Source: Mustelus asterias (taxonomy: Eukaryota). From it: a stretch of 64,000 bases of DNA. The notes beneath the pieces are model-generated. The model searched no databases. It saw nothing but the letters and a program-made list of their open reading frames with translations, and was not told where the DNA came from. Made by a program: the position numbers and the translations under genes. Positions 1 to 64,000 of the stretch are shown here, piece by piece; position 1 is the stretch's first letter, and every line of letters starts with the position of its first letter. The DNA is taken from contig NC_135806.1 of NCBI RefSeq assembly GCF_964213995.1, forward strand, positions 53,382,001 to 53,446,000, read 5' to 3'.

Positions 1-462
1 ATGCCTTTTTCAAAACAAAGAAGAAAAGCCATTGTTAGAGGTTGAGAGACCCTAATGGAATCCAATCATGAAAATTCTTTCAACCTTACTGGTTAAGTGC
101 TGATGACAATGACAAGATATTCATAAACACCTTGGGCTACAAAATACACAGACACCCTTGCTAGCTATTGTTTTGGGAGAAGTGAGCAGGGTGTGGTGGT
201 GTAAAAACCAGGTCAAAACATTGATTAGATGGGTGCACATTTTTGGGAATAAATCAAAATTTATTTTCTACATATCTGGTCTAGATTATCTCACACCATT
301 CCATTACAGAAAACTGGAAAACGTTTTACTTTCCAAACCTTTCCTCTGGTAAAAAATGTTGATCTCATTAGTACAAAAGATGACTGAATTGATACAAAAT
401 CAATATCATACATTTCTACAACTTATAATTTTACTTCAAATCAGCATTTTTTAAAAGGTCAA

Positions 463-737
463 CCACAGCAGAACACAAAATTTCCACGATACCAAGTTCA
501 TGGACCAGTTTTAACCAGTATTTTACTGACCCAATGTAGAAAGGTATGCTCATTCTTAACTAGACGGCAAGTATATTTGAGCGCAACAATTATGCAGACA
601 GGTAACTACCCTTCTTAACGCAGTGGCTTCTGAAAACTTGGGTTAAAATATTCAATTAATTTGAAGTTATTAACTTCAGATACAAGATCGTCAGGGCTTC
701 ATGTATTTTAAATATATATAAATAAATATATTTCAGC
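463..737. repeat. Inverted-duplication arm A (partner at 6447-6728)
   Basis: ccacagcagaacac...atatttcagc is the reverse complement of 6447-6728, with scattered substitutions and indels. Confidence 0.9.
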
Positions 738-768
738 TTAGGGTTATGACTGTCAGTTGTTAATCCAG

Positions 769-944
769 TTAAAGTCCAACAAGTTTATTTGGAATCACGA
801 ACTTTTGGAGTGCTACTCCACTCACCTGATGAAGGGGCAGCGCTCTGAAGGCTCATGATTCCAAATAACCCTGTTGTACTTTAACCTGGTGTTGAGACTT
901 CTTACTGTGCCCACCCCAGTCCAATGCTGGCATCTCCATCCACA
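769..944 (+). mobile_element. Penelope-like pLTR fragment, family 1, with inverted 5' part and degenerate hammerhead
   Basis: CTGATGA-A-ggggc-agc-gctct-GAAG core at 826-850. Flanked by tcagttg(t/g)taatccag direct repeats at 753-768 and 945-960. Confidence 0.8.
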
Positions 945-1481
945 TCAGTTGGTAATCCAGCATGGTTAGCATGCCTGAACAGCTCTACTGGAAACAGGAA
1001 AGAGCCTATAGTTCGCGTGGACAAGAGGTGCTTGGGAGTGGTTAGTACAGAATGGTTGTAATGCATTGCTAACAGAGCACAAAGTCTGGACTTTAGTGCA
1101 AGGGGGAATTTAGGAGCGTAGAGGGAGAAAATGCTGCTTTTTGCCTCCCATGCCTGCAGTGATTCATGCACAAATGAATGTACCTGTAATTTAAACTTAA
1201 ATCTATTTATAATAAAAGGCCAAAGTTGATTAAACATATACAGTCAGTCCCCATTTTAAGTTGCCTCAAAGTAATTTCACTTTAGTGTCATGGATTTAAT
1301 AGAGCCAGTAAATACACAACATAAAGCTGTTTGCTTTAGCATCGATGTGCACCAGCACTGATGGGCTTGTGTGACCCCGATCAGTGTCCATTTTTTAGCA
1401 GCCTCTCCTGTTCCCAGAAACAGTCACTCCCCAATTCTCTACCAGACTCTCCTTTTCACCACCCCTCTCCTGAGGCCTGGC

Positions 1482-2437
1482 TCCCGGAAGTCCATATCTG
1501 TGCCAGATGTGTGGAACTGCATCTCCTGAAGGATCGTGTAAGGGAGCTGGAGCTGAGGCTCGATGAACTCAGTTTAGTTAGGGAAAATGAGAGAGTCATA
1601 GATAAAAGTTATAGTCAGGTAGTGACACCAGGGTCTCGGAAGGAAGACACGTGGGTCACGGTTAGGAGGGGTAATAGTCAGAAGGGTGATGTGCCAGAAA
1701 GCACCCCAGTGGCAGTCTCCCATAAGAGAAAGGGATGGGCAACAGATGGGAGAAGGGAAGGGAGTGAGCAGTCTGTGGAGGGATCCCCTGTGGTTGTCCC
1801 CCTCCACAATAGGTATATTGTTTTGGATTCTGTGGAGGGGGATGACCCTCCAGGGGTAAGCCACGAGGACCAGATCGCCTCCACGGAGACAGGCTCAGGG
1901 GTCCGGAAGGGAAAGAAGGGGTTTAGGAGAGCGATAGTTGTGGGGGACGCAATAGTTAGAGGCACGGACAGGCGCTTCTGTGGGACTGAACGAGAATCCA
2001 GGATGGTAGTCTGCCTCCCTGGTGCCGGGGTACTGGATGTCTCCGAGGGGGTAGGAAGCATATTTAAAAAGGAAGGTAGTCAAACGGATGTGATTGTACA
2101 CATTGGGGGAAATGATGTAGGTAGGAAGAGCAGGGGGGTCATACGAGAGAAATTCAGGGAGTTGGGTGCTAGGCTAAAAAGTAAGACCTCCAGTGTAGCA
2201 ATCTCTGGACTGCTCCCGGTGCCTAGTGCAAGTGAGGCTCGGAACAGGGAGATTCTACAGTTGAACGCGTGGCTAAAGGACTGGTGCAAGAGGGAGGGTT
2301 TTAAATTCATAGATAACTGGGAAATCTTCAAGTCAGGATGGCAACTGTACAGAAAGGATGGGTTACACCTTAACTGGAAGGGAGCAAATATCCTGGCTGG
2401 GAGTTTTGCTCGAGTGTTTCGGCAGGATTTAAACTAG
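1482..2437 (+). CDS. CR1 ORF1: CxxC/leucine zipper plus SGNH esterase-like domain
   Basis: ICARC..LELRLDEL coiled coil; SGNH blocks GDAIVRG, HIGGND and DGLH. The ORF-track N-terminus (1361-1481) is probably flanking DNA. Confidence 0.85.
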
Positions 2438-5355
2438 TGTGGCAGGGGGGTGGGGAACAAAACAGGAGGTCAGAAAATACTGAGGCTGGGGTCGAGCTGG
2501 GGGCCAGGGCAAGGCTAGCTAAGAAGAGGAGCACTCTGGAGGAGGAGGACCTGACTGGGCCTGGAGGTCTGGAGTGCATCTGCTTCAATGCGAGGAGTGT
2601 AACGGGTAAAACAGACGAACTTAGGGCCTTAATGCTTGTGCGGAATTTGGATGTGGTTGCGGTGACGGAAACTTGGTTAAAAGGACAGGACTGGCAGCTG
2701 AATATTCCGGGGTATCAGTGTTTTAGGCGAGACAGAGGAGGGGCTAAAAAAGGTGGGGGAGTAGCGATATTAGTTAAGGAGCATATTACCGCGGTGCAGA
2801 GGGTAGACAACTTAGAGGGGTCATGTACTGAGTCGCTGTGGGTGGAACTCAGAAACAGGAAGGGTGCAGTCACTATGCTGGGGGTGTACTACAGGCCACC
2901 CAACAGCCCACGGGAAGTGGAGGAAAGGATATGTCAGGAGATTCTGGATAGGTGCAGAAAAAATAGGGTTGTTGTAGTGGGGGACTTTAATTTCCCTGGC
3001 ACAGACTGGAAAGTGCTTAGAGCTGGGGGACCGGACGGGGAGGAATTTGTAAAATGCGTACTGGAAGGTTCTTTGGAACAGTATGTAGATAGCCCGACTA
3101 GAGAGGGGGCTATACTGGACCTAGTTCTGGGAAATGAGCCCGGTCAGGTCGTCAAAGTTTCGGTAGGGGAACATGTGGCAAATAGTGACCACAACTCTGT
3201 TAACTTTAGGATAGTAATGGACAAGGATGAGTGCTGTCCTACGGGCAGGGTGCTAAATTGGGGGAAGGCTGACTATAGCCGGATTAGGCAGGAATTGGTG
3301 GATGTTGATTGGGAGAGGATGTTCGAGGGTAAGTCCGCGTCTGGCATGTGGGAGTCTTTTAAGGAACTATTGATAAGGCTGCAGGATAGGCATGTGCCTG
3401 TAAAAAGGAAAGATAGGAAAGGTAGGATTCGAGAGCCGTGGATAACCAGGGAAATTGAGGATCTGATTAAAATGAAAAGGGAGGCGTACGTTAAGTCCAG
3501 GCAACTGAAAACAGATGGAGCTCTGGAGGAATACAGAGAGAGTAGGAAAGATCTCAAACGGGGAGTTAGAAGGGCAAAAAGAGGGCACGAGATGTTCTTG
3601 GCAGGCAGGATTAAGGAGAATCCTAAGGCATTCTATTCATACGTTAGGAACAAAAGAGTTGTCAGGGAGAAAATCGGACCTCTCAGGGACAAAGGAGGGG
3701 AATTATGCTTAGAACCCAAGGGAATAGGGGAGATCCTAAATGAATACTTTGCATCGGTATTCACGAAGGAGAGGGGCGTGTTAACCGGGAGTGTCTCGGA
3801 GGGAGGTGTTGACCCGTTAGAGAAAATCTCCATTACGAGAGAGGAAGTGTTAGGTTTTTTAGGGAACATTAAAACTGACAAAGCCCCAGGGCCTGATGGC
3901 ATCTATCCTCGACTGCTCAGGGAGACGAGAGAGGAAATTGCTGGGCCTCTGACGGAAATCTTTGTCGCTTCTTTGGACACGGGTGAGGTCCCTGAGGATT
4001 GGAGGATAGCGAATGTGGTCCCGTTGTTTAAGGAGGGTAGCAGGGATAACCCAGGAAATTATAGGCCGGTGAGCTTGACGTCCGTGGTAGGGAAGTTGTT
4101 GGAGAGGATTCTTAGAGACAGGATGTATGTGCATTTAGAACGGAACAATCTCATTAGTGACAGACAGCATGGTTTTGTAAGAGGGAGGTCGTGCCTTACA
4201 AATTTGGTGGAGTTGTTTGAGGAAGTGACAAAAACGGTTGATGAAGGAAGGGTCGTGGATGTCGTCTATATGGATTTCAGTAAGGCATTTGACAAAGTCC
4301 CACATGGCAGGTTGGTTAAGAAGGTTAAGGCTCATGGGATACAAGAAGTGGCTCGATGGGTGGAGAACTGGCTTGGCCATAGGAGACAGAGGGTAGTGGT
4401 CGAAGGGTCTTTTTCCGGCTGGAGGTCTGTGACCAGTGGTGTTCCGCAGGGCTCTGTACTGGGACCTCTGCTATTTGTGATATATATAAATGATTTGGAA
4501 GAAGGTGTAACTGGTGTAATCAGCAAGTTTGCGGATGACACAAAGATGGCTGGAATTGCGGATAGCGAAGAGCATTGTCGGGCAATACAGCAGGATATAG
4601 ATAGGCTGGAAAATTGGGCGAAGAGGTGGCAGATGGAATTTAATCCGGATAAATGCGAAGTGATGCATTTTGGAAGAAATAATGTAGGGAGGAGTTATGC
4701 AATAAATGGCAGAGTCATCAGGAGTATAGAAACACAGAGGGACCTAGGTGTGCAAGTCCACAAATCCTTGAAGGTGGCAACACAAGTGGAGAAGGTGGTG
4801 AAGAAGGCATATGGTATGCTTGCCTTTATAGGACGGGGTGTAGAGTATAAAAGCTGGAGTCTGATGATGCAGCTGTATAGAACGCCGGTTAGGCCGCATT
4901 TGGAGTACTGCGTCCAGTTCTGGTCGCCGCACTACCAGAAGGACGTGGAGGCATTGGAGAGAGTGCAGAGAAGGTTTACCAGGATGTTGCCTGGTATGGA
5001 GGGTCTTAGCTATGAGGAGAGATTGGGTAGACTGGGGTTGTTCTCCTTGGAAAGACGGAGAATGAGGGGAGATCTGATAGAGGTGTACAAGATTATGAAG
5101 GGTATAGATAGGGTGAACAGTGGGAAGCTTTTTCCCAGGTCGGAGGTGACGATCACGAGGGGTCACGGGCTCAAGCTGAGAGGGGCGAAGTATAACTCAG
5201 ACATCAGAGGGACGTTTTTTACACAGAGGGTGGTGGGGGCCTGGAATGCGCTGCCAAGTAAGGTGGTGGAGGCAGGCACGCTGACATCGTTTAAGACTTA
5301 CCTGGATAGTCACATGAGCAGCCTGGGAATGGAGGGATACAAACGATTGGTCTAG
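2437..5355 (+). CDS. CR1 ORF2: APE endonuclease plus reverse transcriptase (972 aa open)
   Basis: CFNARS, ETW, GDFN and SDH endonuclease motifs; NYRPVSL, DFSKAFD, GVPQGSVLGP and FADD RT motifs. Confidence 0.95.
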   Translation: MWQGGGEQNRRSENTEAGVELGARARLAKKRSTLEEEDLTGPGGLECICFNARSVTGKTDELRALMLVRNLDVVAVTETWLKGQDWQLNIPGYQCFRRDRGGAKKGGGVAILVKEHITAVQRVDNLEGSCTESLWVELRNRKGAVTMLGVYYRPPNSPREVEERICQEILDRCRKNRVVVVGDFNFPGTDWKVLRAGGPDGEEFVKCVLEGSLEQYVDSPTREGAILDLVLGNEPGQVVKVSVGEHVANSDHNSVNFRIVMDKDECCPTGRVLNWGKADYSRIRQELVDVDWERMFEGKSASGMWESFKELLIRLQDRHVPVKRKDRKGRIREPWITREIEDLIKMKREAYVKSRQLKTDGALEEYRESRKDLKRGVRRAKRGHEMFLAGRIKENPKAFYSYVRNKRVVREKIGPLRDKGGELCLEPKGIGEILNEYFASVFTKERGVLTGSVSEGGVDPLEKISITREEVLGFLGNIKTDKAPGPDGIYPRLLRETREEIAGPLTEIFVASLDTGEVPEDWRIANVVPLFKEGSRDNPGNYRPVSLTSVVGKLLERILRDRMYVHLERNNLISDRQHGFVRGRSCLTNLVELFEEVTKTVDEGRVVDVVYMDFSKAFDKVPHGRLVKKVKAHGIQEVARWVENWLGHRRQRVVVEGSFSGWRSVTSGVPQGSVLGPLLFVIYINDLEEGVTGVISKFADDTKMAGIADSEEHCRAIQQDIDRLENWAKRWQMEFNPDKCEVMHFGRNNVGRSYAINGRVIRSIETQRDLGVQVHKSLKVATQVEKVVKKAYGMLAFIGRGVEYKSWSLMMQLYRTPVRPHLEYCVQFWSPHYQKDVEALERVQRRFTRMLPGMEGLSYEERLGRLGLFSLERRRMRGDLIEVYKIMKGIDRVNSGKLFPRSEVTITRGHGLKLRGAKYNSDIRGTFFTQRVVGAWNALPSKVVEAGTLTSFKTYLDSHMSSLGMEGYKRLV

Positions 5356-5522
5356 TTGGACCAAGGAGCGGCACAGGCTTGGAGGGCCGAAGGGCCTGTT
5401 TCCTGTGCTGTGCTGTACTGTTCTTTGTTCTTTGAGTGTCCGAGGAGGAAAGTAGTATATACAAGGGAGTTGGGCAAGGGAATGGCGGGGGGGGGGGGGG
5501 GGGGGGGGGGGGGAGGGGGGGG

Positions 5523-6373
5523 AGTTTTCAATTACCAAGATAGGAATTTACCAGTGCAAAGTATTTCAACCTACACACAAGGTATTTTTTTCTAATCAGG
5601 AAGGTCCTATAGAACCAAATTGTAGCTTTTATACTGGTTTTAATAGGAAAGGGAGATTCACTTAAAATCGTTTCACTTAAAAGTTGACATTTTCAGGAGT
5701 ACAACTATATCTGAGTGAGGACTTACTGTTGACTGACAAATCAGTAAATGGGGATGGCAGTGGGGGGGGGGGGGGGGGGGGTGGTGACAACACAACTGGA
5801 GTAGGCGAGAGGTTGTAGTTAAGAGTGTGATCTCAGACAAGCACATCTTCAGACAGTGTCTGCATCTCAAAGAACTTCAGCTCAGAGTCATCGGGCCAGA
5901 GTCAAAGGTGCAATGTTTCATGATGAACAAGGGGGAAGAGCTACCTGGACAGCAATTCCAGGATGCAGTCATATGCAAATTAATGCTGCCAATCTGGTTA
6001 TTTGTCCATGACCAAGTCAGGAAGGTAAGGGAGCCCCAAGTTGCAGTGCTGGAGGAGGCTTTGTTTTTGCCTTGCGCTTGTCTGAGATCACAAGGCCAAC
6101 GACAACCTCTCGCCTACTACAGTTGTGTTGTCACTACCCCACCCACTATCTACTGATTTGTTAGTCAACAGTAAGTCCTCACTCAGTTGTAGTTATGCTC
6201 CTGAAAACGTCAGCTTTTAAGTGAAATGATTTTAAGTGAATCTCCCTTCCTATTAAAACCAGTATAAAAGCTGCAATTTGGTTCTGTAGGATCTTCTTGA
6301 TCAGAAAAAAATACCTTGTGTGAAGGTTGAAATACTTTGCAATGCTAAATTCCCATCTTAGTAATTGAAAACT
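5523..6373. repeat. Large imperfect inverted repeat: arms 5523-5842 and 6076-6373, spacer about 230 bp
   Basis: The arms are reverse complements, e.g. tgtgatctcagacaagc/gcttgtctgagatcaca and gaggacttactgttgact/agtcaacagtaagtcctc. Confidence 0.9.
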
Positions 6374-6446
6374 TCTTAAATTAAAATGTAAATAAAATGT
6401 TGTATGCTAGCTCATACTACTTGCCCTTTCACATGCTGAAAGGGGT

Positions 6447-6728
6447 GCTGAAATATATTTATTTAAATATATATATTTAAAATACATGAAGCCCTGATGA
6501 TCTTGTATCTAAAGTTCATAACTTCAAATTAATTGTGAATATTTTAACCCAAGTTTTCAGAAGCCATTGTTAAGAAGGGTGACTTTTTCTGTCTACATAA
6601 TTGTTGCACTCAAGTATACTTGCCACCTAGTTAAGAATGAGCATACCCTTTCTACACTGAGTCAGTAAACCAGTGGTTGAAACTGGTCCATGAACTTGGT
6701 ATCATGGAAATTGTGTGTTCTGCTGTGG
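6447..6728. repeat. Inverted-duplication arm A' (partner at 463-737)
   Basis: Reverse complement of 463-737. Confidence 0.9.
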
Positions 6729-6929
6729 AAAGTAGCAAGCACAATGGAATTGAGCAAGGGAATGGCGAGGGGGGAGGGTGGGCGGATTAGGCAGGGAAAT
6801 GACAAGCGGGTGGTGGGGGATTCAGCATGTGGAAGAGGGGTGGCAAGTAGTACGAGTTAGCACACAACATTTTATTTAAATTTTAATTCAAAAAGTTTTC
6901 AATTACCAAGATAGGAGTTTAGCAGTCAA

Positions 6930-9400
6930 CAAGACAGACTTACTTATTGGAGGAAGTCAATGTCTACAGGGTTGATGAAGCTGACAGTGACAGTGGTGCA
7001 GGAACCATTCAAGTTGAGGGAACAAAAAAGGATGTGATAATGCTACAGTATAGTATAATAAGGGAAATACAGTTCCCTGCAACAGGGACCAAGAGTCCTG
7101 AAGGTCGTGTTGCCCACCAAGAGTCAGGGTTAAAACATTTCCTCGCACCTAGAGAACAACCTGGCAGTAAGAGGGGGAGGATCCAACTGTCATAGTCCAT
7201 GTCAGAGACAAAAGCAGGTCGGCTTAACAATGAGGTTGAGATGAGGAATTTGAGGAGCAAGGCTCTAAATTAGTAAACAGCAACTGAAAAGGAAATAATC
7301 TCTGGAGTACTGACTGAGCAACATACAAAATGGCACAGGGTTAAACAAATCAGAAGGTGTGTGTTCAATGTTTGGTCCCAAAAGTGGGGTGGGAGACAGG
7401 GGTTTGAGTCTCTAGCACCAGGACTTGGGACAGGGGCTCCACTTAAACCAGGCTGGGCAGTGCCCTGGCAAATCAAAGAGTGTTTGATTTGATTTATTGT
7501 TACATGTATTAGCATACGCTGAAAAGTATTGTTTCGTGCGCACTATACAGACAAAGCATGCCATTCATCGAGAAGGAAATGAGAGAGTACAGAATGTGGA
7601 GTTACAATTAGATCTAGGGTGTAGAGAAAGATCAACTTAATGCAAAGGAAGTCCATTCAAAAGTCTGACAGCAGCAGGGAAGAAGCTGTTCTTGAGTCGG
7701 TTGGCACGTGACCTCAGATTTTTCTATATTTTTCCCGACAGAAGGTAGAAGAGAGAATGTCCGGGGTGCGTAGGGTCCTTAATTATGCTGGCTGCTTTGA
7801 CGAGGCAGCGGGAAGTGTAGACAGAATCAATGATGGGAGGCTGGTTTGTGTGATGGATTGGGCTACATTCACAACCTTTTGTAGTTTCTTGCGGTCTTGG
7901 GCAGAGCAGGAGCCATATCAAGCTGTGATCCAGCTAGAAAGAATGCTTTCTATGGTGCATCTGTGAAAGTTGGTGAGAGTCATAGTGGACATGCCAAATG
8001 TCCTTAGTCTTCTGAGAAAGTAGAGGAGTTGGTGAGCTTTCTTAAGTAGTGTCAGCATGGAGGAGGACCAGGACAGGTTGTTGGCAATCTGGACACCTAA
8101 AAACCTGAAGCTCTCGACCTTTCTACTTCGTCCCCACTGATGTAGACAGGGGCATGTTCTCCTCTACACTTCCTGAAGTCAATGACAATCTCCTTCATTT
8201 TGGTGACATTGAGGGAGAGATTATTGTTGCCACACCAGTTCACCAGATTCTCTCTCTCATTCCTGTACTCTGTCTTGTCATTGTTTGAGGATCGATCCGA
8301 CCCACTATGTTGGCATTGTCAGCAAACTTGAAAAGCGGGTTGGAGGGGAATTTGGCCACATAGTCATAGGTGTAAAAGGAGTATAGTAGGGGGCTGAGAA
8401 CACAACCTTGTGGGGCACCGGTGTCGAGGATGATCGTGGTGTTGTTGTTGCCTATCCTTACTGATTGTGGTCTGTGGGTTAGGAAGTTCAGGATCCAGTC
8501 GCAGAGGGAGGAGCCGAGGCCCAGGCCACGGAGTTTGGAGAGGAGTTTCGTGGGAATAATGATGTTGAAGGCTGAGCTATAGTCAATAAATAGGAGTCTG
8601 ACATAGGTGTCATTGTTATCTAGATGTTTCAGGGTTGAGTGCAGGGCCAGAGAGATGGTGTCTGCTGTGGACCTGTTGCGGCGGTAGGCGAACTGTGGTG
8701 GGTCCAGGCAGTCCGGGAGGCTGGAATTGATTCGTGCCATGACTAACCTTTCGAAACACTTCATAATGTGGGATGTGGAAAGAGCTTCAAGCTAAAAGAG
8801 GGAGCTGTGCAAGAATCAATCCAAGGCTACATAGAGATGAGAATGTGATAGGAAGGAAACTAGTTTCCAATGGTAATAACGTGTCTGTAACCAAGGTCAA
8901 ATCTGGGGGAACTGGTAAATGCATAAAAGCATTCATAACCAGGACAATAAATTCATGGAGATAGATAGGTGTGATGTGATCGCAGCCATACAACAGTGTA
9001 GTTCCATGGTGGTCATGGTTAGAAGCTAAATATTGCAGGATCGTTGATGTTTGAAAAGAGACAAAATGGAATATTAGCAGGGTTAGCCCTGATTACGAAA
9101 GGGAAAAGGATGGATTGTAACAGAGAAGACCTAGAAGCAGAGTCAGAATGGGTGGAGACAAGAATTAACAGGGACAAAACTAAGGAGTTTGTAACAAACA
9201 GCTTGTAACAATAATCTTGGGAGGGACTTTAATCTTCAGATAAAATAGCCTGAAGGATGATTCTATGAAATGCAATCGGGGGATATGGAGAAAGGATGTA
9301 AAGTGACTTTCAGGTAAAGAATCAGCCATGATCGTATTACATGGTGAAGGAAACTCGAGGGGTCAAAAGAACTACTTCTGCTCCTGCTTCTATTTTCTTA
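6930..9400 (+). mobile_element. Old, degraded CR1 remnant split by the Rex1/Babar insertion
   Basis: Esterase-like remnants near 7050-7300, APE-like remnants at 8900-9240, and a CR1-type tail near 9320-9395. Confidence 0.5.
7483..8768 (-). mobile_element. Rex1/Babar-clade LINE, 5'-truncated
   Basis: [46 protein letters not shown]; caataaatcaaatcaaa tail. Confidence 0.85.
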
Positions 9401-9690
9401 TAGGAATGGTTATAATATAAAAGAGAGGCTGTTCGACCCATTGCGTCTCGACCAGTTCCCTGCACGAGCAACTCAGCGAGTCGCATTGCCCTGTAAATTT
9501 TCTCTCTTCAGCTAATTATCCAATTCCCTTTCAAAAGCCACAATCGACTCAGTCTGCACCACACTTCAGGCAATGCATTCGGGATGCTAACCACACACTA
9601 AGGAAGTTTTTTTCTCCTCATCTTGCTTTTGGTTCTTTTGCCATTCAGTTTAAATCAGTGTCCTCTGATTCTCAATGGTCAATATCCACT

Positions 9691-9727
9691 CCATCTGACG
9701 AAGGGGCAGCGCTCTGAAAGCTAATGG
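9691..9727 (+). ncRNA. Minimal type I hammerhead ribozyme in a Penelope pLTR fragment (about 9685-9818)
   Basis: CCAT-CTGACGA-A-GGGGC-agc-GCTCT-GAAA-GC-TA-ATGG; stem I CCAT/ATGG is fully paired. Confidence 0.75.
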
Positions 9728-9954
9728 CATTTGCTACCAAATAAACCTATTGGACTTTAACCTGGTGTTAAAACTCTTACTGTGTTTACCCCCATCCAAC
9801 GCCGGCATCTCCACATCATCTCAACACTGCTGCCAATGGGCATAGTTTCTCACTCTCTCTAAACCCCTCAGGATTTTTTGAGCACCTCTTTCAAATCCCC
9901 TCTTCTCTGGTGAGAACAACCCCTTGTTTCATCAATCTATCCACATTAAGAAAT

Positions 9955-10435
9955 CCCACCAACTCCTCCACTTTCTCAGGCGGGCAAGGAAATTCGGCAT
10001 GTCCACTATGACCCTCACCAATTTTACAGATGCACCATAGAAAGCAACCAAGACTGCAAGAAACTACCAAGGATTGTGAATGAAGCCCAGCCCATCAGGC
10101 AAACCAACCGCCCATCCATCGACTCAGTGTACACTTGCCACAGCCTTGGAAAAGCAGCCGGTGTAATCAACGACCCCACACAACCCAGACACACACCTTT
10201 CACTGGGAAAAAGATACAAAAGTCCGAGATCACACACCAACCGATTCAAGAACAGCTTCTTCCCTGCTGCCAGACTTTTGAATGGACTCACCTTATATGG
10301 ATCTTTCTCTACATCCTAGCTCTGCAACACGACATTCTGCACCCTCTCCTCTCCTTCTCCTCATGTACTCTATGAACATTATGTTTTGTCTGCATAGTGC
10401 ACAAGAAACATGCGACAATAATAAACCAAATTAAA
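9955..10435 (+). mobile_element. Rex1/Babar 3' fragment
   Basis: Similar to 20690-21250 (NEAQ..PSIDSVYT) with the same gacaataataaa tail. Confidence 0.75.
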
Positions 10436-10824
10436 CATAACTAAAATTCCTCATCCCTGGGGTTATACTGGTAAATCTTTTCCACAACCTTGCTTATGCA
10501 ATCCTTCATGGCTTCCTCCTCCCAAGTGCAGCCAAATATACTTAGAAGTGTAAGCTGACGTGCTACATTACTGGCATCCCAATTGTGGACCATGTTATTT
10601 CAGTTAGCCAGAATTGAAGGACTCTTGGCATTCAATCTTAGCATCTCGTCACGCCTGCCATATATTATGCAGTTAAAAGACTTGGAATCAATGACACTTT
10701 CATGAGCAGATTGAGCGCTGCTTTTAATCTGCATCTCTTCACCCTACCTTGCAACTCATCTCGTGCCCTTCAATCCTCATGTCATGCGTATAATAAGCTT
10801 CTCTATGAGAATTACTGGATGCAA

Positions 10825-11255
10825 TGCAGTGTGGCTCAGTTGACAGCACACTGGCTTCCAAGTCAGAAGGATGTCGATCAAGTCTCACTCCAGGATTTGA
10901 TCACAAAAATTAAGACCATCACACCAGTGTAACACTGAGGGAGTGCTGTACCCTTAGAGATTCCTTATTTCAAATGAGATTAAATCAAGTCCCTGACTAC
11001 CCTCTCGGGTTGATATAAAAACATCCCACAGCATTCTTTTTGAAGAGCAAAGGAGTTGTCCCCAGTGACCTGGTGAATATTTACCTCTTAATTCAACATC
11101 ACAATAACAGATTATCTGGTCACTGTTACACTGTAGGAGTTTTCTGCCACAAATCAGCTGCAATGTTTCCTAAAGTGGCTGCAGTTCAAAAGAACTTCTT
11201 TTGTACCTGGATACCAGGTGGTTGTAGAAGGTGCTATATAAATGCAAATCTCTTT
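10825..11255 (+). mobile_element. DeuSINE (SacSINE1/AmnSINE-type), degraded
   Basis: tRNA-like head, Deu-domain-like atcccacagcatt..gaagagcaaaggagttgtcccc..aatattta, and an L2-type tail ggtgctatataaatgcaa. Confidence 0.65.
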
Positions 11256-11889
11256 TATTCCTGAGAAAACCATCTTTGAGGTATTCTTTAAAAATAAAAT
11301 CTCAAACTCTCTTTTGCAGCGCTTAGATTTTGAGATGTTTCCTAGTTCCATTGTCCCAAACTTTGAGTATCTAAATTAGTCTAGTGTTCATTAGACACTA
11401 AGTTTTTTCTAATGCACCCAAGAAATGAAAAGCAAACCCTGTCTGAGCGACTGTTTTTAGTTACCCAATTTATGCCCTTGTAAAAAGCTCGAGTGACAGA
11501 GTACACAAGGAACAGAGTCTCTCTGCAGATACTGCCCGACATGCCGAATACTCCCAATATTTCCTGTCTCCAGCATTTAGCTTGTAAATTTAAACCCAAA
11601 TTGCTATTCTTTTCCCTCACCTAGGGATCAGCTGTGTCACACTCTTATGAACAGTCTGTGGTGCTACCCCTGTAGCGCGAACTACAACTTGCTTTTGCCC
11701 AAAGCGAAACTCCAGCTTCGAGAGATCAGTATTTGCCAATATAGCAAGACCATGAATTAATCCGAAATCCTCCTCCTAATATTTAGTGGATATGCCACAA
11801 GTCTTGTCAGTCTCCTGGCCTTGAGAAAATTGTAGAATAATTGGGCACTATTCAATCCTATGATGGCTCAGAATTAAACTAGGGAACAA

Positions 11890-12260
11890 AAGCAATAAAA
11901 GAGACTCTTATGTTTGTCCATTGTGATAGGGTCAGCATGCCAGGATAGATTATGGATACAAGCTGGTGGGACAAAATCACAAAGGTGGCAGTCCTTTCGA
12001 AGGTAGAGCTCCCAAGCTTGTTGGCACTAATTAAGCAGAGGTGGCTTTGGTGGATCGGGCACAACAGCAGGATGTAAGGTGGCTGCAAACTCAAAATTCC
12101 TCTTTATGGGGAGGCAGCCAGGCGACCAGCGGGGTTCCCCAACCTCCACTTCAAAGATAGCTTGCATGCATGAATGAAGACCCTAAACATCAACTTATTA
12201 CACCCAAGGTCACTAGTTGGCGGCATAGGGCAATGGAGATACACTTCATCTGGGCTAGCA
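11890..12260 (+). mobile_element. RTE-clade LINE 3' remnant
   Basis: Degenerate LIKQRWLWWIGH...LYGE...G.P.L.FKD, resembling the RTE ORF C-terminus. Confidence 0.5.
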
Positions 12261-13494
12261 CACACTACCATGGTGACCAGTAGTTACAGCAGCTTGGCAA
12301 CTGGCAGCAACACTGAATACAACCCACAATGTCACGTGGCAGCTTCAGGTGAAGCGCCTGTAGAGGAAACTGCTCACAATCAAAGGTGCATCAAATGAGG
12401 GCACCCCCACCCAAATAGACTATTTGCTACGTACCCATCCCCTGTTGTTGGAGGAATGACGATAACCATAAGGAACTTCTCAAACACTCCCAGACTATTT
12501 GGGTACTTTAGAATGTCACGGGTAAGAAAATAAAACTGAATGTTTTTTTGCCACCGTAATGAAAGTTATTTCAAATTAAGTCAATTATTTTGGACAGTTT
12601 TACTTTGACATTGAATCACGAATGATTGCTTCTTCAATTTTCACCAAACTCGCCAACCTTTTTTTGCATGAACCTAGTCACAAGATCAGCATTGGATATA
12701 ATATTAAATATCAGAAACACAGGACTGTCAGGGAACAGGAGAAACTTAATCTTCAAAATTATCTTAATCTTCCAGTTCAAAGCTTCAAGTGGAGGTAAAA
12801 ATGCTCAGTCATCAGTGCATTATAGTCAGAATGAATATCAATGTGATGAGTCTTGCTTGCTGAAATCATTCCCATGTGCTTTGCAACTTGGGGGTCCCCT
12901 TCACCCCCCCTCCTCCATACCGATTATTCCCATGTAGGAAACACAGTTTGCAATGTTGCTTCGAGTCAAAAGATCCAAAATTGTGGCAACATAATTCACA
13001 ACAACCAGTGAAACAATCAAGAACGCGGTCACAGCTTCGTAAGCAACTAGCTTTCTTCCAGCCAGAAAGGTCAGATGGTGACCTCTACAAAAGTTTGATA
13101 ACTCGAGCATCCATGGTTGGAACTTGGCTGAAAAGGAGAGTTTGCATAAAAATTAAAATGCTTTAAATTTTCAGCCCCATGATCAAATAACACTTCCAGA
13201 ATTGTAGGTATTTAACAATCACCAACTGAAACAGCGTATAATCCCTCTGTGATAGTGACATTTTATATTTAAAAATCTTGGTCGCTCACTTTCATTGACA
13301 GACAAAAGAGTAAGATTGTCTGAACGGTCTACACTGGCATTAAAGTTGCATGGCCCCTTGCTCAATTTCCTGCCAGTGCACTTCCTATTCTCAGAATCGT
13401 TCTGGCACAGGAGGCCACCATTCGGCCCATCGTGTCTGCACCAGCTTGCCAAATGAGGATCATGACCTCATGCCAATGCTATTCTCTCATCTCA

Positions 13495-16400
13495 GGGATG
13501 CAAAGGTAGTAATCTCGGGATTGCTGCCTGTGCCGCGGGAGAGTGAGAACAGGAATCGGTGGAGAATGAATGCGTGGCTGAGGGACTGGAGCAAGGGACA
13601 AGGATTTGGGTACTTGGATCATTGGGACCTCTTTAGGGGCAGGTGTGACCTGTTTAAAAAAGACGGGTGGCACTTGAATCCCAGGGGGACCAATATCCTG
13701 GCGGGAAGGTTGGCTAAGGCTACTGGAGAGACTTTAAACTAGAAAGGTTGGGGGGAGGGAATCGAAATGAGGGGACTGAGAGCGAGGAGGTTAGCTCGCA
13801 AATAGATAAGGAATGTAGACAGGGTAAGAGGGAGGTTAGACGAGTGATGGAGAAGGGAAGTGCTCAGGCTGAAGGTCTGAGATGTGTCTATTTTAATGCC
13901 AGGAGTGTAGTGAATAAAGTGGATGAGCTTAGAGCGTGGATTGCTGCTTCGAATTGTGATGTGGTGGCCATTACGGAGACTTGGATGTCTCAGGGACAGG
14001 ACTGGGTGCTTCAGGTGCCGGGTTTTAGATGTTTCAGGAAGGACAGGGAGGGAGGCAAGAGAGGGGAGGGGAGTGGCACTGTTGATCAGGGATAGTGTCA
14101 CGGCTGTAGAGAAGGTGGACGCCGTGGAGGGATTGACTACGGAGTCTCTGTGGGTGGAGGTTAGGAACAGGAAGGGGTCGGTAACTTTGCTGGGTGTTTT
14201 CTATAGGCCGCCCAATAGTAACAGAGATGTTGAGGAGCAGATGGGGAAACAGATCCTGGAGAGATGTAGGAATAACAGAGTTGTCGTGATGGGAGATTTT
14301 AATTTCCCAAACATAGATTGGAATATCCCTAGGGCTAGGGGTTTGGATGGAGAGGAGTTTGTTAGGTGTGTCCAGGAGAGTTTCCTGACACAGTATGTGG
14401 ATAAGCCTACTAGAGGAGAGGCTGTACTTGATCTGGTGCTGGCTAATGAACCTGGACAGGTGGAGGATCTCTCGGTGGGTGAGCATCTTGGGGATAGCGA
14501 TCATAATTCTATCTCCTTCACGATAGCATTGGAAAGAGATAGGATCAGGCAGGCTAGGAAAGTGTTTCTCTGGAGTAAAGGGAAATACAGTGTCATCAGG
14601 GAGGAAATTAGACGGGTAAATTGGAAGGAGGCATTCTTGGGGAAAAGTACCGAAGGAAAGTGGAGGATTTTCAAGGAATGTTTGTCTGGAGCTCTGCATG
14701 ACAACGTTCCGATGAGACAGGGGGGTGTTGGTAGGGTACGGGAACCGTGGTGCGCGAAGGTTGTGATGAACCTGGTGAATAAGAAAAGAGAGGCGTACAG
14801 AAGGTTCAGAGAGCTAGGAGGTGTTAAGGATTTAGAGGAGTATACGGGATGTAGGAAGGAGCTTAAGAAGGAAATTAGGAGAGCGAGAAGGGGTCATGAG
14901 AAGACCTTGGCGGGTAAGATTAAGGAGAATCCCAAGGCTTTCTACAAATATGTCAAGAGTAAAAGGATGAGATGTGAAGGCATAGGACCCCTAAAAGGTG
15001 AAGGGGAAAAAGTTTGTGCGGAACCGTTAGAAATGGCGGAGGTGCTTAATGAATACTTTACCTCGGTATTCACAGTGGAAAGGGATCTGGGTGGTTGTAC
15101 TGCTGGTTTGCGGTGGACAGAAAGGATCGAGCATGTGGACATAAAGAAAGAGGATGTGTTGGAACTATTGAATGGCATCAAGGTTGGTAAGTCGCCGGGA
15201 CCGGATGGGATGTACCCCAGGTTACTGTGGGAGGCGAGGGAGGAGATTGCGGAGCCTTTGGCGATGATCTTTGCATCGTCGATGGAGACGGGAGAGGTTC
15301 CGGAGGATTGCAGATGTGGTCCCTATATTCAAGAAAGGGAACAGGGACAGCCCGGGAAATTACCGACCGGTGAGTCTAACCTCAGTGGTTGGTAAGTTGA
15401 TGGAGAGGATCCTGAGAGACAGGATTTATGATCATCTAGAGAAGTTTAGTATGATCAAAAGTAGTCAGCACGGCTTTGTCAAGGGCAGGTCGTGCCTTAC
15501 GAGCCTGGTTGAGTTCTTTGAAAATGTGACCAAACACATTGACGAAGGAAGAGCGGTGGATGTGGTCTATATGGACTTCAGCAAGGCGTTCGATAAGGTC
15601 CCCCATGCAAGACTTCTTGAGAAAGTGAGAGGGCATGGGATCCCAGGGGCTGTTGCCTTGTGGATCCAGAACTGGCTTGCCTGCAGAAAGCAGAGAGTGG
15701 CTGTGGAGGGGTCTTTCTCTGCATGGAGGTCAGTGACCAGTGGAGTGCCCCAGGGATCTGTTCTGGGACCCTTGCTGTTTGTCATTTTCATAAATGACCT
15801 GGATGAGGAAGTGGAGGGATGGGTTGGTAAGTTTGCTGACGACACCAAGGTAGGTGGTGTTGTGGATAGTTTGGAGGGATGTCAGAAGTTGCAGCGAGAC
15901 ATAGATAGAATGCAAGACTGGGCGGAGAAGTGGCAGATGGACTTCAACCCGGATAAGTGTGTAGTGATCCATTTTGGCAGATCCAATGGGATGAAGCAGC
16001 AATATAATATGAAGGGTACCATTCTTAGCAGTGTAGAGGATCAGAAGGACCTTGGGATCTGGGTCCATAGGACTCTTAAATCGGCCTCGCAGGTGGAGGA
16101 TGCGGTCAAGAAGGCGTACGGCGTACTGGCCTTCATTAATCGAGAGATTGAGTTTAGGAGTCGGGAGATAATGCTGCAGCTTTATAGGACCCTGGTTAGA
16201 CCCCACTTGGAGTACTGCGCGCAGTTCTGGTCACCTCATTACAGGAAAGATGTTGAAGCCATTGAAAGGGTGCAGAGGAGATTTACAAGGATGTTGCCTG
16301 GATTGGGGGGCATGCCTTATGAGGATAGGTTGAGGGAGCTTGGTCTCTTCTCCCTGGAGAGACGAAGGATGAGAGGTGACCTGATAGAGGTTTACAAGAT

Positions 16401-16732
16401 GTTGAGAGGTCTGGATAGGGTAGACTCTCAGAGGCTATTTCCAAGGGCTGAAATGGTTGCTACGAGAGGACACAGGTTTAAGGTGCTGGGGGGTAGGTAC
16501 AGAGGAGATGTCAGGGGTAAGTTTTTCACTCAGAGGGTGGTGGGTGAGTGGAATCGGCTGACGTCGGTGGTGGTGGAGGCAAACTCGTTGGGGTCTTTTA
16601 AGAGACTTCTGGATGAGTACATGGGATTTAATGGGATTGAGGGCTATATATAGGCCTAGAGGTAGGGATATGATCAGCGCAACTTGTGGGCCGAAGGGCC
16701 CGTTTGTGCTGTGGCTTTCTATGTTCTATGTT
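13495..16732 (+). mobile_element. CR1 LINE (second family): end of ORF1 plus ORF2 with two frameshifts
   Basis: ORF1 end (ISGLLPV..DGWHLN..TLN*). ORF2 is split over 13748-14095, 13923-15395 and 15271-16653. FADD motif; ttctatg tail repeats. Confidence 0.92.
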
Positions 16733-16734
16733 TT

Positions 16735-17728
16735 CCCTGTACCCATGAACACGGAATGCCTCAATTGAACCTGCCTCCACCACACTCCCAGGTAGTGCAT
16801 TCCAGACCCAAACAACTCACCGAGTGAAAATGTTTTGTGTCTCATCACATACTTGTGCATCTTCTTGTTCTTGATCCTTCTACGAGTGGGAACATTCTCT
16901 CCCCATCTACCCTGTCCAGGCCCCTCACAATTTTGAACGTCTCTATCAAATTTCCTCTTAGTTTTCTTCTCTCCAAGGAGAACAGTTCCAACCTCTCCAA
17001 TCTACCTTCATAACTGAATTTTCTCATACCTGGAACCATTCTTGTAAACTACTTCTGCACTCTCTCCAATGCATTCACATCCTCCCTATAGTGTGACACC
17101 CAGAACCATACTCAATATCCCAACTGAGGTCGCACTGCTGTCTTGTACAAGTTCATCTCTGACGAAGGATCACTCAGACTTGAAACGTTGGCTCTATTCT
17201 CTCTCCACAGATGCTGTCAGACCTGCTGAGATTTTCCAGCATTTCCTGTTTTTGTTTCAGATTCCAACACCCACAATAATTTGTTTTTATTTCAGCATAA
17301 CCCCCTTACTCTTGTACTCTATGCTCCTATTAATAAAGCCCAGGATGCCATATACTTTAACTGCTCTCTCCACCTGTCCTGCCACCTGCAATGATCTACG
17401 TGCATAAACACCCAGGTCGCTCTGCTCCTGCACCCCCTTATTTTATATTTAAATCCCCATGTTCTTCTTCCCAAAATGCATTATCTTGCACTTCTCTGCA
17501 TTGAACATCTGCCACCTATCGGCCCACTCAATCAACTTACTACCCTCAGTTTATAATAGTTCCACTCCATTCTGAGATCTAGATCATTAACATACACCAC
17601 AAAAAGCACGCGCCCCAATACCGACTCTTGGAGAACTCCACTACAAACTGTTCACCAGCAGGAAAAATATCCACTGACCATTACTGTTTCCTATCACTCA
17701 GCCAATTTTGTATGCACATTGCTACTGG
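16735..17728 (-). mobile_element. Older CR1 3' fragment (its tail lies at about 13394-13480)
   Basis: MVPGMRKFSYEGRLERLELFSLERRKLRG on the minus strand; interrupted by younger insertions. Confidence 0.7.
17156..17290 (+). mobile_element. Penelope-like pLTR fragment, family 2, degenerate hammerhead
   Basis: CTGACGA-A-ggatc-actca-gactt-GAAA-CG-TT-ggctct, followed by ccacagatgctgtcagacctgctgag. Confidence 0.7.
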
Positions 17729-20700
17729 CCAGGAAAATGCTCTAGAAGCTGGGGCCTTCACTCTGCAGGCCCCCAGCAACCAGGAAAACGCCACCGGAGC
17801 CACGGCCTTCACTCTCCAGACTTCCACCGACCCGAACTCGGCCTCAGAGGCTGAGGCCTGCACTCTCTCGGCCCCCACAGCTCAGGAAAATGCTGGCAAA
17901 ACCGAGACCTTCACTTTGCCGGTCTCCACCGACCAGACCTGCATCCCTAGGGCTGAGGCCTTCTCCCCACCGAACCCGATGGCCAGTCCAGTAAGTCTGG
18001 GGCCAGGGCCTCCAGTCCACTGGCTCCCAACCCCTCTAACCCGGAGAACAGCGACCTCCTGCAGGCCCCAAACATTCCCTCAACTCCCCCCTTCTACAAT
18101 CGCCCCACACTCCTAAAAATCAACTCTCACTGCCTAAAAATTACCAAAATTCTCTTTTAAATTTACTTGCAGGTCTAGAGATCTTCCGACCTGGCAGTGA
18201 TCCAGAAGGCACCAACACGTGGACCCGGCCATCAGCTCAACCGCAATCACAACCCCAGAGAAGGCATCCACTTTCCAGTCTTAAACCCATCCACACCAGA
18301 GCGTGGTCTGGACAACCTCCAATCTCTGAAGCCAACTGCAGCCTGACAGCAACCCGGAACACCCAACCGCTCCGACCCATCTACCTACACAGGAACCACA
18401 AACAAGGCAACAAATTCTCCATCCACACACCGACCAAAGAACCTCATTGGACACCTACACCCTTAACACTGCACACTACTCTCACCGTCTCCCAGGCATG
18501 AAGAGAAGCAGTCACTCCAGGAAGTGTGTAAAATGTGCAGGCGAGAGTGAAACAACGCAGTCCCAAGGCCCCCCTCCCCAGCTTACTCCTAGCAAATGTC
18601 CAATCTCTGGAAAACAAGCTAGAGGAACTTAAAGCCAGACTCACTATTCAAAGAGAACGGAGGGACTGCTGTGTGCTCTGTTTCGCAGAGACGTGGCTCA
18701 TTCCTGTTTCACCAGACAGTGCCCCACAACCAGAGGGCTTCTCAATCCACCAAATGGACCATGCGACAGCCTCAGGCAAGGTTAGGGGAGGTGGGATCTG
18801 CCTTCCAAATCAACATCTCGAGGTGCCTAGGTGCCTTGCAACACTGGCAAGCTTCTGCTCCCTGGACCTAGAATACCTCACACTAACATGCCGCCCCTAC
18901 TATCTTTCGCGGGGTTCCACCTCTGTTATCCTGACGGCAGTTTATATCCCACCCCACGCGGATGTGAAGATCGCACTGGGTGAAATATACACCACCACAA
19001 ATAGTCTCGAGACCAAACAACCCGAGGCCTTGTTCATCATGGTCGGGGACTTCAATCAGGCCAAGTTCAACAGCATCCTACCAAAATACCATCAACACGT
19101 TTCCTGTTCAACCAGAGGCCCAAACATCCTAGACCACTGCTACACAAATATCAAACACGTCTACTGCTTTATCGTCCACCCACACTTTGGCAAATCAGGC
19201 CACAAGGCTGTGCTCCTGCTCCCGGCTTACAAGCAAAAATGAAGCGGGAGAATCCATCAAAGAGAGTCGTGCAATGTTGGTCTGAGGAATTGGATGATCT
19301 CCTATGGGGCTGCTTGGAGTCAGTGGACTGGTCAGCATTTTAAAATTCTGTGACCAGCCTGAACGAGTACGCCACTACAGTAACTGACTTCATTATTAAG
19401 TGTGTAGAAGTCTGTGTGCCAAAGAAGCAAATCCACGTGTTTCCTAATTGCTTGCTGAAGTTCAGGTTTGAGAGCTATACAAGAAAGCCACATATGATCT
19501 ACAGGGGTCCAAAGATGTCAAACGACAGTATCAGACCAAGCTAGAGTCCCATTCTAGTGACATTACTGCCGACTATGGCAAGGTCTGCAAGACATAACAG
19601 GCTACAAGATGAAGGCATGTAAAATCGCTGGCACCAATGCATCCCTCCCCAATGAGCTCAACGCATCCTAAGACCATTTTGAGCAAGAGGTCAGAGAGAG
19701 CACGCCCTCCACCCTGGAAGCCTCGGGTGAACCTGTATCCGAGGTCACCATTGAAGAGGTCAGGGCAGCCTTCTCAAAAGTCAACCCACAGAAAGTGACA
19801 GTCGGGGTGGGGTGCCCAGACGAGCGCACAGACCAGCTGGCAGGGACATTCACAGACATCTTCGATTTCTTTACACCAATCTGAGGTCCCTACCCGCTTC
19901 ACGAGGATGACCATCATCCCAGTTCCAAAGAAAAGCCAGGCAGCAAGCCTTAATGACTATCGTCCAGTGGCTCCGATATCCATCATTACAAAAGTGCTTC
20001 GAAAGGTTAGTCATGTCACGAATCAATTCCAGCCTCCCAGATTGCCTGGATCCACTGCAGTTCGCATACCGCCACAGGTCCACAGCAGATGACATCTCCC
20101 TGGCCCTGCACTCAACCCTGGAACACCAAGATAACAAAGACAACTACGTCAGACTCCTTTTTATTGTCTATAGCTCAGCATTCAACACAATTATTCCTAC
20201 GAAACTCATCTCTAAACGCCATGGCCTGGGGTGGGGCTTGGCTCCTCCCTCTGCGACTGGATCCTAGACTTCCTAACCCACAGACCGCAATCAGTAAGGA
20301 TAGGCAACAACACCTGATCCATGATTATCCTCAACACCAGTGCCCCACAAGGCTCTCTCCTCAGCCCCTTACTGTGCTCTTCATACAACTATGACTGTGT
20401 AGCTAAATTCCCCTCTAACTCAATTTTCAAGTTTGCTGATGACACCACCGTAGTGAGTCAGATCTCAAACAATGACGAGACAGAGTACAGGAATGAGATA
20501 GAGAATCTGGTGAATTGGTGTTGTGACAATAATCACTCCCTCAAGGTCAACAAAATAAAGGAGATGGTCTTCAACTTCAGGAAGTGTAGTGGAGGACATG
20601 CCCCTGTCTACATCAATGGGAAATAGAAATGGTTGAGAGCTTCAAGATTTTAGGCGTCCTGATCCTCCCATGCGGACACTATAGTTAAGAAAGCCCAACA

Positions 20701-21253
20701 ATGCCTCTACTTTCTCAGGAGACTAAGGAAATTTGGCATGTCCGCTATGACGCTCACCAACTTTCACAGAGCACCATAGAAAGCATTCTTCCTGGTTGTA
20801 TCACAGCTTGGTAAGGCTCCTGCTCTGTTCAAGACAGCAAGAAACTACAATGGGTCATGAACGAAGCCCAGTCCATCACGCAAACCAGCCTCCCATCCAT
20901 TGACACTGTCTACACTTCCCGCTGCCTCGTAAAAGCAGCCAGCATAATTAAAGACCCCACGCATCCTGGACATGCTCTCTTCCACCTTCTTCCATCGGGA
21001 AAAAGATACAGAAGTCTGAGGACACGTACCAACCGACTCAAGAACAGCTTCTTCCCTGCTGCCATCAGACTTTTGAATGGACCTACCTCGCATTAAGTTG
21101 ATCTTTCTCTACACCCTAGCTATGACTGTAACACTACATTCTGCACTCTCTCCTTCCCTTCTCTATGTACAGTATGCTTTGTCTGTATAGCGCACAAGAA
21201 ACAATACTTTTCACTGTATACTAATACATGTGACAATAATAAATCAAATCAAA
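17729..21253 (+). mobile_element. Rex1/Babar LINE, long copy with disrupted APE-RT ORF
   Basis: LLANVQSL..ETWL..GDFN (APE); [15 protein letters not shown] and KFADDTT (RT); caataataaatcaaatcaaa tail. The 5' boundary is uncertain. Confidence 0.88.
17730..18035 (+). repeat. 51-bp tandem repeat, 5-6 units, in an open frame (17-aa units)
   Basis: Units start at 17730, 17781, 17832, 17883 and 17934: QENALEAGAFTLQAPSN, QENATGATAFTLQTSTD, PNSASEAEACTLSAPTA, QENAGKTETFTLPVSTD, QTCIPRAEAFSPPNPMA. Confidence 0.85.
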
Positions 21254-21489
21254 ATACTCTGCCTTTTATTCTGAACGCTATATACCATTTTGCCAATTAA
21301 CCAACATCAGCACAAATGCTAACTGGTGTCATCCCAGCTATACAGGTTGTTCCTCTTTGGCACAGTGAAACACACAGCTACCACATTAGGCTATTTCCTT
21401 AGGCAAACCTAGTTTGATCCATTTCAAACTGTTTGTGTTAGGAAAGCATAAATGATTTGCATTTTAAAGCAAGTCAGTGTCACAGGTGT

Positions 21490-21805
21490 CATAGCAACTA
21501 GAAGTAGGAGTAGGCCGTTCGGCCCTTCCTGCTCCGCCACCATTCATTGTGATCATGGCCGATCATCAAATTCAATATCTCGATCCCCCATCCTCATCTG
21601 ATCCCTTTAGTCCCAAGAGCTATATCTAATTTCTTGAAATCAGACAACATTTTGTCCTTAACTACTTTGTGGTAGTGAATTCCGCAGATTCACCACTATT
21701 TCTCCTCACCTCAGTTCTAAAAGGTTTACCCCTTACCTTCAAACTATGTCCCCCAGTTTTGGACTCCCTCACCATCTGGAACATTCTTTCTAAATCTACC
21801 CTGTC
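21490..21805 (-). mobile_element. CR1 3' end fragment
   Basis: Reverse complement of a CR1 tail (gggccgaacggcctactcctacttct); same family as 39345-39710. Confidence 0.65.
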
Positions 21806-22200
21806 ATATTGGTAGTACTCTCAGTTCAACTCCACACCAAGAGATTTGTGCATATAATGCAACTGATGCAGCGCAGCGCTGAGTGGGGTGGGGGGGCCTT
21901 CCAGACTAGTCATTAAACTAACGCTTCCTCTTTCTTGTTAGGTGGATATAAAAGATTAGATAGTAATTTTCTGAAGAGGAATTGCAGTTTTTTCCCCACT
22001 CCATTAACTTACATTTCTCCTTCAAACAAACAAACTTAAAACAAATTAACTAAAAAGGATTAACAAACAAACAGATTAAATATTATGCATCTCACTGCTG
22101 TGTACAAATTAGTGTTTGTTGAAAAGACAGATGTGGCTATAATCAGAAATAACTAGTTTGCTGCAAAGCACTTTGGAATGCCCTTTGTACAAGCAAAGCC
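21806..22200 (+). mobile_element. Very degraded DeuSINE (SacSINE1-type)
   Basis: Colinear weak similarity to 10825-11255 (aggtggatataaaagat, aaagcactttggaatg). Confidence 0.4.
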
Positions 22201-24291
22201 CAGTAATGAGAGTGGTCATGTTTCTTTAACAGAGAATGTTTAAAATCGATAGCAATTTTATTTTTTCCCTCTTTAGATGCTGAAAGCATGTTAATGTTCT
22301 GGTGAAACTATAGCATGAGTTACTAATCAGTACAAGGAGAGTAACTAAAGTGGTGAAATCAGCAAGACTTGAATTCAGTTAACGACAATGGATCTGATTG
22401 AGGCAATAACACAATGGTGAACAAGTTTTGACATCTACAGAGGGAATACCCTGCCAACGGAGTACATTTTGGCTGCATGCTGTAAAAATCTCAGTCCTAA
22501 CAGAGACATATCACATCTGATTAAATTCCCACAGGAACTGGATCCAGTTTTTGGTTGCTAACTGCACAACTGCTGAAAATTCAAACCAAAAATAACATAC
22601 CCAGAAAGGATTAGATATTTTAAAATACTGAAGTCAAAACTGTAACAGACTCAAAGTCAGAAAATGCACAAAATAAATTAAATTTAGAAAATGTTGATTT
22701 TGATCTTCTGGTCCCACCACTATCAACGGGTTGCCTGTTGGACGCACTTCCCATTGCTTGGGAAATCTGTGGGTGGGGTTTGCCATCGGCGGGACTGGAA
22801 GATCCTGCTGGTGGGAACGGCCGGAAAATCCTGGCTATTGGTCTGCATCGTTACAATCCCCTCTCCAAACATCATGATTGGCTTACGTTCACCTTCAGCT
22901 GTTTTATATAAAAGATATTTAAGGACCATTTTTCCCGTACAATAAAAATAGAATAGAGTACACTTGCAGTTATAGAAACAGACACCACTACATTTGCAAT
23001 ATAATTCCTGACCTTCTAGGAAATCAAGTGCATTGCTATCCTCCATTTCATCCCTGAGAACCTACATGCATCATAAAATTTATACTCTGGAAAACATGCC
23101 ATTGGGTATGAATCCCAATATTTTAAATCTCAAACTTCACAATAGCTCACTTAAATGAGCAACACGCAGAACCTGCTGCTAACAGAGACCCAGGCTGGAC
23201 AGCTCCCCCAAACAAGTGTGGGATTCTCATGGAAAAGGCAAACCAGCCCATCGAACTATTCATGGATGCATTCGACAAATCTCAATTTGCAACATGGCTC
23301 AGCCATCACTGGAGGCCACATGTCTCAACTTTTCAGAATGGCACCTGTATTTAAGTAAACACACTTGAATCCACAGCCCGTTGACATTGGCTGGAAATTG
23401 CATAACAAATGTGTAGCTTGGGGGGTTTGAAATTATACCTTTCCTTCCTGCCCGTCAAGTGATCTACAAACTGCTGGCAACAATGGAAAAACTGAGCACT
23501 TAGCCCAGGTCATTGTGGGAGTGGTGGGTTGGGAGGGCAGGGCTGGTGAGAAGAGAACATATACGAGGAGGGAGGGGCAATGAAACAAAGTACATGTTCA
23601 CAGGATGGCCAATTGTCTCTAAACTAAATTCTGTCCAACTGAAATTCAACAAGGAAGGATATGAGCATCGGATCTCAGTGCAACAGACTTGTACAGTAGA
23701 ATTATGCATTGAATGGTCAGCAGGATCAAAAGATTTTTTTATTGGAGTACTTAAATAATCTGCATTCGCTGACTAAAGACTATTGATCAAAAATTTAAAA
23801 GCCACATAATAAGACCAACCTAAATGCTGCCAATTCCAAAAAACAAGTTTAGCGCTTATTTTGGTGGATTTTTTAAAATATACTTTGTCTTTGACAAGAT
23901 AAAGCAATAATGATTTGCAATCAAAGAGTGACAAGAATAATTATTATTTCCATTGGGCTTATGATTTACTTTCCAACAGAGCAACAGAAATGGCACTGTA
24001 AATAGTATTACAACATCAAAACAGCACAATCAAAAATTGAAAACTGCAAAAGCCAAGATGACAATCTTATGAGTTAGGGAGAACATAGTTTTGTTGACTG
24101 GACAGAGATGTCAGATTAAATTTCATAGAGTAAAATAAAATGACATGAGAAACAAAAACAAGGAAATATATTGTGAATGGTCAAGAGTAGGTAACAAAGT
24201 AGACTCATGTGAATGTCGACTGATTTGAAGATGATCAGATAGCAGAGGCATTATACCCATACAAATTATTGGCAGTAATAACAATTAAAAT

Positions 24292-27200
24292 TGTAGTTCT
24301 GCGTGGTCCGTTAAAATCAACAAGGGATTTTCAACAAGCGGGAAATTAACTAAACACATGAACTCTCATTAACATATCTACTCTGCTCGACGTCCCAGGT
24401 AATCCTGTCAAGCTCCACCCAGGGGCTCTCCACATGACCGCAGAGTCATGTGACAATCCGGTCTACAACCCCTCATTTAATTTGACCCCTCACCGGTGTG
24501 AGATGCAACAGTGTACACACGTAACAATGTACCAAGTATATGCAAACAGAACAACAAATTTACAGAAGCGTAGAACAGTGTCCAGAAACAATGAAACACC
24601 AATTTGGCTCTTGCAACTCGTGCACAGAGCATTGTGGTGTCTATGATACGCACGCCTCCCTCTTCTTTCAGGAGAAGTTGGGGGAATGGCAAAAATAAAA
24701 TAGACAGAATTATGGTCAGTGCAGACAGTTTAAGAGGTGACTAAGTTCTGACATCGCATGTTGGGCCTGCTCAAGCATCTGGAATATGTATAGGCACCAA
24801 CAGGTGTAGGTGGGGCTGTCTTATCAGCAGTGCGCACTGTGGTGGTCATGCAAGGTACATTATTTGTGCAGTGTGAAGGCCTTGGACTTGCCATGCAGGA
24901 CTCCAACAGTGTCCGAGTTGTTGGGGGGGGGGGGGCAGGTGTTGGCGATTACTGGCCACCATGTAGTTGTGGGCTGCAGGGCCCTGTCGTTGCCCACTGC
25001 TAACTGGTCATAGCCTGTGGTTTGCAAACAGACCATTTGGCCCATTGCTGGAGGGCACAGAGCTTGGGCGTTTGTTATCGTGCACCTTGTTGTTTAATGT
25101 GTTGTAGCAGCGCTTCATGCACATTGGGTACAGGTTCTGGCTGCAACATGGCCTCGGCTGTCGGGATCATGGTCCTGGTGCGTCTAAAGAGCTGTTGAGC
25201 TGACAAGGGCAGAGCCTGTTGGGGAAGATTACATAGGCTTACAAGTGCAGCATAGAAAGCAATGTCATCCTGCGCATACTTTTCCAGAAGATGTTTGATG
25301 GATTGTACAGCTCTCTCTGTGAGCCCATTGGACTGTGGAAATAGAGGGCTGATTGTTACATCCCAAGTGGAAGCAAAAGGTACAGAATCCGACAGAGACA
25401 AGTTGGTGAGCATCGTTGGACGTGAGTTTTTGCGGAATGCCAAGTGTCTCGAGTTTCACAATTACCAGACTGCTGGTTATTTTTGGCAAACAGTCCAGTT
25501 CGAACCATCCAGAGTGCAAACCCACCAATGCCAGGTGTTGCTTGTTGTCTCATTCAAAAATGTCTGCTGCCGTGAACACCCACAGTAGATCTGGGACCTC
25601 GAGTGTAGGGGCTCTTTTGTTTGGTGTGGCTTAAACACACAACAGAGGGAGCAACTGGAGATCACTCTCTCGCTCAATATCAGCTTGCATTCATGTATAA
25701 TATAGCAACTCTTTGGCCCTTAGTTGTATCCAATCCAGGATGCCCGTGATGGGCTTGTTGGGTATAGTACCACTGAAAAGTGGGTGGAATGATGAATTGC
25801 TGACCTCACAGGATTAAACCATCTTGAATAGTTAGTTCCTCTCTTAACAACACACGGAGGTCATGAGGAAGCTCTCTAGAAGATTCTGGGCAGCTTTGCA
25901 CGATGACATCATGCAGTATGTGACACGTTGCTGCAGCATCTTGTCCAACACCTGGATGCAGAGTGAGGAAAGTACCTCTATCTCCATGATGTCAATGTCT
26001 GCCTCATGATCAGCCTGGTCTGTGGTGGGTAGAAAGGCTCAGGAGAAAGGGATCAGCTATTTAGAGTTCCTCGCTGCACCTGTACACCACACTGATGTTC
26101 CTTTAACATCATGTATTGTAGCTGTGCAGACGCAGTGTGAAGAGGCTTCTTCAGGATAGTTATGAACGGTTGATGGTCAGTTTCCAAAGTTTCTGGATGG
26201 CTACAGATGAAATCTCGGAATTTCTGACATGCAGAAATCAGGGCAAGGAGCTCTTTTTTGATTTGCACGGATCAAGTTTATGTCAGTGAGTGCCCTGGAG
26301 GTAAAAGCTATTGGTTGACCATTTTGTATGCGTGCTGCACCAAGTCCATGCTTTGACACGTCTGCTGAGATTGAGACAGGAGCTTGGAGTAAAACTGATG
26401 GAGACGACAATGATCGTTAGAGTCTGCTGAATGACATTGTGTGGTGTTCTTACCAACACCATTCGCCATCCTGATGTAAGAGTTGCTAAAGTGGTCCAGT
26501 GATTTCACTAACAACAAGGAAAGACTTTTGAGGTAATGTCAGACCCAAGAGCCGCTGTAAAGTGTGCTTATCCACCAGAATGTCAATATGGCGCATCACC
26601 GTCATCTTCTCTGGATCAGGTTTTACACCATCTCTCAGCAGGTGGTCCACATAATTCAGGGTCAGCCAGGTGCAGTGACACTTTGCAGGGCTGAGTGTCA
26701 AACTGAGATTCCAGGCTTTGTTTAGGACACGATGAAGACACTCATCACGTTCGGCTACAGTACGACCCCAGATCAGTATGTCATCAAACCATGAGCTCAC
26801 GTGGTTGATCTACAAAGAGATGTTCCAAACAGCGCTGAAAAACCTCTCAGCCGGTAGAGAAAACAGTGTTCATCTACCGGGGTCATGAACGTGGTGAATC
26901 TTGAGGATGCAAGATCCAGTGGGATTTGCCAAAATTCACATCCAACACACTAAATAGTCTTGGTTGGAGATGACCTGTTCATGGGGTGATGTGGCCCGAG
27001 TAGCACTTCGATTTAACGTACAGGGTCAATGCATATCCTGATCGTACCATCCTTTTCACTGCAGCTACCATTGCTGAAACCCATTCTGTGGCCTCTTCCA
27101 CTGGGGTAATTGCATCCATTTCTGTTGTTTGACACAGCTTGATGACGACCATTTGATTCATCGTAATCGATATCCTTTCTGGTGTGCATTGTTGGTTTGA

Positions 27201-29270
27201 CCAAGTCATCTAATCTTATAAAGGTATACAAAAAGATAACTTGTGAATTGTCTCATTCAAAAATGTCACTGTATCTGTCATCTCCATGGCTTGAAGTTGC
27301 ACACTGTGGGCTTCTGGGCCAAGTTGAATGACCCCGAATGAGATGCAGTCCCAGAGTCGGAGTAGTGGCTTGAGATTTTGGGTCACAATGTGGAAGTCGA
27401 AATTTCCCTGTACGCAGTGAAGTGTGGCCACGTCCTCGGTGACGATTGTCTGTCCACCATAAGCCATGAGATTGGACTGCTGGTTGGGATCCAGTATTGC
27501 CTTCGAAGCGGTTTCTCAGTTTGTTTCTGGATAGAACATTGCACTTTGCCCATGTGTTGATTTTGATTTTTAAACTTAGCAATGGTTGAGATGTGTAGTC
27601 GAGTGAATATTTCTCCTTTGAGTGGATGATTCCACACTTTCGCAATATAGCATGGCAATTGCCTTGGTCATTTCATTCAGATGATCCTGTAATTCACTGA
27701 TCCGAGTTACACGCGTGTCCCTGGGAAAATGACTGGCATGGGTACTGCTGGCATAGGGAAAATAGAACTGTCGTTTGGATCTACAGCATTTGGTGAAGTG
27801 AGTCCACTTTGTCGTGTGTGTGGTGTCTTGTCACTTTAAGGCAGTACAGCAGAAGTGAGTCACCTGATTTGAGACACCTATGGGAACTGAGTATGTGTGA
27901 TCACACCAGAGGGTGGAGTCCTCTCAGGAGAATCTTCTGGAAGCATGTAGTAAGCATGTAGAACTGGGACTCTGCCCAGGGCAGCCTTCGTGCTGCACAA
28001 AGGGGAAGCGATGGCCTAATGGTATTATCACTAGACTGTTAATCCAGAAACTCAGCTAATGTTCGGAGGACCCGGGTTCAAATCCCACCAGACAAATGGT
28101 GGAATTCGAATTCAGCAAAAACTATCTGGAATTAAGAATCTGATGACCACGAAACGATTGTTGATTGTTGGAAAAACCCATCTGGTTCACTAATACCTTT
28201 TGGGGAAGGAAATCTACTGTCCTGACCTGGTCTGGCCTACATGTGACTCCAGAGCCACAGCAATGTGGTTGACTCTCAACTGCCTTTGAGCAACTCGGGA
28301 TGGGCAATAAATGCCAGTGATGCCCATGTCCCACAAATGAATAAAAACCTCCTGTACCCGAATTTCTCTATTCAGTAAATACCTTCCTTCTTCCAAACAA
28401 GGTCTGAAGCCTCTTAATAATTCCAGGTGCAGGCCACACAAAATATAACACACTTGCCACTGCGATGACTCTCTTTCCAAAGGTGCGCCACCGTGCCCTG
28501 TTTGGAGGATGCTGGCCACTGCAGTTGGTGCAGAGTGCCCCCAAACTGAAAATGCCTCTGCCCTGCCAAAATGGTGCCGTTTCCCACCAGAAACCTTCAT
28601 GCAATGTTTCAGGTTGTTCATGAATTGTGCACACAGATTACTGGCTGCTGTAGTTGGTGCAGAGCGCCCCCTGTACAATACATACTTCCCCCCGAAACCA
28701 CGCTGTTTGTTTGGTCTCTGACTGGTCATATAGAATGCACATTTCTAAACAGACTGTAGCGGCAGGTCTTTTTAAGTAGTTATTTTCGGAGTGCATTGGT
28801 TGGTATGGAGCATAGAAAACAATCTCCTAACGAATTCATCAGTAAATGCTGCCAATGCACATCTTTCTGCCAAGGCCTATAGTGTGTTCATGTAGGACTG
28901 TGTTGATTCTTACAGTTTCTGATTAGTAGAATGGAATACGCGGTGGTCTAAAATCGTTTTTAAGCAGGGACCATATTTCTTCAAATTTCTGTAGGATAAT
29001 TGAGAGCTCCTCGTTATGTTCAGAATCGAATCTAAACTTCACAACCGCTACAGATCCTGCTAGGTTCAGCAGGCTTTATAGTTCTGCATGGGCCATTATA
29101 AGAAATTATTGCACAAGGGACTTTCAACAAACGGGATGTTTATTAATTAAACATGCAAACTCTCAGTAACACACCGACTCTGCCCAAGGTCCTGGGTAAT
29201 CCTGCCAAACCCCACCCTCCTGTGGCCTCATCTTGTAGTCATGCGATGACCCAGTCACGGATATTGCTTA
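24292..29270 (-). mobile_element. Old Gypsy LTR retrotransposon, heavily mutated
   Basis: Degenerate LTR pair at about 24292-24470 and 29080-29260. Minus-strand remnants of RT (TEWVSAMV..KDGTIRICIDP, WFDDILIWG), RNase H (ADVSKHGLGA, KKELLA) and integrase (SGWFELD, PQSNGLTERAVQ). Confidence 0.8.
28002..28347 (+). mobile_element. tRNA-derived SINE inserted in the old Gypsy
   Basis: A box tggcctaatgg, B box ggttcaaatcc, tail gatgggcaataaatg..aatgaataaaaa. A second, interrupted copy lies at about 48600-49290. Confidence 0.75.
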
Positions 29271-29744
29271 CAAAACGTACATCCTTCTTTAGAAAGGATG
29301 TCAGGGTCACAGAAGGGCAATCACTGTAACTGGCATCACTGGTAAATCTATCAAGAGAAGTCTAGTTTCTGTGCAACTGGATGCAGGGAAGTGCAGATCC
29401 GTTTTTGTGCAATATAGATTGAAAATAATTTGTCCTGTGAGCATCATTTCAGATTAGTTTTACTTTTCAGAATAATTTCAGTAATTAGAATTCTAATTTG
29501 TTTCGAATTCCTAAAAAGAAAACGCACCCTGCACTTCAAACAGTATAATCTTTTGAATTATTCCACAACTCCAAAGTTAAAAAGATTGTCACTGGCGTGC
29601 CTCACACCCAGGATGCTCAAAAGCAGCAAGGTCACAAGATGATCATAGATTGGACATGCCTTTTAGTTTCATTATAGCGACTAAATCAAAATCCTGAAAT
29701 ACATTATTCAACTCCACCAAAGGACCACAATTAATAAAGATTCA

Positions 29745-29960
29745 AGATAAAAGCAAAATACTGGGAATGCTGGAATCTGAAACAAAAACAGAAAATGCTG
29801 GAAAATCTCAGCAGGTCTGACAGCATCTGTGGAAAGCGAATAGAACCAACATTTCGAGTCTGGGATGACTCAAAACTCTGACAAGACTCAAAACGTTGGC
29901 TCCATTTTCTTCCCACAGACGTCGTCAGACCTGCTGGGATTTTCCAGCATTTTCTGTTAT
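29745..29960. mobile_element. Penelope-like family 2 pLTRs in inverted arrangement, hammerhead cores decayed
   Basis: Minus-strand copy at about 29745-29870 and plus-strand copy at about 29875-29960 of the 17156-17290 repeat. Confidence 0.7.
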
Positions 29961-31551
29961 TATAATACAAAGACTCCTTCAGCTTGACAGGATAAGTGGA
30001 AGTGGGCAGTGGACTGGCTTTCATTGTCAGTGCATTGGAGGAGAATTTTATAGATTTCTTCCCCTTACTGATGCTCTGTGGTTCTCTCTTTTTTTTGACT
30101 GTCTTAAGGAGATTACGTAGCTGCTGGGAAGGAAAGCAAATGGGGGAACAAGAGGGTGGCTGTGCAAGAGAGTGTGTCGTCATGGAGGATGGAGCAGGCT
30201 TGATGGACCAACTAATCTTTTCCTTGTTTATCAATGGGGAAAGGAGACAACGGGTGACAAGAAAAGTCAGGGCTTAATTTTGGGAACGAAGGCTTCAACT
30301 CAGGCATATTTTAAGTAATTGCACTGGTTATCTAAATCCTGGTCAGGAGCTTTTGCAAAGATTTATGTAGTTTCCGCAATAAGCTGCTTACTTGTTGCTT
30401 GCATTACCCTGCCTCTAAACCAGAAGCTCTTTTGAAATTTGAAGAGAAAAATAACGAAACTCCAATTTCAGTAGCTCATTAAAGTCCCGCAAAATATTGA
30501 CAACTTAGTGCATCTTGTGTGTGCATTAGCTGCCCTGGTTGGGTAACAACAGTATTAACGATTAAAAACTTAGGAAAATGTGATCTAATGTAGCCTGACA
30601 AATCTGGAACAGCTGAACCTGTCCTTTTCAAAGATTTCATGCTTCATTACTTGACTTAGCCAGCGGAAAACAGAATTCTAACTATTTAACTGTGAAACAC
30701 TGCAATATACATGCACACACTCCCAATGTCTAAACTACAACTGCTCATTTCGTTCTATGTGCAAAGTTGTTAAAAAGGGATCTTTCTGCCAGTTAACAAA
30801 TCCATACCTTGGTTCACTTCAATCGTTATATTCGCCAGATAAATCCAAAGCCTCTCAAAAATATCCCTAGGACTGGATTCTCCTTTGCCAACCCAACAAC
30901 TTGGGCGGAGGAAGTGAGAGAAAAGGCTGCCCACTTTGCGATTTGGATTTTTAAGTTTTAGGAGGCCCACTTTGCGATCAGCATTAAGCAACTAGAAAAT
31001 TCATTTTCAGCACAAACGTAAAATGTTGCAGCACATTAAAAATGGAGTCAGGCTTACAAAATGATGCAGCTCTAATGGAATGCATGAGAATGTGTCTCGA
31101 GCTTCAACATGTTTCACAAATCAATGAACACAGATTAAAATCAAAATTTAGCCAAAAATGAACCACAAACCAAATCAGCTTTACCCTCCTGTAGCTCAAC
31201 TACAGCTTTGTTGCACTGGTTCATTTAGAGGAGGAACAAACCTGAATTATTATTTTTTTTAAGTAGAGCCTTTTACAACCTCAGGCTGTCAATGAAGTAC
31301 TTCTGGATAATAGTCACAGTTGCTATGTAGCTAAAAACAAAAAACAATTTGTTGCTGCGCTAGTAATTTTCTTTGCGGCAAGTTGGGTTAGAAAAGTTCT
31401 AAGAGCATAATTGGGAAAGATGCAGAGTAGACAAGGTAAAGACAACCCACTGTCAACTCTGGTCGACTCCAGCCTTTGGAGCACTTTTATTTTAATGGAA
31501 GTGAGGAGCTGCATATTAACATTATCGTCTTTTTAAAACCACAATGTTTCT

Positions 31552-31850
31552 GCGGCACTGTGGTTAGCACTACTGCCTCACAGTGCCAGGCAACCAGATT
31601 TGATTCCCAGCTTGGGTCACTGTCTACGTGGAGTTTGCACATTCTCTCCGGTGTCTACGTGGGTTTCCACCGGGTGCTCCGGTTTCCTCCCACAGTCCGA
31701 AAGGCATGCTAGTTAGGTGCATTAGTCATGCTAAATTCTCCCTCAGTGTACCCCAACAGGCGCCGGAGTGTGACAACTAGGGGATTTTCACAGTAACTTC
31801 ATTGCAGTGTTAATGTGAGCCTACTTGTGACAATAATGAATAAACTTTAA
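31552..31850 (+). mobile_element. HE1-type V-SINE with Rex1-like tail
   Basis: tRNA head tggttagcactactgcctcacag; V domain gtggagtttgcacattctc..gggtgctccggtttcctcccacagtcc; tail cctacttgtgacaataat. Confidence 0.85.
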
Positions 31851-33059
31851 AACTTTTTAAAAGTTTCAGGCGATTTAAAAGCAAAAACTTTTGATCGAAT
31901 CATTGCTGCTCCAATAACATTGCCTTATTAGATAACTAACGTGCTTCTTGTTTTTGAGTCAATTCTACAAACTTAAATGAGTCAAAGCTGTAATAGAACC
32001 TGGTCCATGAGCATGGCCTGGTGTTATCCCACAGTTCAATTTCTTCACTGTCGAAGGGCCCACTGTGCATGTATTGACATGTAGTTTGCAACACCGACTG
32101 AGCTAGGAACTGCAATGAACTTCCCAAGAATCCGCAACACAGACTGAAGAGAGAAGAAAGTCTGTCTTGGAAACTGTAAATCCAGTCAACACACTGTCAC
32201 ATAGATATGTAGACATTGAACTGGAGCAATGAGAGCGTTGTGCATCGAGTCTGTGTCTATGAATGTGCGCACATGCCCAGACCTGTGTTTGCCAAGTCTC
32301 AGAACAACATTAAAAAGATTTCTGACTTCATCAAGATTTCATCACCCTCCTTTTCTGCTGAGTTCTGACATGAGAATTCAAATCTTCGTCCAATGCTGCC
32401 AAGCTTTCAGCCAGTGTTCGATCCTGTTAACCTGGGTCATTGATACCAGTTTTAGTGCCGATAATTGTCTCAATTCGCGCGATGTGGACTGGGAGACACG
32501 TGATCTGTGTGGTCCTGTGACTCATGTAGCCATGAGATCCTGATAATCTTACACATATTTCCAAATACCATTTTTGTTATTAGGCACTTGCATGATTTGT
32601 AACTGTCAATTTCATAAATTTTAAACTTATTTCAAAATACAAAAATCTTAAAACCATAAATTATAATATCTACTTTGCATTTTTCACGAACATTGCATGT
32701 GTTTCCCTTCAGTTTCAAATTCTAGAAACTAGTTGCTGCCCAAATTCAATAAATGCTCACTTCAAATCCCTATTTTAATTGGTTGAATGACGGTACCTCA
32801 ATAACAACATCTGCCAGTAACTGAAATGTGCTGTCAAACTTAAATAGTTTTGCTGTGCTTAACATTCTTCAGCATCAAATTGTACTTTCTAATTAAGCTT
32901 TTAATTGGCCTCAGTAGCCTTGGATTAGTTACATTTCTGAGTGGAATTTTTGCCGCAGACTTACATCACCACAAAACATAATAAGTGAATTCAGACATTC
33001 CAGTTAGTAGTCTGAGAACACAATGCAAATGTAACCACGCCTCAAAATCCACCTGGAGT

Positions 33060-33368
33060 TAAGGTTAGGATCAAATTCAGTTCTGGCCTTGCCTCACTGT
33101 GGAGATTGCACATTCTCCCCGTGTTTGCGTGGGTTTCTTCCAGGTGCTCCGGTTTCCTCCCACAGTCCGAATATGTTCGGATTAGTGGATTGGCCATGCT
33201 AAATTGTCCCTTAGTGTCCAACAATATGTAGATTAGGTGGATTGGCCATGGTAAATGCAAGGGGTTACAAGGATATGGTGGAGAGGAGCGCCTGGATGGG
33301 ATGTTATTCCAGATTCAGTGCAGTCATGATGGGCCAAATGGCCTCTTTCTGCACTGTAGGGTTCTGTA
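33060..33368 (+). mobile_element. HE1 V-SINE with CR1-like tail
   Basis: V domain plus tail gatgggccaaatggcctctttctgcactgtag. Confidence 0.8.
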
Positions 33369-33597
33369 ATTATTAAAAAAAATTAATTCTAAATAGGAAG
33401 GGTGTGTCATGAGAAAAACTTTCTATACAAATGCAGAGCTCTTCAATTCAAGCTTTATCCAAGATCTCATGTCTCCACTTACTTTTAAATGACGACTCTC
33501 GTTTAGGAACAGACATTTGATACACCCTGACCGATCAGTGGGTAAATACATCACACAGCTAATTGAGTCCTTCAGGCCACCTTTCACTCTCCGTTCC

Positions 33598-36127
33598 AGC
33601 GCTGGTGATAGAGCGTTCATCAAGTCAGAGGTGCGACGTCTCCTGGGGGAGGGGATCATTGAGGCCAGTACCAGTCCCTGGAGAGCCCAAGTGGTGGGTG
33701 TCAAGACTGGGGAGAAACTTTGCATGGCCATGGACTACAGTCAGACCATCAACCGATACACGCAACTGGACGCGTATCCCCTTCCCCGCATATCTGACAT
33801 GGTCAATCAGATTGCGCAATATCGGGTGTTCTCCACCATTGATTTGAAGTCTGCATACCACCAGCTCCATATCGGCCCGGAAGACTGCCAATACACTGCC
33901 TTCGAGGCGGATGGCCGTCTCTACCACTTCCTTCGGGTCCCCTTCGGCGTCACCAGCGGGGTCTCGGTTTTCCAGCGTGAGATGGACCGAATGGTGGACC
34001 AGAACGGGCTGCGGGCCACCTTCCCGTACCTGGATAATGTCACCATCTGCGGCCACGATCAGCAGAACCACGACGCCAACCTCCAAAAGTTCCTCCACAC
34101 TGCGGCACTCCTTAACCTGACCTACAATAAGGAGTAGTGTGTATTCCGTACGCGCCGCCTCGTCATCCTTGGTTGTGTTGTGGAGAACAGGGTCATCAGC
34201 CCTGACCCCGACTGCATGCGTCCCCTCCTGGAACTTCCCCTCCCCACCACCCTCAAAGTGCTGAGGAGATGCCTCGGCTTCTTCTCATACTACGCCCAGT
34301 GGGTCCCCAATTATGCGGACAAAGCCCGTCCGCTCATCAAATCCACATCTTTTCCCCTAGCGGTGGAGGCCCGGCTGGCCTTTGACCGCATCAAAGCGGA
34401 TATCGCGAAGGCCACGATGCACGCCGTAGACGAATCCACCCCATTCCAGGTGGAGAGCGATGCGTCTGACTTTGCCCTAGCCGCCACTCTTAACCAGGCG
34501 GGCAGATCCGTGGCCGCTTTCCCGCACACCCTCCAGTGCCCTGAAATTCGACACTCCTCTGTCGAAAAAGAGGCACAAGCCATCGTGGAGGCGGTGCGGC
34601 ACTGGCGCCACTACTTAGCTGGCAAATGGTTCACCCTGCTCACGGACCAACGGTCCGTTGCCTTTATGTTCAGCAACGCGCAGCAGGACAAAATCAAGAA
34701 CGACAAAATTTTGAGGTGGAGGATCGAGCTCTCCACCTACAATTACGACATTTTATACCGGCCTGGGAAGCTCAATGAGCCCCCAGACGCCCTGTCCTGG
34801 GGGACCTGTGCCAGCGCGAACCTAGACCGGTTACAGACTCTCCACGATGATCTCTGCCACCCGGGGGTGACCAGGTTCTTTCATTTCATCAAGGCCCGGA
34901 ACCTGCCCTATTCCGAGGAAGTCAGGTCTGTAACCAGGCACTGCCAAGTCTGCGCGGAGTGCAAGCTGCACTTCTACCGACCAGACAGAGCGCACCTCAT
35001 CAAAGCCACCCGCCCTTTCGAACGCCTGAGCGTAGACTTCAAAGGCCCCCTCCCCTCCTCTAACTGCAATGTCTACTTCCTCAAATGTTGTTGATGAGTA
35101 TTCGCAGTTCCCCTTTGCTATCCCCTGCCTGGATATGACCTCGGCCACGGTCATCAGGGCCCTGCACAGCCTCTTCACCCTGTTTGGTTTCCCCAGCTAT
35201 ATTCATAGCGACCAGGGGTCCTCTTTTATGAGTGACGAGCTGCGCCAGTACCTACTCTCCCAAAGGCATAGCCTCGAGAAGGACCACCAGCTCCAACCCC
35301 AGGGGGACGGACAGGTGGAGAGGGAGAATGCGACAGTCTGGAAGGCTGTTTTATTTGCTCTCCGGTTTAAGGGTGTTCCAGTCTCCCGCTGGCAAGAAGT
35401 CCTCCCTGATGCGCTACACTCAATTAGGTCACTACTGTGCACGGCTACCAACGCCACCCCGCATGAACGAATGTTTGTTTTCCCCAGGAAGTCCTCCTCG
35501 GGGACCTCACTACCATCATGGCTGACGTCCCCTGGCCCTGTCCTGCTCCGGAAGTACGTGCAGACCCATAAATCGGACCCCCTGGTCGAAACGGTCCGGC
35601 TCCTCCATGCCAATCCCCAATACGCCTATGTGGCACGCTCATTTAGCCCCAGTGTACGGCACGCCTGAGCCCCAGGAGCAGCCTCCACACACCCGGCAGT
35701 CTGAAGGCGCTATGGACGACACCACCGGTTATGGATTGGCGCCTGACTCATCACCGCGGCCTCCTGAACCGGCGCCACGGCTGACACTGCGGCGGTCGCA
35801 GCGGCAGATCAAGCCCCCGGAGAGACTGAACTTGTAACTTGAATCAGTAACTTGTGACTGTTGTTTCCACCACCTCGCCACCACTGAACTCTTTTTAAAC
35901 AGGGGGTGAATGTGGTGAACCACTGTAACAGTGTGTGTGGGATGTGACTGGGCACGCCCCTGCTGCCTTGGTCCGGGGCTCCGCCCTCCTCGGGGTATAA
36001 AGGTGGCTGCTCTCCGCCCCATTGCCTCAGTTCGAGTTGGCCATCGGTTTGGGAGTGCTTCTGTCCTTGTTAATAAAAGCCTGTTGTTCCGCAACCTCTC
36101 GTCTTTGCGTGCATCAATTTTGCATCA
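33598..36127 (+). mobile_element. 5'-truncated Gypsy element (RT-RH-IN, PPT, 3' LTR 35911-36127), disrupted
   Basis: pol is homologous to 58202-61267 (YLDN, SDASD, SVDFKG) with a stop at 34135 and frameshifts. PPT aaacagggggtgaa; LTR TGTGG...GCATCA; flanked by 48-bp direct repeats. Confidence 0.9.
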
Positions 36128-36514
36128 ATCACACAGCTAATCGAGTCCTTCAGGCCACCTTTCACTCTCCGTTCCTGGTCCTGCTTTCGAGTGAGCCAGC
36201 TTTTCATGACTGTCTGTATACAGAACTATTCCAACAACACTCAGATGGATGATGAGTTCAAAACTTCTTTTTCAGTCATCACAAAACCAGAACAGTACAT
36301 CAGTTCAGAATAGAAAATGCATTATAAAATTGTGGGGATGAATTTTTTAATTTAATGATATTGAATAGTGTATTCAATATTAGTAATATCACATACAATG
36401 ATTGAATATTCACTTTGCTACGAGTGTGACTTTTCTTCAAGATTTAACTCTGGAAATTGCCAGGGCACGCAAACACACAGCAGCTCAGTCTCCGCATTTG
36501 GAGGCAGTTAGTAT

Positions 36515-36832
36515 CATAGAATCTAGTGCAGGAGGCGGCCATTTGGCACATCGAACTTGCACCGACAACAATCCCACCCAGGTCCTATCCCCGTAATCTC
36601 ACATATTTACCCACCTAACCCCCTTGACACTAAGGGACAATTTAGCATGGCCAATCAACCTAACCTGCATATCTTTGGACTGTGGGAGGAAACCGAAGCA
36701 CCCGGAGGAAACCCACGCAAATACCGGGAGAATGCGCAAACTCCACACAGACAGTGACCCGAGGCCGGAATTGAACCCCCGTCTCTGATGCTGAGAGGCA
36801 GCAGTTCTAACCGTCATGCCACCATGCCGCCC
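36515..36832 (-). mobile_element. HE1 V-SINE
   Basis: Reverse complement of the tRNA head, V domain and CR1-like tail. Confidence 0.85.
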
Positions 36833-37095
36833 TTAAGTTGATAACAGAATCTTGGGGTCTCAAAAGGGATTGTTTACCCACCTCTTTTTCAAAATGTCAA
36901 ACTTCTCTGGAAAGTAATGACAAAAACTGTTGATCATCGCAGCCAGGTATGACTAAATAAGGCTAGTCAGTTTATTGACAGTTTCCTTATTAACAGTTTT
37001 CTTCAATGTGTCGTAGCTGTGGGAACAAGTAGTTGAAGCTTTTTAGTCGTACGTGTCAAACTTTCAATGACTGTTGGAAAGCATCTATTTGTTAC

Positions 37096-38311
37096 TGATG
37101 CGCGTCAATGAGCACATGGAATCAAGGCTTTGGTATTGAAGGCTTTAATACAGTAACAATGGAACTACTAACACGAATACACCAGTTCAGACTGAAGGGG
37201 TCCTGCCGGAGCAGGGGGTCTTATACCCTGCCACCGGAGGCGGGACCCCACTGGAATGTGCCACGATAACTCTCATAACAGGTAAACACCCTAACCCAAC
37301 AACATAGTACAACCCCCACAGTAATAACACCCTAGCCCAACAGTAACATGGTAACAAACCCCAGTGGTGAACCAACGATGGTTCACCACATTCACCCCTC
37401 CTTTAGGAACAAAAGGTGGCGGGGTGGACGAAAAACAGACAATAACAAAAAAAGTCACAGGATTCACAAGTCCAGACGGTCTGGAGGACCGCACCGACGC
37501 TGCGATCTCCTCAACACCGGTTGCGAAACCGGAGCAGGTGCCGATCTCTTCAACACCGGTTGCGAAAACGGAGCAGGTGCTTGTGGTGGCTCTCTTAACG
37601 TAATGTCTGGCTGTCCCCTCAAGGACTCCCGGGCCGGCCGGCCCTGGTGAGGCGATGGTGCAGGAGCTCATTGGCATAATCCTCTATGGTTTCGCCCGAC
37701 TGCCGACGTCGTGTAGCGAGGAGGTAACGAGCATGTATCTCGTTGGGTGGCATAATGTACCTATTCTTTAGGAGCTCGACGGCACCCTGGTAAGTGGGAA
37801 CTGCACGAATGGCTAGGTAAATCGTGTCGCTTACCCTCGCGTGGAGGACCTGGAGTCTATCACTGTCCGTAGTGATAGCTACCGAGGCTGCCAGGTAGTC
37901 CTCAAAGCACTTCCACCAATGGTCGAATGTGTTAGCTGCACCGACCGCACGTGGGTCCAGTGTCAGACGATCCGGTTTTAGGATCTGTTCCATACTCTCT
38001 GTTTACTGTATTAAATTGATGCGCGTCAATGAGCACATGGAATCAAGGCTTTGGTATTGAAGGCTTTAATACAGTAACAATGGAACTACTAACACGAATA
38101 CACCAGTTCAGACTGAAGGGGTCCTGCCGGAGCAGGGGGTCTTATACCCTGCCACCGGAGGCGGGACCCCACTGGAATGTGCCATGATAACACTTATAAC
38201 AGGTAAACACCCTAACCCAACAACATAGTACAACCCCCACAGTAATAACACCCTAGCCCAACAGTAACATGGTAACAAACCCCAGTGGTGAACCAACGAT
38301 GGTTCACCACA
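37096..38311 (-). mobile_element. Internally deleted, non-autonomous Gypsy element with two 295-bp LTRs
   Basis: LTRs 38017-38311 and 37096-37390 differ at about 3 positions. TSD GTTAC at 37091-37095 and 38312-38316. PPT present; gag N-terminus joined to the pol end. Confidence 0.95.
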
Positions 38312-39344
38312 GTTACCCATTATTTCCTTATTGCAGCCTTATTTGCATTGGCACAACTGACAAAAGTTCAAAAATCACCTGATTCTGCTTTGTTCCTGAT
38401 TTTAGTTTTTTTTTTCCTCTGCAGGCTCTTCACCGGAAGCCCTGGCACTCTGTTCATAGCTAATATTCACACTGCTCGGTTCTTCATGGACTTGAAGGAA
38501 TTGCCAGTGTTCTCTCCGGCAGATTCAGAGGAGAGATCCAGGCCAGTAGCTTTGTCAACTTTTTTGATGTCTCTGGCCCCCTCTTTCACATAACAAAATG
38601 ATCTATATCTACAATTGGCTTAACCGAAAACGGAAGGATGCTTGGCACCAAGGGTGGCGTACAGGGTACGTTGACTTGTTCATTCTTGCCTCGTGGTCAA
38701 ACACTGTACTGCAGTGAGTATTTACCCAGAGAGAATATGGAAAAAAGATCAGGTGATCTTTGGCGATCCAGTTTTGAATATCCCATCAGTCACCCACAGG
38801 TCACAACCAAACGATGTCTGTATAAAAGCATTTCCCCTAGTTTTACTAATTATGTGCAACAGTGCGGGCACATCTTTTGAAACACCGAATGCATGCTGTC
38901 TTTTCCCTTTTCAAACTGGACATAAGACAGTCTATTATTGTTGCAAGAAACTAGGCAGCGAATTAAAAGTCAATACCACCTCACTTGCAAGGAAATAATT
39001 TTAGTCCTCAGTTACTAACCCATAGGTTACACTGCAAACTGCGATCATGAACGGAAGTGGGATTGGGAGTTTAATTAATGCTATAAAGTGTAACTATGTG
39101 CTTCACAGGAGTACTTGAAGCATTTGGCAACTGTTCAGACAGGCCAGCTTATGTCTAAGCTTCACATTTTTTGGCCTGCAAATTACAAATGAAACTATAT
39201 GAGAACAGTCATGCAACAATTCATGCTTCAACCTTTAAATCAATCAATGGAACATATAACAGAATTCAGTTAAAAAGAATCAACATAAATTTAACCCATC
39301 CTTGTCTTGCATGAAGATTTGTGTTTTATGGCACATTAGCACTA

Positions 39345-39710
39345 GTTACATAGAAACTAGAAGCAGGAGCAGACCATTTGGCCCTTTGAGCCTGCTCTGC
39401 CATTCATGTTCATCATCAAATTCAATACCCTGATTTCACCTTCCCCCATATCCCTTGATTCCTTTAGCCCAAGAGGTATATCTAATTCTCTCTCGAAAGC
39501 GCACAATGCTTTGTCCTCAACTACCGACTGTGGGAGTGAATTACATAGATTCACCACTTGGTGTGAAAATATTTCTCATCTCATTCCTAAAAGATTTACC
39601 CCTTATCCTCAAAATATGACCCCGAGTTCTGGGCTCACCCACCATAGGGAACATTCTTCCTGAATCTACCCTGTTTAATCTTGTTAGAATTTTATAAGTT
39701 TCTGTGAGTA
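39345..39710 (-). mobile_element. CR1 3' end fragment
   Basis: MVNLCNSLPQSVVE..FERELD remnant and a CR1 tail. Confidence 0.7.
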
Positions 39711-40124
39711 CTGGGGAGATAGAATCTATTCAGTGAAGATGGACAATATGCTTCTTTAACATTGCGCCAACTAAAAATATGTTGAGCAGAAAAATAAAAT
39801 CCTGTGTGGTCAGGAGTACTCCTCCTCCAACTCCACATATTGGCAATCTGCCAAGCACCTTCCTGTTTCCAATAGAACACCTTCCTTGATCCCGAATCCA
39901 ATTTGTTGTGGGATCAGCTGGCCAAAGGAGGCCTGACAGGTGCTGGCAGCTTGCCCAGAAGATGTAAATAAAAGGAAGGCCCAATTTCAGGATGACTTCA
40001 AGCCTCTCCGAGAGAGTGCTGGTGCTGAGTCAGTGAGGAGATGTCGGCGTTGGACTGGGGTAAATACAGTGAGAAGTTTAACAACACCAGGTTAAAGTCC
40101 AACAGGTTTATTTGGTAGCAAATG

Positions 40125-40161
40125 CCACGAGCTTTCGGAGCACTGCCCCTTCGTCAGGTGG
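40125..40161 (-). ncRNA. Minimal hammerhead ribozyme, intact core
   Basis: Minus strand reads CCAC-CTGACGA-A-GGGGC-agt-GCTCC-GAAA-GC-TC-GTGG. Confidence 0.85.
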
Positions 40162-40349
40162 AGTGGAGAAATGCTCACCAACAGGGCATACACAGAGACA
40201 CAAACTCAATTTACAGAATAATGATTGGAATGCAGTCTTTACAGATAATCAAGTCTTAAAGGTACAAACAATGTGAGTGGAGAGAGCATTAAGCACAGGT
40301 TAAAGAGATGTGTGTGTCTCTGTATGCCGTTTGTGAGCAGATCCCCACT

Positions 40350-40386
40350 CCACCTGACGAAGGGGCAGCGCTCCGAAAGCTAGTGG
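40350..40386 (+). ncRNA. Minimal hammerhead ribozyme, intact core
   Basis: CCAC-CTGACGA-A-GGGGC-agc-GCTCC-GAAA-GC-TA-GTGG. Confidence 0.85.
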
Positions 40387-41259
40387 CACTTCTACCAAAT
40401 AAACCTGTTGGACTTTAACCTGGTGTTGTTAAACTTCTTGCTGAGTCACAGGTCCAGACTAATTTTTACCCTTTTGTGCACATACTGGTGTCAGAGTTTA
40501 CTTATACAACAATAAGTACACTCAAGTACTTTGAGGCATCCTGAGGTTGCAAAGACTTCTCCACAATGCAAGCTCCAGCTTTCTATTTAGTAAATATACT
40601 GACAATTTTTCTGCAAATCTGTAAAAGATACAGTTACTTCTTTCTAATGAAGCACATTTCCACTGCAGTCACCTCTCCGCACTCCATCTTTCCTGCTCAC
40701 TACCAACTTCACATTGCAGAGAAGGTAGAGCTTGTTCTACAACCATTGATATTTCCAAACCAAAGATTTTCTCGGCCTGCTTGTAGGGAAGGTACTTAGT
40801 TTCTGCCCAGTGTCTCTCCACAGAAAACCAATGGCCTAGATTTATTCTCCCTGGCTGGATGTGCAAAGATGGGGGAATTCCTGGCTCCACATGCCAGGCC
40901 GTTTTTTTAAAGAAGGCTGCCTAGGCATTGGAATTTTGGTTCGGGAACGCGCTGGATTAGAAGTCCGGGTGGGCGACCCAGGAAAAACAGAGGAAGATGC
41001 TGAGTGGAGCTGTTCGGAAGGCTCCAATACTATGTCCAAATTTTTTAAATAAGGATTAAAACATGAAGCATCACTCCAACCCCTCACCCACACACTCCTC
41101 ATGCCCCAACCATGCCCCCCTCATACCGCACAACACCCCATGCCAAGCTATATCCACCTTCATTCCACATGGGTCCTTATGCCCTCCATGCAAATTTCTG
41201 CCCCTCAAAAAAGAGGGGAGGTCAACCTGGAGACAGGAACCTTAAAAAGAGCAACAAGA

Positions 41260-41820
41260 ATTTGATTTGATTTATTGTCACATGTATTAACATAGTGAAA
41301 AGTATTGTTTCTTGCGTGCTATACAGACAAAACATACCGTTCATAGAGAAGGAGAGAGTGCAGAATATAGTGCTACAGTCATAGCTAGGGTGTAGAGAAA
41401 GATCAACTTAATGCAAGGCAAGCCCATTCAAAAGTCTGACAGCAGCAGGGAAGAAGCTGTTCTTGAGTTGGTTGGTACGCGGCCTCAGACTTTTGTACCT
41501 TTTTCCAGATGGAAGAAGGTGGGAGAGAGAATGTCCAGGGTGCGCGGGGTCCTTAATTATGCTGACTGCTTTGCTGAGGCAGTGGGAAGTGTAGACAGAG
41601 TCAATGGATGGGAGGCTGGTTTATGTGCTGGATTGGGCTACTTCACGACCTTTTGTAGTTCCTTGCGGTCTTGGGCAGAGCAGGAGCCATGCCAAGCTGT
41701 GATACAACCAGAAAGAATCCTTTCTATGGTGCATCTGTAAAATTGGAGAGAGTCATGGCTGTCATGCCAAATTTCCTTAGTCTTCTGAGAAAGTAGACGC
41801 GTTGGTGGGCTTTCTTAGCC
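41260..41820 (-). mobile_element. Rex1/Babar 3' fragment
   Basis: KKAHQRVYFLRRLRKFGM and the same 3' UTR/tail as 7483-8050. Confidence 0.85.
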
Positions 41821-42282
41821 AAAAAAAAGAGAAAAATGCTGGAAAATCTCGGCAGGTCTGACGGCATGGAAAAATCGACAATCTCATTGAAACCTACAAA
41901 ATTTTGAAGAGGTTTGATATGCTGGATGCTGAGAGGCTGTTTCTGTTGATCAGGCAAAGTCTCAGGGTATGGGGCCAATCGTTTAGGGCTGCGAGGAGAA
42001 ATTACTTCACTCAAAGGGTTGTGAATCTTTGACATTTTCTACCCCAGAGGGTTGTGAACGCTCGATTGCTGAATTCAGTGATGGGATGGACAGACATTTA
42101 GTCTCTCAGGGGATTAAGGGATATGGGAAACAGGCAAGAAGAGAGAATTGAAGTCCAAGATCAGCCATGATCATACTGACTTTTTAAAATTCATTCGTGA
42201 ACATGGACGTCGCTGTCAGGGCAGCATTTATTGCCCATTCCTAAATACATTGGACAGGCAGAGGAGACTTGACAGGTCGGTT

Positions 42283-42355
42283 GTTTCTGCAGTGTAGTGG
42301 TTATCAAGTTCACCTCACGTGCAAAAGGTCCCTGGTTCGAGACCGAACAGAAACA
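42283..42355 (+). pseudogene. tRNA-Val(CAC) pseudogene
   Basis: 73 nt colinear with vertebrate tRNA-Val-CAC as recalled (about 12 differences). Acceptor stem GTTTCTG/CAGAAAC pairs, but the anticodon and T stems are broken. Confidence 0.85.
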
Positions 42356-42496
42356 TTATCAAGAACTCCCTCATTTTGGGTGGCACAGGAGCTAGCTCTG
42401 CTTCCTCAGAGTGCCAGGGGCCTGGGTTCTATTCCCAGCCTGCGTCACTGTCTGTGTGGAGTTTGCATGTTCTCCCCGCGTCTGCGTGGGTTTCCT

Positions 42497-42533
42497 CCAT
42501 CTGACGAAGGAGCAGCGCTCCGAAAGCTAGTGG
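42497..42533 (+). ncRNA. Minimal hammerhead ribozyme in a Penelope fragment (42497-42590)
   Basis: CCAT-CTGACGA-A-GGAGC-agc-GCTCC-GAAA-GC-TA-GTGG (one G:U pair in stem I). Confidence 0.8.
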
Positions 42534-42608
42534 CGTTTGCTACCAAATAAACCTGTTGGACTATAACCTGGTGTTGTTAGACCCCTCACTGGGTTTCCTC
42601 CCACAGTC

Positions 42609-44590
42609 ATAGAATCAGAGGTTTACAGCATGGAAACAGGCCCTTCGGCCCAACTTATCCATGCCGCACTTTTTTTGTTAATACCCCTAAGCTAATCCCA
42701 ATTGTCTGCATTTGGCCCACACCCCTCTATACCCATCGTACCCATGTAACTATCCAAATGCTTTTTAAAAAACAAAATTGTACCCGCCTCTACCACTACC
42801 TCTGGCAGCTTGTTCCAGACACTCACCACCCTGTGTGTGAAAAAATTGCCCCTCTGGACACTTTTGTATCTCTCCCCTCTCACCTTAAACCTATGCCCTC
42901 TAGTTTTAGACTCCCCTGCCTTTGGGAAAAGATATTGACTATCTAGCTGATCTGTGCCCCTCATTATTTTATAGACCTCTACAAGATCATCCCTCAGCCT
43001 CCTACGCTCCAGAGAAAAAAGTCCCAGTCTATCCAGCCTCTCCTTATAACTCAATCCATCAAGTCCCGGTAGCATCCTAGTAAATCTTTCCTGCACTCTT
43101 TCTAGTTTAATAATCTACTTTCTATAATAAGGTGACCAGAATTGCACACAGTATTCCAAGTGTGACTTTGCCAATGTCTTGTACAACTTCAACAAGACAT
43201 CCCAACTCCTGTATTCAATGTTCTGACCAATGAAACCAAGCATGCCTAATGCCTCCTTCACCACTCTGTCCACCTGTGACTCCACTTTCAAGGAGCTATG
43301 AACATGTACCCCTCGATCTCTTTGTTCTGTAACTCTCCCCAACGCTCTACCATTAACTGAGTAAGTCCTGCCCTGGTTCAATCTACCAAAATGCATCACC
43401 TCGCATTTGTCTAAATTAAACTCCATCTGCCATTCGTCAGCCCACTGGCCCAATTGATCAAGATCTTGTTGCAATTGGCGATAACTTTCTTCACTGTCCA
43501 CAATGCCACCAATCTTGATGTCATCTGCAAACTTACTAACCATGCCTCCTATATTCTCATCCAAATCATTAATATAAATGACAAATAACAGTGGACCCAG
43601 CACTGATCCCTGAGGCACACCGCTGGTCACAGGCCTCCAGTTTGAAAAACAACTCTCTACAACCACCCTCTGGCTTCTGTCAAGAAGCCAATTTTGTATC
43701 CAATTGGCTACCTCACCCTGGATCCCGTGAGATTTAACCTTATGCAACAACCTACCATGCAGTACCTTGTCAATGGCCTTGCTAAAGTCCATGTAGACAA
43801 CATCAACTGCACTGCCCTCATTTACCTTCTTGGTTACCCCTTCAAAAAACTCAATTAAATTTGTGAGACGTGATTTTCCACTCACAAAGCCATGCTGCCT
43901 GTCCCTAATCAGTCCTTGCATCTCTAAATGCCTGTAGATCCTGTCTCTCAAAATACCTTCCAACAATTTACCCACCACAGATGTGAGGCTCACTGGCCTG
44001 TAGTTCCCAGGCTTTTCCCTGTAGACCTTTTTAAACAAAGGCACAACATTTGCCACTCTCCAATCTTCAGGCACCTCACCCGTGACTATCGATGATTCAA
44101 TTATCTCAGCTAGGGGACCAGCAATTTCCTCCCTAGCCTCCCACAATGTCCTGGGATACACTTCATCAGGTCCCAGGGATTTATCTACCTTGATGCGCTT
44201 TAAATCTTCCAGCACCTCCTCCTCTGTAATATATACACTCCTCAAGACATCACTATTTATTTCCCCAAGTTCTCTAACATCCATGCTTTTCTCAACAGTA
44301 AATACTGATGAGAAATATTCATTTAGGATCTCACCGATCCCTTGTGGATCCACATATAGATGACCTTGTTGATCTTTAAGAGGCCCTACTCTCTTCTCTC
44401 CCTTGTTACTCTTTTGCCCTTTATGTATTTGTAGAAGCTCTTTGGATTCTCCTTTGCCTTATCTGCCAAAACAATCTCGTGTCCCCTTTTTGTCCTCCTG
44501 ATTTCTCACTTAACTCTACTCCTACACCCTCTATACTCTTCAAGGGATTCACTTGATCCCAGCTGCCTATGCATGTCTTGTGCCTCTTAC
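42609..44590 (-). mobile_element. CR1 LINE, 5'-truncated (RT part of ORF2)
   Basis: ORFs 43115-44353 and 42692-43096 with NYRPVSL, GVPQGSVLGP and FADD; CR1 tail at 42609-42660. Confidence 0.92.
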
Positions 44591-44869
44591 TGCCTCAGTA
44601 CAAAAGACGTGCTGGCAAGATACATTGGCCATGCTTTCCCTTAGTGTACTCGAACAGGCGCCAGAGTGTGGCAACTAGGGAATTTTCACAGTCACTTCAT
44701 TGCAGTGTTAATGTAAGCCGACTTGTGACACTAATAAATGAACTTAAACATGGTCTAGTTCTACTCCCATTTATTATACTGCCTTTCAAAACTCAGGTAA
44801 TTGTAAGGTTTTCTTAGTATCAAGGTTTACTGATATCAGATTGGCAGTGAGTATTTCCGATTTACTTCA

Positions 44870-45005
44870 GAAATCTCAACACCAGGTTAGAAGGAGCAGT
44901 GCTCCGAAAGCTCGTGTTTCCAAATAAACCTGTTGGACTTTAATCTGGTGTTGCGAGACTTCTTACTGTGCCCACCCCAGTCAAACACCAGCATCTCCAC
45001 ATCCT
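44870..45005 (+). mobile_element. Penelope family 1 fragment, hammerhead 5'-truncated
   Basis: gaaggagcagtgctccGAAAgctcgtg plus pLTR tail; direct repeat gatttacttca at 44859-44869 and 45006-45016. Confidence 0.8.
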
Positions 45006-45099
45006 GATTTACTTCAACTACAGAACATCAACTGGGAGGGGTGAAATATTTATTGAAGAATAAGCGCAGGCAAGACTAGAGACTTTAATTAGAATTTTT

Positions 45100-47495
45100 A
45101 CAGGGCGGGTGATGTGTGGCAGCTGCAGATGCGGGAGCTTGTACACATCAGTGTTACTCCACACGATGTCTGCAATAAGTTTCCTCCAGCTGTAGGCACT
45201 CAGCTCAGAGTCACTGAGCTGGAGGCTGAGCTGCAGACACTGCAACACATTCAGTGGGAAAAAGTTACCTCTGGGTACTTGGTTCCAGGAGACGGTTACA
45301 CCCCTTTGGATAGGGTCGTCTGATTAGGCCCATGGCCAGGATCAGGAGAATACGGCTGCAAGCGAGGCAGATATGGGAATCAAGGAGGCAGAAATTGAGG
45401 AGCCTCAACCCATGTAATGGTCCAACACATTCAAGCAACCTGCAAGGATGAAACTGGCGGCTGCAGGGTGGATAAGCAAACTCATCATGGCACTGGAAGC
45501 CATTCAAGTAGGGGTAGTTAATGGGAATGTCGTGTAGCAGGGGACAGTACAGTCAGGAAGATAGGACACTGTTCTCTGCAGCCAAGAACAATAGACCAGA
45601 AGGCCGTGTTTCCTGCCAGGTACTCAGGTTCAAGACATCTGCTCAGGGCCGAAGAGAAACTTGCAGGAGGATCCAGATGTCGTGGTCCATGAAGGTACCA
45701 ATGATCTAGGCAGAACTATGAAAGAAGTTCTGCTGAGAGAATATGAGCAGGTAGGGGTCAAACTAAAAAGCAGAACCTTAAGGAGGGAATAATTTCTTAT
45801 TAGTCGAGCCACAATCAAATGGGAGTAGGGTAAATTAAATTAGGTGTTAAATGCGTGGCTCAATGATTCGTGTGGGAGAAACGGGTTTCAATTCATGGGG
45901 CACTGGCACCAGTAATGGGGAAATTGTGAGTTGTCTTCACCCGAACAGTATTCTGGTGAGTCATATAGCTGGGGCAATAGGGCTTTTAAACTAAATAGCA
46001 TGGGTGACAAATCTAGTGAGGGAAGATGAGAGAAATTAAAGAGAGGATAAGGCAAGAAGCAAGGAAAGGTGATCCAACCATGGCCAACAAGAATTATTTT
46101 AGATCAAAGGAAGAGGCTTAAGGTTGCTTTAAAAAGTAGCAAGCGGTAGGATTGGAAGCATTTTAGAACTCAGCAAAAAGGGGATCAAGAAACTGAAAGA
46201 GAAAAAATGGAACATGAAATGAGCCTGGCAAGAAGCAAAAGACTAAAATTTTCTATAAGTAAAAAGGAAAAGATTAGTAAGACAAATGTGGGCTCAATAC
46301 AGGCAGATACAGGAGAATTTATCTTGGGGAACAAGGAAAGAGAGAAAGAAAACAAATCCTTTTGTTGCTGTCTTCACAGAGGAAGATAAAAGTTTAAAGT
46401 TCATTTATTAGTCACAAGTAAGGCTTGCATTAACACTGCAATGAAGGTACTGTGAAAATCCTCTAGTCGCCACACTTCTGCGCCTGTTCGGGTCAATGCA
46501 CCTAATCAGAACAACAGGATACAAAACACCCCTTAAGGCCACTAGAGAACCAAGGGACTAGTGAGAATGAGGAACTGAAATAAATTAGTATTAGTAATAA
46601 AGGTAGTACTGAAATTTGATAAATGTCCCAGAAGTGATGATCTACATCCCAGAGTGTAGAGAGATAGCAGTGTGCTGGTGGTCATCTTCTCGAACTCGAT
46701 AGATGCTGGAAGTTCCTGCAGATTGGAAGGAAGCAAATGTAACCCCACTATTTAAGAAGTTTAAGTTAAGTTTATTTATTTGTGCCACAATTAGGCTCAC
46801 ATTAGCACCAATGAAGTTACTGTGAAAATCGCCTAGTCGCCACACTCCGGCATCTGTTCAGGTACATTGAAGGAGAATTTAGCATGGCCAATGCACGTAA
46901 CCAGCACGTCTTCCGGATTGTGGAACGAAACCGGAGCACCCGGAGGAAACACACGCAGACATGGGGAAAATGTGCAGACTTCTCACAGACAGTGACCCAA
47001 TCTGGGAATTGAACCTGGCTCCCTGACACCAAGAGGTAGCAATGCTAACCACTAGAATGGAGGGAGAGAGAAGAAACAGGGGACTACAGACCTATCAGCC
47101 TGACATCAGTACTAGAGAAAATGCTAGAATCTGTTATATATCAGGAATGTGATAAGAGGACACTTGGAAAATATTAGTAGGATTGGGCAGAGCCAATATG
47201 GATTTCTGAACGGGAAATAATGTTCAACAAATCTGTAGTGTTCGGAGAATGTAACTAGCAGAGTGGACAATGGAAATCAGCAGATGTGGTGTTTTTGGAT
47301 TTTCAGAAAACTATAAGATCCCATACAGGAGAACAAAATTATAGCACATGGGATTGGAGGTAATACACTAGCATGGAGGATTAGCAAGTGGACAGAAAAC
47401 AGTAGGAATACAGAGGTAGAAATTGGGCCATGAGAGTGTTGAATGGTAGGCCAGGATTATGGGGCCAGATGGCCTACTCCTGTTCTACTTCCTAT
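45100..47495 (+). mobile_element. Old degraded CR1 with two minus-strand V-SINE insertions (about 46390-46505 and 46760-47053)
   Basis: ORF1 CxxC/zipper remnant (QLRVTELEAELQTL), esterase remnants, tttaaactaa junction at 45985, RT remnants and tail. Confidence 0.65.
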
Positions 47496-48864
47496 GTCCC
47501 ACCCATCCCCATGGCTCTCATTCCCCTCCAAGCCAACCTATGCCCATGTGTCCCCAATGGCACTTTATAGCCCCTATATCAATTTAGTGCAAATTCATAC
47601 TAACATGCCACCTTTTACCCTTAGACCTACCTTGCCTAATCACCCAGTTTCAACCATGAGCAGACCTCTGGACTGATAGGGAAGTGAGATAAATAAAGTC
47701 CAAAACAAAGTTCAAGGTGTCTATTGCGAACTTCACCATATTGAAAAAATACTCAAAAACATTTACAGTAACATTCCTTCAACTATATAAAGCCTTATGC
47801 ATCTAATTCAGGTAAACAATCCCTTATAATAATGAGCATTGTCATTCATTCGCAAAGAGTTTATCACCACTCACAGCTATCTAACTAAAATGCTCCGCAC
47901 CTTACTTTGGTTGTGAAATCAGCCACACAGCACTAATCTACAATGGAAACTCTGGGGATTATGTTAACAGAGTGAAATAGTAAGCATTTTTTTTTTTAAA
48001 TGGACTCTCCACAGTTTTTAAAGATTTAAAGGGTAGGACTGTGATTCTGAGTTTTGACAAGTTATTCAAAATTTAATTTTCCATTTTAAAATCAATGCAA
48101 AACATTTTCCATTATTCAGCTTTCTCTTTCATGTCCCCTTTGTTCAATATTGAATTTAGGAAGCAACAATTGTATTTTTTACATTAAAAAGAAACTACAT
48201 TTCATCTGCTTTGGTTCTGCACAATCACATGGTTTGAGAAATCCAAACCCCAATTTACACTCAATTCTTACACATTGCAGGAAAATTGAAAGCTTAATCA
48301 ATCTGGGCTACTTCTCATTTGTAACATAGAGATAGAAAAATGGGTGTGCAAGCCTTCGTGTTTCTTTTAAACCTTTGAGAAAGTGCACAGTGCAGGGGGA
48401 TTACAAAAGGTAAACGCGATGGGAGAACATTTTGAAAAAGGAAAATTCTACCACTGATAGCCGAGCTTATTCAGGGAACTTGACTCATTATTATTTGATA
48501 CATACTCACCTAAATCTCTTTTATATTGATCCTACTTAATCAAGCTGCTTTTATACTATCCAAAAGCATGGGTTGACCCAGTTGCTAGCCTCAAATTGGA
48601 TAGTGGCATAGTGACTATGTTACTGGGCTAGTAATCTAGAGGCCTGGACACAAGTTCAAATCCCACTCTGGCAACAGGACTAGCTAATCTCAGTAATGGT
48701 GATCATGCAACTAACTACCAGGCTATCGTTGAAAATACAACTGATGCCTTTAGGAAAGGAAATCTGCTGTCCTCACCTGGTTTGGCTTGCATGCGATTAT
48801 AGCACACAACAATGTGATTTTGATTCTTTACTGCCCTCTGAAATGACTTCTCAAACCACGCATA

Positions 48865-49160
48865 TCATAGAATCTACACTGCAGGAGGCCGCCATTCGAC
48901 CCATCAAGTTTGCACTGATCACAATTCCACGCAAGCCCTATTCTCATAACCCTTCATATTTACCCTGTTAATTCCCGTGACACGAGGGTAAAATTTAGCA
49001 TGGCCTATCAACCCAACCCACACATCTTTGGACTGCGGGAGGAAACTGGACCACCCAGAAGAAACACATGCATACATGGAAGCATGTGCAAACTCCACAT
49101 AGACATTGAACCGGGGTCCCTGACATTGTGAGGCAGCAGTGCTAACCACTGTGCCACCCA
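48865..49160 (-). mobile_element. HE1 V-SINE inserted in a tRNA-SINE
   Basis: Reverse complement of the HE1 head and V domain. Confidence 0.8.
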
Positions 49161-49929
49161 AACCTATCTGAACTGCTCATGACAAGTTGCAGCAGTTCAA
49201 GGAAGTAGCCCCCCACCATCAAGGTCAAGTAGTGGTGGACATAAATGCCAGTGACACCCATATCCCACGAATGAATACATTTTTTAAAAATCCTGGCAGG
49301 TTTGTTTTTGGATTGCAGCAAGCTGGGGTTGGGAATGTACTGTATGTACTAGCACTGGTATTGCACAGTCCAAAAATATAACATTGTATACCTTGAGTCT
49401 AATCAGAGGATGGTCATTAATGCTAGAGATTTTCTAACTCTCGACTCTTAATGGTCTGTTTATGTCAGTGTAATTCTACACCAACTTACTCAATACGGCA
49501 TTAAAAATCACAGGGACCAAATTACTTCGGGAGATAGCAGTATTCAATTCTCAGAAGCGTGATATTAAACAAAGAATGCTCTTACCTCTTGCTTGCTACT
49601 GCTTTTCCTGTGTACTCAGGAACAGTGACCACATTAAATTACAAATGTGCGAAAATTGATTGTTTGCCGAAGAAAATGCACAGCCACTATTTAATTTCCC
49701 AGTGAATGCATTGCATTTTCAACGTTATAAAACAAAATCTCCCTCCCAGCTTCAAGTGCCACCTATAGAATTAACGCATTTAAAACAAATGCAAAGCATT
49801 CTCTCTTATTCAGTTTCCTCTTTCTTTCCATATCCCCTTAAATATGTACATTAAATATCATATTTTTGCTTTGTGAAAGTTAGACACACTCTTCTATTGC
49901 TTAACCAATTTCATTGATATTTTTGTGAC

Positions 49930-50500
49930 GTCCACAAGGCACTGGACCAAAAGCATGGTTGAAGTGACAGGTTTTAAGGGGTACCTTACGAGATCGAGAC
50001 ACATAAGGATGAAGTGCCAGAGCTTGCGGCCTGGTTAACCAAAGGCGCAGCCACCAATAGCAGAGCAATCAAAATCAAGGATGCACAAGAGGTCAAAATT
50101 AGAGCACAGATATTCCAAGAGGTCTGTGGGGCTGGAGGAGATGACAGAGCTTGTAAAGGGTGGTGCAATGAAGGGTTTAGAAATCAAAGATAGTGATTTA
50201 AAATCAAGATGTTGAGATGCTGGCATTGGACTGGGGTGGGCACAGTAAGAAGTCTTATAACACCAGGTTAAAGTCTAACAGGACTCCGAAAGCTCGCGGA
50301 CTCCCCTGATGAAGGATCAGTGCTCCAAAAGCTCATGATTCCATTTAAAATCAAGACACTGCTTGACTGAGGGCCACATAAAAACATGAGCACAGGCGTG
50401 ATGGGGAATTGTCACTGCAGCTTTGGATAACCTCTAGCTTATGGAGGGTAGAATGTTGGAGACCAGCCAGGATTGCGGGGTTGGAATAGTCAAGTCTAAA
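49930..50500 (-). mobile_element. L2-like LINE 3' remnant containing a Penelope fragment (50210-50342)
   Basis: HALITFRLDYSN..LAGL..TLHKLEVIQ (L2 C-terminal region). The Penelope piece is flanked by atttaaaatcaaga at 50196-50209 and 50343-50356. Confidence 0.65.
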
Positions 50501-51726
50501 GGTAATAAGGGCATGAAAACAGAAGGGAGCTTTCAAAAGCAAATCTCAACCATTTGCACTCTTAGAATTCAACACTATCGTCTGGTGCCATTTCAGAATC
50601 CAGGCAACAGTCTTCTGATCACATAGAATAGTTTTAGAAAAGGAGGGTAAAAGGCTAAAATTCTTGTTTATTGGAGTGCCCTTCTCGATCTATAAATTGG
50701 TTTAAACGGAAAACTATGTCCTCACCAGATTTATGAGCCATGATGAATTAGCTCATAGAAGAATGATGTGTTGCTTTAATGTAACTCAGGCACAGATTTG
50801 TTTGCAGTGTTGAAGGTTTCATAAAGTTGGTGGTTTGGAATGAAGAACGAAACAGGCTCACAATGGCTGGTGAAATCTTAATGAGAAGCATTGCTTAGAT
50901 TCCCCAGAAGTGAACTTCTGAGGTTCAAGTCACAGTGCTGGTAATATCACAGCCTGTAATAAACAACTGTGTTCCTGGTTACCCACTGTGTGTTACAAGC
51001 TTTGGTGGCTACAGTAAGCTGAATTAGTACATTATCAAAAGTCACAATGTCCCATGCAACCTTTACTCTTCAACTTGAACATTAGTTTGGTAATGTTCAG
51101 GATGTTATAATTGCAGACAAAATGTATTATTTCAACACAATGAGCAAACTACCTGATACAGATTCTGTCAATTCTAGTCCTCTTTTGCTCCAAGAAAAAC
51201 ATATGGAGTTCAATGATTTTCTTCACAGGTTTTTATATTTTAAACTAGTGTCTTTTAATTGGATCTTTGAGTTAATAAACTATATATCTAAAACATTTTC
51301 AAATTGGAAGAAACAAGGCTGGAAACATTAAGAAATATTCTTTAATTTCAAAATTTCCCAGCAGATGCCATTTTAATAGGATATATTTTTAGAATCTGTT
51401 TCCGTTCAAGTGACTCCTGTGGCATTATAGTATTTTGCAATGACTTTTTTTTTTAATGAACTTGAGTGTTCAAATCCATGAAGAGGCTTTCAGTGGTTTG
51501 ATATTAAATCCCCAAAGTATTTAATGGCATAAAGCATGGCTTCGTACTGAGATCTGCGGATGGTATCCAAATCCCCAAAGGAGAGAATGTTAAAACTGTG
51601 TCATGCCACAGGGGATCACTGGCATCAAGCCTTCCCCAACCAGATAGCAATGGTCTCTTTACTACTGTGTAATTTAATCTATTGACAAGCAATTCAAATG
51701 AATTCATTCAATCAGCAACTGGTCTT

Positions 51727-51950
51727 TGATGCACCATCAATTCACGAGAACTATGGCGAGTGTGAAATAAAACAGGCTTTTAATCACAAAGAACTGGAAC
51801 ACACCCTTGTAGCTAGCCTGATCCAGACTGAGGCAGAGGGGAGGAACCGTTACCTTTATACCTCGATCAGGTGGAAAGGGAAGAGTCTCAGGTCAGGCGC
51901 AGCAGGGGTGTGTCCAGGCATATAATACATAGTTACAGTGGGTCACCACA
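51727..51950 (-). mobile_element. Solo LTR of the same Gypsy group
   Basis: Minus strand TGTGGTGA...GCATCA with TATAAA and ATTAAAAGCC; 5-bp TSD GTCTT at 51722-51726 and 51951-51955. Confidence 0.85.
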
Positions 51951-54149
51951 GTCTTGTATGTTATGAGGTCAAGATATACTTTGGTGAATCTATAGGTTGC
52001 ATCAATTTAGCAAAAGGTATCCTTTCCCCCTCTCTCCCACAAAGGTTTGTAGCACGAGTCAATTTCGCTTACCTTTAGCAAGTTACTGGGAACAACAGTG
52101 CCAATGTGCAAGTGTTTTTTTTTCATTGTTCCCACTTACTAGTAACTGAAAGAAGTTTGTCCCTATTATACCTAAATTCTAATGTTCCAATCAAAAACAC
52201 GCCAATTTAGATGACGTGCAAGAGGCTCAACCCGTTGCCTCGGTTTTGACTAGTACTGTAACTTGCTTTAGCAAAAAAATAGAGTTGCGGTTGCCTTCAG
52301 AGGGGCCACACCATCAACAGCTCTCATCAATTCTGACTTCAACGCAAATGCTCTAATTAAATGCCAAGACCTCCCTCCAATATGCTAATCTATTGCCAGA
52401 TTTTGTGGACTGTAAAACAGCCCATTGAACCGCGTTGAATGCTCCTTCCATGGTCAACAAGTCCTGGCAGTGGACTCAAACCCAGAGCTTTAACTGCCCC
52501 AGTTTGCCACGAGTACCTCGGTGCTTAAATACACCACATAGGAATGAATCACATTCAGTTGGTTCAGATTTTGACCAAGACAGCTAAGCATGCTACAATA
52601 GGTTTTGGTGTCCTTGGTTTCGGCATCCTTAGTTTTGGCACGGAATACTTGGACCCACAGATTATTTTATACATGAAAGTTTCAGCATAGTCTGAACATC
52701 TTCAACATGAAACTTAAACTCTTGAACAGGGAAGCGTCTACCCAAATAAAATCCTCAAGTACAAGACTGGAACTGTAGCATGGTTTTAAATTATTTCGTA
52801 AACATTTACAGGTTTTCCATCTGGGAAATTAAGTATTTAAATGAGAGCTTGCCCTTGCATACACGTCTAATGTAAAAATTAACTTCAAGTTGATGTTCCT
52901 GTCAAATTGTCCTGCTCCAATCCATTTAGAACTCATGAACGCTATACTTAACCGGATCATGCTGAGGTGGCAGAGAAGATGGAGGTCATAAAACTGAAAA
53001 GTAATGGCTTGGGTAACCAGTGTGGATTGATCATTCTAGCATTACAGCACTAATTTCAATATTAATGAGGGAACAAAATTGCCACATGTAGGAAAATCCT
53101 CAAAGACAAGACAAGAATGGAAATGCTCAGCCAGGACTTTTAAAGTTAACGTATTAACTGTTTGCCTGTTTTAAAAGAAATCATAAAAGAGAAACAGCCT
53201 GCTTATTAAGTAACTTGGATTTATATATTTTTTTCTATTCATGCGTGGGACATAGGCGTCATTGGCTGGCCGGTGTTTATTGCCCATCCCTAGTTGCCTT
53301 CGAGAAGGTGGTGGTGAGCCACCTTCTTGAATCGCTGCGGTCCATGTGCTGTGGGTTGACCCACAATGCCGTTAGGGGGCGCTATTTCTTCGTAAGAGAG
53401 AAAATTGTAAATTATAGACACACTGGGGGCCGTCATTTTGTTTTACATTTGCCCTTATTTCCAAACTAATCATACATACTTTAAAAATATTTTCCCAACA
53501 ATCTTGAACAACCAACTCAAATTTTGATCTGCATTCAAGGCGGCTAGGAACCACTTTGCCACACCAGCATGCAGGTCTGATCAATCAGTAGTTTTGCCAT
53601 TTAGAATTTCTGCTTTCATTTCAAACTGCTCTCTCACCTGGAGCTTTGCAGCTTCTTTATAAACTGCATTCCCAAGTTCTATTTGGAAGCATTAAAGCAG
53701 GAACAGGACAAAAGCAAAAGGGAAAAGTGCTAACATATTGAAGCATCCAAAAGGCAAGGTTGAGAACAGACAGAGGGTATTGAGTGGCTGCAGTTTTTGG
53801 GTTGAGCAGCAAGTCTGCAGCAAGACAGTGACCACAAGGACTCATTGGCCTTCCCATCAGTCTGCAGAGCCGCACAGATTGAGCAGCTCCCAATTTTGGA
53901 CTCAAGCTGTTATCCCCGTTCCGCTCCACAGATATTGCCAGACCTGCTGAGTTTTGCCAGCGTTTTCTGTCTTTATTTTGGAGAAACGGAGCATGCCGAG
54001 ATATCTACCATCACTCGCCAAAGTGGCTGAAAGAAATGGAATCACCATCAGAAGAGATAACAAATGGCAGAGTAGTGGGCAGAGGAGACGCAGCTGCTGA
54101 GTGGGTGGATCCGGCAATGGGGCAAAAATGAACAGCCCACCGATTCAAT

Positions 54150-54960
54150 AGGCCGGTGAAGAGAGTAGCCCCCTGTAGACCGGGTCGTCATGTGACTGAG
54201 ACACATGATGTTACAACTAAGGTCAGGAACAGAGAGTCACTATATTGGCCCTGTATGCAAGCTGACATTGAGAGCGCAGGATCGGTGTGTATGGCAGCAG
54301 ACATTTTTGAATGGATCAGCAAGCAACACTCAATATTGGTGGATTCGCACTCAGGATGGTTCGAACTGGACTGTTTGTCAAGTACAACCAGCAGTCTGGT
54401 AATTGTGAAACTCCAGACACTTTGCTACACTTGACATTCTGCAAAAGCTCATTCCGGCGATGCCCGCCAGCTTGTCTCTGTATCTTTGCTTCCACTTGGG
54501 ATTTTCATCATGTAACAAGCAGCCCTCTATTTCCACAGTCCAATGGGTTCACAGAGAGCTGTACGCTCCAACAATCATCTTCTGGAAATGTGTGCACGGG
54601 ATGACACTGATTTCTATGCTGCATTTCTAAGCCCAAGTAATCTTCCGCGACAGGATCTGCTCTCCTCAGCTCAACAGCTTTTTAGACACACCAGGACCAT
54701 GATCCCGACTGCCAAGGCCATGCTGCAGCCAGAACTTGTACCCAACAGGCTTGAAACACTGCCCAAGCACAGATTGAACAACAAGGTGCACTATGACAAA
54801 CATGCCCGCACTCTAGGTCCTGTAGCACCAGGCCAAATGGTCCATTTGCAAACCACAGACTACAACCACTTAGCAGTTGTCAACCACAAAGGCCCTGCAG
54901 CCCAAACAGCGACATAGCGGCCAGCAATCACTGACACCTGTTGCCAATTGCCAGTAGCCG
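54150..54960 (+). mobile_element. Degraded Gypsy integrase fragment, same family as 24292-29270
   Basis: ESLYWPCMQADIE, VDSHSGWFELDCL, SSPLFPQSNG. Confidence 0.75.
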
Positions 54961-55136
54961 AGCCACTATTGGCAGCTGATTACTCGGACCAACCACTCTC
55001 GCACTGGCCTCAGGCCCCACACACCTCCCCACACACAATGGACACACAGCCTACGCACCAACTGCTGGAACTAAATTGATGCTTGATTGTTTCCACAGAC
55101 GTTTGTACACTCACCAGGCTGGATCCAGGTTTATAC

Positions 55137-55357
55137 TTGATTACCTGTAAAGGCTCGCATTCCAACCATTATTTTGTAAATTGAGTTTGTGTCTTTATAT
55201 GCCCTGCTTGTGAATAGAACTCCCACTCACCTGACGAAGGAGCAGCAAGCGCTCCAAAAGCTAGTGGCTTGTGCTACCAAATAAACCTGTTGGACTTTAA
55301 CCTGGCGCTGTGAGACTTCTTACTGTGTTTACCCCAGCCCAACGCCAGCATCTCCAC
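55137..55357 (+). mobile_element. Penelope family 1 pLTR with mutated hammerhead
   Basis: CTGACGA-A-GGAGC..GCTCC-AAAA (G12 lost); direct repeat atccaggtttatac at 55123-55136 and 55358-55371. Confidence 0.85.
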
Positions 55358-56185
55358 ATCCAGGTTTATACAACAGAGTCCAGCACAACTGTTGCAAGCG
55401 ACACAGTAGGTGCAGCAGTTCCCCGGAGTTCAGTCACCCTGCAGGGAGGGAGACAGAGGCTCTCAGCGCTGACACACATGCAGAGATACAACTCTCTTTT
55501 TTCTCCCACTGCCAGCAAAGTTGAGGACAGCCAGCAAGCTGCAAGGGGAAGCACTGATGATCTTGCCTCAGGTTGAAGCTCAAAAAGTTCCAAATAAAAC
55601 ACAGCAAGGCTGCTGCAAGTTGTAAAAAGTCGCATTGAAAATTACCCTAGTTACCATAATTTCCCAGTGTCCATGGTTTCAGATTGCCTCATGTATATTT
55701 TACTGTCCAGGTTATTTGGGTCACTCAATAGATATCTAATCCTTTTCCAGTGTCACTTACACAGGTTTCACTGCTTAACTACTTCGCCAGAAATCAATTA
55801 TTCTTTTCCTACTTTACGAACATGGTTATGAAATACAGCAACCATTCACTGGAAAACTCTATTGCATTGTTCTATTTGTGAATATGGTTCATGTTGGCTT
55901 GTACTTGTTTACAATACTAATATTCATTTTCCCTCATTTCTTTCCAATCCTCTCAAATTTAGCTTCCCCGCTGTTAAAATGCACTTTCCTCGAATACCAC
56001 TGACCGTAACCCACAGAATTTGAACTTGGAAATAATTTTTTTTTTTAGAACCATCATCATGGGCTGAGGGGCCATGCTGTCCAGCATGGACAAGTGAAGT
56101 AATTCTCTCATTTGGTTAATTAGTCAGTCATTCTTTTACAGCATAGAAGCAATCCAGTCAGTCTCATTCTCTAGATTGATCCGTG

Positions 56186-56480
56186 GGCACCGGGGGTGGC
56201 ACTGTGGTCAGCACTGCTGCCTCACAGTGCCAGGGACCTGGGTTCGATTCCCGGCTTGGGTCACTGTCTGTGCAGAGTCCGCATGTTCTCCCTAGTGTTT
56301 GCGTGGGATTTCCTCCGGGTGCTCCAGTTTCTTCCCACAGCACGAAAGACGGGCTGGATAGGTGCATTGACCATGCTAAATTCTCCCTCTGTGTACCCGA
56401 ACAGGAGCCGGAGTGTGGTAACGAGGGGATTTTCACAGTAACTGTGTTAATGGAAGCCTACTTGTGACAATAATAAACTT
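56186..56480 (+). mobile_element. HE1-type V-SINE with Rex1-like tail
   Basis: A and B boxes (tggtcagc, ggttcgattcc), V domain, tail cctacttgtgacaataataaa. Confidence 0.85.
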
Positions 56481-57118
56481 TTTTAAAAAGCTTAAAACTT
56501 GAACTGTCGTCCTGAAGATTTATTCCCTTCAAGGCCCATCCAACTTCTTTCGGAATTCCAATCGAGAAGGTTACATTCACACACATTTTAAGAACAGAAG
56601 CCATGCACCAGCCGTGACCAACAATTACAAATCCCACCCAGAGATATTTCTACTTTGAGCAGTGTTGTGAAAGGCAGCAACTTATTCACTGGAAAACTCG
56701 ACAACATTACAGCATATGACACTGTTCCATTTACAAATGCAATTTATTTTGGCTTGTATCTGTTTACAACACCGTTACGGACAAGAGCGACAGGCAAACT
56801 GCACTGATTGCTTCTCACCACCCGTCCGTAAGCAGAAGCCGTTTTGTAATAATTTTAAGCACGCTTGGCATGGTTTTCCAATCCCTGTGTGAGAGAGATC
56901 TCATTTACTAATAGCCCACGGGAGACTCACGTTACGATTAATGCAGAAGATTAGTGTGGTGAACCATCGTTGGTTACCACTGGGGGTTGTTATTATGTTA
57001 CTGTTGGGCTAGGGTGTTGTTACTGTGGGGGTTGTACAATGTTGTTGGGTTAGGGTGTTTACCTGTTATAAGTGTTATCATGGCACATTCCAGTGGGGCC
57101 CCGCCTCCGGTGGCGAGG

Positions 57119-57200
57119 TATAAGACCCTCTGCTCCAGCAGGACCCCTTCAGTCTGAACTGGTGTATTCGTGTTAGTAGTTCCATTGTTACACAATAAAA
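57119..57200 (+). promoter_or_regulatory. LTR TATA box, initiator and poly(A) signal
   Basis: TATAAGA at 57119, TCAGTCT initiator at 57149-57155 (about 30 nt downstream), AATAAA at 57194-57199. Confidence 0.6.
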
Positions 57201-57295
57201 GCCTTCAATATCGAAGCCTTGGTTCCACGTGCTTGATTGTCGCGCATCAATTTTATTGTGTAACAGAAAACTCTCAGCTGTACAAAAAAAAGAGT

Positions 57296-58162
57296 ATGGA
57301 ACAGATCTTAAAACCAGATCGTCTGGCGCTGGACCCATGTGCGGTCGGTGCCGCTAACACCTTCGACCACTGGTGGAAGTGTTTCGAAGACTACCTGGCT
57401 GCCTCTGTAGCTATCACTACAGACAGTGACAAACTCCAAGTCCTCCATGCAAGGGTAAGCGACACGATTTATCTCACGATTCGTGCGGCTCCCACTTACC
57501 CGAGGGCCGTCGAGCTCCTGAAGAAACGATACACGAAACCACCCAACGAGATACACGCTCGTTACCTCCTCGCGACACGACGTCGGCAGTCGGGCGAAAC
57601 CATGGAGGACTACGCCAATGAGCTCCTGCAGCTTGCCAGGGGTTGCGATTGTAAAGACGTATCAGCCGAACAATATATGTACGACCTCGCCCGAGACGCG
57701 TTCGTAGCAGGGGTAGGGTCCTCGTACATCAGGCTTAAATTGCTGGAAAGGGGGAACCTCGACTTGACCCAAGCGATGGAGATGGCTGAGATGCTGGAAG
57801 CGGCGTCGAAAAGCTTGGCGCTGTACCCCGAGGACCACGTGCAGTCAACGTGGCAGGAGCAAGCTCAGCTCCCTCCTCGCCCCGCTAACCCGCGCTCCCA
57901 GATCGATCCAACGACGGCGGCAGCTCCAGGTGGCCAGCGATGCTATTTTTGTGGTGGGGCCAAGCATCCACGGCAACAGTGTCCGGCAAGAACGGCTATC
58001 TGCAGCCAGTGCGGTAAAAAAGGCCACTACGGTAAAGTCTGCAGGTCGAAGTCTAAAAACGGCAGTGCAGCTTGTAACCCTCCAGAACGGAGACAATCTC
58101 CTTCGGCGTCGCAGTACCCACGAGGTCCGACCACGTGCGAACCCAGGACGGCGCCATCGTGA
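57296..58162 (+). CDS. gag: Gag with two CCHC zinc knuckles
   Basis: ATG at 57296 (MEQILKPD, shared with the 37096 element); CYFCGGAKHPRQQC and CSQCGKKGHYGKVC. Confidence 0.92.
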   Translation: MEQILKPDRLALDPCAVGAANTFDHWWKCFEDYLAASVAITTDSDKLQVLHARVSDTIYLTIRAAPTYPRAVELLKKRYTKPPNEIHARYLLATRRRQSGETMEDYANELLQLARGCDCKDVSAEQYMYDLARDAFVAGVGSSYIRLKLLERGNLDLTQAMEMAEMLEAASKSLALYPEDHVQSTWQEQAQLPPRPANPRSQIDPTTAAAPGGQRCYFCGGAKHPRQQCPARTAICSQCGKKGHYGKVCRSKSKNGSAACNPPERRQSPSASQYPRGPTTCEPRTAPS

Positions 58163-61100
58163 CTGACGGAGGAGGAGGAAGACCACCAGGAGTCGCTGCG
58201 TTTGGCGCCCTCGCCCACGTGCGATTCATGGGGGCGGCCATCATGGTCCACGACGACTAGGAGCGACCAGCAGGGGTCCTCAGCATCAACATCGGCAGCA
58301 TGCAGTGACGCCCAGGGGCCAACGGTGGCGTCGATCTCCCTGGACCAGACTAAGCACCACAGGCTTGAGAATTCCATGATGGATATAAAGGTAAATGGTC
58401 GAACTGTGAATTGTCTGTTTGACAGTGGGAGCACCGAAAGTTTCATACACCCTGAAACTGCTAAACGGTGTGGACTCCGGGTTCTCCCTGCCAAGCAGAC
58501 AATTTCCATGGCATCACGGTCCCGGTCTGTACCGATCCAAGGACGATGTATGGTAACTCTTGAGGTACAGGGCACAATTTACGAGCAATACAGGCTCCTT
58601 GTGTTACCTCACCTTTGTGCGCCAATTCTCCTCGGACTAAATTTTATGGTCCACATGAAGAGTGTGATCCTACAGTACGGTGGGCCACTCCCTTCACTGG
58701 CAGTAGGGAATCAGCCGCAGCCTCCAAATTGCCCAAAGCGCCCCGCATGCAATCTTTCCACTCTGAAAATCACTACACCATCCCTCTTTAAGAATCTGGT
58801 ACCAGGCTGCAAGCCCATCGCTACTAAAAGTAGGCGTTACAGCGCTGAGGACCGGATCTTTATTAGATCTGAGGTTCAGCGGCTCCTCAAGGAAGGGATC
58901 ATACAGGCCAGTGCTAGTCCGTGGAGAGCGCAGGTCGTGGTAGTCAAAAGCGGGAACAAACCTCGGATGGTCATCGACTATAGTCAGACCATTAATCGTT
59001 ATACGCAGCTGGATGCGTATCCTCTCCCGCGCATTTCTGATATGGTCAATCAGATTGCGCAGTACCGAGTGTTCTCTACCATAGACCTTAAGTCCGCCTA
59101 CCATCAACTCCCCATCCGCCCAGAGGACCGACAATATACGGCTTTTGAGGCGGATGGTCGTCTATACCAATTCCTCAGGGTTCCATTTGGTGTCACCAAT
59201 GGGGTCTCGGTCTTCCAGCGTGCTATGGACCGAATGGTGGACCAGAACGGGTTGCGGGCTACCTTCCCGTACCTGGATAACGTCACCATCTGCGGCCATG
59301 ACCAGCAGGACCACGACACGAATCTCCAACACTTTCTGCGCACTGCATCTCGCCTGAACCTGACCTATAACAGGGAGAAGTGCGTATTCCGTACGCGCAG
59401 GTTAGCCATCCTCGGATACGTGGTGGAAAACGGGGTCATTGGCCCTGATCCAGACCGTATGCGCCCCCTTACTGAACTTCCCTTGCCCGCTAGCACGAAA
59501 GCACTGAGGAGATGCCTCGGATTCTTTTCGTACTATGCGCAGTGGGTCCCCAACTACGCGGACAAAGCTCGTCCGCTCATCAAGTCCACGACCTTCCCAC
59601 TTACGCCGGAGGCCCAATTGGTCTTCAAGGCTTTGAAAAGCGACATCTCGAAAGCCACGATGCACGCGGTGGATGAATCCATCCCTTTCCAGGTGGAGAG
59701 TGATGCATCTGATTTCGCCCTAGCCGCCACACTAAACCAGGCAGGCAGGCCCGTCGCGTTCTTTTCCCGCACCCTTCAAGGCCCAGAAATTCGGCACTCA
59801 GCGGTGGAGAAGGAGGCTCAGGCCATTGTGGAGGCAGTCAGACACTGGCGCCATTACCTGGCAGGGAAGCGGTTCACCCTGATCACGGATCAACGATCCG
59901 TGGCGTTTATGTTCAACACGCAGAGGGGCAAGATCAAGAACGATAAGATCTTGCGGTGGAGAATTGAGCTCTCCACCTATAATTACGATATTATGTATCG
60001 TCCAGGGAAGCTCAATGAGCCCTCGGATGCCCTCTCGCGCGGAACATGCGCCATCATGCAGGAGGACCGCTTGAAGGCCCTCCACAATGATCTGTGTCAT
60101 CCTGGAGTCACCAGACTCTACCATTTCGTCAAAGCCCGCAACCTGCCTTACTCGGTGGAGGATGTCAGGTCAGTGACGAGAAGCTGTCGGATTTGCGCAG
60201 AATGCAAACCACACTTTTATCGACCAGACCGGGCACAATTGGTCAAGGCCACTCGCCCTTTTGAGAGGCTGAGTGTGGATTTTAAGGGCCCCCTTCCCTC
60301 AACGGACCGGAACGTCTATTTCCTCAACATAATAGACGAGTACTCCCGGTTCCCGTTTGTTGTCCCCTGTGCGGACACGTCGACTGCCACCGTCATCAAG
60401 GCATTCAGTGAGCTTTTTACCCTGTTCGGGTACCCCTGCTACATTCATAGCGACAGGGGCTCGTCGTTCATGAGCAACGACTTGAGGCAATTCCTGCTCT
60501 CATTCGGGATTGCCTCTAGTAGAACCACGAGCTACAACCCTAGGGGTAACGGACAGGTGGAAAGGGAGAATGCTACAGTCTGGAAGGCTGTCCTACTGGC
60601 ACTGAAATCCAGGGGCCTTCCAGTCTCCCGTTGGCAGGAGGTCCTTCCAAATGCGCTCCATTCTATCCGCTCCCTCCTGTGTACGGCAACCAATGCTACT
60701 CCCCACGAGAGGATGTTCTCATTCCCTCGGAAGTCGTCCTCGGGGATCTCATTGCCAGCCTGGTTGACGTACCCAGGACCCGTCCTTCTGCGGCGCCATG
60801 TGAGGGCTCGCAGGTCCGACCCCTTGGTCGAACCGGTCCAACTCCTCCACGCCAACCCTCAGTATGCCTATGTGGCATATCCTGACGGGCGAGAGGACAC
60901 TGTCTCCATTAGAGACCTGGCGCCCGCAGGGGACGTAGCAACTCCTGTCGCTCCTATTCCCCCAGTCACGAATCCACTACTCCTCATTGCTTCCCCAGAC
61001 GTGGCGCGGTCAGCACCGGGACCAGTGCATAACAGTTCTACTCCCATGTACAGCTTGCCTGAGACTCGGAGATCGGCGCCACCACCGAAGGTTCCAGGAT

Positions 61101-61267
61101 CCCCTGCACCATCGCCTCACCAGGGCCAACCGGCCCGGGAGTCCTTGAGGGGACAGCCGGACGTTGTTTTGGAGAGAACGCCACCGCAAGCACCTGCTCC
61201 GGTTTCGCAACCGGTGTTGAGGAGATCACAGCGTCGGTGCGGTCCTCCAGACCGTCTGGACTTGTGA
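58163..61267 (+). CDS. pol: Pol (protease, RT, RNase H, integrase), in frame with gag
   Basis: LFDSGS; YPLP..DLKSAYHQ..PFG..YLDN; SDASD/EKE/TDQ; HHCC zinc finger and D,D,E core (SVDFKG, SDRG, ERE). Confidence 0.93.
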   Translation: MTEEEEDHQESLRLAPSPTCDSWGRPSWSTTTRSDQQGSSASTSAACSDAQGPTVASISLDQTKHHRLENSMMDIKVNGRTVNCLFDSGSTESFIHPETAKRCGLRVLPAKQTISMASRSRSVPIQGRCMVTLEVQGTIYEQYRLLVLPHLCAPILLGLNFMVHMKSVILQYGGPLPSLAVGNQPQPPNCPKRPACNLSTLKITTPSLFKNLVPGCKPIATKSRRYSAEDRIFIRSEVQRLLKEGIIQASASPWRAQVVVVKSGNKPRMVIDYSQTINRYTQLDAYPLPRISDMVNQIAQYRVFSTIDLKSAYHQLPIRPEDRQYTAFEADGRLYQFLRVPFGVTNGVSVFQRAMDRMVDQNGLRATFPYLDNVTICGHDQQDHDTNLQHFLRTASRLNLTYNREKCVFRTRRLAILGYVVENGVIGPDPDRMRPLTELPLPASTKALRRCLGFFSYYAQWVPNYADKARPLIKSTTFPLTPEAQLVFKALKSDISKATMHAVDESIPFQVESDASDFALAATLNQAGRPVAFFSRTLQGPEIRHSAVEKEAQAIVEAVRHWRHYLAGKRFTLITDQRSVAFMFNTQRGKIKNDKILRWRIELSTYNYDIMYRPGKLNEPSDALSRGTCAIMQEDRLKALHNDLCHPGVTRLYHFVKARNLPYSVEDVRSVTRSCRICAECKPHFYRPDRAQLVKATRPFERLSVDFKGPLPSTDRNVYFLNIIDEYSRFPFVVPCADTSTATVIKAFSELFTLFGYPCYIHSDRGSSFMSNDLRQFLLSFGIASSRTTSYNPRGNGQVERENATVWKAVLLALKSRGLPVSRWQEVLPNALHSIRSLLCTATNATPHERMFSFPRKSSSGISLPAWLTYPGPVLLRRHVRARRSDPLVEPVQLLHANPQYAYVAYPDGREDTVSIRDLAPAGDVATPVAPIPPVTNPLLLIASPDVARSAPGPVHNSSTPMYSLPETRRSAPPPKVPGSPAPSPHQGQPARESLRGQPDVVLERTPPQAPAPVSQPVLRRSQRRCGPPDRLDL

Positions 61268-61909
61268 ATTCTGTATATATGACCTGTTTTTTTCTTGCAC
61301 CCCGCCGCCTTTTGTTTTTAAAGGAGGGGTGAATGTGGTGAACCATCGTTGGTTACCACTGGGGGTTGTTATTATGTTACTGTTGGGCTAGGGTGTTGTT
61401 ACTGTGGGGGTTGTACAATGTTGTTGGGTTAGGGTGTTTACCTGTTATAAGTGTTATCATGGCACATTCCAGTGGGGCCCCGCCTCCGGTGGCGAGGTAT
61501 AAGACCCTCTGCTCCGGCAGGACCCCTTCAGTCTGAACTGGTGTATTCGTGTTAGTAGTTCCATTGTTACACAATAAAAGCCTTCAATATCGAAGCCTTG
61601 GTTCCACGTGCTTGATTGTCGCGCATCAATTAGTTCACTTCACATTCGAAACCCAGGGGGAGAGACACACAATACTACACTGTGGAAGTGATAAAGGAGT
61701 TGTGCAACTGGTAACAGTACATGGGCCACAGAAATCACACTTAATTCGCATGATTTCCAGAGTCAGAATCGAAATGAGGGATTCTTTCACAGAGGTGTTT
61801 GAGTTCAGCTGGTTGAAGCCATTCTTTTTGTAGATGGTGCGGATACTGCCAATGAAGTAGGTACAAAGGGACTGGGCTGGTTCTGCAGGCAATGGTAGGA
61901 TATCTCCAA

Positions 61910-62118
61910 GTAAGAAGTCCCACAACACCAGGTTAAAGTCCAACAGGTTTATTTGGTAGCAAAAGCCACTAGCTTTCGGAGCGCTGCTCTTTCTCCTGAA
62001 GGAGCAGTGCTCCGAAAGCTAGTGGCTTTTGCTACCAAATAAACCTTTTGGACTTTAGCCTGGTGTTGTGAGACTTCTTACTGTGTTTATCCCAGTCCAA
62101 CGCTGGCATCTCCACATC
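61910..62118. mobile_element. Penelope family 1 fold-back insertion
   Basis: About 80-bp inverted arms (61910-61990 and 62000-62081); both hammerhead cores truncated; flanked by aggatatct(t)cca. Confidence 0.85.
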
Positions 62119-62500
62119 AGGATATCTTCCAGCAGGGACAGGCATGGAGAAGCTGAGACATGGTAACTGGCTGCTTGCTAAACCAGATGTCCTTTCTGGT
62201 CGATACTAAAGCAACTGACTGAGTTTTTCCCAGTTCTAAAAGGCATGTAGAGGTTTCAAACTGGCCATTCTAATTCTTCACAATGACTTCCAAAAGGGAT
62301 GTTTATTAGTGTCTGGAACTGGCTTTGATTTCAGGACTGAATGTCCCAGTTGTCAGCTGTGTAAAGTTACTATCCACTTTGAAAGTCTGGTGATGGGACG
62401 CCGTGATGTAGGCTGACCCTCTGACTCCAAGGGTGAACTTATCAGATGCAAAATACATCCCTTGGTTCCCTTTAAATGGACCTGGACAGTCCCAGGTGAG

Positions 62501-62588
62501 GCAAAGCTGGAAACTCTCAGGTCTGACAGCATCTGTAGAGAGAGAGAACAGAGCCAATGTTTCAGGTCTGGATATCTTTGTCAGAGCT
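62501..62588 (-). mobile_element. Penelope family 2 fragment, degenerate hammerhead
   Basis: Minus strand gagct-CTGACAA...GAAA-ca-tt-ggctc; 14-bp direct repeat cagtcccaggtgag at 62487-62500 and 62589-62602. Confidence 0.75.
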
Positions 62589-62859
62589 CAGTCCCAGGTG
62601 AGCTTTGTTTGTGACTCTGGGCATAACGAGTTTTGATGCACGCGTTATCTGGTTTCACGATTACAAGGGGTCTCTCTGTCCGATAAAAGGTGCAAAATTC
62701 CACCGGCTGAGAAAATAATTACTTTCTTATTAACCCCTGGTGGAGGCTCCTAGCCTTTTGGTCCTGTAACTTGCAGCAGCCATTTTTTGATTCAGTGGCA
62801 AGTCTATTCTTTTGCCATTTTTAAAAAAGCTCTGGACATCCTTTGGAACCCAACAATAC

Positions 62860-63860
62860 CAATATGCTCATTTTGCCCCCCCATTTTCTCCCTTATCCTC
62901 ACCAACATAGATTCCCCAATCTGGAACTTCTTTCGTCAACTGTCATCTCCCTAATCTCTGCCCTCGTTTCCTGCAGCTCCATATTTTATTAAAATCAGTC
63001 TCTCTCCCCTACCACAGCAGTAAAACAGCCCTGATTAAAGTCACAATTAACATCCTCCATGACTATGAACACTGTTCACTCTATTCTCCCTCAGGATCTC
63101 ACTGCAGCCTTTATGCATGATTGGCTACATCCTCCTCCTCTTAATTGTCCATTTCAATGAGAATACCCTTCCTTGATTCTATTCTTACTCATCTGATCAT
63201 AACCAGAACATCTCCAGTAATATTTGGGAAGTCATACAGAGTTCTCTTCACCACCCCATGCTTTATAAGCTACGAACTACCCCTTGGTGACATCACCCAA
63301 AGACAAGGCATCAAGCAACTCAATTATTCACTAATTTTAACTCCTCAACTACACCTGTGTGTCAGACTGTCATCAAATCTATAATCACAACCTCCAAACT
63401 AATCTGCATTCTTCCTCCTTCCAAATTCAAGCAGATTGCTCACATCAACATCCGATGTGAATCCATGCTAAGCTTACAATCCCATACTACTCATTTCTAT
63501 CTCCATAACATCTCCCACTTCCAACCCTGCTTCAACCCATTTGTTGCTGAAACACCGATCATTCCGTCATAACCTCCAGACGACCTCTCATCCTTCACCT
63601 GCCCATCTCCCAGTCCTGTTTACCCATCATCTGTGGTCACCGACTATATTGGCTCCCAGTCTAATAATGCCTCAAAATATATAAGTTCTTTCATGGCTTT
63701 ATTCCTTCTCATTTCAGTCCCTCCAGCCTTTCAAACTTCTAAGAACTCTGCAATCTTCCATCTCTGGTGTTATGTACATCCCCCCGCCCTCCCAGACAGT
63801 TTTAATTGAGCCTACAACTGTCAAGGTCCTACACTGTGGAATTGCCTCCTTAAAAACGCA
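62860..63860 (+). mobile_element. Degraded L2-like LINE fragment
   Basis: HSSKTALIKVTINIL (cf. HSTETAL.KV.ND), DLTAAF-like remnant, and an L2-like C-terminal region. Confidence 0.6.
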
Positions 63861-64000
63861 CCATCCATGGCTGCGGCCGTTGTAGATGTTTTACATTAAG
63901 ACTGATAAACAGTATAATACAGACATCTTCACAACGATTACCACATCCACAGGGTTGAATACTCACTAAATGGCTTTTGTCTTCTTTCTCCCCACAGAAT

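Follow-up and report, generated by a model that had tools for sequence, protein, structure and literature searches.

How the polymerase of CR1 elements, a dominant repeat in sharks, reptiles and birds, comes to be translated is the question raised by a 64,000-nucleotide stretch of the Mustelus asterias genome (the window), in which three CR1 copies share a heptamer-and-stop junction between their two open reading frames. Translation of ORF2 has been settled by experiment for few LINEs only, and reinitiation is the default assumption. In the copy designated family A, ORF1 ends GAT TTA AAC TAG and ORF2 occupies the −1 frame, an arrangement described in the initial annotation and confirmed by the frames themselves (ORF1 1340–2437 from stop to stop in the list of open reading frames, ORF2 2374–5355, 993 codons), the two meeting on a T_TTA_AAC heptamer at 2428–2434 of the + strand. 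Comparison across copies, families and distant relatives makes it probable that CR1 produces an ORF1–ORF2 fusion by −1 frameshifting at this U_UUA_AAC.

The ORF1/ORF2 junction in the window

The features on which the analysis rests are the following:

1478–2437, + strand: 5'-truncated CR1 ORF1 of family A, with an SGNH/GDSL esterase domain (Pfam Lipase_GDSL_2, E 3e-11)
2012–2032, + strand: second patch of synonymous conservation in ORF1 (C-L-P-G-A codons), ~415 nt 5' of the heptamer
2371–2373, + strand: last −1-frame stop 5' of the heptamer, 18 codons away
2428–2434, + strand: slippery heptamer T_TTA_AAC, in ORF1 phase
2435–2437, + strand: ORF1 stop adjoining the heptamer (TAG or TAA in 20 of 20 lineages, never TGA)
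2445–2455, + strand: G box GGGGG NN GGG, candidate stimulator, beginning 10 nt past the heptamer
2428–2586, + strand: Met-free open −1-frame linker from heptamer to endonuclease Asn, 53 codons
2587–5355, + strand: ORF2, encoding an APE-type endonuclease (Pfam Exo_endo_phos, starting at codon 53) and a reverse transcriptase (RVT_1)
13733–13759, + strand: family B junction (heptamer 13733–13739, TAG, G box 13750–13759)
13847–13849, + strand: in-frame ATG of the family B linker, codon 39 (endonuclease Asn at 13895)
45985–45994, + strand: old copy C, which retains heptamer and TAA but has a decayed G box

Homology of the family A copy to full copies begins at 1478, so that the start of ORF1 is missing; in full copies the Met is codon 36 of a 377-codon ORF1 frame, and one of them (L004) displays two CxxC pairs and a Leu-rich helix. 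An N-terminal zinc finger/leucine zipper combined with an SGNH esterase agrees with CR1 type IVB, the esterase-ORF1 LINEs of CR1 subgroup 7, whose ORF1 and APE endonuclease/reverse transcriptase ORF2, as presented in the available portion of PMC4120745, are the same as here. In the portions of PMC4120745, PMC3905857 and PMC8665684 at hand the word 'frameshift' occurs 0 times and the translation mechanism is not given, and a literature search that did not extend to the founding CR1 papers found no report of −1 frameshifting in CR1. Named homologs come from rays, skates, sawshark and tegu lizard, and an endonuclease tree containing no named reference groups the element with bird/reptile-type elements, apart from TGA-type ones. 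A PDB search with a single endonuclease sequence gave no match, while a profile search matched L1 endonuclease and ExoIII and aligned the family A Asn (codon 54, at 2587) with N14 of L1 endonuclease. The sole in-frame ATG before 2800, at 2632 (codon 69 counted from the heptamer), lies within the endonuclease domain. The initial claim that the first in-frame ATG follows the endonuclease Asn holds for family A, but fails for family B, where an ATG at 13847 precedes the Asn by 16 codons.

In other respects the family B copy has the layout attributed to it, with heptamer, TAG and a −1 frame open through to the same endonuclease motif, and a G run follows soon after the heptamer in both young copies, as had been noticed. 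The old copy C, whose ORF1 is ~70% like that of family L156, indeed retains heptamer and TAA at 45985. The heptamer alone is not rare on the + strand of the window (12 occurrences, 6.7 expected); followed by TA it occurs four times against 0.33 expected, three of these being CR1 ORF1 ends and the fourth, at 51239, lying in unrelated AT-rich DNA.

Conservation of the heptamer, its phase and the linker

The in-phase heptamer is the majority form in all 12 multi-copy CR1 families sampled from this genome. After removal of twelve duplicate loci, 289 loci yielded 274 ORF1 ends (the old copy C, below the profile cut-off, is absent from this count), 238 with the in-phase heptamer and stop, 23 with the heptamer in a broken copy and 13 without it. 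Across 20 lineages with ORF1 identities of 21–78%, which are related to each other so that their counts are not independent, the terminal codons are TTA in 20 and AAC in 20, compared with 32 of 307 Leu codons for TTA and 43 of 107 for AAC elsewhere in ORF1; the synonymous variation in the L-N codons that would have spoken against a frameshift site was therefore not seen at lineage level. Ten other conserved Leu columns use 4–6 different codons each, and the terminal Leu is the most codon-skewed of 56 ORF1 columns. The base preceding TTA is T in 19 of 20 lineages although its residue spans seven amino acids, the exception being the distant element L083, which carries G_TTA_AAC with ORF2 in −1; a G_UUA_AAC with this first triplet is listed for equine arteritis virus in the accessible part of PMC5009743. 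The junction thus presents an X_XXY_YYZ heptamer in register with ORF1, an open downstream −1 ORF and conservation at synonymous sites.

Protein databases extend the comparison. The LN that closes ORF1 is invariant across a 26-row alignment, and 30 of 36 ORF1 homologs terminate in it. Among more distant ORF1s, 112 of 150 representatives had a usable C-terminus, and the terminal tripeptide fits a canonical heptamer in 64 of these, against 75 of 1,344 nearby tripeptides; the other 48 are incompatible with a heptamer at the terminus. The residue before LN is incompatible with a T-ending codon in only one of 49 distant ORF1s, and GN is preceded by Gln in nine of 11, as G_GGA_AAC requires. Read from protein only, this suggests that relatives ending QGN use a G_GGA_AAC heptamer, which, like U_UUA_AAC, is listed in the literature excerpts available among the heptamers most prone to shifting; no DNA encoding QGN-type relatives was found in viral or prokaryote genome contigs.

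The linker from heptamer to endonuclease, 105–372 nt long, is in frame in all 17 lineages whose sequence reaches the endonuclease, in agreement with the expected constancy of the −1 phase, and over 916 codons it contains 1, 56 and 85 stops in frames −1, 0 and +1, respectively. Because the lineage representatives had been picked for the longest −1 frame, the test was repeated on all copies: each of the 11 families having a mode has an in-frame modal linker length, 178 of 191 in-frame copies have an open linker, and in family A it is open and Met-free in all 30 copies with the motif. Seven of 11 families have no Met before the endonuclease Asn, and four have one in the linker. Readthrough of the CR1 ORF1 stop was rejected on account of the 56 frame-0 stops. 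Five out-of-frame linker lengths are each common to at least three copies, and 16 of the 19 copies with these lengths differ by 1 nt within the G run or next to it, as judged by eye. ORF2 proteins in databases begin at downstream Mets and are uninformative on the junction. Sequence contigs of four runs, whose RNA origin is a guess, cross the junction gap-free in three with no joint listed; they were not used as evidence because contigs drop rare variants.

A G box at fixed distance

The G box keeps a fixed spacing of 10 nt, occupying heptamer positions 18–27 in 16 of the 19 lineages and in 11 of the 12 families. GGGGG stands at position 18 in 16 of the 19 lineages, its frequency elsewhere being 107 in 31,846 positions, and position 18 itself, a wobble site, is G in 19 of 19; the G run is thus conserved in both sequence and position. 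The folding results lend no support to the G-rich structure initially put forward as the stimulator. No stable or shared nested fold was found 3' of the heptamer (folding z averages +0.38 for the 19 lineages), nor a consensus fold across all 19; window z values were 0.41, 0.76, −1.40 and 0.67, and Rfam gave no match at the junction and one chance-level match elsewhere. A two- or three-tier G-quadruplex appears in the best fold of only seven of the 19. The first GG tract is only about half conserved, and the 3' sequence is pyrimidine-poor for pairing. A search for long-range partners of the G box returned the C-L-P-G-A patch among the top duplex sites. This patch is itself conserved in its codons (Cys TGC 20 of 21, Leu CTC 15 of 21, Ala GCC 13 of 21), and the weak duplex shows one compensatory change (L083) and is broken in three lineages. 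It is not claimed as the partner, since other windows equal its mean z (−1.0 relative to synonymous shuffles). Upstream, a consensus fold built from the sharks alone outscored 99 of 100 column shuffles, a result repeated by neither the bird-type nor the full set.

Coronaviruses (U_UUA_AAC) and equine arteritis virus (G_UUA_AAC) use the same heptamers in the same phase, between an upstream structural or partner ORF and a downstream polymerase ORF (PMC5009743, in the part available). Viral stimulatory structures are placed 5–9 nt downstream in the accessible text of PMC7618472; unlike these sites, CR1 yields no pseudoknot or stem at that distance on nested folding, and its 0-frame stop adjoins the heptamer. 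Another parallel is nsp2 of PRRSV, where, as far as the excerpt of PMC4937337 goes, nsp1beta and PCBP bind a C-rich motif that acts at a 10-nt spacing and works at 9–11 nt. The CR1 G box is likewise a short, conserved, unstructured motif with a 10-nt spacer, but it is G-rich rather than C-rich, its trans-acting protein is only hypothetical, and nothing at the junction points to a −2 product, since stops crowd the remaining frames. The G box may represent a new kind of stimulator, free of structure. Among APE-type LINEs, a review legend (PMC5911963) states that ORF2 of Dictyostelium TRE5-A and TRE3-A needs a −1 frameshift; these belong to another lineage, for which the legend describes no esterase ORF1.

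Probable frameshifting, its rivals and the CR1 polymerase

That the polymerase is likely made by a −1 slip follows from the retention of the heptamer across distant relatives together with a G box at fixed distance. The proposal of frameshifting stimulated by a G-rich structure is supported in its sequence part, both of whose tests were passed; for its structural part no stable or shared fold was found. The principal alternative is that ribosomes stop at the UAR and restart close by on an AUG or non-AUG codon of the −1 frame, releasing a separate ORF2p, with junction and G box serving as the reinitiation signal. L1 and SART1 provide the precedent, being bicistronic LINE RNAs whose ORF2 depends on ORF1 translation (PMC2881922, in the portion available), and a restart at the stop would likewise keep the linker open. 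An in-frame AUG overlaps the stop in one of 12 families of this genome (UAAUG, the SART1 arrangement) and lies 2 nt past it in four of eight bird/reptile-type loci. However, SART1/L1-type coupling would have a conserved start codon at the ORF1 stop or beyond it, and none is shared here; most families lack one near the stop, several have out-of-frame ATGs there, and the heptamer, on which the CR1 ORFs overlap in contrast to those of L1 and SART1, is retained even in AUG-bearing lineages. The missing AUG is by itself little proof, since L1 ORF2 initiation is described, in the source text at hand, as AUG-independent. A restart leaves the synonymous fixation of T-TTA-AAC, the G_TTA_AAC variant and the QGN ends without a reason, and we regard it as unlikely, although frameshifting and reinitiation may both operate in lineages with an AUG.

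Two further readings appear less probable still. The two frames could be joined in the RNA, by splicing, by editing or by polymerase slippage that adds a base, or the motif could have another RNA or DNA role such as a protein-binding or cleavage site. One ray database protein (P0004) is indeed in frame across the junction, and the G run gains and loses bases among copies, but P0004 is explained by single decayed genomic copies that carry in-frame fusions (L184). Three-base runs are too short for known polymerase slippage, and a base gained in LINE RNA would pass to new copies, yet the families retain the −1 layout; this reading is very improbable. Marginally less credible still is a pure protein constraint, by which ORF1p would require its C-terminal Leu-Asn while an upstream start of ORF2p would fix the codons through both frames. 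The invariance of LN agrees with it, as does a −1-frame CTG that lies 18 codons upstream in family A. It is largely refuted by the closure of the −1 frame 1–5 codons 5' of the heptamer in 15 of 20 lineages, so that an upstream start cannot explain the overlap; moreover, dual coding permits AAT and TGA, used by no lineage, and distant relatives swap LN for GN along with the preceding residue.

Under frameshifting, a fraction of ribosomes would slip −1 at the heptamer, tRNA-Leu and tRNA-Asn presumably moving in tandem from UUA-AAC to UUU-AAA, to give an ORF1–linker–endonuclease–reverse transcriptase fusion of a predicted ~1,315 residues. The majority would terminate and release ORF1p, in excess over the polymerase, and the fusion would tether the polymerase to the ORF1p oligomer in a Gag-Pol-like manner. 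The least certain step is the pause, which likely comes from a factor that occupies the unstructured G box where the mRNA enters the ribosome, perhaps a host G-tract-binding protein or ORF1p itself, and which the waiting stop codon next to the heptamer would help; a weak G-quadruplex or long-range pairing could be its source instead.

Heptamer, stop and G box form a fixed 30-nt cassette. If frameshifting holds, CR1 ORF2p is not free but fused to the oligomerisation and esterase domains of ORF1, which would change the view of CR1 particle assembly and the design of active CR1 for assays; annotation of ORF2 should not begin at the first ATG, and CR1 would be exposed to host anti-frameshift factors. 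A wider generalisation, doubtful at present, is that esterase-ORF1 LINEs make a Gag-Pol-like fusion by recoding throughout, vertebrate CR1 through a −1 shift on U_UUA_AAC stimulated by a G-box-binding protein that could be ORF1p, distant relatives through other heptamers, G_GGA_AAC among them, and a sister lineage through UGA-C readthrough. Were this true, protein-stimulated frameshifting would exist outside RNA viruses and would predate the split between sharks and bony vertebrates.

The ORF1/ORF2 junction in the window

The stretch singled out by the initial annotation is where ORF1 meets ORF2 in a young LINE of CR1 type (copy A), 5'-truncated at about 1478, with an SGNH esterase in ORF1 and an APE endonuclease and reverse transcriptase (RT) in ORF2. 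As originally described, ORF1 ends on the slippery heptamer T_TTA_AAC (U_UUA_AAC in RNA), ORF2 occupies the -1 frame, and the first ORF2 ATG follows the endonuclease Asn (CFNARS motif), which lies at codon 54 from the heptamer in the first strand of the endonuclease and aligns with N14 of the L1 endonuclease. The junctions of copy B (another family, 13733) and copy C (old, 45985) also read as reported, except that B carries an early in-frame ATG.

Junction features, in window coordinates
2428-2434: heptamer at the ORF1 end of copy A (GAT TTA AAC TAG)
2374-5355: ORF2 frame of copy A, stop to stop, -1 relative to ORF1
2632: first in-frame ATG of copy A, codon 69 counted from the heptamer
13847: in-frame ATG of copy B, preceding the endonuclease Asn

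Another old CR1 ORF1 remnant (6990-7407, ~66% like family L156) has an end too decayed for scoring. Long pure G runs lie just 3' of the CR1 copy end (5487-5522 and 5762-5780), inside an apparent decayed inverted repeat (about 5540-5820 versus 6090-6380).

Conservation of the heptamer and of the -1 phase

The predicted nucleotide-level conservation of the L-N codons was evident in 20 representatives (11 families of this genome and nine host-derived metagenome contigs, ORF1 21-78% identical). All 20 encode the terminal Leu by TTA, which makes up 32/307 Leu codons elsewhere, and the terminal Asn by AAC, which makes up 43/107 elsewhere. At each of ten further conserved Leu columns 4-6 codons are in use, and of the 56 conserved ORF1 columns scanned none deviates more strongly than the terminal Leu. 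The preceding base is T in 19 of the 20 although the residue it belongs to varies (T, D, G, A, S, H or C), the sole exception, L083, having G_TTA_AAC with its endonuclease still in the -1 frame. The ORF1 stop is always TAG or TAA, and TGA in none of these lineages. A second synonymously conserved patch, the C-L-P-G-A-x-V codons at 2012-2032, about 415 nt 5' of the heptamer, is present in shark and bird/reptile-type lineages; six to eight of the metagenome contigs are presumed to be of the latter type from their likeness to chicken CR1 and from a tegu protein that shares their ending.

Within this genome (3.68 Gb), ORF1 ends were sampled through nine protein searches, 20 random 10-kb stretches and 20 picked stretches, and located by a profile ending before the terminal L-N; removal of 12 duplicate loci left 289 loci, yielding 274 ORF1 ends. 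An in-phase heptamer with stop occurs in 238 of these, most search queries having ended in L-N and being thus biased to those residues, not to codons; 23 more hold the heptamer within an otherwise broken copy, and it is absent from 13 (11 single-base changes and two larger losses, none common to members of one family). The heptamer is the majority form in 12/12 multi-copy families. An outgroup query without L-N (n=20) gave 13 in-phase, four broken and three absent. Of three junctions in the random stretches, two carry the heptamer and the third has lost a T. Named ORF1 homologs came from rays, skates and a sawshark.

The constancy of the -1 phase also held. The linker from heptamer to Asn spans 105-372 nt, a multiple of three in 17/17 lineages with both in view; summed over 916 codons, frame -1 contains one stop, frame 0 contains 56 and frame +1 contains 85. 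Because those representatives had been chosen for long -1 frames, the test was rerun with every copy included. Each of the 11 families with a modal length has that length in frame, and the -1 frame is open in 178/191 in-frame copies. Five out-of-frame lengths occur in at least three copies each (19 copies in total), 16 of the 19 showing a 1-nt change within or adjoining the downstream G run (G box), as judged by eye. In 15/20 lineages a stop closes the -1 frame 1-5 codons 5' of the heptamer, and ORF2 must therefore be entered at or after the heptamer.

Distant relatives and other recoding candidates

LN is the C-terminal end in 30/36 close ORF1 homologs. Among 150 distant representatives from a 50%-identity library, related to one another and with a usable C-terminus in 112, 49 end in LN and 11 in GN, and the terminal tripeptide fits a canonical heptamer in 64/112, versus 75/1,344 nearby tripeptides, leaving 48/112 without a fit. 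The residue before LN rules out a T-ending codon in 1/49, versus 56/343 nearby; that before GN is Gln in 9/11, compatible with G_GGA_AAC. A swap to this heptamer in the GN-ending relatives is inferred from these protein ends, the sequences being related and a search of viral and prokaryote genome contigs having yielded no DNA of this group. Eight distant ORF1s (P0103, P0106, P0123, P0141, P0149, P0155, P0164, P0035) have longer tails and a K-N pair where others end L-N, which at the protein level would fit A_AAA_AAC with a stop further 3'. Three others (P0085, P0088, P0127) end in FFR, and P0011 and P0206, CR1 ORF1 and ORF2 proteins under bacterial species names, probably reflect host DNA within the assemblies concerned.

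At seven metagenome loci (L086:2406, L087:2608, L098:1794, L099:1134, L100:531, L102:1322, L123:398), esterase-ORF1 LINEs on other endonuclease branches, presumably L2 going by a passage of PMC4120745, have both ORFs in the same frame (frame 0), with one TGA between ORF1 and ORF2. The open linker is 72-123 codons, summed stops in frames -1, 0 and +1 are 43, 1 and 20, TGA-C occurs in 5/7, and Met is absent before the endonuclease motif in 3/7, two of these one family. This looks like candidate stop-codon readthrough to the kind of ORF1-ORF2 fusion proposed for CR1. In the window, a Ty3/gypsy-type element (57158-61267) has gag-like and pol-like frames in the same phase with one TGA between (58160-58162); the CTG after this stop makes it a context known to allow readthrough. 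A second, degraded pol of this type (33493-35668) is related to that at 58163.

The G box and the route to ORF2

Numbering from the first heptamer base, GGGGG occupies positions 18-22 in 16/19 lineages (background 107/31,846 positions) at a constant 10-nt spacer, and positions 25-27 are mostly GGG. All 19 have G at position 18, a wobble site in codons for five amino acids, and both G box Gly codons are GGG in 14/16. The proposed stimulation by a G-rich structure is not demonstrated: neither a stable fold (mean folding z +0.38, 19 lineages; z by window 0.41, 0.76, -1.40, 0.67) nor a consensus structure was found 3' of the heptamer. A quadruplex is part of the best fold in 7/19. Evidence that the G box pairs with the patch at 2012-2032, or that a local hairpin forms there, is weak and mixed. 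The closest layout is that of PRRSV, where, according to an excerpt of PMC4937337, proteins bind a motif that lacks structure and is set off by a 10-nt spacer, a parallel that may serve as a lead.

Reinitiation at ORF2, the main rival, appears unlikely. It would accord with a UAAUG overlap in one family, an in-frame AUG 2 nt past the stop in 4/8 bird/reptile-type loci and Met in the linkers of four families (codons 26, 39, 49, 75), and a passage of PMC5009743 describes L1 initiation as not depending on an AUG. However, reinitiation leaves the heptamer unexplained, AUG-bearing lineages keep the heptamer too, and in 7/11 families the linker up to the Asn is free of Met. Joining of ORF1 and ORF2 at the RNA level fits poorly and is very improbable, and dual coding of the terminal codons, an equally poor fit, is if anything less credible. 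No frameshift proposal for CR1 was found in the full-text literature searched, the founding CR1 papers and Repbase notes lying outside its scope, so that an earlier mention is possible. The non-LTR passage of PMC5009743 is confined to HeT-A, TART and L1, a passage of PMC5911963 gives a -1 frameshift as a requirement for ORF2 of the Dictyostelium LINEs TRE5-A and TRE3-A, and the term 'frameshift' does not occur in PMC4120745, PMC3905857 or PMC8665684.

The sequences establish the heptamer and its phase, the stop next to it, an open linker of variable length, a narrow overlap and a G box at fixed distance, and the junction is a real, deeply conserved recoding-type signal. These elements strongly suggest a -1 frameshift, in which tandem slippage on the heptamer in a minority of ribosomes would quite probably produce an ORF1-linker-endonuclease-RT fusion of about 1,315 residues (342 + 973).

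Follow-up and report, generated by a model that had tools for sequence, protein, structure and literature searches.

The window analysed here is a stretch of 64,000 nucleotides of the Mustelus asterias genome (NC_135806.1, positions 53,382,001 to 53,446,000 of the forward strand). A Ty3/Gypsy retrotransposon spans positions 56955-61628 of the window, and its two 295-nt LTRs differ at one base. The features of this element, and of the other LTRs of the window, are as follows.

56950..56954, + strand: target-site duplication ATTAG, with its second copy at 61629-61633
56955..57249, + strand: 5′ LTR, TG...CA, 295 nt, with one difference from the 3′ LTR
57119..57124, + strand: TATA-like box TATAAG, at a spacing that repeats in other families
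57149..57154, + strand: initiator-like TCAGTC, with a start predicted from the motif only at A 57151
57186..57200, + strand: putative self-primer segment, containing AATAAA at 57194-57199
57201..57203, + strand: GCC on the 3′ side of the predicted cut (RCY in 26 of 26 lineages)
57201..57250, + strand: loop consisting of the rest of R, U5 and one spacer A (24-72 nt across lineages)
57251..57265, + strand: primer binding site (PBS), exactly complementary to the segment
57296..58162, + strand: gag, with two zinc-knuckle-like motifs, terminating at an in-frame TGA
58163..61267, + strand: pol, encoding protease, reverse transcriptase (RT, motif YLDN), RNase H and integrase without a chromodomain
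61318..61333, + strand: polypurine tract (PPT), its final AA directly before the TG of the LTR
61334..61628, + strand: 3′ LTR, which carries the segment but has no PBS behind it
37096..38311, - strand: sister element, internally deleted, with LTRs at 38017-38311 and 37096-37390 and target-site duplication GTAAC
35911..36116, + strand: 3′ LTR of a third family, with a pol remnant at 33592-35635 (76% alike)
51727..51950, - strand: solo LTR of a fourth family, whose predicted PBS is present in 23 of 25 fetched 5′ junctions

The element at 56955-61628 has the order of domains (protease, RT, RNase H, integrase) that is characteristic of Ty3/Gypsy, along with TG...CA LTRs, a PPT and a short target duplication, and its best relative of solved structure is Ty3 Gag-Pol (E 9e-64). 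The in-frame TGA that terminates gag is present in one of 28 scorable copies (30 were taken), namely the copy in the window. When the 5′ regions of the main element and of its sister were used as queries, the best 40 matches of each were 99-100% identical, and therefore both families are young. The sister is a 1.2-kb internally deleted form with intact LTRs and an intact stem; a one-way search for chimeras of the main and sister families returned no matches. Among 121 related proteins, the RT motif is YxDN in 94 and YxDD in 25 (two were unscored), and the stem described below accompanies both types; a literature search found no paper linking YLDN with a retrotransposon. The chromo family was not detected in seven pol-bearing proteins scanned at E 0.05, nor is a chromodomain among the domains listed for 120 relatives. 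Elsewhere in the window are a full-length CR1/L2-type LINE (1340-5355), of which ORF1 encodes a GDSL esterase, and LINE remnants at 13914-16653 and 43115-44458.

The 5′ LTR ends at 57249, and so the PBS begins behind one spacer A. Its 15 nucleotides, 57251-57265, are reverse-complementary without a mismatch to the poly(A)-signal segment of the LTR at 57186-57200; the chance of such a 15-mer match anywhere within the LTR is about 6e-8. This pairing, and the absence of a TGG-type tRNA PBS, had been noted in the initial annotation and were borne out by checking the sequence: TGG does not occur within 8 nt of the LTR end in any of the 194 stem-bearing loci collected in this study. In the sister element, as had also been claimed, the segment at 38065-38079 and the PBS at 38003-38015 (minus strand) differ from those of the main element by four substitutions on each side that compensate each other in all four cases, and the resulting stem has 13 contiguous pairs followed by a one-base bulge. 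The main element, its sister, the 3′ LTR at 35911-36116 and the solo LTR at 51727-51950 (minus strand) constitute the four LTR variants of the window, and the AAA-GCC string reported for all four is present in each, except that AAA is the end of the segment and does not follow it. The distance from PBS to ATG is merely 15-47 nt in most loci. The local stem has near-full occupancy in the modelled 5′ RNA, and the whole leader folds no better than shuffles (z -1.55).

The LTRs of the third and fourth families in the window have no PBS of their own and were used as blind tests. The PBS predicted from the third-family LTR was found in 5′ copies elsewhere in the genome. For the fourth family, 25 of 39 junctions were fetched; 23 carry the predicted PBS and two deviate from it by a U-G wobble. 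Directly behind the 3′ LTR of the third family, at 36117-36180, the sequence ATTTT is accompanied by a second copy of the LTR end and by pol sequence duplicated from about 33552, an arrangement that suggests a template jump close to a PBS.

Copies of seven families were collected from this genome with DNA and Gag queries, yielding 190 loci, of which 153 were kept because the Gag start was recognised by pattern; many of the 37 dropped were 3′ or solo LTRs. Proteins annotated from M. asterias have 100% matches in this genome. The stem score is at least 10 in 149 of the 153, compared with a 99th percentile of 9.9 for shuffles. In each of the seven families the PBS complements the segment of that family and is always one A behind CATCA. 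At one polymorphic pair of family 4, exact counts over the whole genome gave 947 and 742 concordant and 25 and 10 discordant junctions, a concordance of 98% (1689/1724) where independence predicts 51%, although these are not counts of independent events because the copies are related. With 140 further 5′ ends, concordance was found in 79 of 83 kept copies of family 4 (of 90) and in 98 of 99 kept copies of family 7 (of 100). The covariation first noticed between two elements thus held in more family members.

The pairing also extends to distant relatives. Of 80 metagenome loci, the 57 with a match starting at the Gag start were tested, many of them redundant, and the stem is present in 45, in the same register (CA, A, PBS), with Gag proteins 31-42% identical. 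Twenty-six representatives were chosen by the authors from the stem-bearing loci, ten from the M. asterias genome and sixteen from metagenomes. On average, 11.8 of 12 pairs form between a segment and its own PBS and 7.1 with the PBS of another representative, and 20 of 650 cross pairs reach 11. Three or four types of base pair occur at each of positions -5 to -12. The invariant parts are the spacer A (26/26), the segment end A[AG]A, and RCY immediately after it (26/26); the loop varies from 24 to 72 nt among lineages while the register to the CA of the LTR is constant. Proteins related to this lineage are named from rays, catsharks, corals, an anemone, a tunicate, a sea cucumber, a nematode and an ant; no relative was found in the viral contigs searched. 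A Gag tree of the lineages is poorly resolved, and one apparent member, L063, was rejected as a frameshift artefact. A 5-6 nt insert on the PBS side interrupts the stem of one metagenome lineage (L248, L249), and L210 and L268 have in common an internal mismatch at position -6. The pairing is lineage-wide, occurring in this genome and in distant metagenome relatives, and the initial proposal of self-priming with covariation is strongly supported far beyond the two elements from which it was made.

A further set of observations concerns palindromic insertions. Among 120 junctions drawn regardless of gag, five run past the PBS into an inverted leader, as fold-back products that cross from the segment to the PBS; of these, four are complete palindromes flanked by 5-bp duplications, and the fifth is longer. 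A separate targeted search gave 29 matches. Whole palindromes account for 20 of them and represent 18 distinct insertions, two of which had also been among the 120 junctions. In four matches the inverted arm is joined to the PPT and internal sequence; three are solo LTRs whose cut site holds an insert of minus-strand start sequence, and two are truncated copies. The layout of a palindrome is LTR, spacer A, PBS, then inverted leader and U3 up to the first base of the LTR; 19 of the 20 whole palindromes bear perfect 5-bp target duplications, and the arms of some carry linked alleles of two parental haplotypes. The palindromes L466, L490, L507, L553, L560 and L521-L547 are 400-610 nt long. Fold-back during host replication was rejected as a source, given that the arms end at the first base of the LTR while the flanks differ, and is also contradicted by the 5-bp duplications and the two-haplotype arms. 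The palindromes were made by integrase from products whose synthesis had switched between segment and PBS. They demonstrate the use of the segment-PBS pairing by RT and do not fix the 5′ end of the primer. An attempt to map the cap from the palindrome arms was negative, with none of the 29 stopping at the initiator and no clear enrichment of arm differences in the leader.

The stem end is locked to the CA of the LTR, which is the site required of the 3′ end of a primer, and there is no TGG site; therefore the PBS is read as a site of priming, and it is very probable that the primer is the element's own RNA. As to which part of the RNA, the reading preferred here, with confidence a little better than even, is that this Ty3/Gypsy element primes itself with a segment cut inside the 5′ copy of R, about 50 nt behind the predicted cap. 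A TATA box lies 82-84 nt before the segment end in nine of ten own-genome representatives and in the fourth family, and TCAGT lies 50-52 nt before it in seven of ten and in the fourth family, the spacings recurring across families despite unrelated leaders. This is canonical promoter spacing and would place the segment at +36 to +50. That position, given in the initial annotation, is supported by motif spacing in the own-genome families only: of the 16 metagenome lineages, seven have an Inr-like match, at distances from 17 to 129 nt, none has a TATA box, and no fixed spacing was seen.

The proposed mechanism is built on segment and PBS being exact complements in a fixed register, one base behind the CA of the LTR. 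The RNA would begin at 57151, the leader would fold back, and the end of the duplex would be cut between AAA and GCC, just after AAUAAAA, possibly by the RNase H of RT by analogy with Tf1. RT would then copy the 50-nt loop, 57201..57250, which is the predicted template for minus strong-stop DNA, and jump to the 3′ R through the 15-25 nt that separate the cut from the poly(A) site; by this jump, leader and segment would be inherited from the 3′ LTR. Copying of the primer by plus strong-stop DNA would rewrite the PBS to match the segment, keeping the two concordant. Retention of one terminal rA, as in HIV-1, would yield the end CA-AT, a counterpart of the AA-TG next to the PPT. A plus strand whose end lies in the PBS may sometimes anneal to a segment instead and give rise to the palindromic insertions, which a long capped primer would be expected to promote. 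Against the internal cut is the expectation that a capped primer of 50 nt would let plus-strand synthesis overshoot the PBS; we know of no stop signal or trimming step for such an overshoot. In addition, four runs of assembled contigs, one of them with Tn5 adapter ends, showed no transcript starts, ends or tails.

Inheritance of the segment bears on whether the primer might instead be the segment of the 3′ LTR, with the 3′ region of the RNA pairing with the PBS and being cut between AAA and GCC. The same sequences would pair, either within a circularised RNA or from one packaged RNA to another; minus strong-stop DNA would extend as far as the cap and use the leader for its transfer, over a longer homology. 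Junctions of PPT, U3, leader and segment followed by the minus-strand start exist (L519, L535, L537), although they can also arise by a plus-strand DNA end jumping to a PBS, and target duplications flank the solo LTRs that carry this insert at the cut site (L525, L536, L543). Such priming predicts that the segment is inherited with U5 and that breaks fall in the leader, and the data, with few events, lean the opposite way. The segment class is predicted by the leader in 128 of 131 copies and by U5 in 104 of 131, with U5 tied in 26. In family 7, three of 99 copies have the segment and PBS of one haplotype within the U5 and gag of the other, as rewriting of the PBS from the primer would predict; stepwise mutation would also explain these mosaics. 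The 3′ LTR was sought for 13 discordant or mosaic copies, two of which gave none: four discordant copies have mutations in the 5′ LTR only, three have a changed PBS, and three are concordant mosaics. The sole clear discordance in both LTRs, L370, has leader and segment of one type and U5 and PBS of the other in both, and so its break falls after the segment. Stepwise mutation with selection is another possible reading of these haplotype patterns, which argue weakly for the 5′ cut over 3′-end priming. The local stem, moreover, approaches full occupancy in the 5′ RNA model. Priming from the 3′ LTR is considered unlikely.

The position of the RNA start bears on whether priming might be of the ordinary Tf1 type, transcription starting at the first base of the segment and the first 12-16 nt serving as primer. 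The problem of overshoot would then be gone, the palindromes fit equally, and a G at -10 (21/26) or A at -11 (18/26) could mark the start; in L217 an Inr-like motif coincides with the start of the stem. The primer would be near the 11 nt given for Tf1 in PMC7175516. This version has against it the recurrence of TATA and initiator at set distances from the cut in own-genome families whose leaders are unrelated, and the tendency of stems to begin on pyrimidines and reach beyond any pyrimidine-purine (YR) start. By a heuristic that considers YR starts (other starts occur), pairing extends 5′ of the first such start in 20 of 24 stems, by 48 nt in total where 8-10 would be expected if the stem began at the cap. 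A start at the segment is considered improbable, in about the same measure as priming from the 3′ LTR.

The segment includes AATAAA or ATTAAA in 20 of 26 lineages, and in the fold model positions 57195-57200 are unpaired 0-11% of the time in the 5′ context compared with 25-93% in the 3′ LTR. That the stem does nothing except hide the 5′ poly(A) signal, with a host RNA fragment or a protein as primer, is nevertheless very unlikely: the stem persists in six of the 26 lineages, spread over three or more branches, whose segment has no hexamer, the register to CA is fixed while the loop varies in length, the U-G intermediates that a masking hairpin would tolerate number only 25 of 1724, and more than 20 unrelated PBS sequences could hardly be matched by a single host RNA. 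Hiding a signal needs neither the CA register nor the persistence of hexamer-less stems; because of those six lineages, priming and not masking appears to be the conserved job. The suggestion in the initial annotation that the stem masks the signal in the 5′ LTR only is matched by the folding predictions, and does not apply to the six stems that cover no hexamer. Masking is at best a second job of the stem, and in most lineages the priming stem would, according to the model, also conceal the 5′ signal. The poly(A) hairpin of HIV-1, a tRNA-primed virus, likewise hides AAUAAA in the 5′ copy, with both arms in the LTR; in the shark element, one arm is the PBS and is present at the 5′ end only.

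To our knowledge, self-priming has been proven at the bench for Tf1 of fission yeast only, where the primer is the 5′ end of the RNA. Tf1 and Tf2 of Schizosaccharomyces pombe, Tj1 of S. japonicus and the Tf1/sushi group in general resemble the shark element in the Ty3/Gypsy order of domains, the absence of a tRNA site and a PBS complementary to their own LTR. The primer of Tf1 is made by an RNase H cut after base 11 (PMC7175516), Tf1-type primers are the 5′ end of the RNA (PMC7175516, PMC4600332), and a single-stranded copy of the PBS remains at the 3′ end of about half of Tf1 cDNAs (PMC11042837). In contrast to what these accounts describe, the primer of the shark element is predicted at +36 to +50, usually overlapping the poly(A) signal; the element also differs from Tf1/sushi in having no chromodomain and, in the lineage, an RT motif that is mostly YxDN. 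Because it lacks a chromodomain and its primer position is probably different, the lineage is not filed as Tf1/sushi. Outside these groups, self-priming was predicted from complementarity between post-LTR sequence and 5′ LTR for plant Tcn1 (Gypsy) and TAR/Houba/Osr-1 (Copia), in that part of PMC6317226 which is available and which gives no position relative to the poly(A) signal. These are other lineages than that of the shark element, and the prediction points to more than one origin of self-priming.

Mag-lineage Gypsy elements (Mag, SURL) and unnamed animal clades (Cigr-1, MolGy) are short, have paired zinc knuckles and usually a single gag-pol frame. The shark element resembles them in these features; Mag elements are tRNA-primed, and a tRNA-complementary PBS was not found in the shark lineage (TGG in 0 of 194 loci). 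The available portions of PMC6238403 and five supplements contain no PBS data. Nor is the present arrangement described in the portions available of PMC3601003, PMC6934838, PMC7472051, PMC2871265, PMC6238403 and PMC4131045, or elsewhere in the literature searched, a scope that left out subscription papers and Repbase. In the way it works, the arrangement would be a variant of the self-priming known from Tf1. Repbase reportedly holds entries titled as self-primed Gypsy from frog and fish, which may be a precedent.

The fullest version of the internal-cut reading is that a widespread Gypsy lineage outside the chromoviruses invented self-priming independently, cutting internally after the poly(A) signal so that one stem both supplies a capped 50-nt primer and silences premature polyadenylation, with overshoot leaving LTR-to-LTR palindromes as fossils; this whole is plausible, and somewhat short of an even prospect. 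As short inverted-repeat insertions produced by the enzymes of a retrotransposon, the palindromes form a class that is likely to be misannotated as foldback DNA elements, and retrotransposons of the present kind will be overlooked or given wrong boundaries by annotation tools that depend on a tRNA PBS. If the internal cut is correct, a large animal lineage that primes from an internal segment would represent a second, independent solution to self-priming, one that tRNA fragments would not silence and in which the formation of the primer would be coupled to the choice of poly(A) site.

Follow-up and report, generated by a model that had tools for sequence, protein, structure and literature searches.

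The reverse transcriptase (RT) of a very abundant Ty3/Gypsy LTR retrotransposon, one copy of which lies in the Mustelus asterias DNA analyzed here, carries YLDN in place of YxDD in motif C. Asn at this position is a replicating state of the element's lineage, in which only Asp or Asn is tolerated there and the other two catalytic aspartates are fixed. Because of the copy counts, the stop-free copies, the identical LTRs, and an RT dN/dS of 0.07, we consider it very likely (a probability of roughly 85%) that the YLDN RT works in cis, that is, that the element is copied by its own enzyme with two catalytic aspartates. YxDN and YxDD have switched at least 8 to 14 times within this one deep animal Ty3/Gypsy lineage. 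Natural YxDN is already known from nematode BEL/Pao elements; what appears to be new is its independent and repeatedly switching occurrence in Ty3/Gypsy.

Structure of the window copy

The element occupies positions 56955 to 61628 (+) of the window, by which we mean the whole 64,000-nucleotide stretch that was analyzed, and is flanked by a 5-bp target duplication, ATTAG (56950 to 56954 on the left and 61629 to 61633 on the right). The 5′ LTR (56955 to 57249, +; 295 bp, TG...CA) contains a TATA-like box near 57119 and AATAAA at 57194 to 57199, and the 3′ LTR (61334 to 61628, +), which differs from it at a single base, directly follows a polypurine tract, AAAGGAGGGGTGAA (61320 to 61333, +). A tRNA-type TGG start is absent at the primer-binding position (57251 to 57265, +; TTTTATTGTGTAACA), whose sequence is the exact reverse complement of 57186 to 57200 (+; TGTTACACAATAAAA), the LTR arm of a fold-back that includes the poly(A)-signal hexamer.

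The gag part (57296 to 58162, +) encodes two CCHC knuckles (57941 to 57982 and 58001 to 58042), and the pol frame (58163 to 61267, +; 1,034 aa) encodes protease (DSG at 58421), RT, RNase H (Asp at 59702), and integrase. Pfam protease, RVT_1, RNase H, and integrase domains were all found in the pol frame in the Ty3/Gypsy order, with integrase after RNase H; the element has no env, and the domain search gave no chromodomain match. An initial annotation, made from the sequence alone, had described a full-length copy with nearly identical LTRs. The LTRs bear this out, with one mismatch in 295 bp, but the copy, although of full size, is not intact: an in-frame TGA (58160 to 58162) parts gag from pol. 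Elements of the same family span 4.0 to 4.8 kb and have gag-pol as a single frame; the stop codon of the window copy was seen in none of 60 other YLDN copies, 33 of which are open past that point. A readthrough gag/pol stop as a family trait was accordingly rejected, the TGA being private to the window copy. In a check for insertion polymorphism, the 5′ junction flank of the window copy was covered by only one of the four contig sets compared.

RT motif C lies at 59270 to 59281 (+; TACCTGGATAAC, TAC CTG GAT AAC, encoding YLDN), and its Asn codon, AAC at 59279 to 59281, corresponds to the position of Ty3 D214: in a phmmer comparison with the Ty3 RT (4ol8; E = 2e-47), "yldnvti" aligned on "YLDDILI." The motif A aspartate (IDLKSAY) is at 59084 to 59086 (+). 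Upstream of it, at 58922 to 58933 (+), is WRAQ, a lineage signature that stands where Ty3 has CSSP and whose R and Q are invariant across 103 aligned proteins. YLDN is also encoded at 34027 to 34038 (+; TACCTGGATAAT, TAC CTG GAT AAT), within a diverged, broken pol of the same family (33493 to 35668, +) that has a stop and a frameshift. Both occurrences had been reported by the initial annotation and are confirmed by the sequence and by alignment on the Ty3 YLDD.

Relationship to known elements

The hallmarks of Ty3/Gypsy (Metaviridae) are present: a TG...CA LTR pair, a target-site duplication, a polypurine tract, and the order PR-RT-RNase H-IN. Ty3/Gypsy elements also typically have a primer-binding site complementary to a tRNA, with self-priming in some members; here the site has no TGG start and pairs with the element's own LTR. 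Among characterized RTs, that of Ty3 is the closest by sequence (E = 2e-47), followed by CaMV (8e-29) and MLV-type (2e-22) enzymes, while a fold search places the CaMV, Ty3, and MLV RTs about equal as matches to a model of the RT/RNase H (AlphaFold2; 369 residues; 103-row alignment). The model has a pLDDT of 95 and an ordinary RT/RNase H fold; it supports the fold only, since lineage-specific residues were not located on it. Where Ty3/Gypsy elements have YxDD in motif C, this element has YLDN, which we regard as a variant rather than as the sign of a different family because close sisters of the same lineage carry YxDD. Membership in BEL/Pao, whose markers include a triple Cys-His box in Gag and an integrase DD(45-53)E spacing (PMC554778), was not supported, given two CCHC knuckles in place of the triple box, a standard rve core, and the best match to Ty3.

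In its two CCHC arrays, in the position of integrase after RNase H, and in the lack of a chromodomain and env, the element agrees with the markers tabulated for Mag, Cigr-1, and Tor4 in PMC2774666, and its integrase "GPV" is compatible with both the GxV/I and the GPX forms given there. The homologs recovered include no named reference sequence of these clades. The accessible portions of the descriptions of the Mag A/B/C, Cigr-1, Tor4, and MolGy clades (PMC2774666, PMC6238403, PMC8556966, and PMC3601003) make no mention of YxDN or of a fold-back, and YLDN, WRAQ, and DYSQT had no match in four of the five supplement files of PMC6238403 and 11 of the 14 of PMC8556966. A scan of viral contigs gave no relatives of the element.

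The YLDN family in the M. asterias genome

Searched with an exact degenerate pattern, the 3.68-Gb assembly contained 10,352 matches to PYLDN(V/I)TICG and 19 to the YLDD version of the pattern; reversed controls gave 0 in both cases. Exact patterns of this kind miss diverged families. An independent RT motif pattern, WRAQVVVVK, gave 10,318 matches genome-wide, and because this is the same family size, essentially the whole family is YLDN. The other one-step A-to-G neighbors of YLDN were found 31 (YLDS) and 34 (YLGN) times. YLDD is thus at or below the level of random decay, because YLGN, at 34, is without an essential Asp.

All 19 YLDD copies were fetched for comparison with 60 YLDN copies, which were the first 65 on the list for contig C1 less five situated near another match. 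In a tree that also includes the window copy, 17 changes are needed to explain the D label, compared with 17.4 when labels are shuffled, and the nearest neighbor of a YLDD copy is a YLDN copy in 16 of 19 cases. Of the 60 YLDN copies, 10 have a stop-free gag-pol, defined as a frame open for at least 655 codons either side of the motif, as against none of the 19 YLDD copies. Among copies with a normal LTR pair, the LTRs were identical in 5 of 55 YLDN versus 0 of 15 YLDD copies and at least 99% alike in 13 of 55 versus 2 of 15 (medians, 98.3% and 97.8%). RT dN/dS among the 10 stop-free YLDN copies, which form non-independent pairs and were selected for being stop-free, had a median of 0.07 (range, 0.03 to 0.30, with dS reaching 0.37 and a defined value for 44 of the 45 pairs), similar to that of integrase and lower than those of gag and protease. 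The Asn codon is AAT in 15 of the 60 YLDN copies, including 2 of the 10 that are stop-free. That Asn had been kept across a synonymous AAC/AAT change was first argued from the two sites in the window. This pair alone is weak evidence, because AAC sits in a CpG, and its other member is a broken relative (33.5 to 35.7 kb); the genome-wide data make up for the weakness.

At about 4.7 kb each, the approximately 10,300 copies with an RT would make up roughly 1% of the assembly, and their LTR subfamilies number in the dozens (70 copies show 31 versions of the fold-back). Between subfamilies gag diverges faster than RT, which may reflect recombination. Two YLDD copies (L111 and L112; G000:C11, 61.94 and 62.00 Mb) are 99.7% alike, have the same target-site flanks, and lie 55 kb apart; a segmental duplication or a duplicate in the assembly, not transposition, probably accounts for them. 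Elsewhere in the family, the copies L165 and L175 are young, with almost identical coding regions (dS of 0).

Asn and Asp in other organisms

The motif was YxDN in 97, YxDD in 22, and YLNK in 1 of the best 120 of 1,045 homologs; the best named homologs are from Scyliorhinus, Hypanus, Narcine, and Mobula (80 to 84% identity). Metagenome loci (n = 80) comprised 48 YxDN, 29 xxDD, and 3 others, and many of the YxDN loci have LTRs that are 99 to 100% identical. Named hosts of YxDN elements are sharks and rays, the corals Oculina, Actinostola, Pocillopora, and Porites, and the tunicate Styela, while named YxDD sisters come from the damselfly Ischnura and the sea cucumber Apostichopus. Among the members that show it, the motif was uniform in each of the eight multi-member protein clusters checked (for example, 12 of 12 YIDN and 9 of 9 YLDD), six of which have at least six such members. 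All 63 covered rows below 40% identity have DD.

A FastTree phylogeny of 267 rows was built from full-length RT matches with the N/D column dropped; it includes 20 of the distant rows and 7 of the 20 loci from the M. asterias genome itself. A single branch with a support of 100 unites the rows above 40% identity, which comprise 159 N, 85 D, and 3 others; that is, D or N stands in 244 of 247 ingroup rows. This tree contains 24 N/D changes, 14 of them forced by well-supported branches, and a 57-row IQ-TREE phylogeny contains 11, of which 8 are forced. The initial annotation had asked whether YLDN defines a clade in an RT phylogeny. It does not: YxDN as a single clade was rejected by the AU test (P = 1e-24; LG+G4, no mixture model). 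Because the outgroup has D, the trees imply that N was gained and later returned to D, the number of each kind of change being uncertain. In the core of the lineage, N outnumbers D by 121 to 22 among 145 rows. The other two catalytic aspartates are fixed: of 125 non-redundant lineage members, 123 retain the Asp of motif A and 124 the first Asp of motif C. Proteins of this element also appear in public databases as bacterial (MAG) DDE integrases (P0010 and P0030), labels that likely reflect animal DNA in metagenome bins.

A fold-back at the primer-binding position

Across the family, the primer-binding position is occupied by the reverse complement of a stretch of the LTR that has the poly(A)-signal hexamer at its end. 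The two arms pair at 13 or more of 15 bases in 68 of 70 genome copies, among which there are 31 different versions; of the variable 8 bases, a mean of 7.5 pair with the copy's own LTR versus 3.7 with the LTRs of others. The stem is predicted for the 5′ context but not for the 3′ LTR. The fold-back may self-prime, hide the 5′ poly(A) signal, or do both. Lineage-wide, a co-varying fold-back of 13 to 19 bp is kept one base past the LTR end, with AATAAA, ATTAAA, or variants as the hexamer (L101 to L179 and L024 to L093).

The fold-back was found in most of the YxDN metagenome loci with true LTRs, and it is a trait of the lineage that does not track Asn, because the YxDD sisters L038 (16 bp), L066 (15 bp), L078 (13 bp), L082 (12 bp), and L093 (11 bp) have it too. 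The automatic stem search of the metagenome loci demanded AATAAA or ATTAAA and so missed stems with variant hexamers (L024, L031 to L034, L049, L069, and L093); its tally, 13 of 35 versus 4 of 15, is unusable as a rate because of these missed stems and because several "LTR pairs" are circular-assembly overlaps. We found no description of the fold-back in our searches of the open literature, and it may be more novel than YLDN itself. In Tf1-type self-priming, the primer-binding position likewise pairs with the element's own 5′ LTR transcript, and the paired arm is the first bases of the RNA; here, in contrast, about 40 nt separate the predicted start from the arm, which contains AATAAA or ATTAAA. 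The predicted hiding of the poly(A) signal in the 5′ LTR only is like that of the HIV-1 5′ poly(A) hairpin as generally described.

Alternative explanations

Were the YLDN RT dead or crippled, a YxDD element would have to mobilize the copies in trans. Transposition is lost in the corresponding Ty1 and Ty3 mutants (PMC2148107 and PMC5371799), 19 YLDD copies do exist in the genome, and an internally deleted copy in the window lacks RT, so that trans mobilization of family RNA is conceivable. We nevertheless hold this to be very improbable: YLDD copies are no more frequent than the equivalent A-to-G changes and are scattered on the copy tree, none is stop-free, and a dead RT would not retain its remaining catalytic residues and a dN/dS near 0.07. 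Of the 27 matches to a looser YxDD pattern (7 to its control), most are the decayed copies already counted, and the strict and looser patterns and the copy tree revealed no YxDD partner or master family genome-wide, although a distant helper could escape the looser pattern. The initial annotation had set its proposal that the lineage works with YLDN against two prospects, that most intact copies would carry YLDD and that a YxDD partner acts in trans. The counts (19 YLDD against 10,352 YLDN) and the failure of these searches to turn up a partner speak against both, and, with purifying selection on RT, the proposal is very likely right. It is hardly credible that the Asn is an artefact or that its codon is recoded by editing or deamidation, leaving Asp in the working enzyme. 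Deamidation of Asn to Asp is chemically possible, but genomic Asn is present in more than 10,000 copies and in many species, the residue after it is Val, Ile, or Leu rather than the Gly of the labile Asn-Gly, and packaged RNA edited from A to I would enter new insertions, among which YLDD copies are not enriched.

Asn could be an adaptation coupled to non-tRNA, fold-back priming, much as the initial annotation had tied it to the self-complementary primer-binding site. The fold-back is real, it accompanies most YxDN loci with true LTRs, and YxDN occurs only in the lineage bearing it; but the five YxDD sisters share it, and D and N alternate between close sister families. We therefore think such a coupling quite unlikely, and only a weaker form of it survives, in which the fold-back came first and the relaxed site followed. 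Asn could instead have been selected as an attenuator, a slower RT being favored in high-copy families or in certain hosts, with switching that is not neutral. The excess of N over D in the core of the lineage, the slight rarity of YLDD next to its neighbors (19 versus 31 and 34), and the lack of any expanded YLDD subfamily, though it is one step away, would fit this idea, which we still find unlikely, as several YxDD families with multiple copies sit within groups of N families, the query is itself N, so that sampling favors N, and the gap between 19 and 31 or 34 is small and context-dependent.

A probable two-aspartate RT and its precedents

If, as we favor, the YLDN RT copies its own element, then the two kept aspartates would bind the two metals, and the same-shaped Asn could keep the geometry and one oxygen. 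Changes elsewhere in RT or RNase H would likely form a permissive background, within which the slowdown seen in the Ty1 and Ty3 D-to-N mutants would no longer block transposition. At normally conserved places, the lineage differs from the outgroup and Ty3 in having WRAQ for CSSP, DYSQT for DY-RT, and NGV for NAP; judged from sequence, the chances are about even that these signatures are the reason the enzyme is active. The strongest raw association with N versus D was at RNase H position 314, which is N in 56 of 67 N-type but 10 of 55 D-type proteins (P = 2e-13). None of the top associations tested was significant (six of eight summaries; 12 independent pairs, low power), and the compensating RT or RNase H changes suggested by the initial annotation were not borne out to that extent. 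We infer the permissive background from the lineage-wide signatures because no residue tracks N versus D after phylogenetic control.

A more ambitious reading, which we offer tentatively and consider possible rather than probable, is that an unnamed, animal-wide Ty3/Gypsy lineage rebuilt its RT (WRAQ, DYSQT, and NGV) such that the third carboxylate became freely exchangeable. In this lineage a fold-back would serve for priming in place of a tRNA and at the same time conceal the 5′ poly(A) signal, and the two-aspartate enzyme would be efficient enough for a vertebrate genome to have acquired 10,000 copies. Negative-strand RNA virus polymerases, with their GDN motif, offer a parallel.

D-to-N versions of the Ty1 and Ty3 RTs polymerize without supporting transposition. 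Ty3 RT needs D151 and D213 for metal, and its D214N mutant retains polymerase activity, with low processivity, but is transposition-dead in vivo (PMC5371799). The element described here has the same fold and the same PR-RT-RH-IN order as Ty3, and its YLDN aligns with YLDD; unlike Ty3, with which it shares about 29% identity, it has a single gag-pol frame and no tRNA-type primer-binding site, and the Asn that is lethal for transposition in Ty3 is the normal residue in about 10,000 copies here. Ty1 D211N polymerizes but does not transpose, as the initial annotation had correctly stated, and its kpol is 223-fold lower; second-site suppressors in RNase H restore 5 to 10% of transposition (PMC2148107), which shows that a D-to-N change can be rescued by a background. 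That mutant is a laboratory product in a Ty1/Copia element, whereas the Asn here is natural and we found no RNase H residue covarying with it after phylogenetic control.

The second Asp of YxDD had been called almost invariant, which overstates the case: YVDN is found in Caenorhabditis elegans Cer7 to Cer12 (BEL/Pao; as cited in PMC554778) and in the Atlas virus element of the hookworm Ancylostoma, a BEL/Pao element with an intact frame and identical LTRs (PMC9094657). Whether YVDN in these nematode elements functions "remains to be determined" (PMC554778), and by the account of both papers no biochemical demonstration of its activity exists. The nematode elements share with our lineage a natural D-to-N change at the last YxDD position but belong to BEL/Pao, whereas the present element is Ty3/Gypsy, with two CCHC knuckles rather than three, no env, and many D/N switches. 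We found no report of YxDN in Ty3/Gypsy in our searches of the open full-text literature; curators may know the motif, because YxDN is visible in public proteins.

With its 10,000 copies, purifying selection, and no helper found, the lineage provides the strongest population evidence we have found that a YxDN RT supports full retrotransposition. Its natural D/N sister pairs with short branches (e.g., P0084/P0108, P0102/P0120, and P0072/P0112) allow the kinetics of unaltered proteins to be compared. Annotation rules that call any YxDN RT inactive would misclassify a large and widespread group of elements.

Other elements in the window

Besides the broken pol, the window contains the internally deleted copy of the family mentioned above (37096 to 38316, −), which is 1.2 kb long, has two LTRs that are 98% alike, and retains the beginning of gag and the last part of pol but no RT. 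Its poly(A)-signal hexamer is the variant ATTAAA, and the sequence at its primer-binding position co-varies. LINE copies with an esterase-like ORF1 and an endonuclease-RT ORF2 bearing a FADD motif lie at 1340 to 5355, 13914 to 16653, and 43115 to 44458; from their motifs we take them to be of the CR1/L2 type. In one of them, ORF2 is open over 993 codons.
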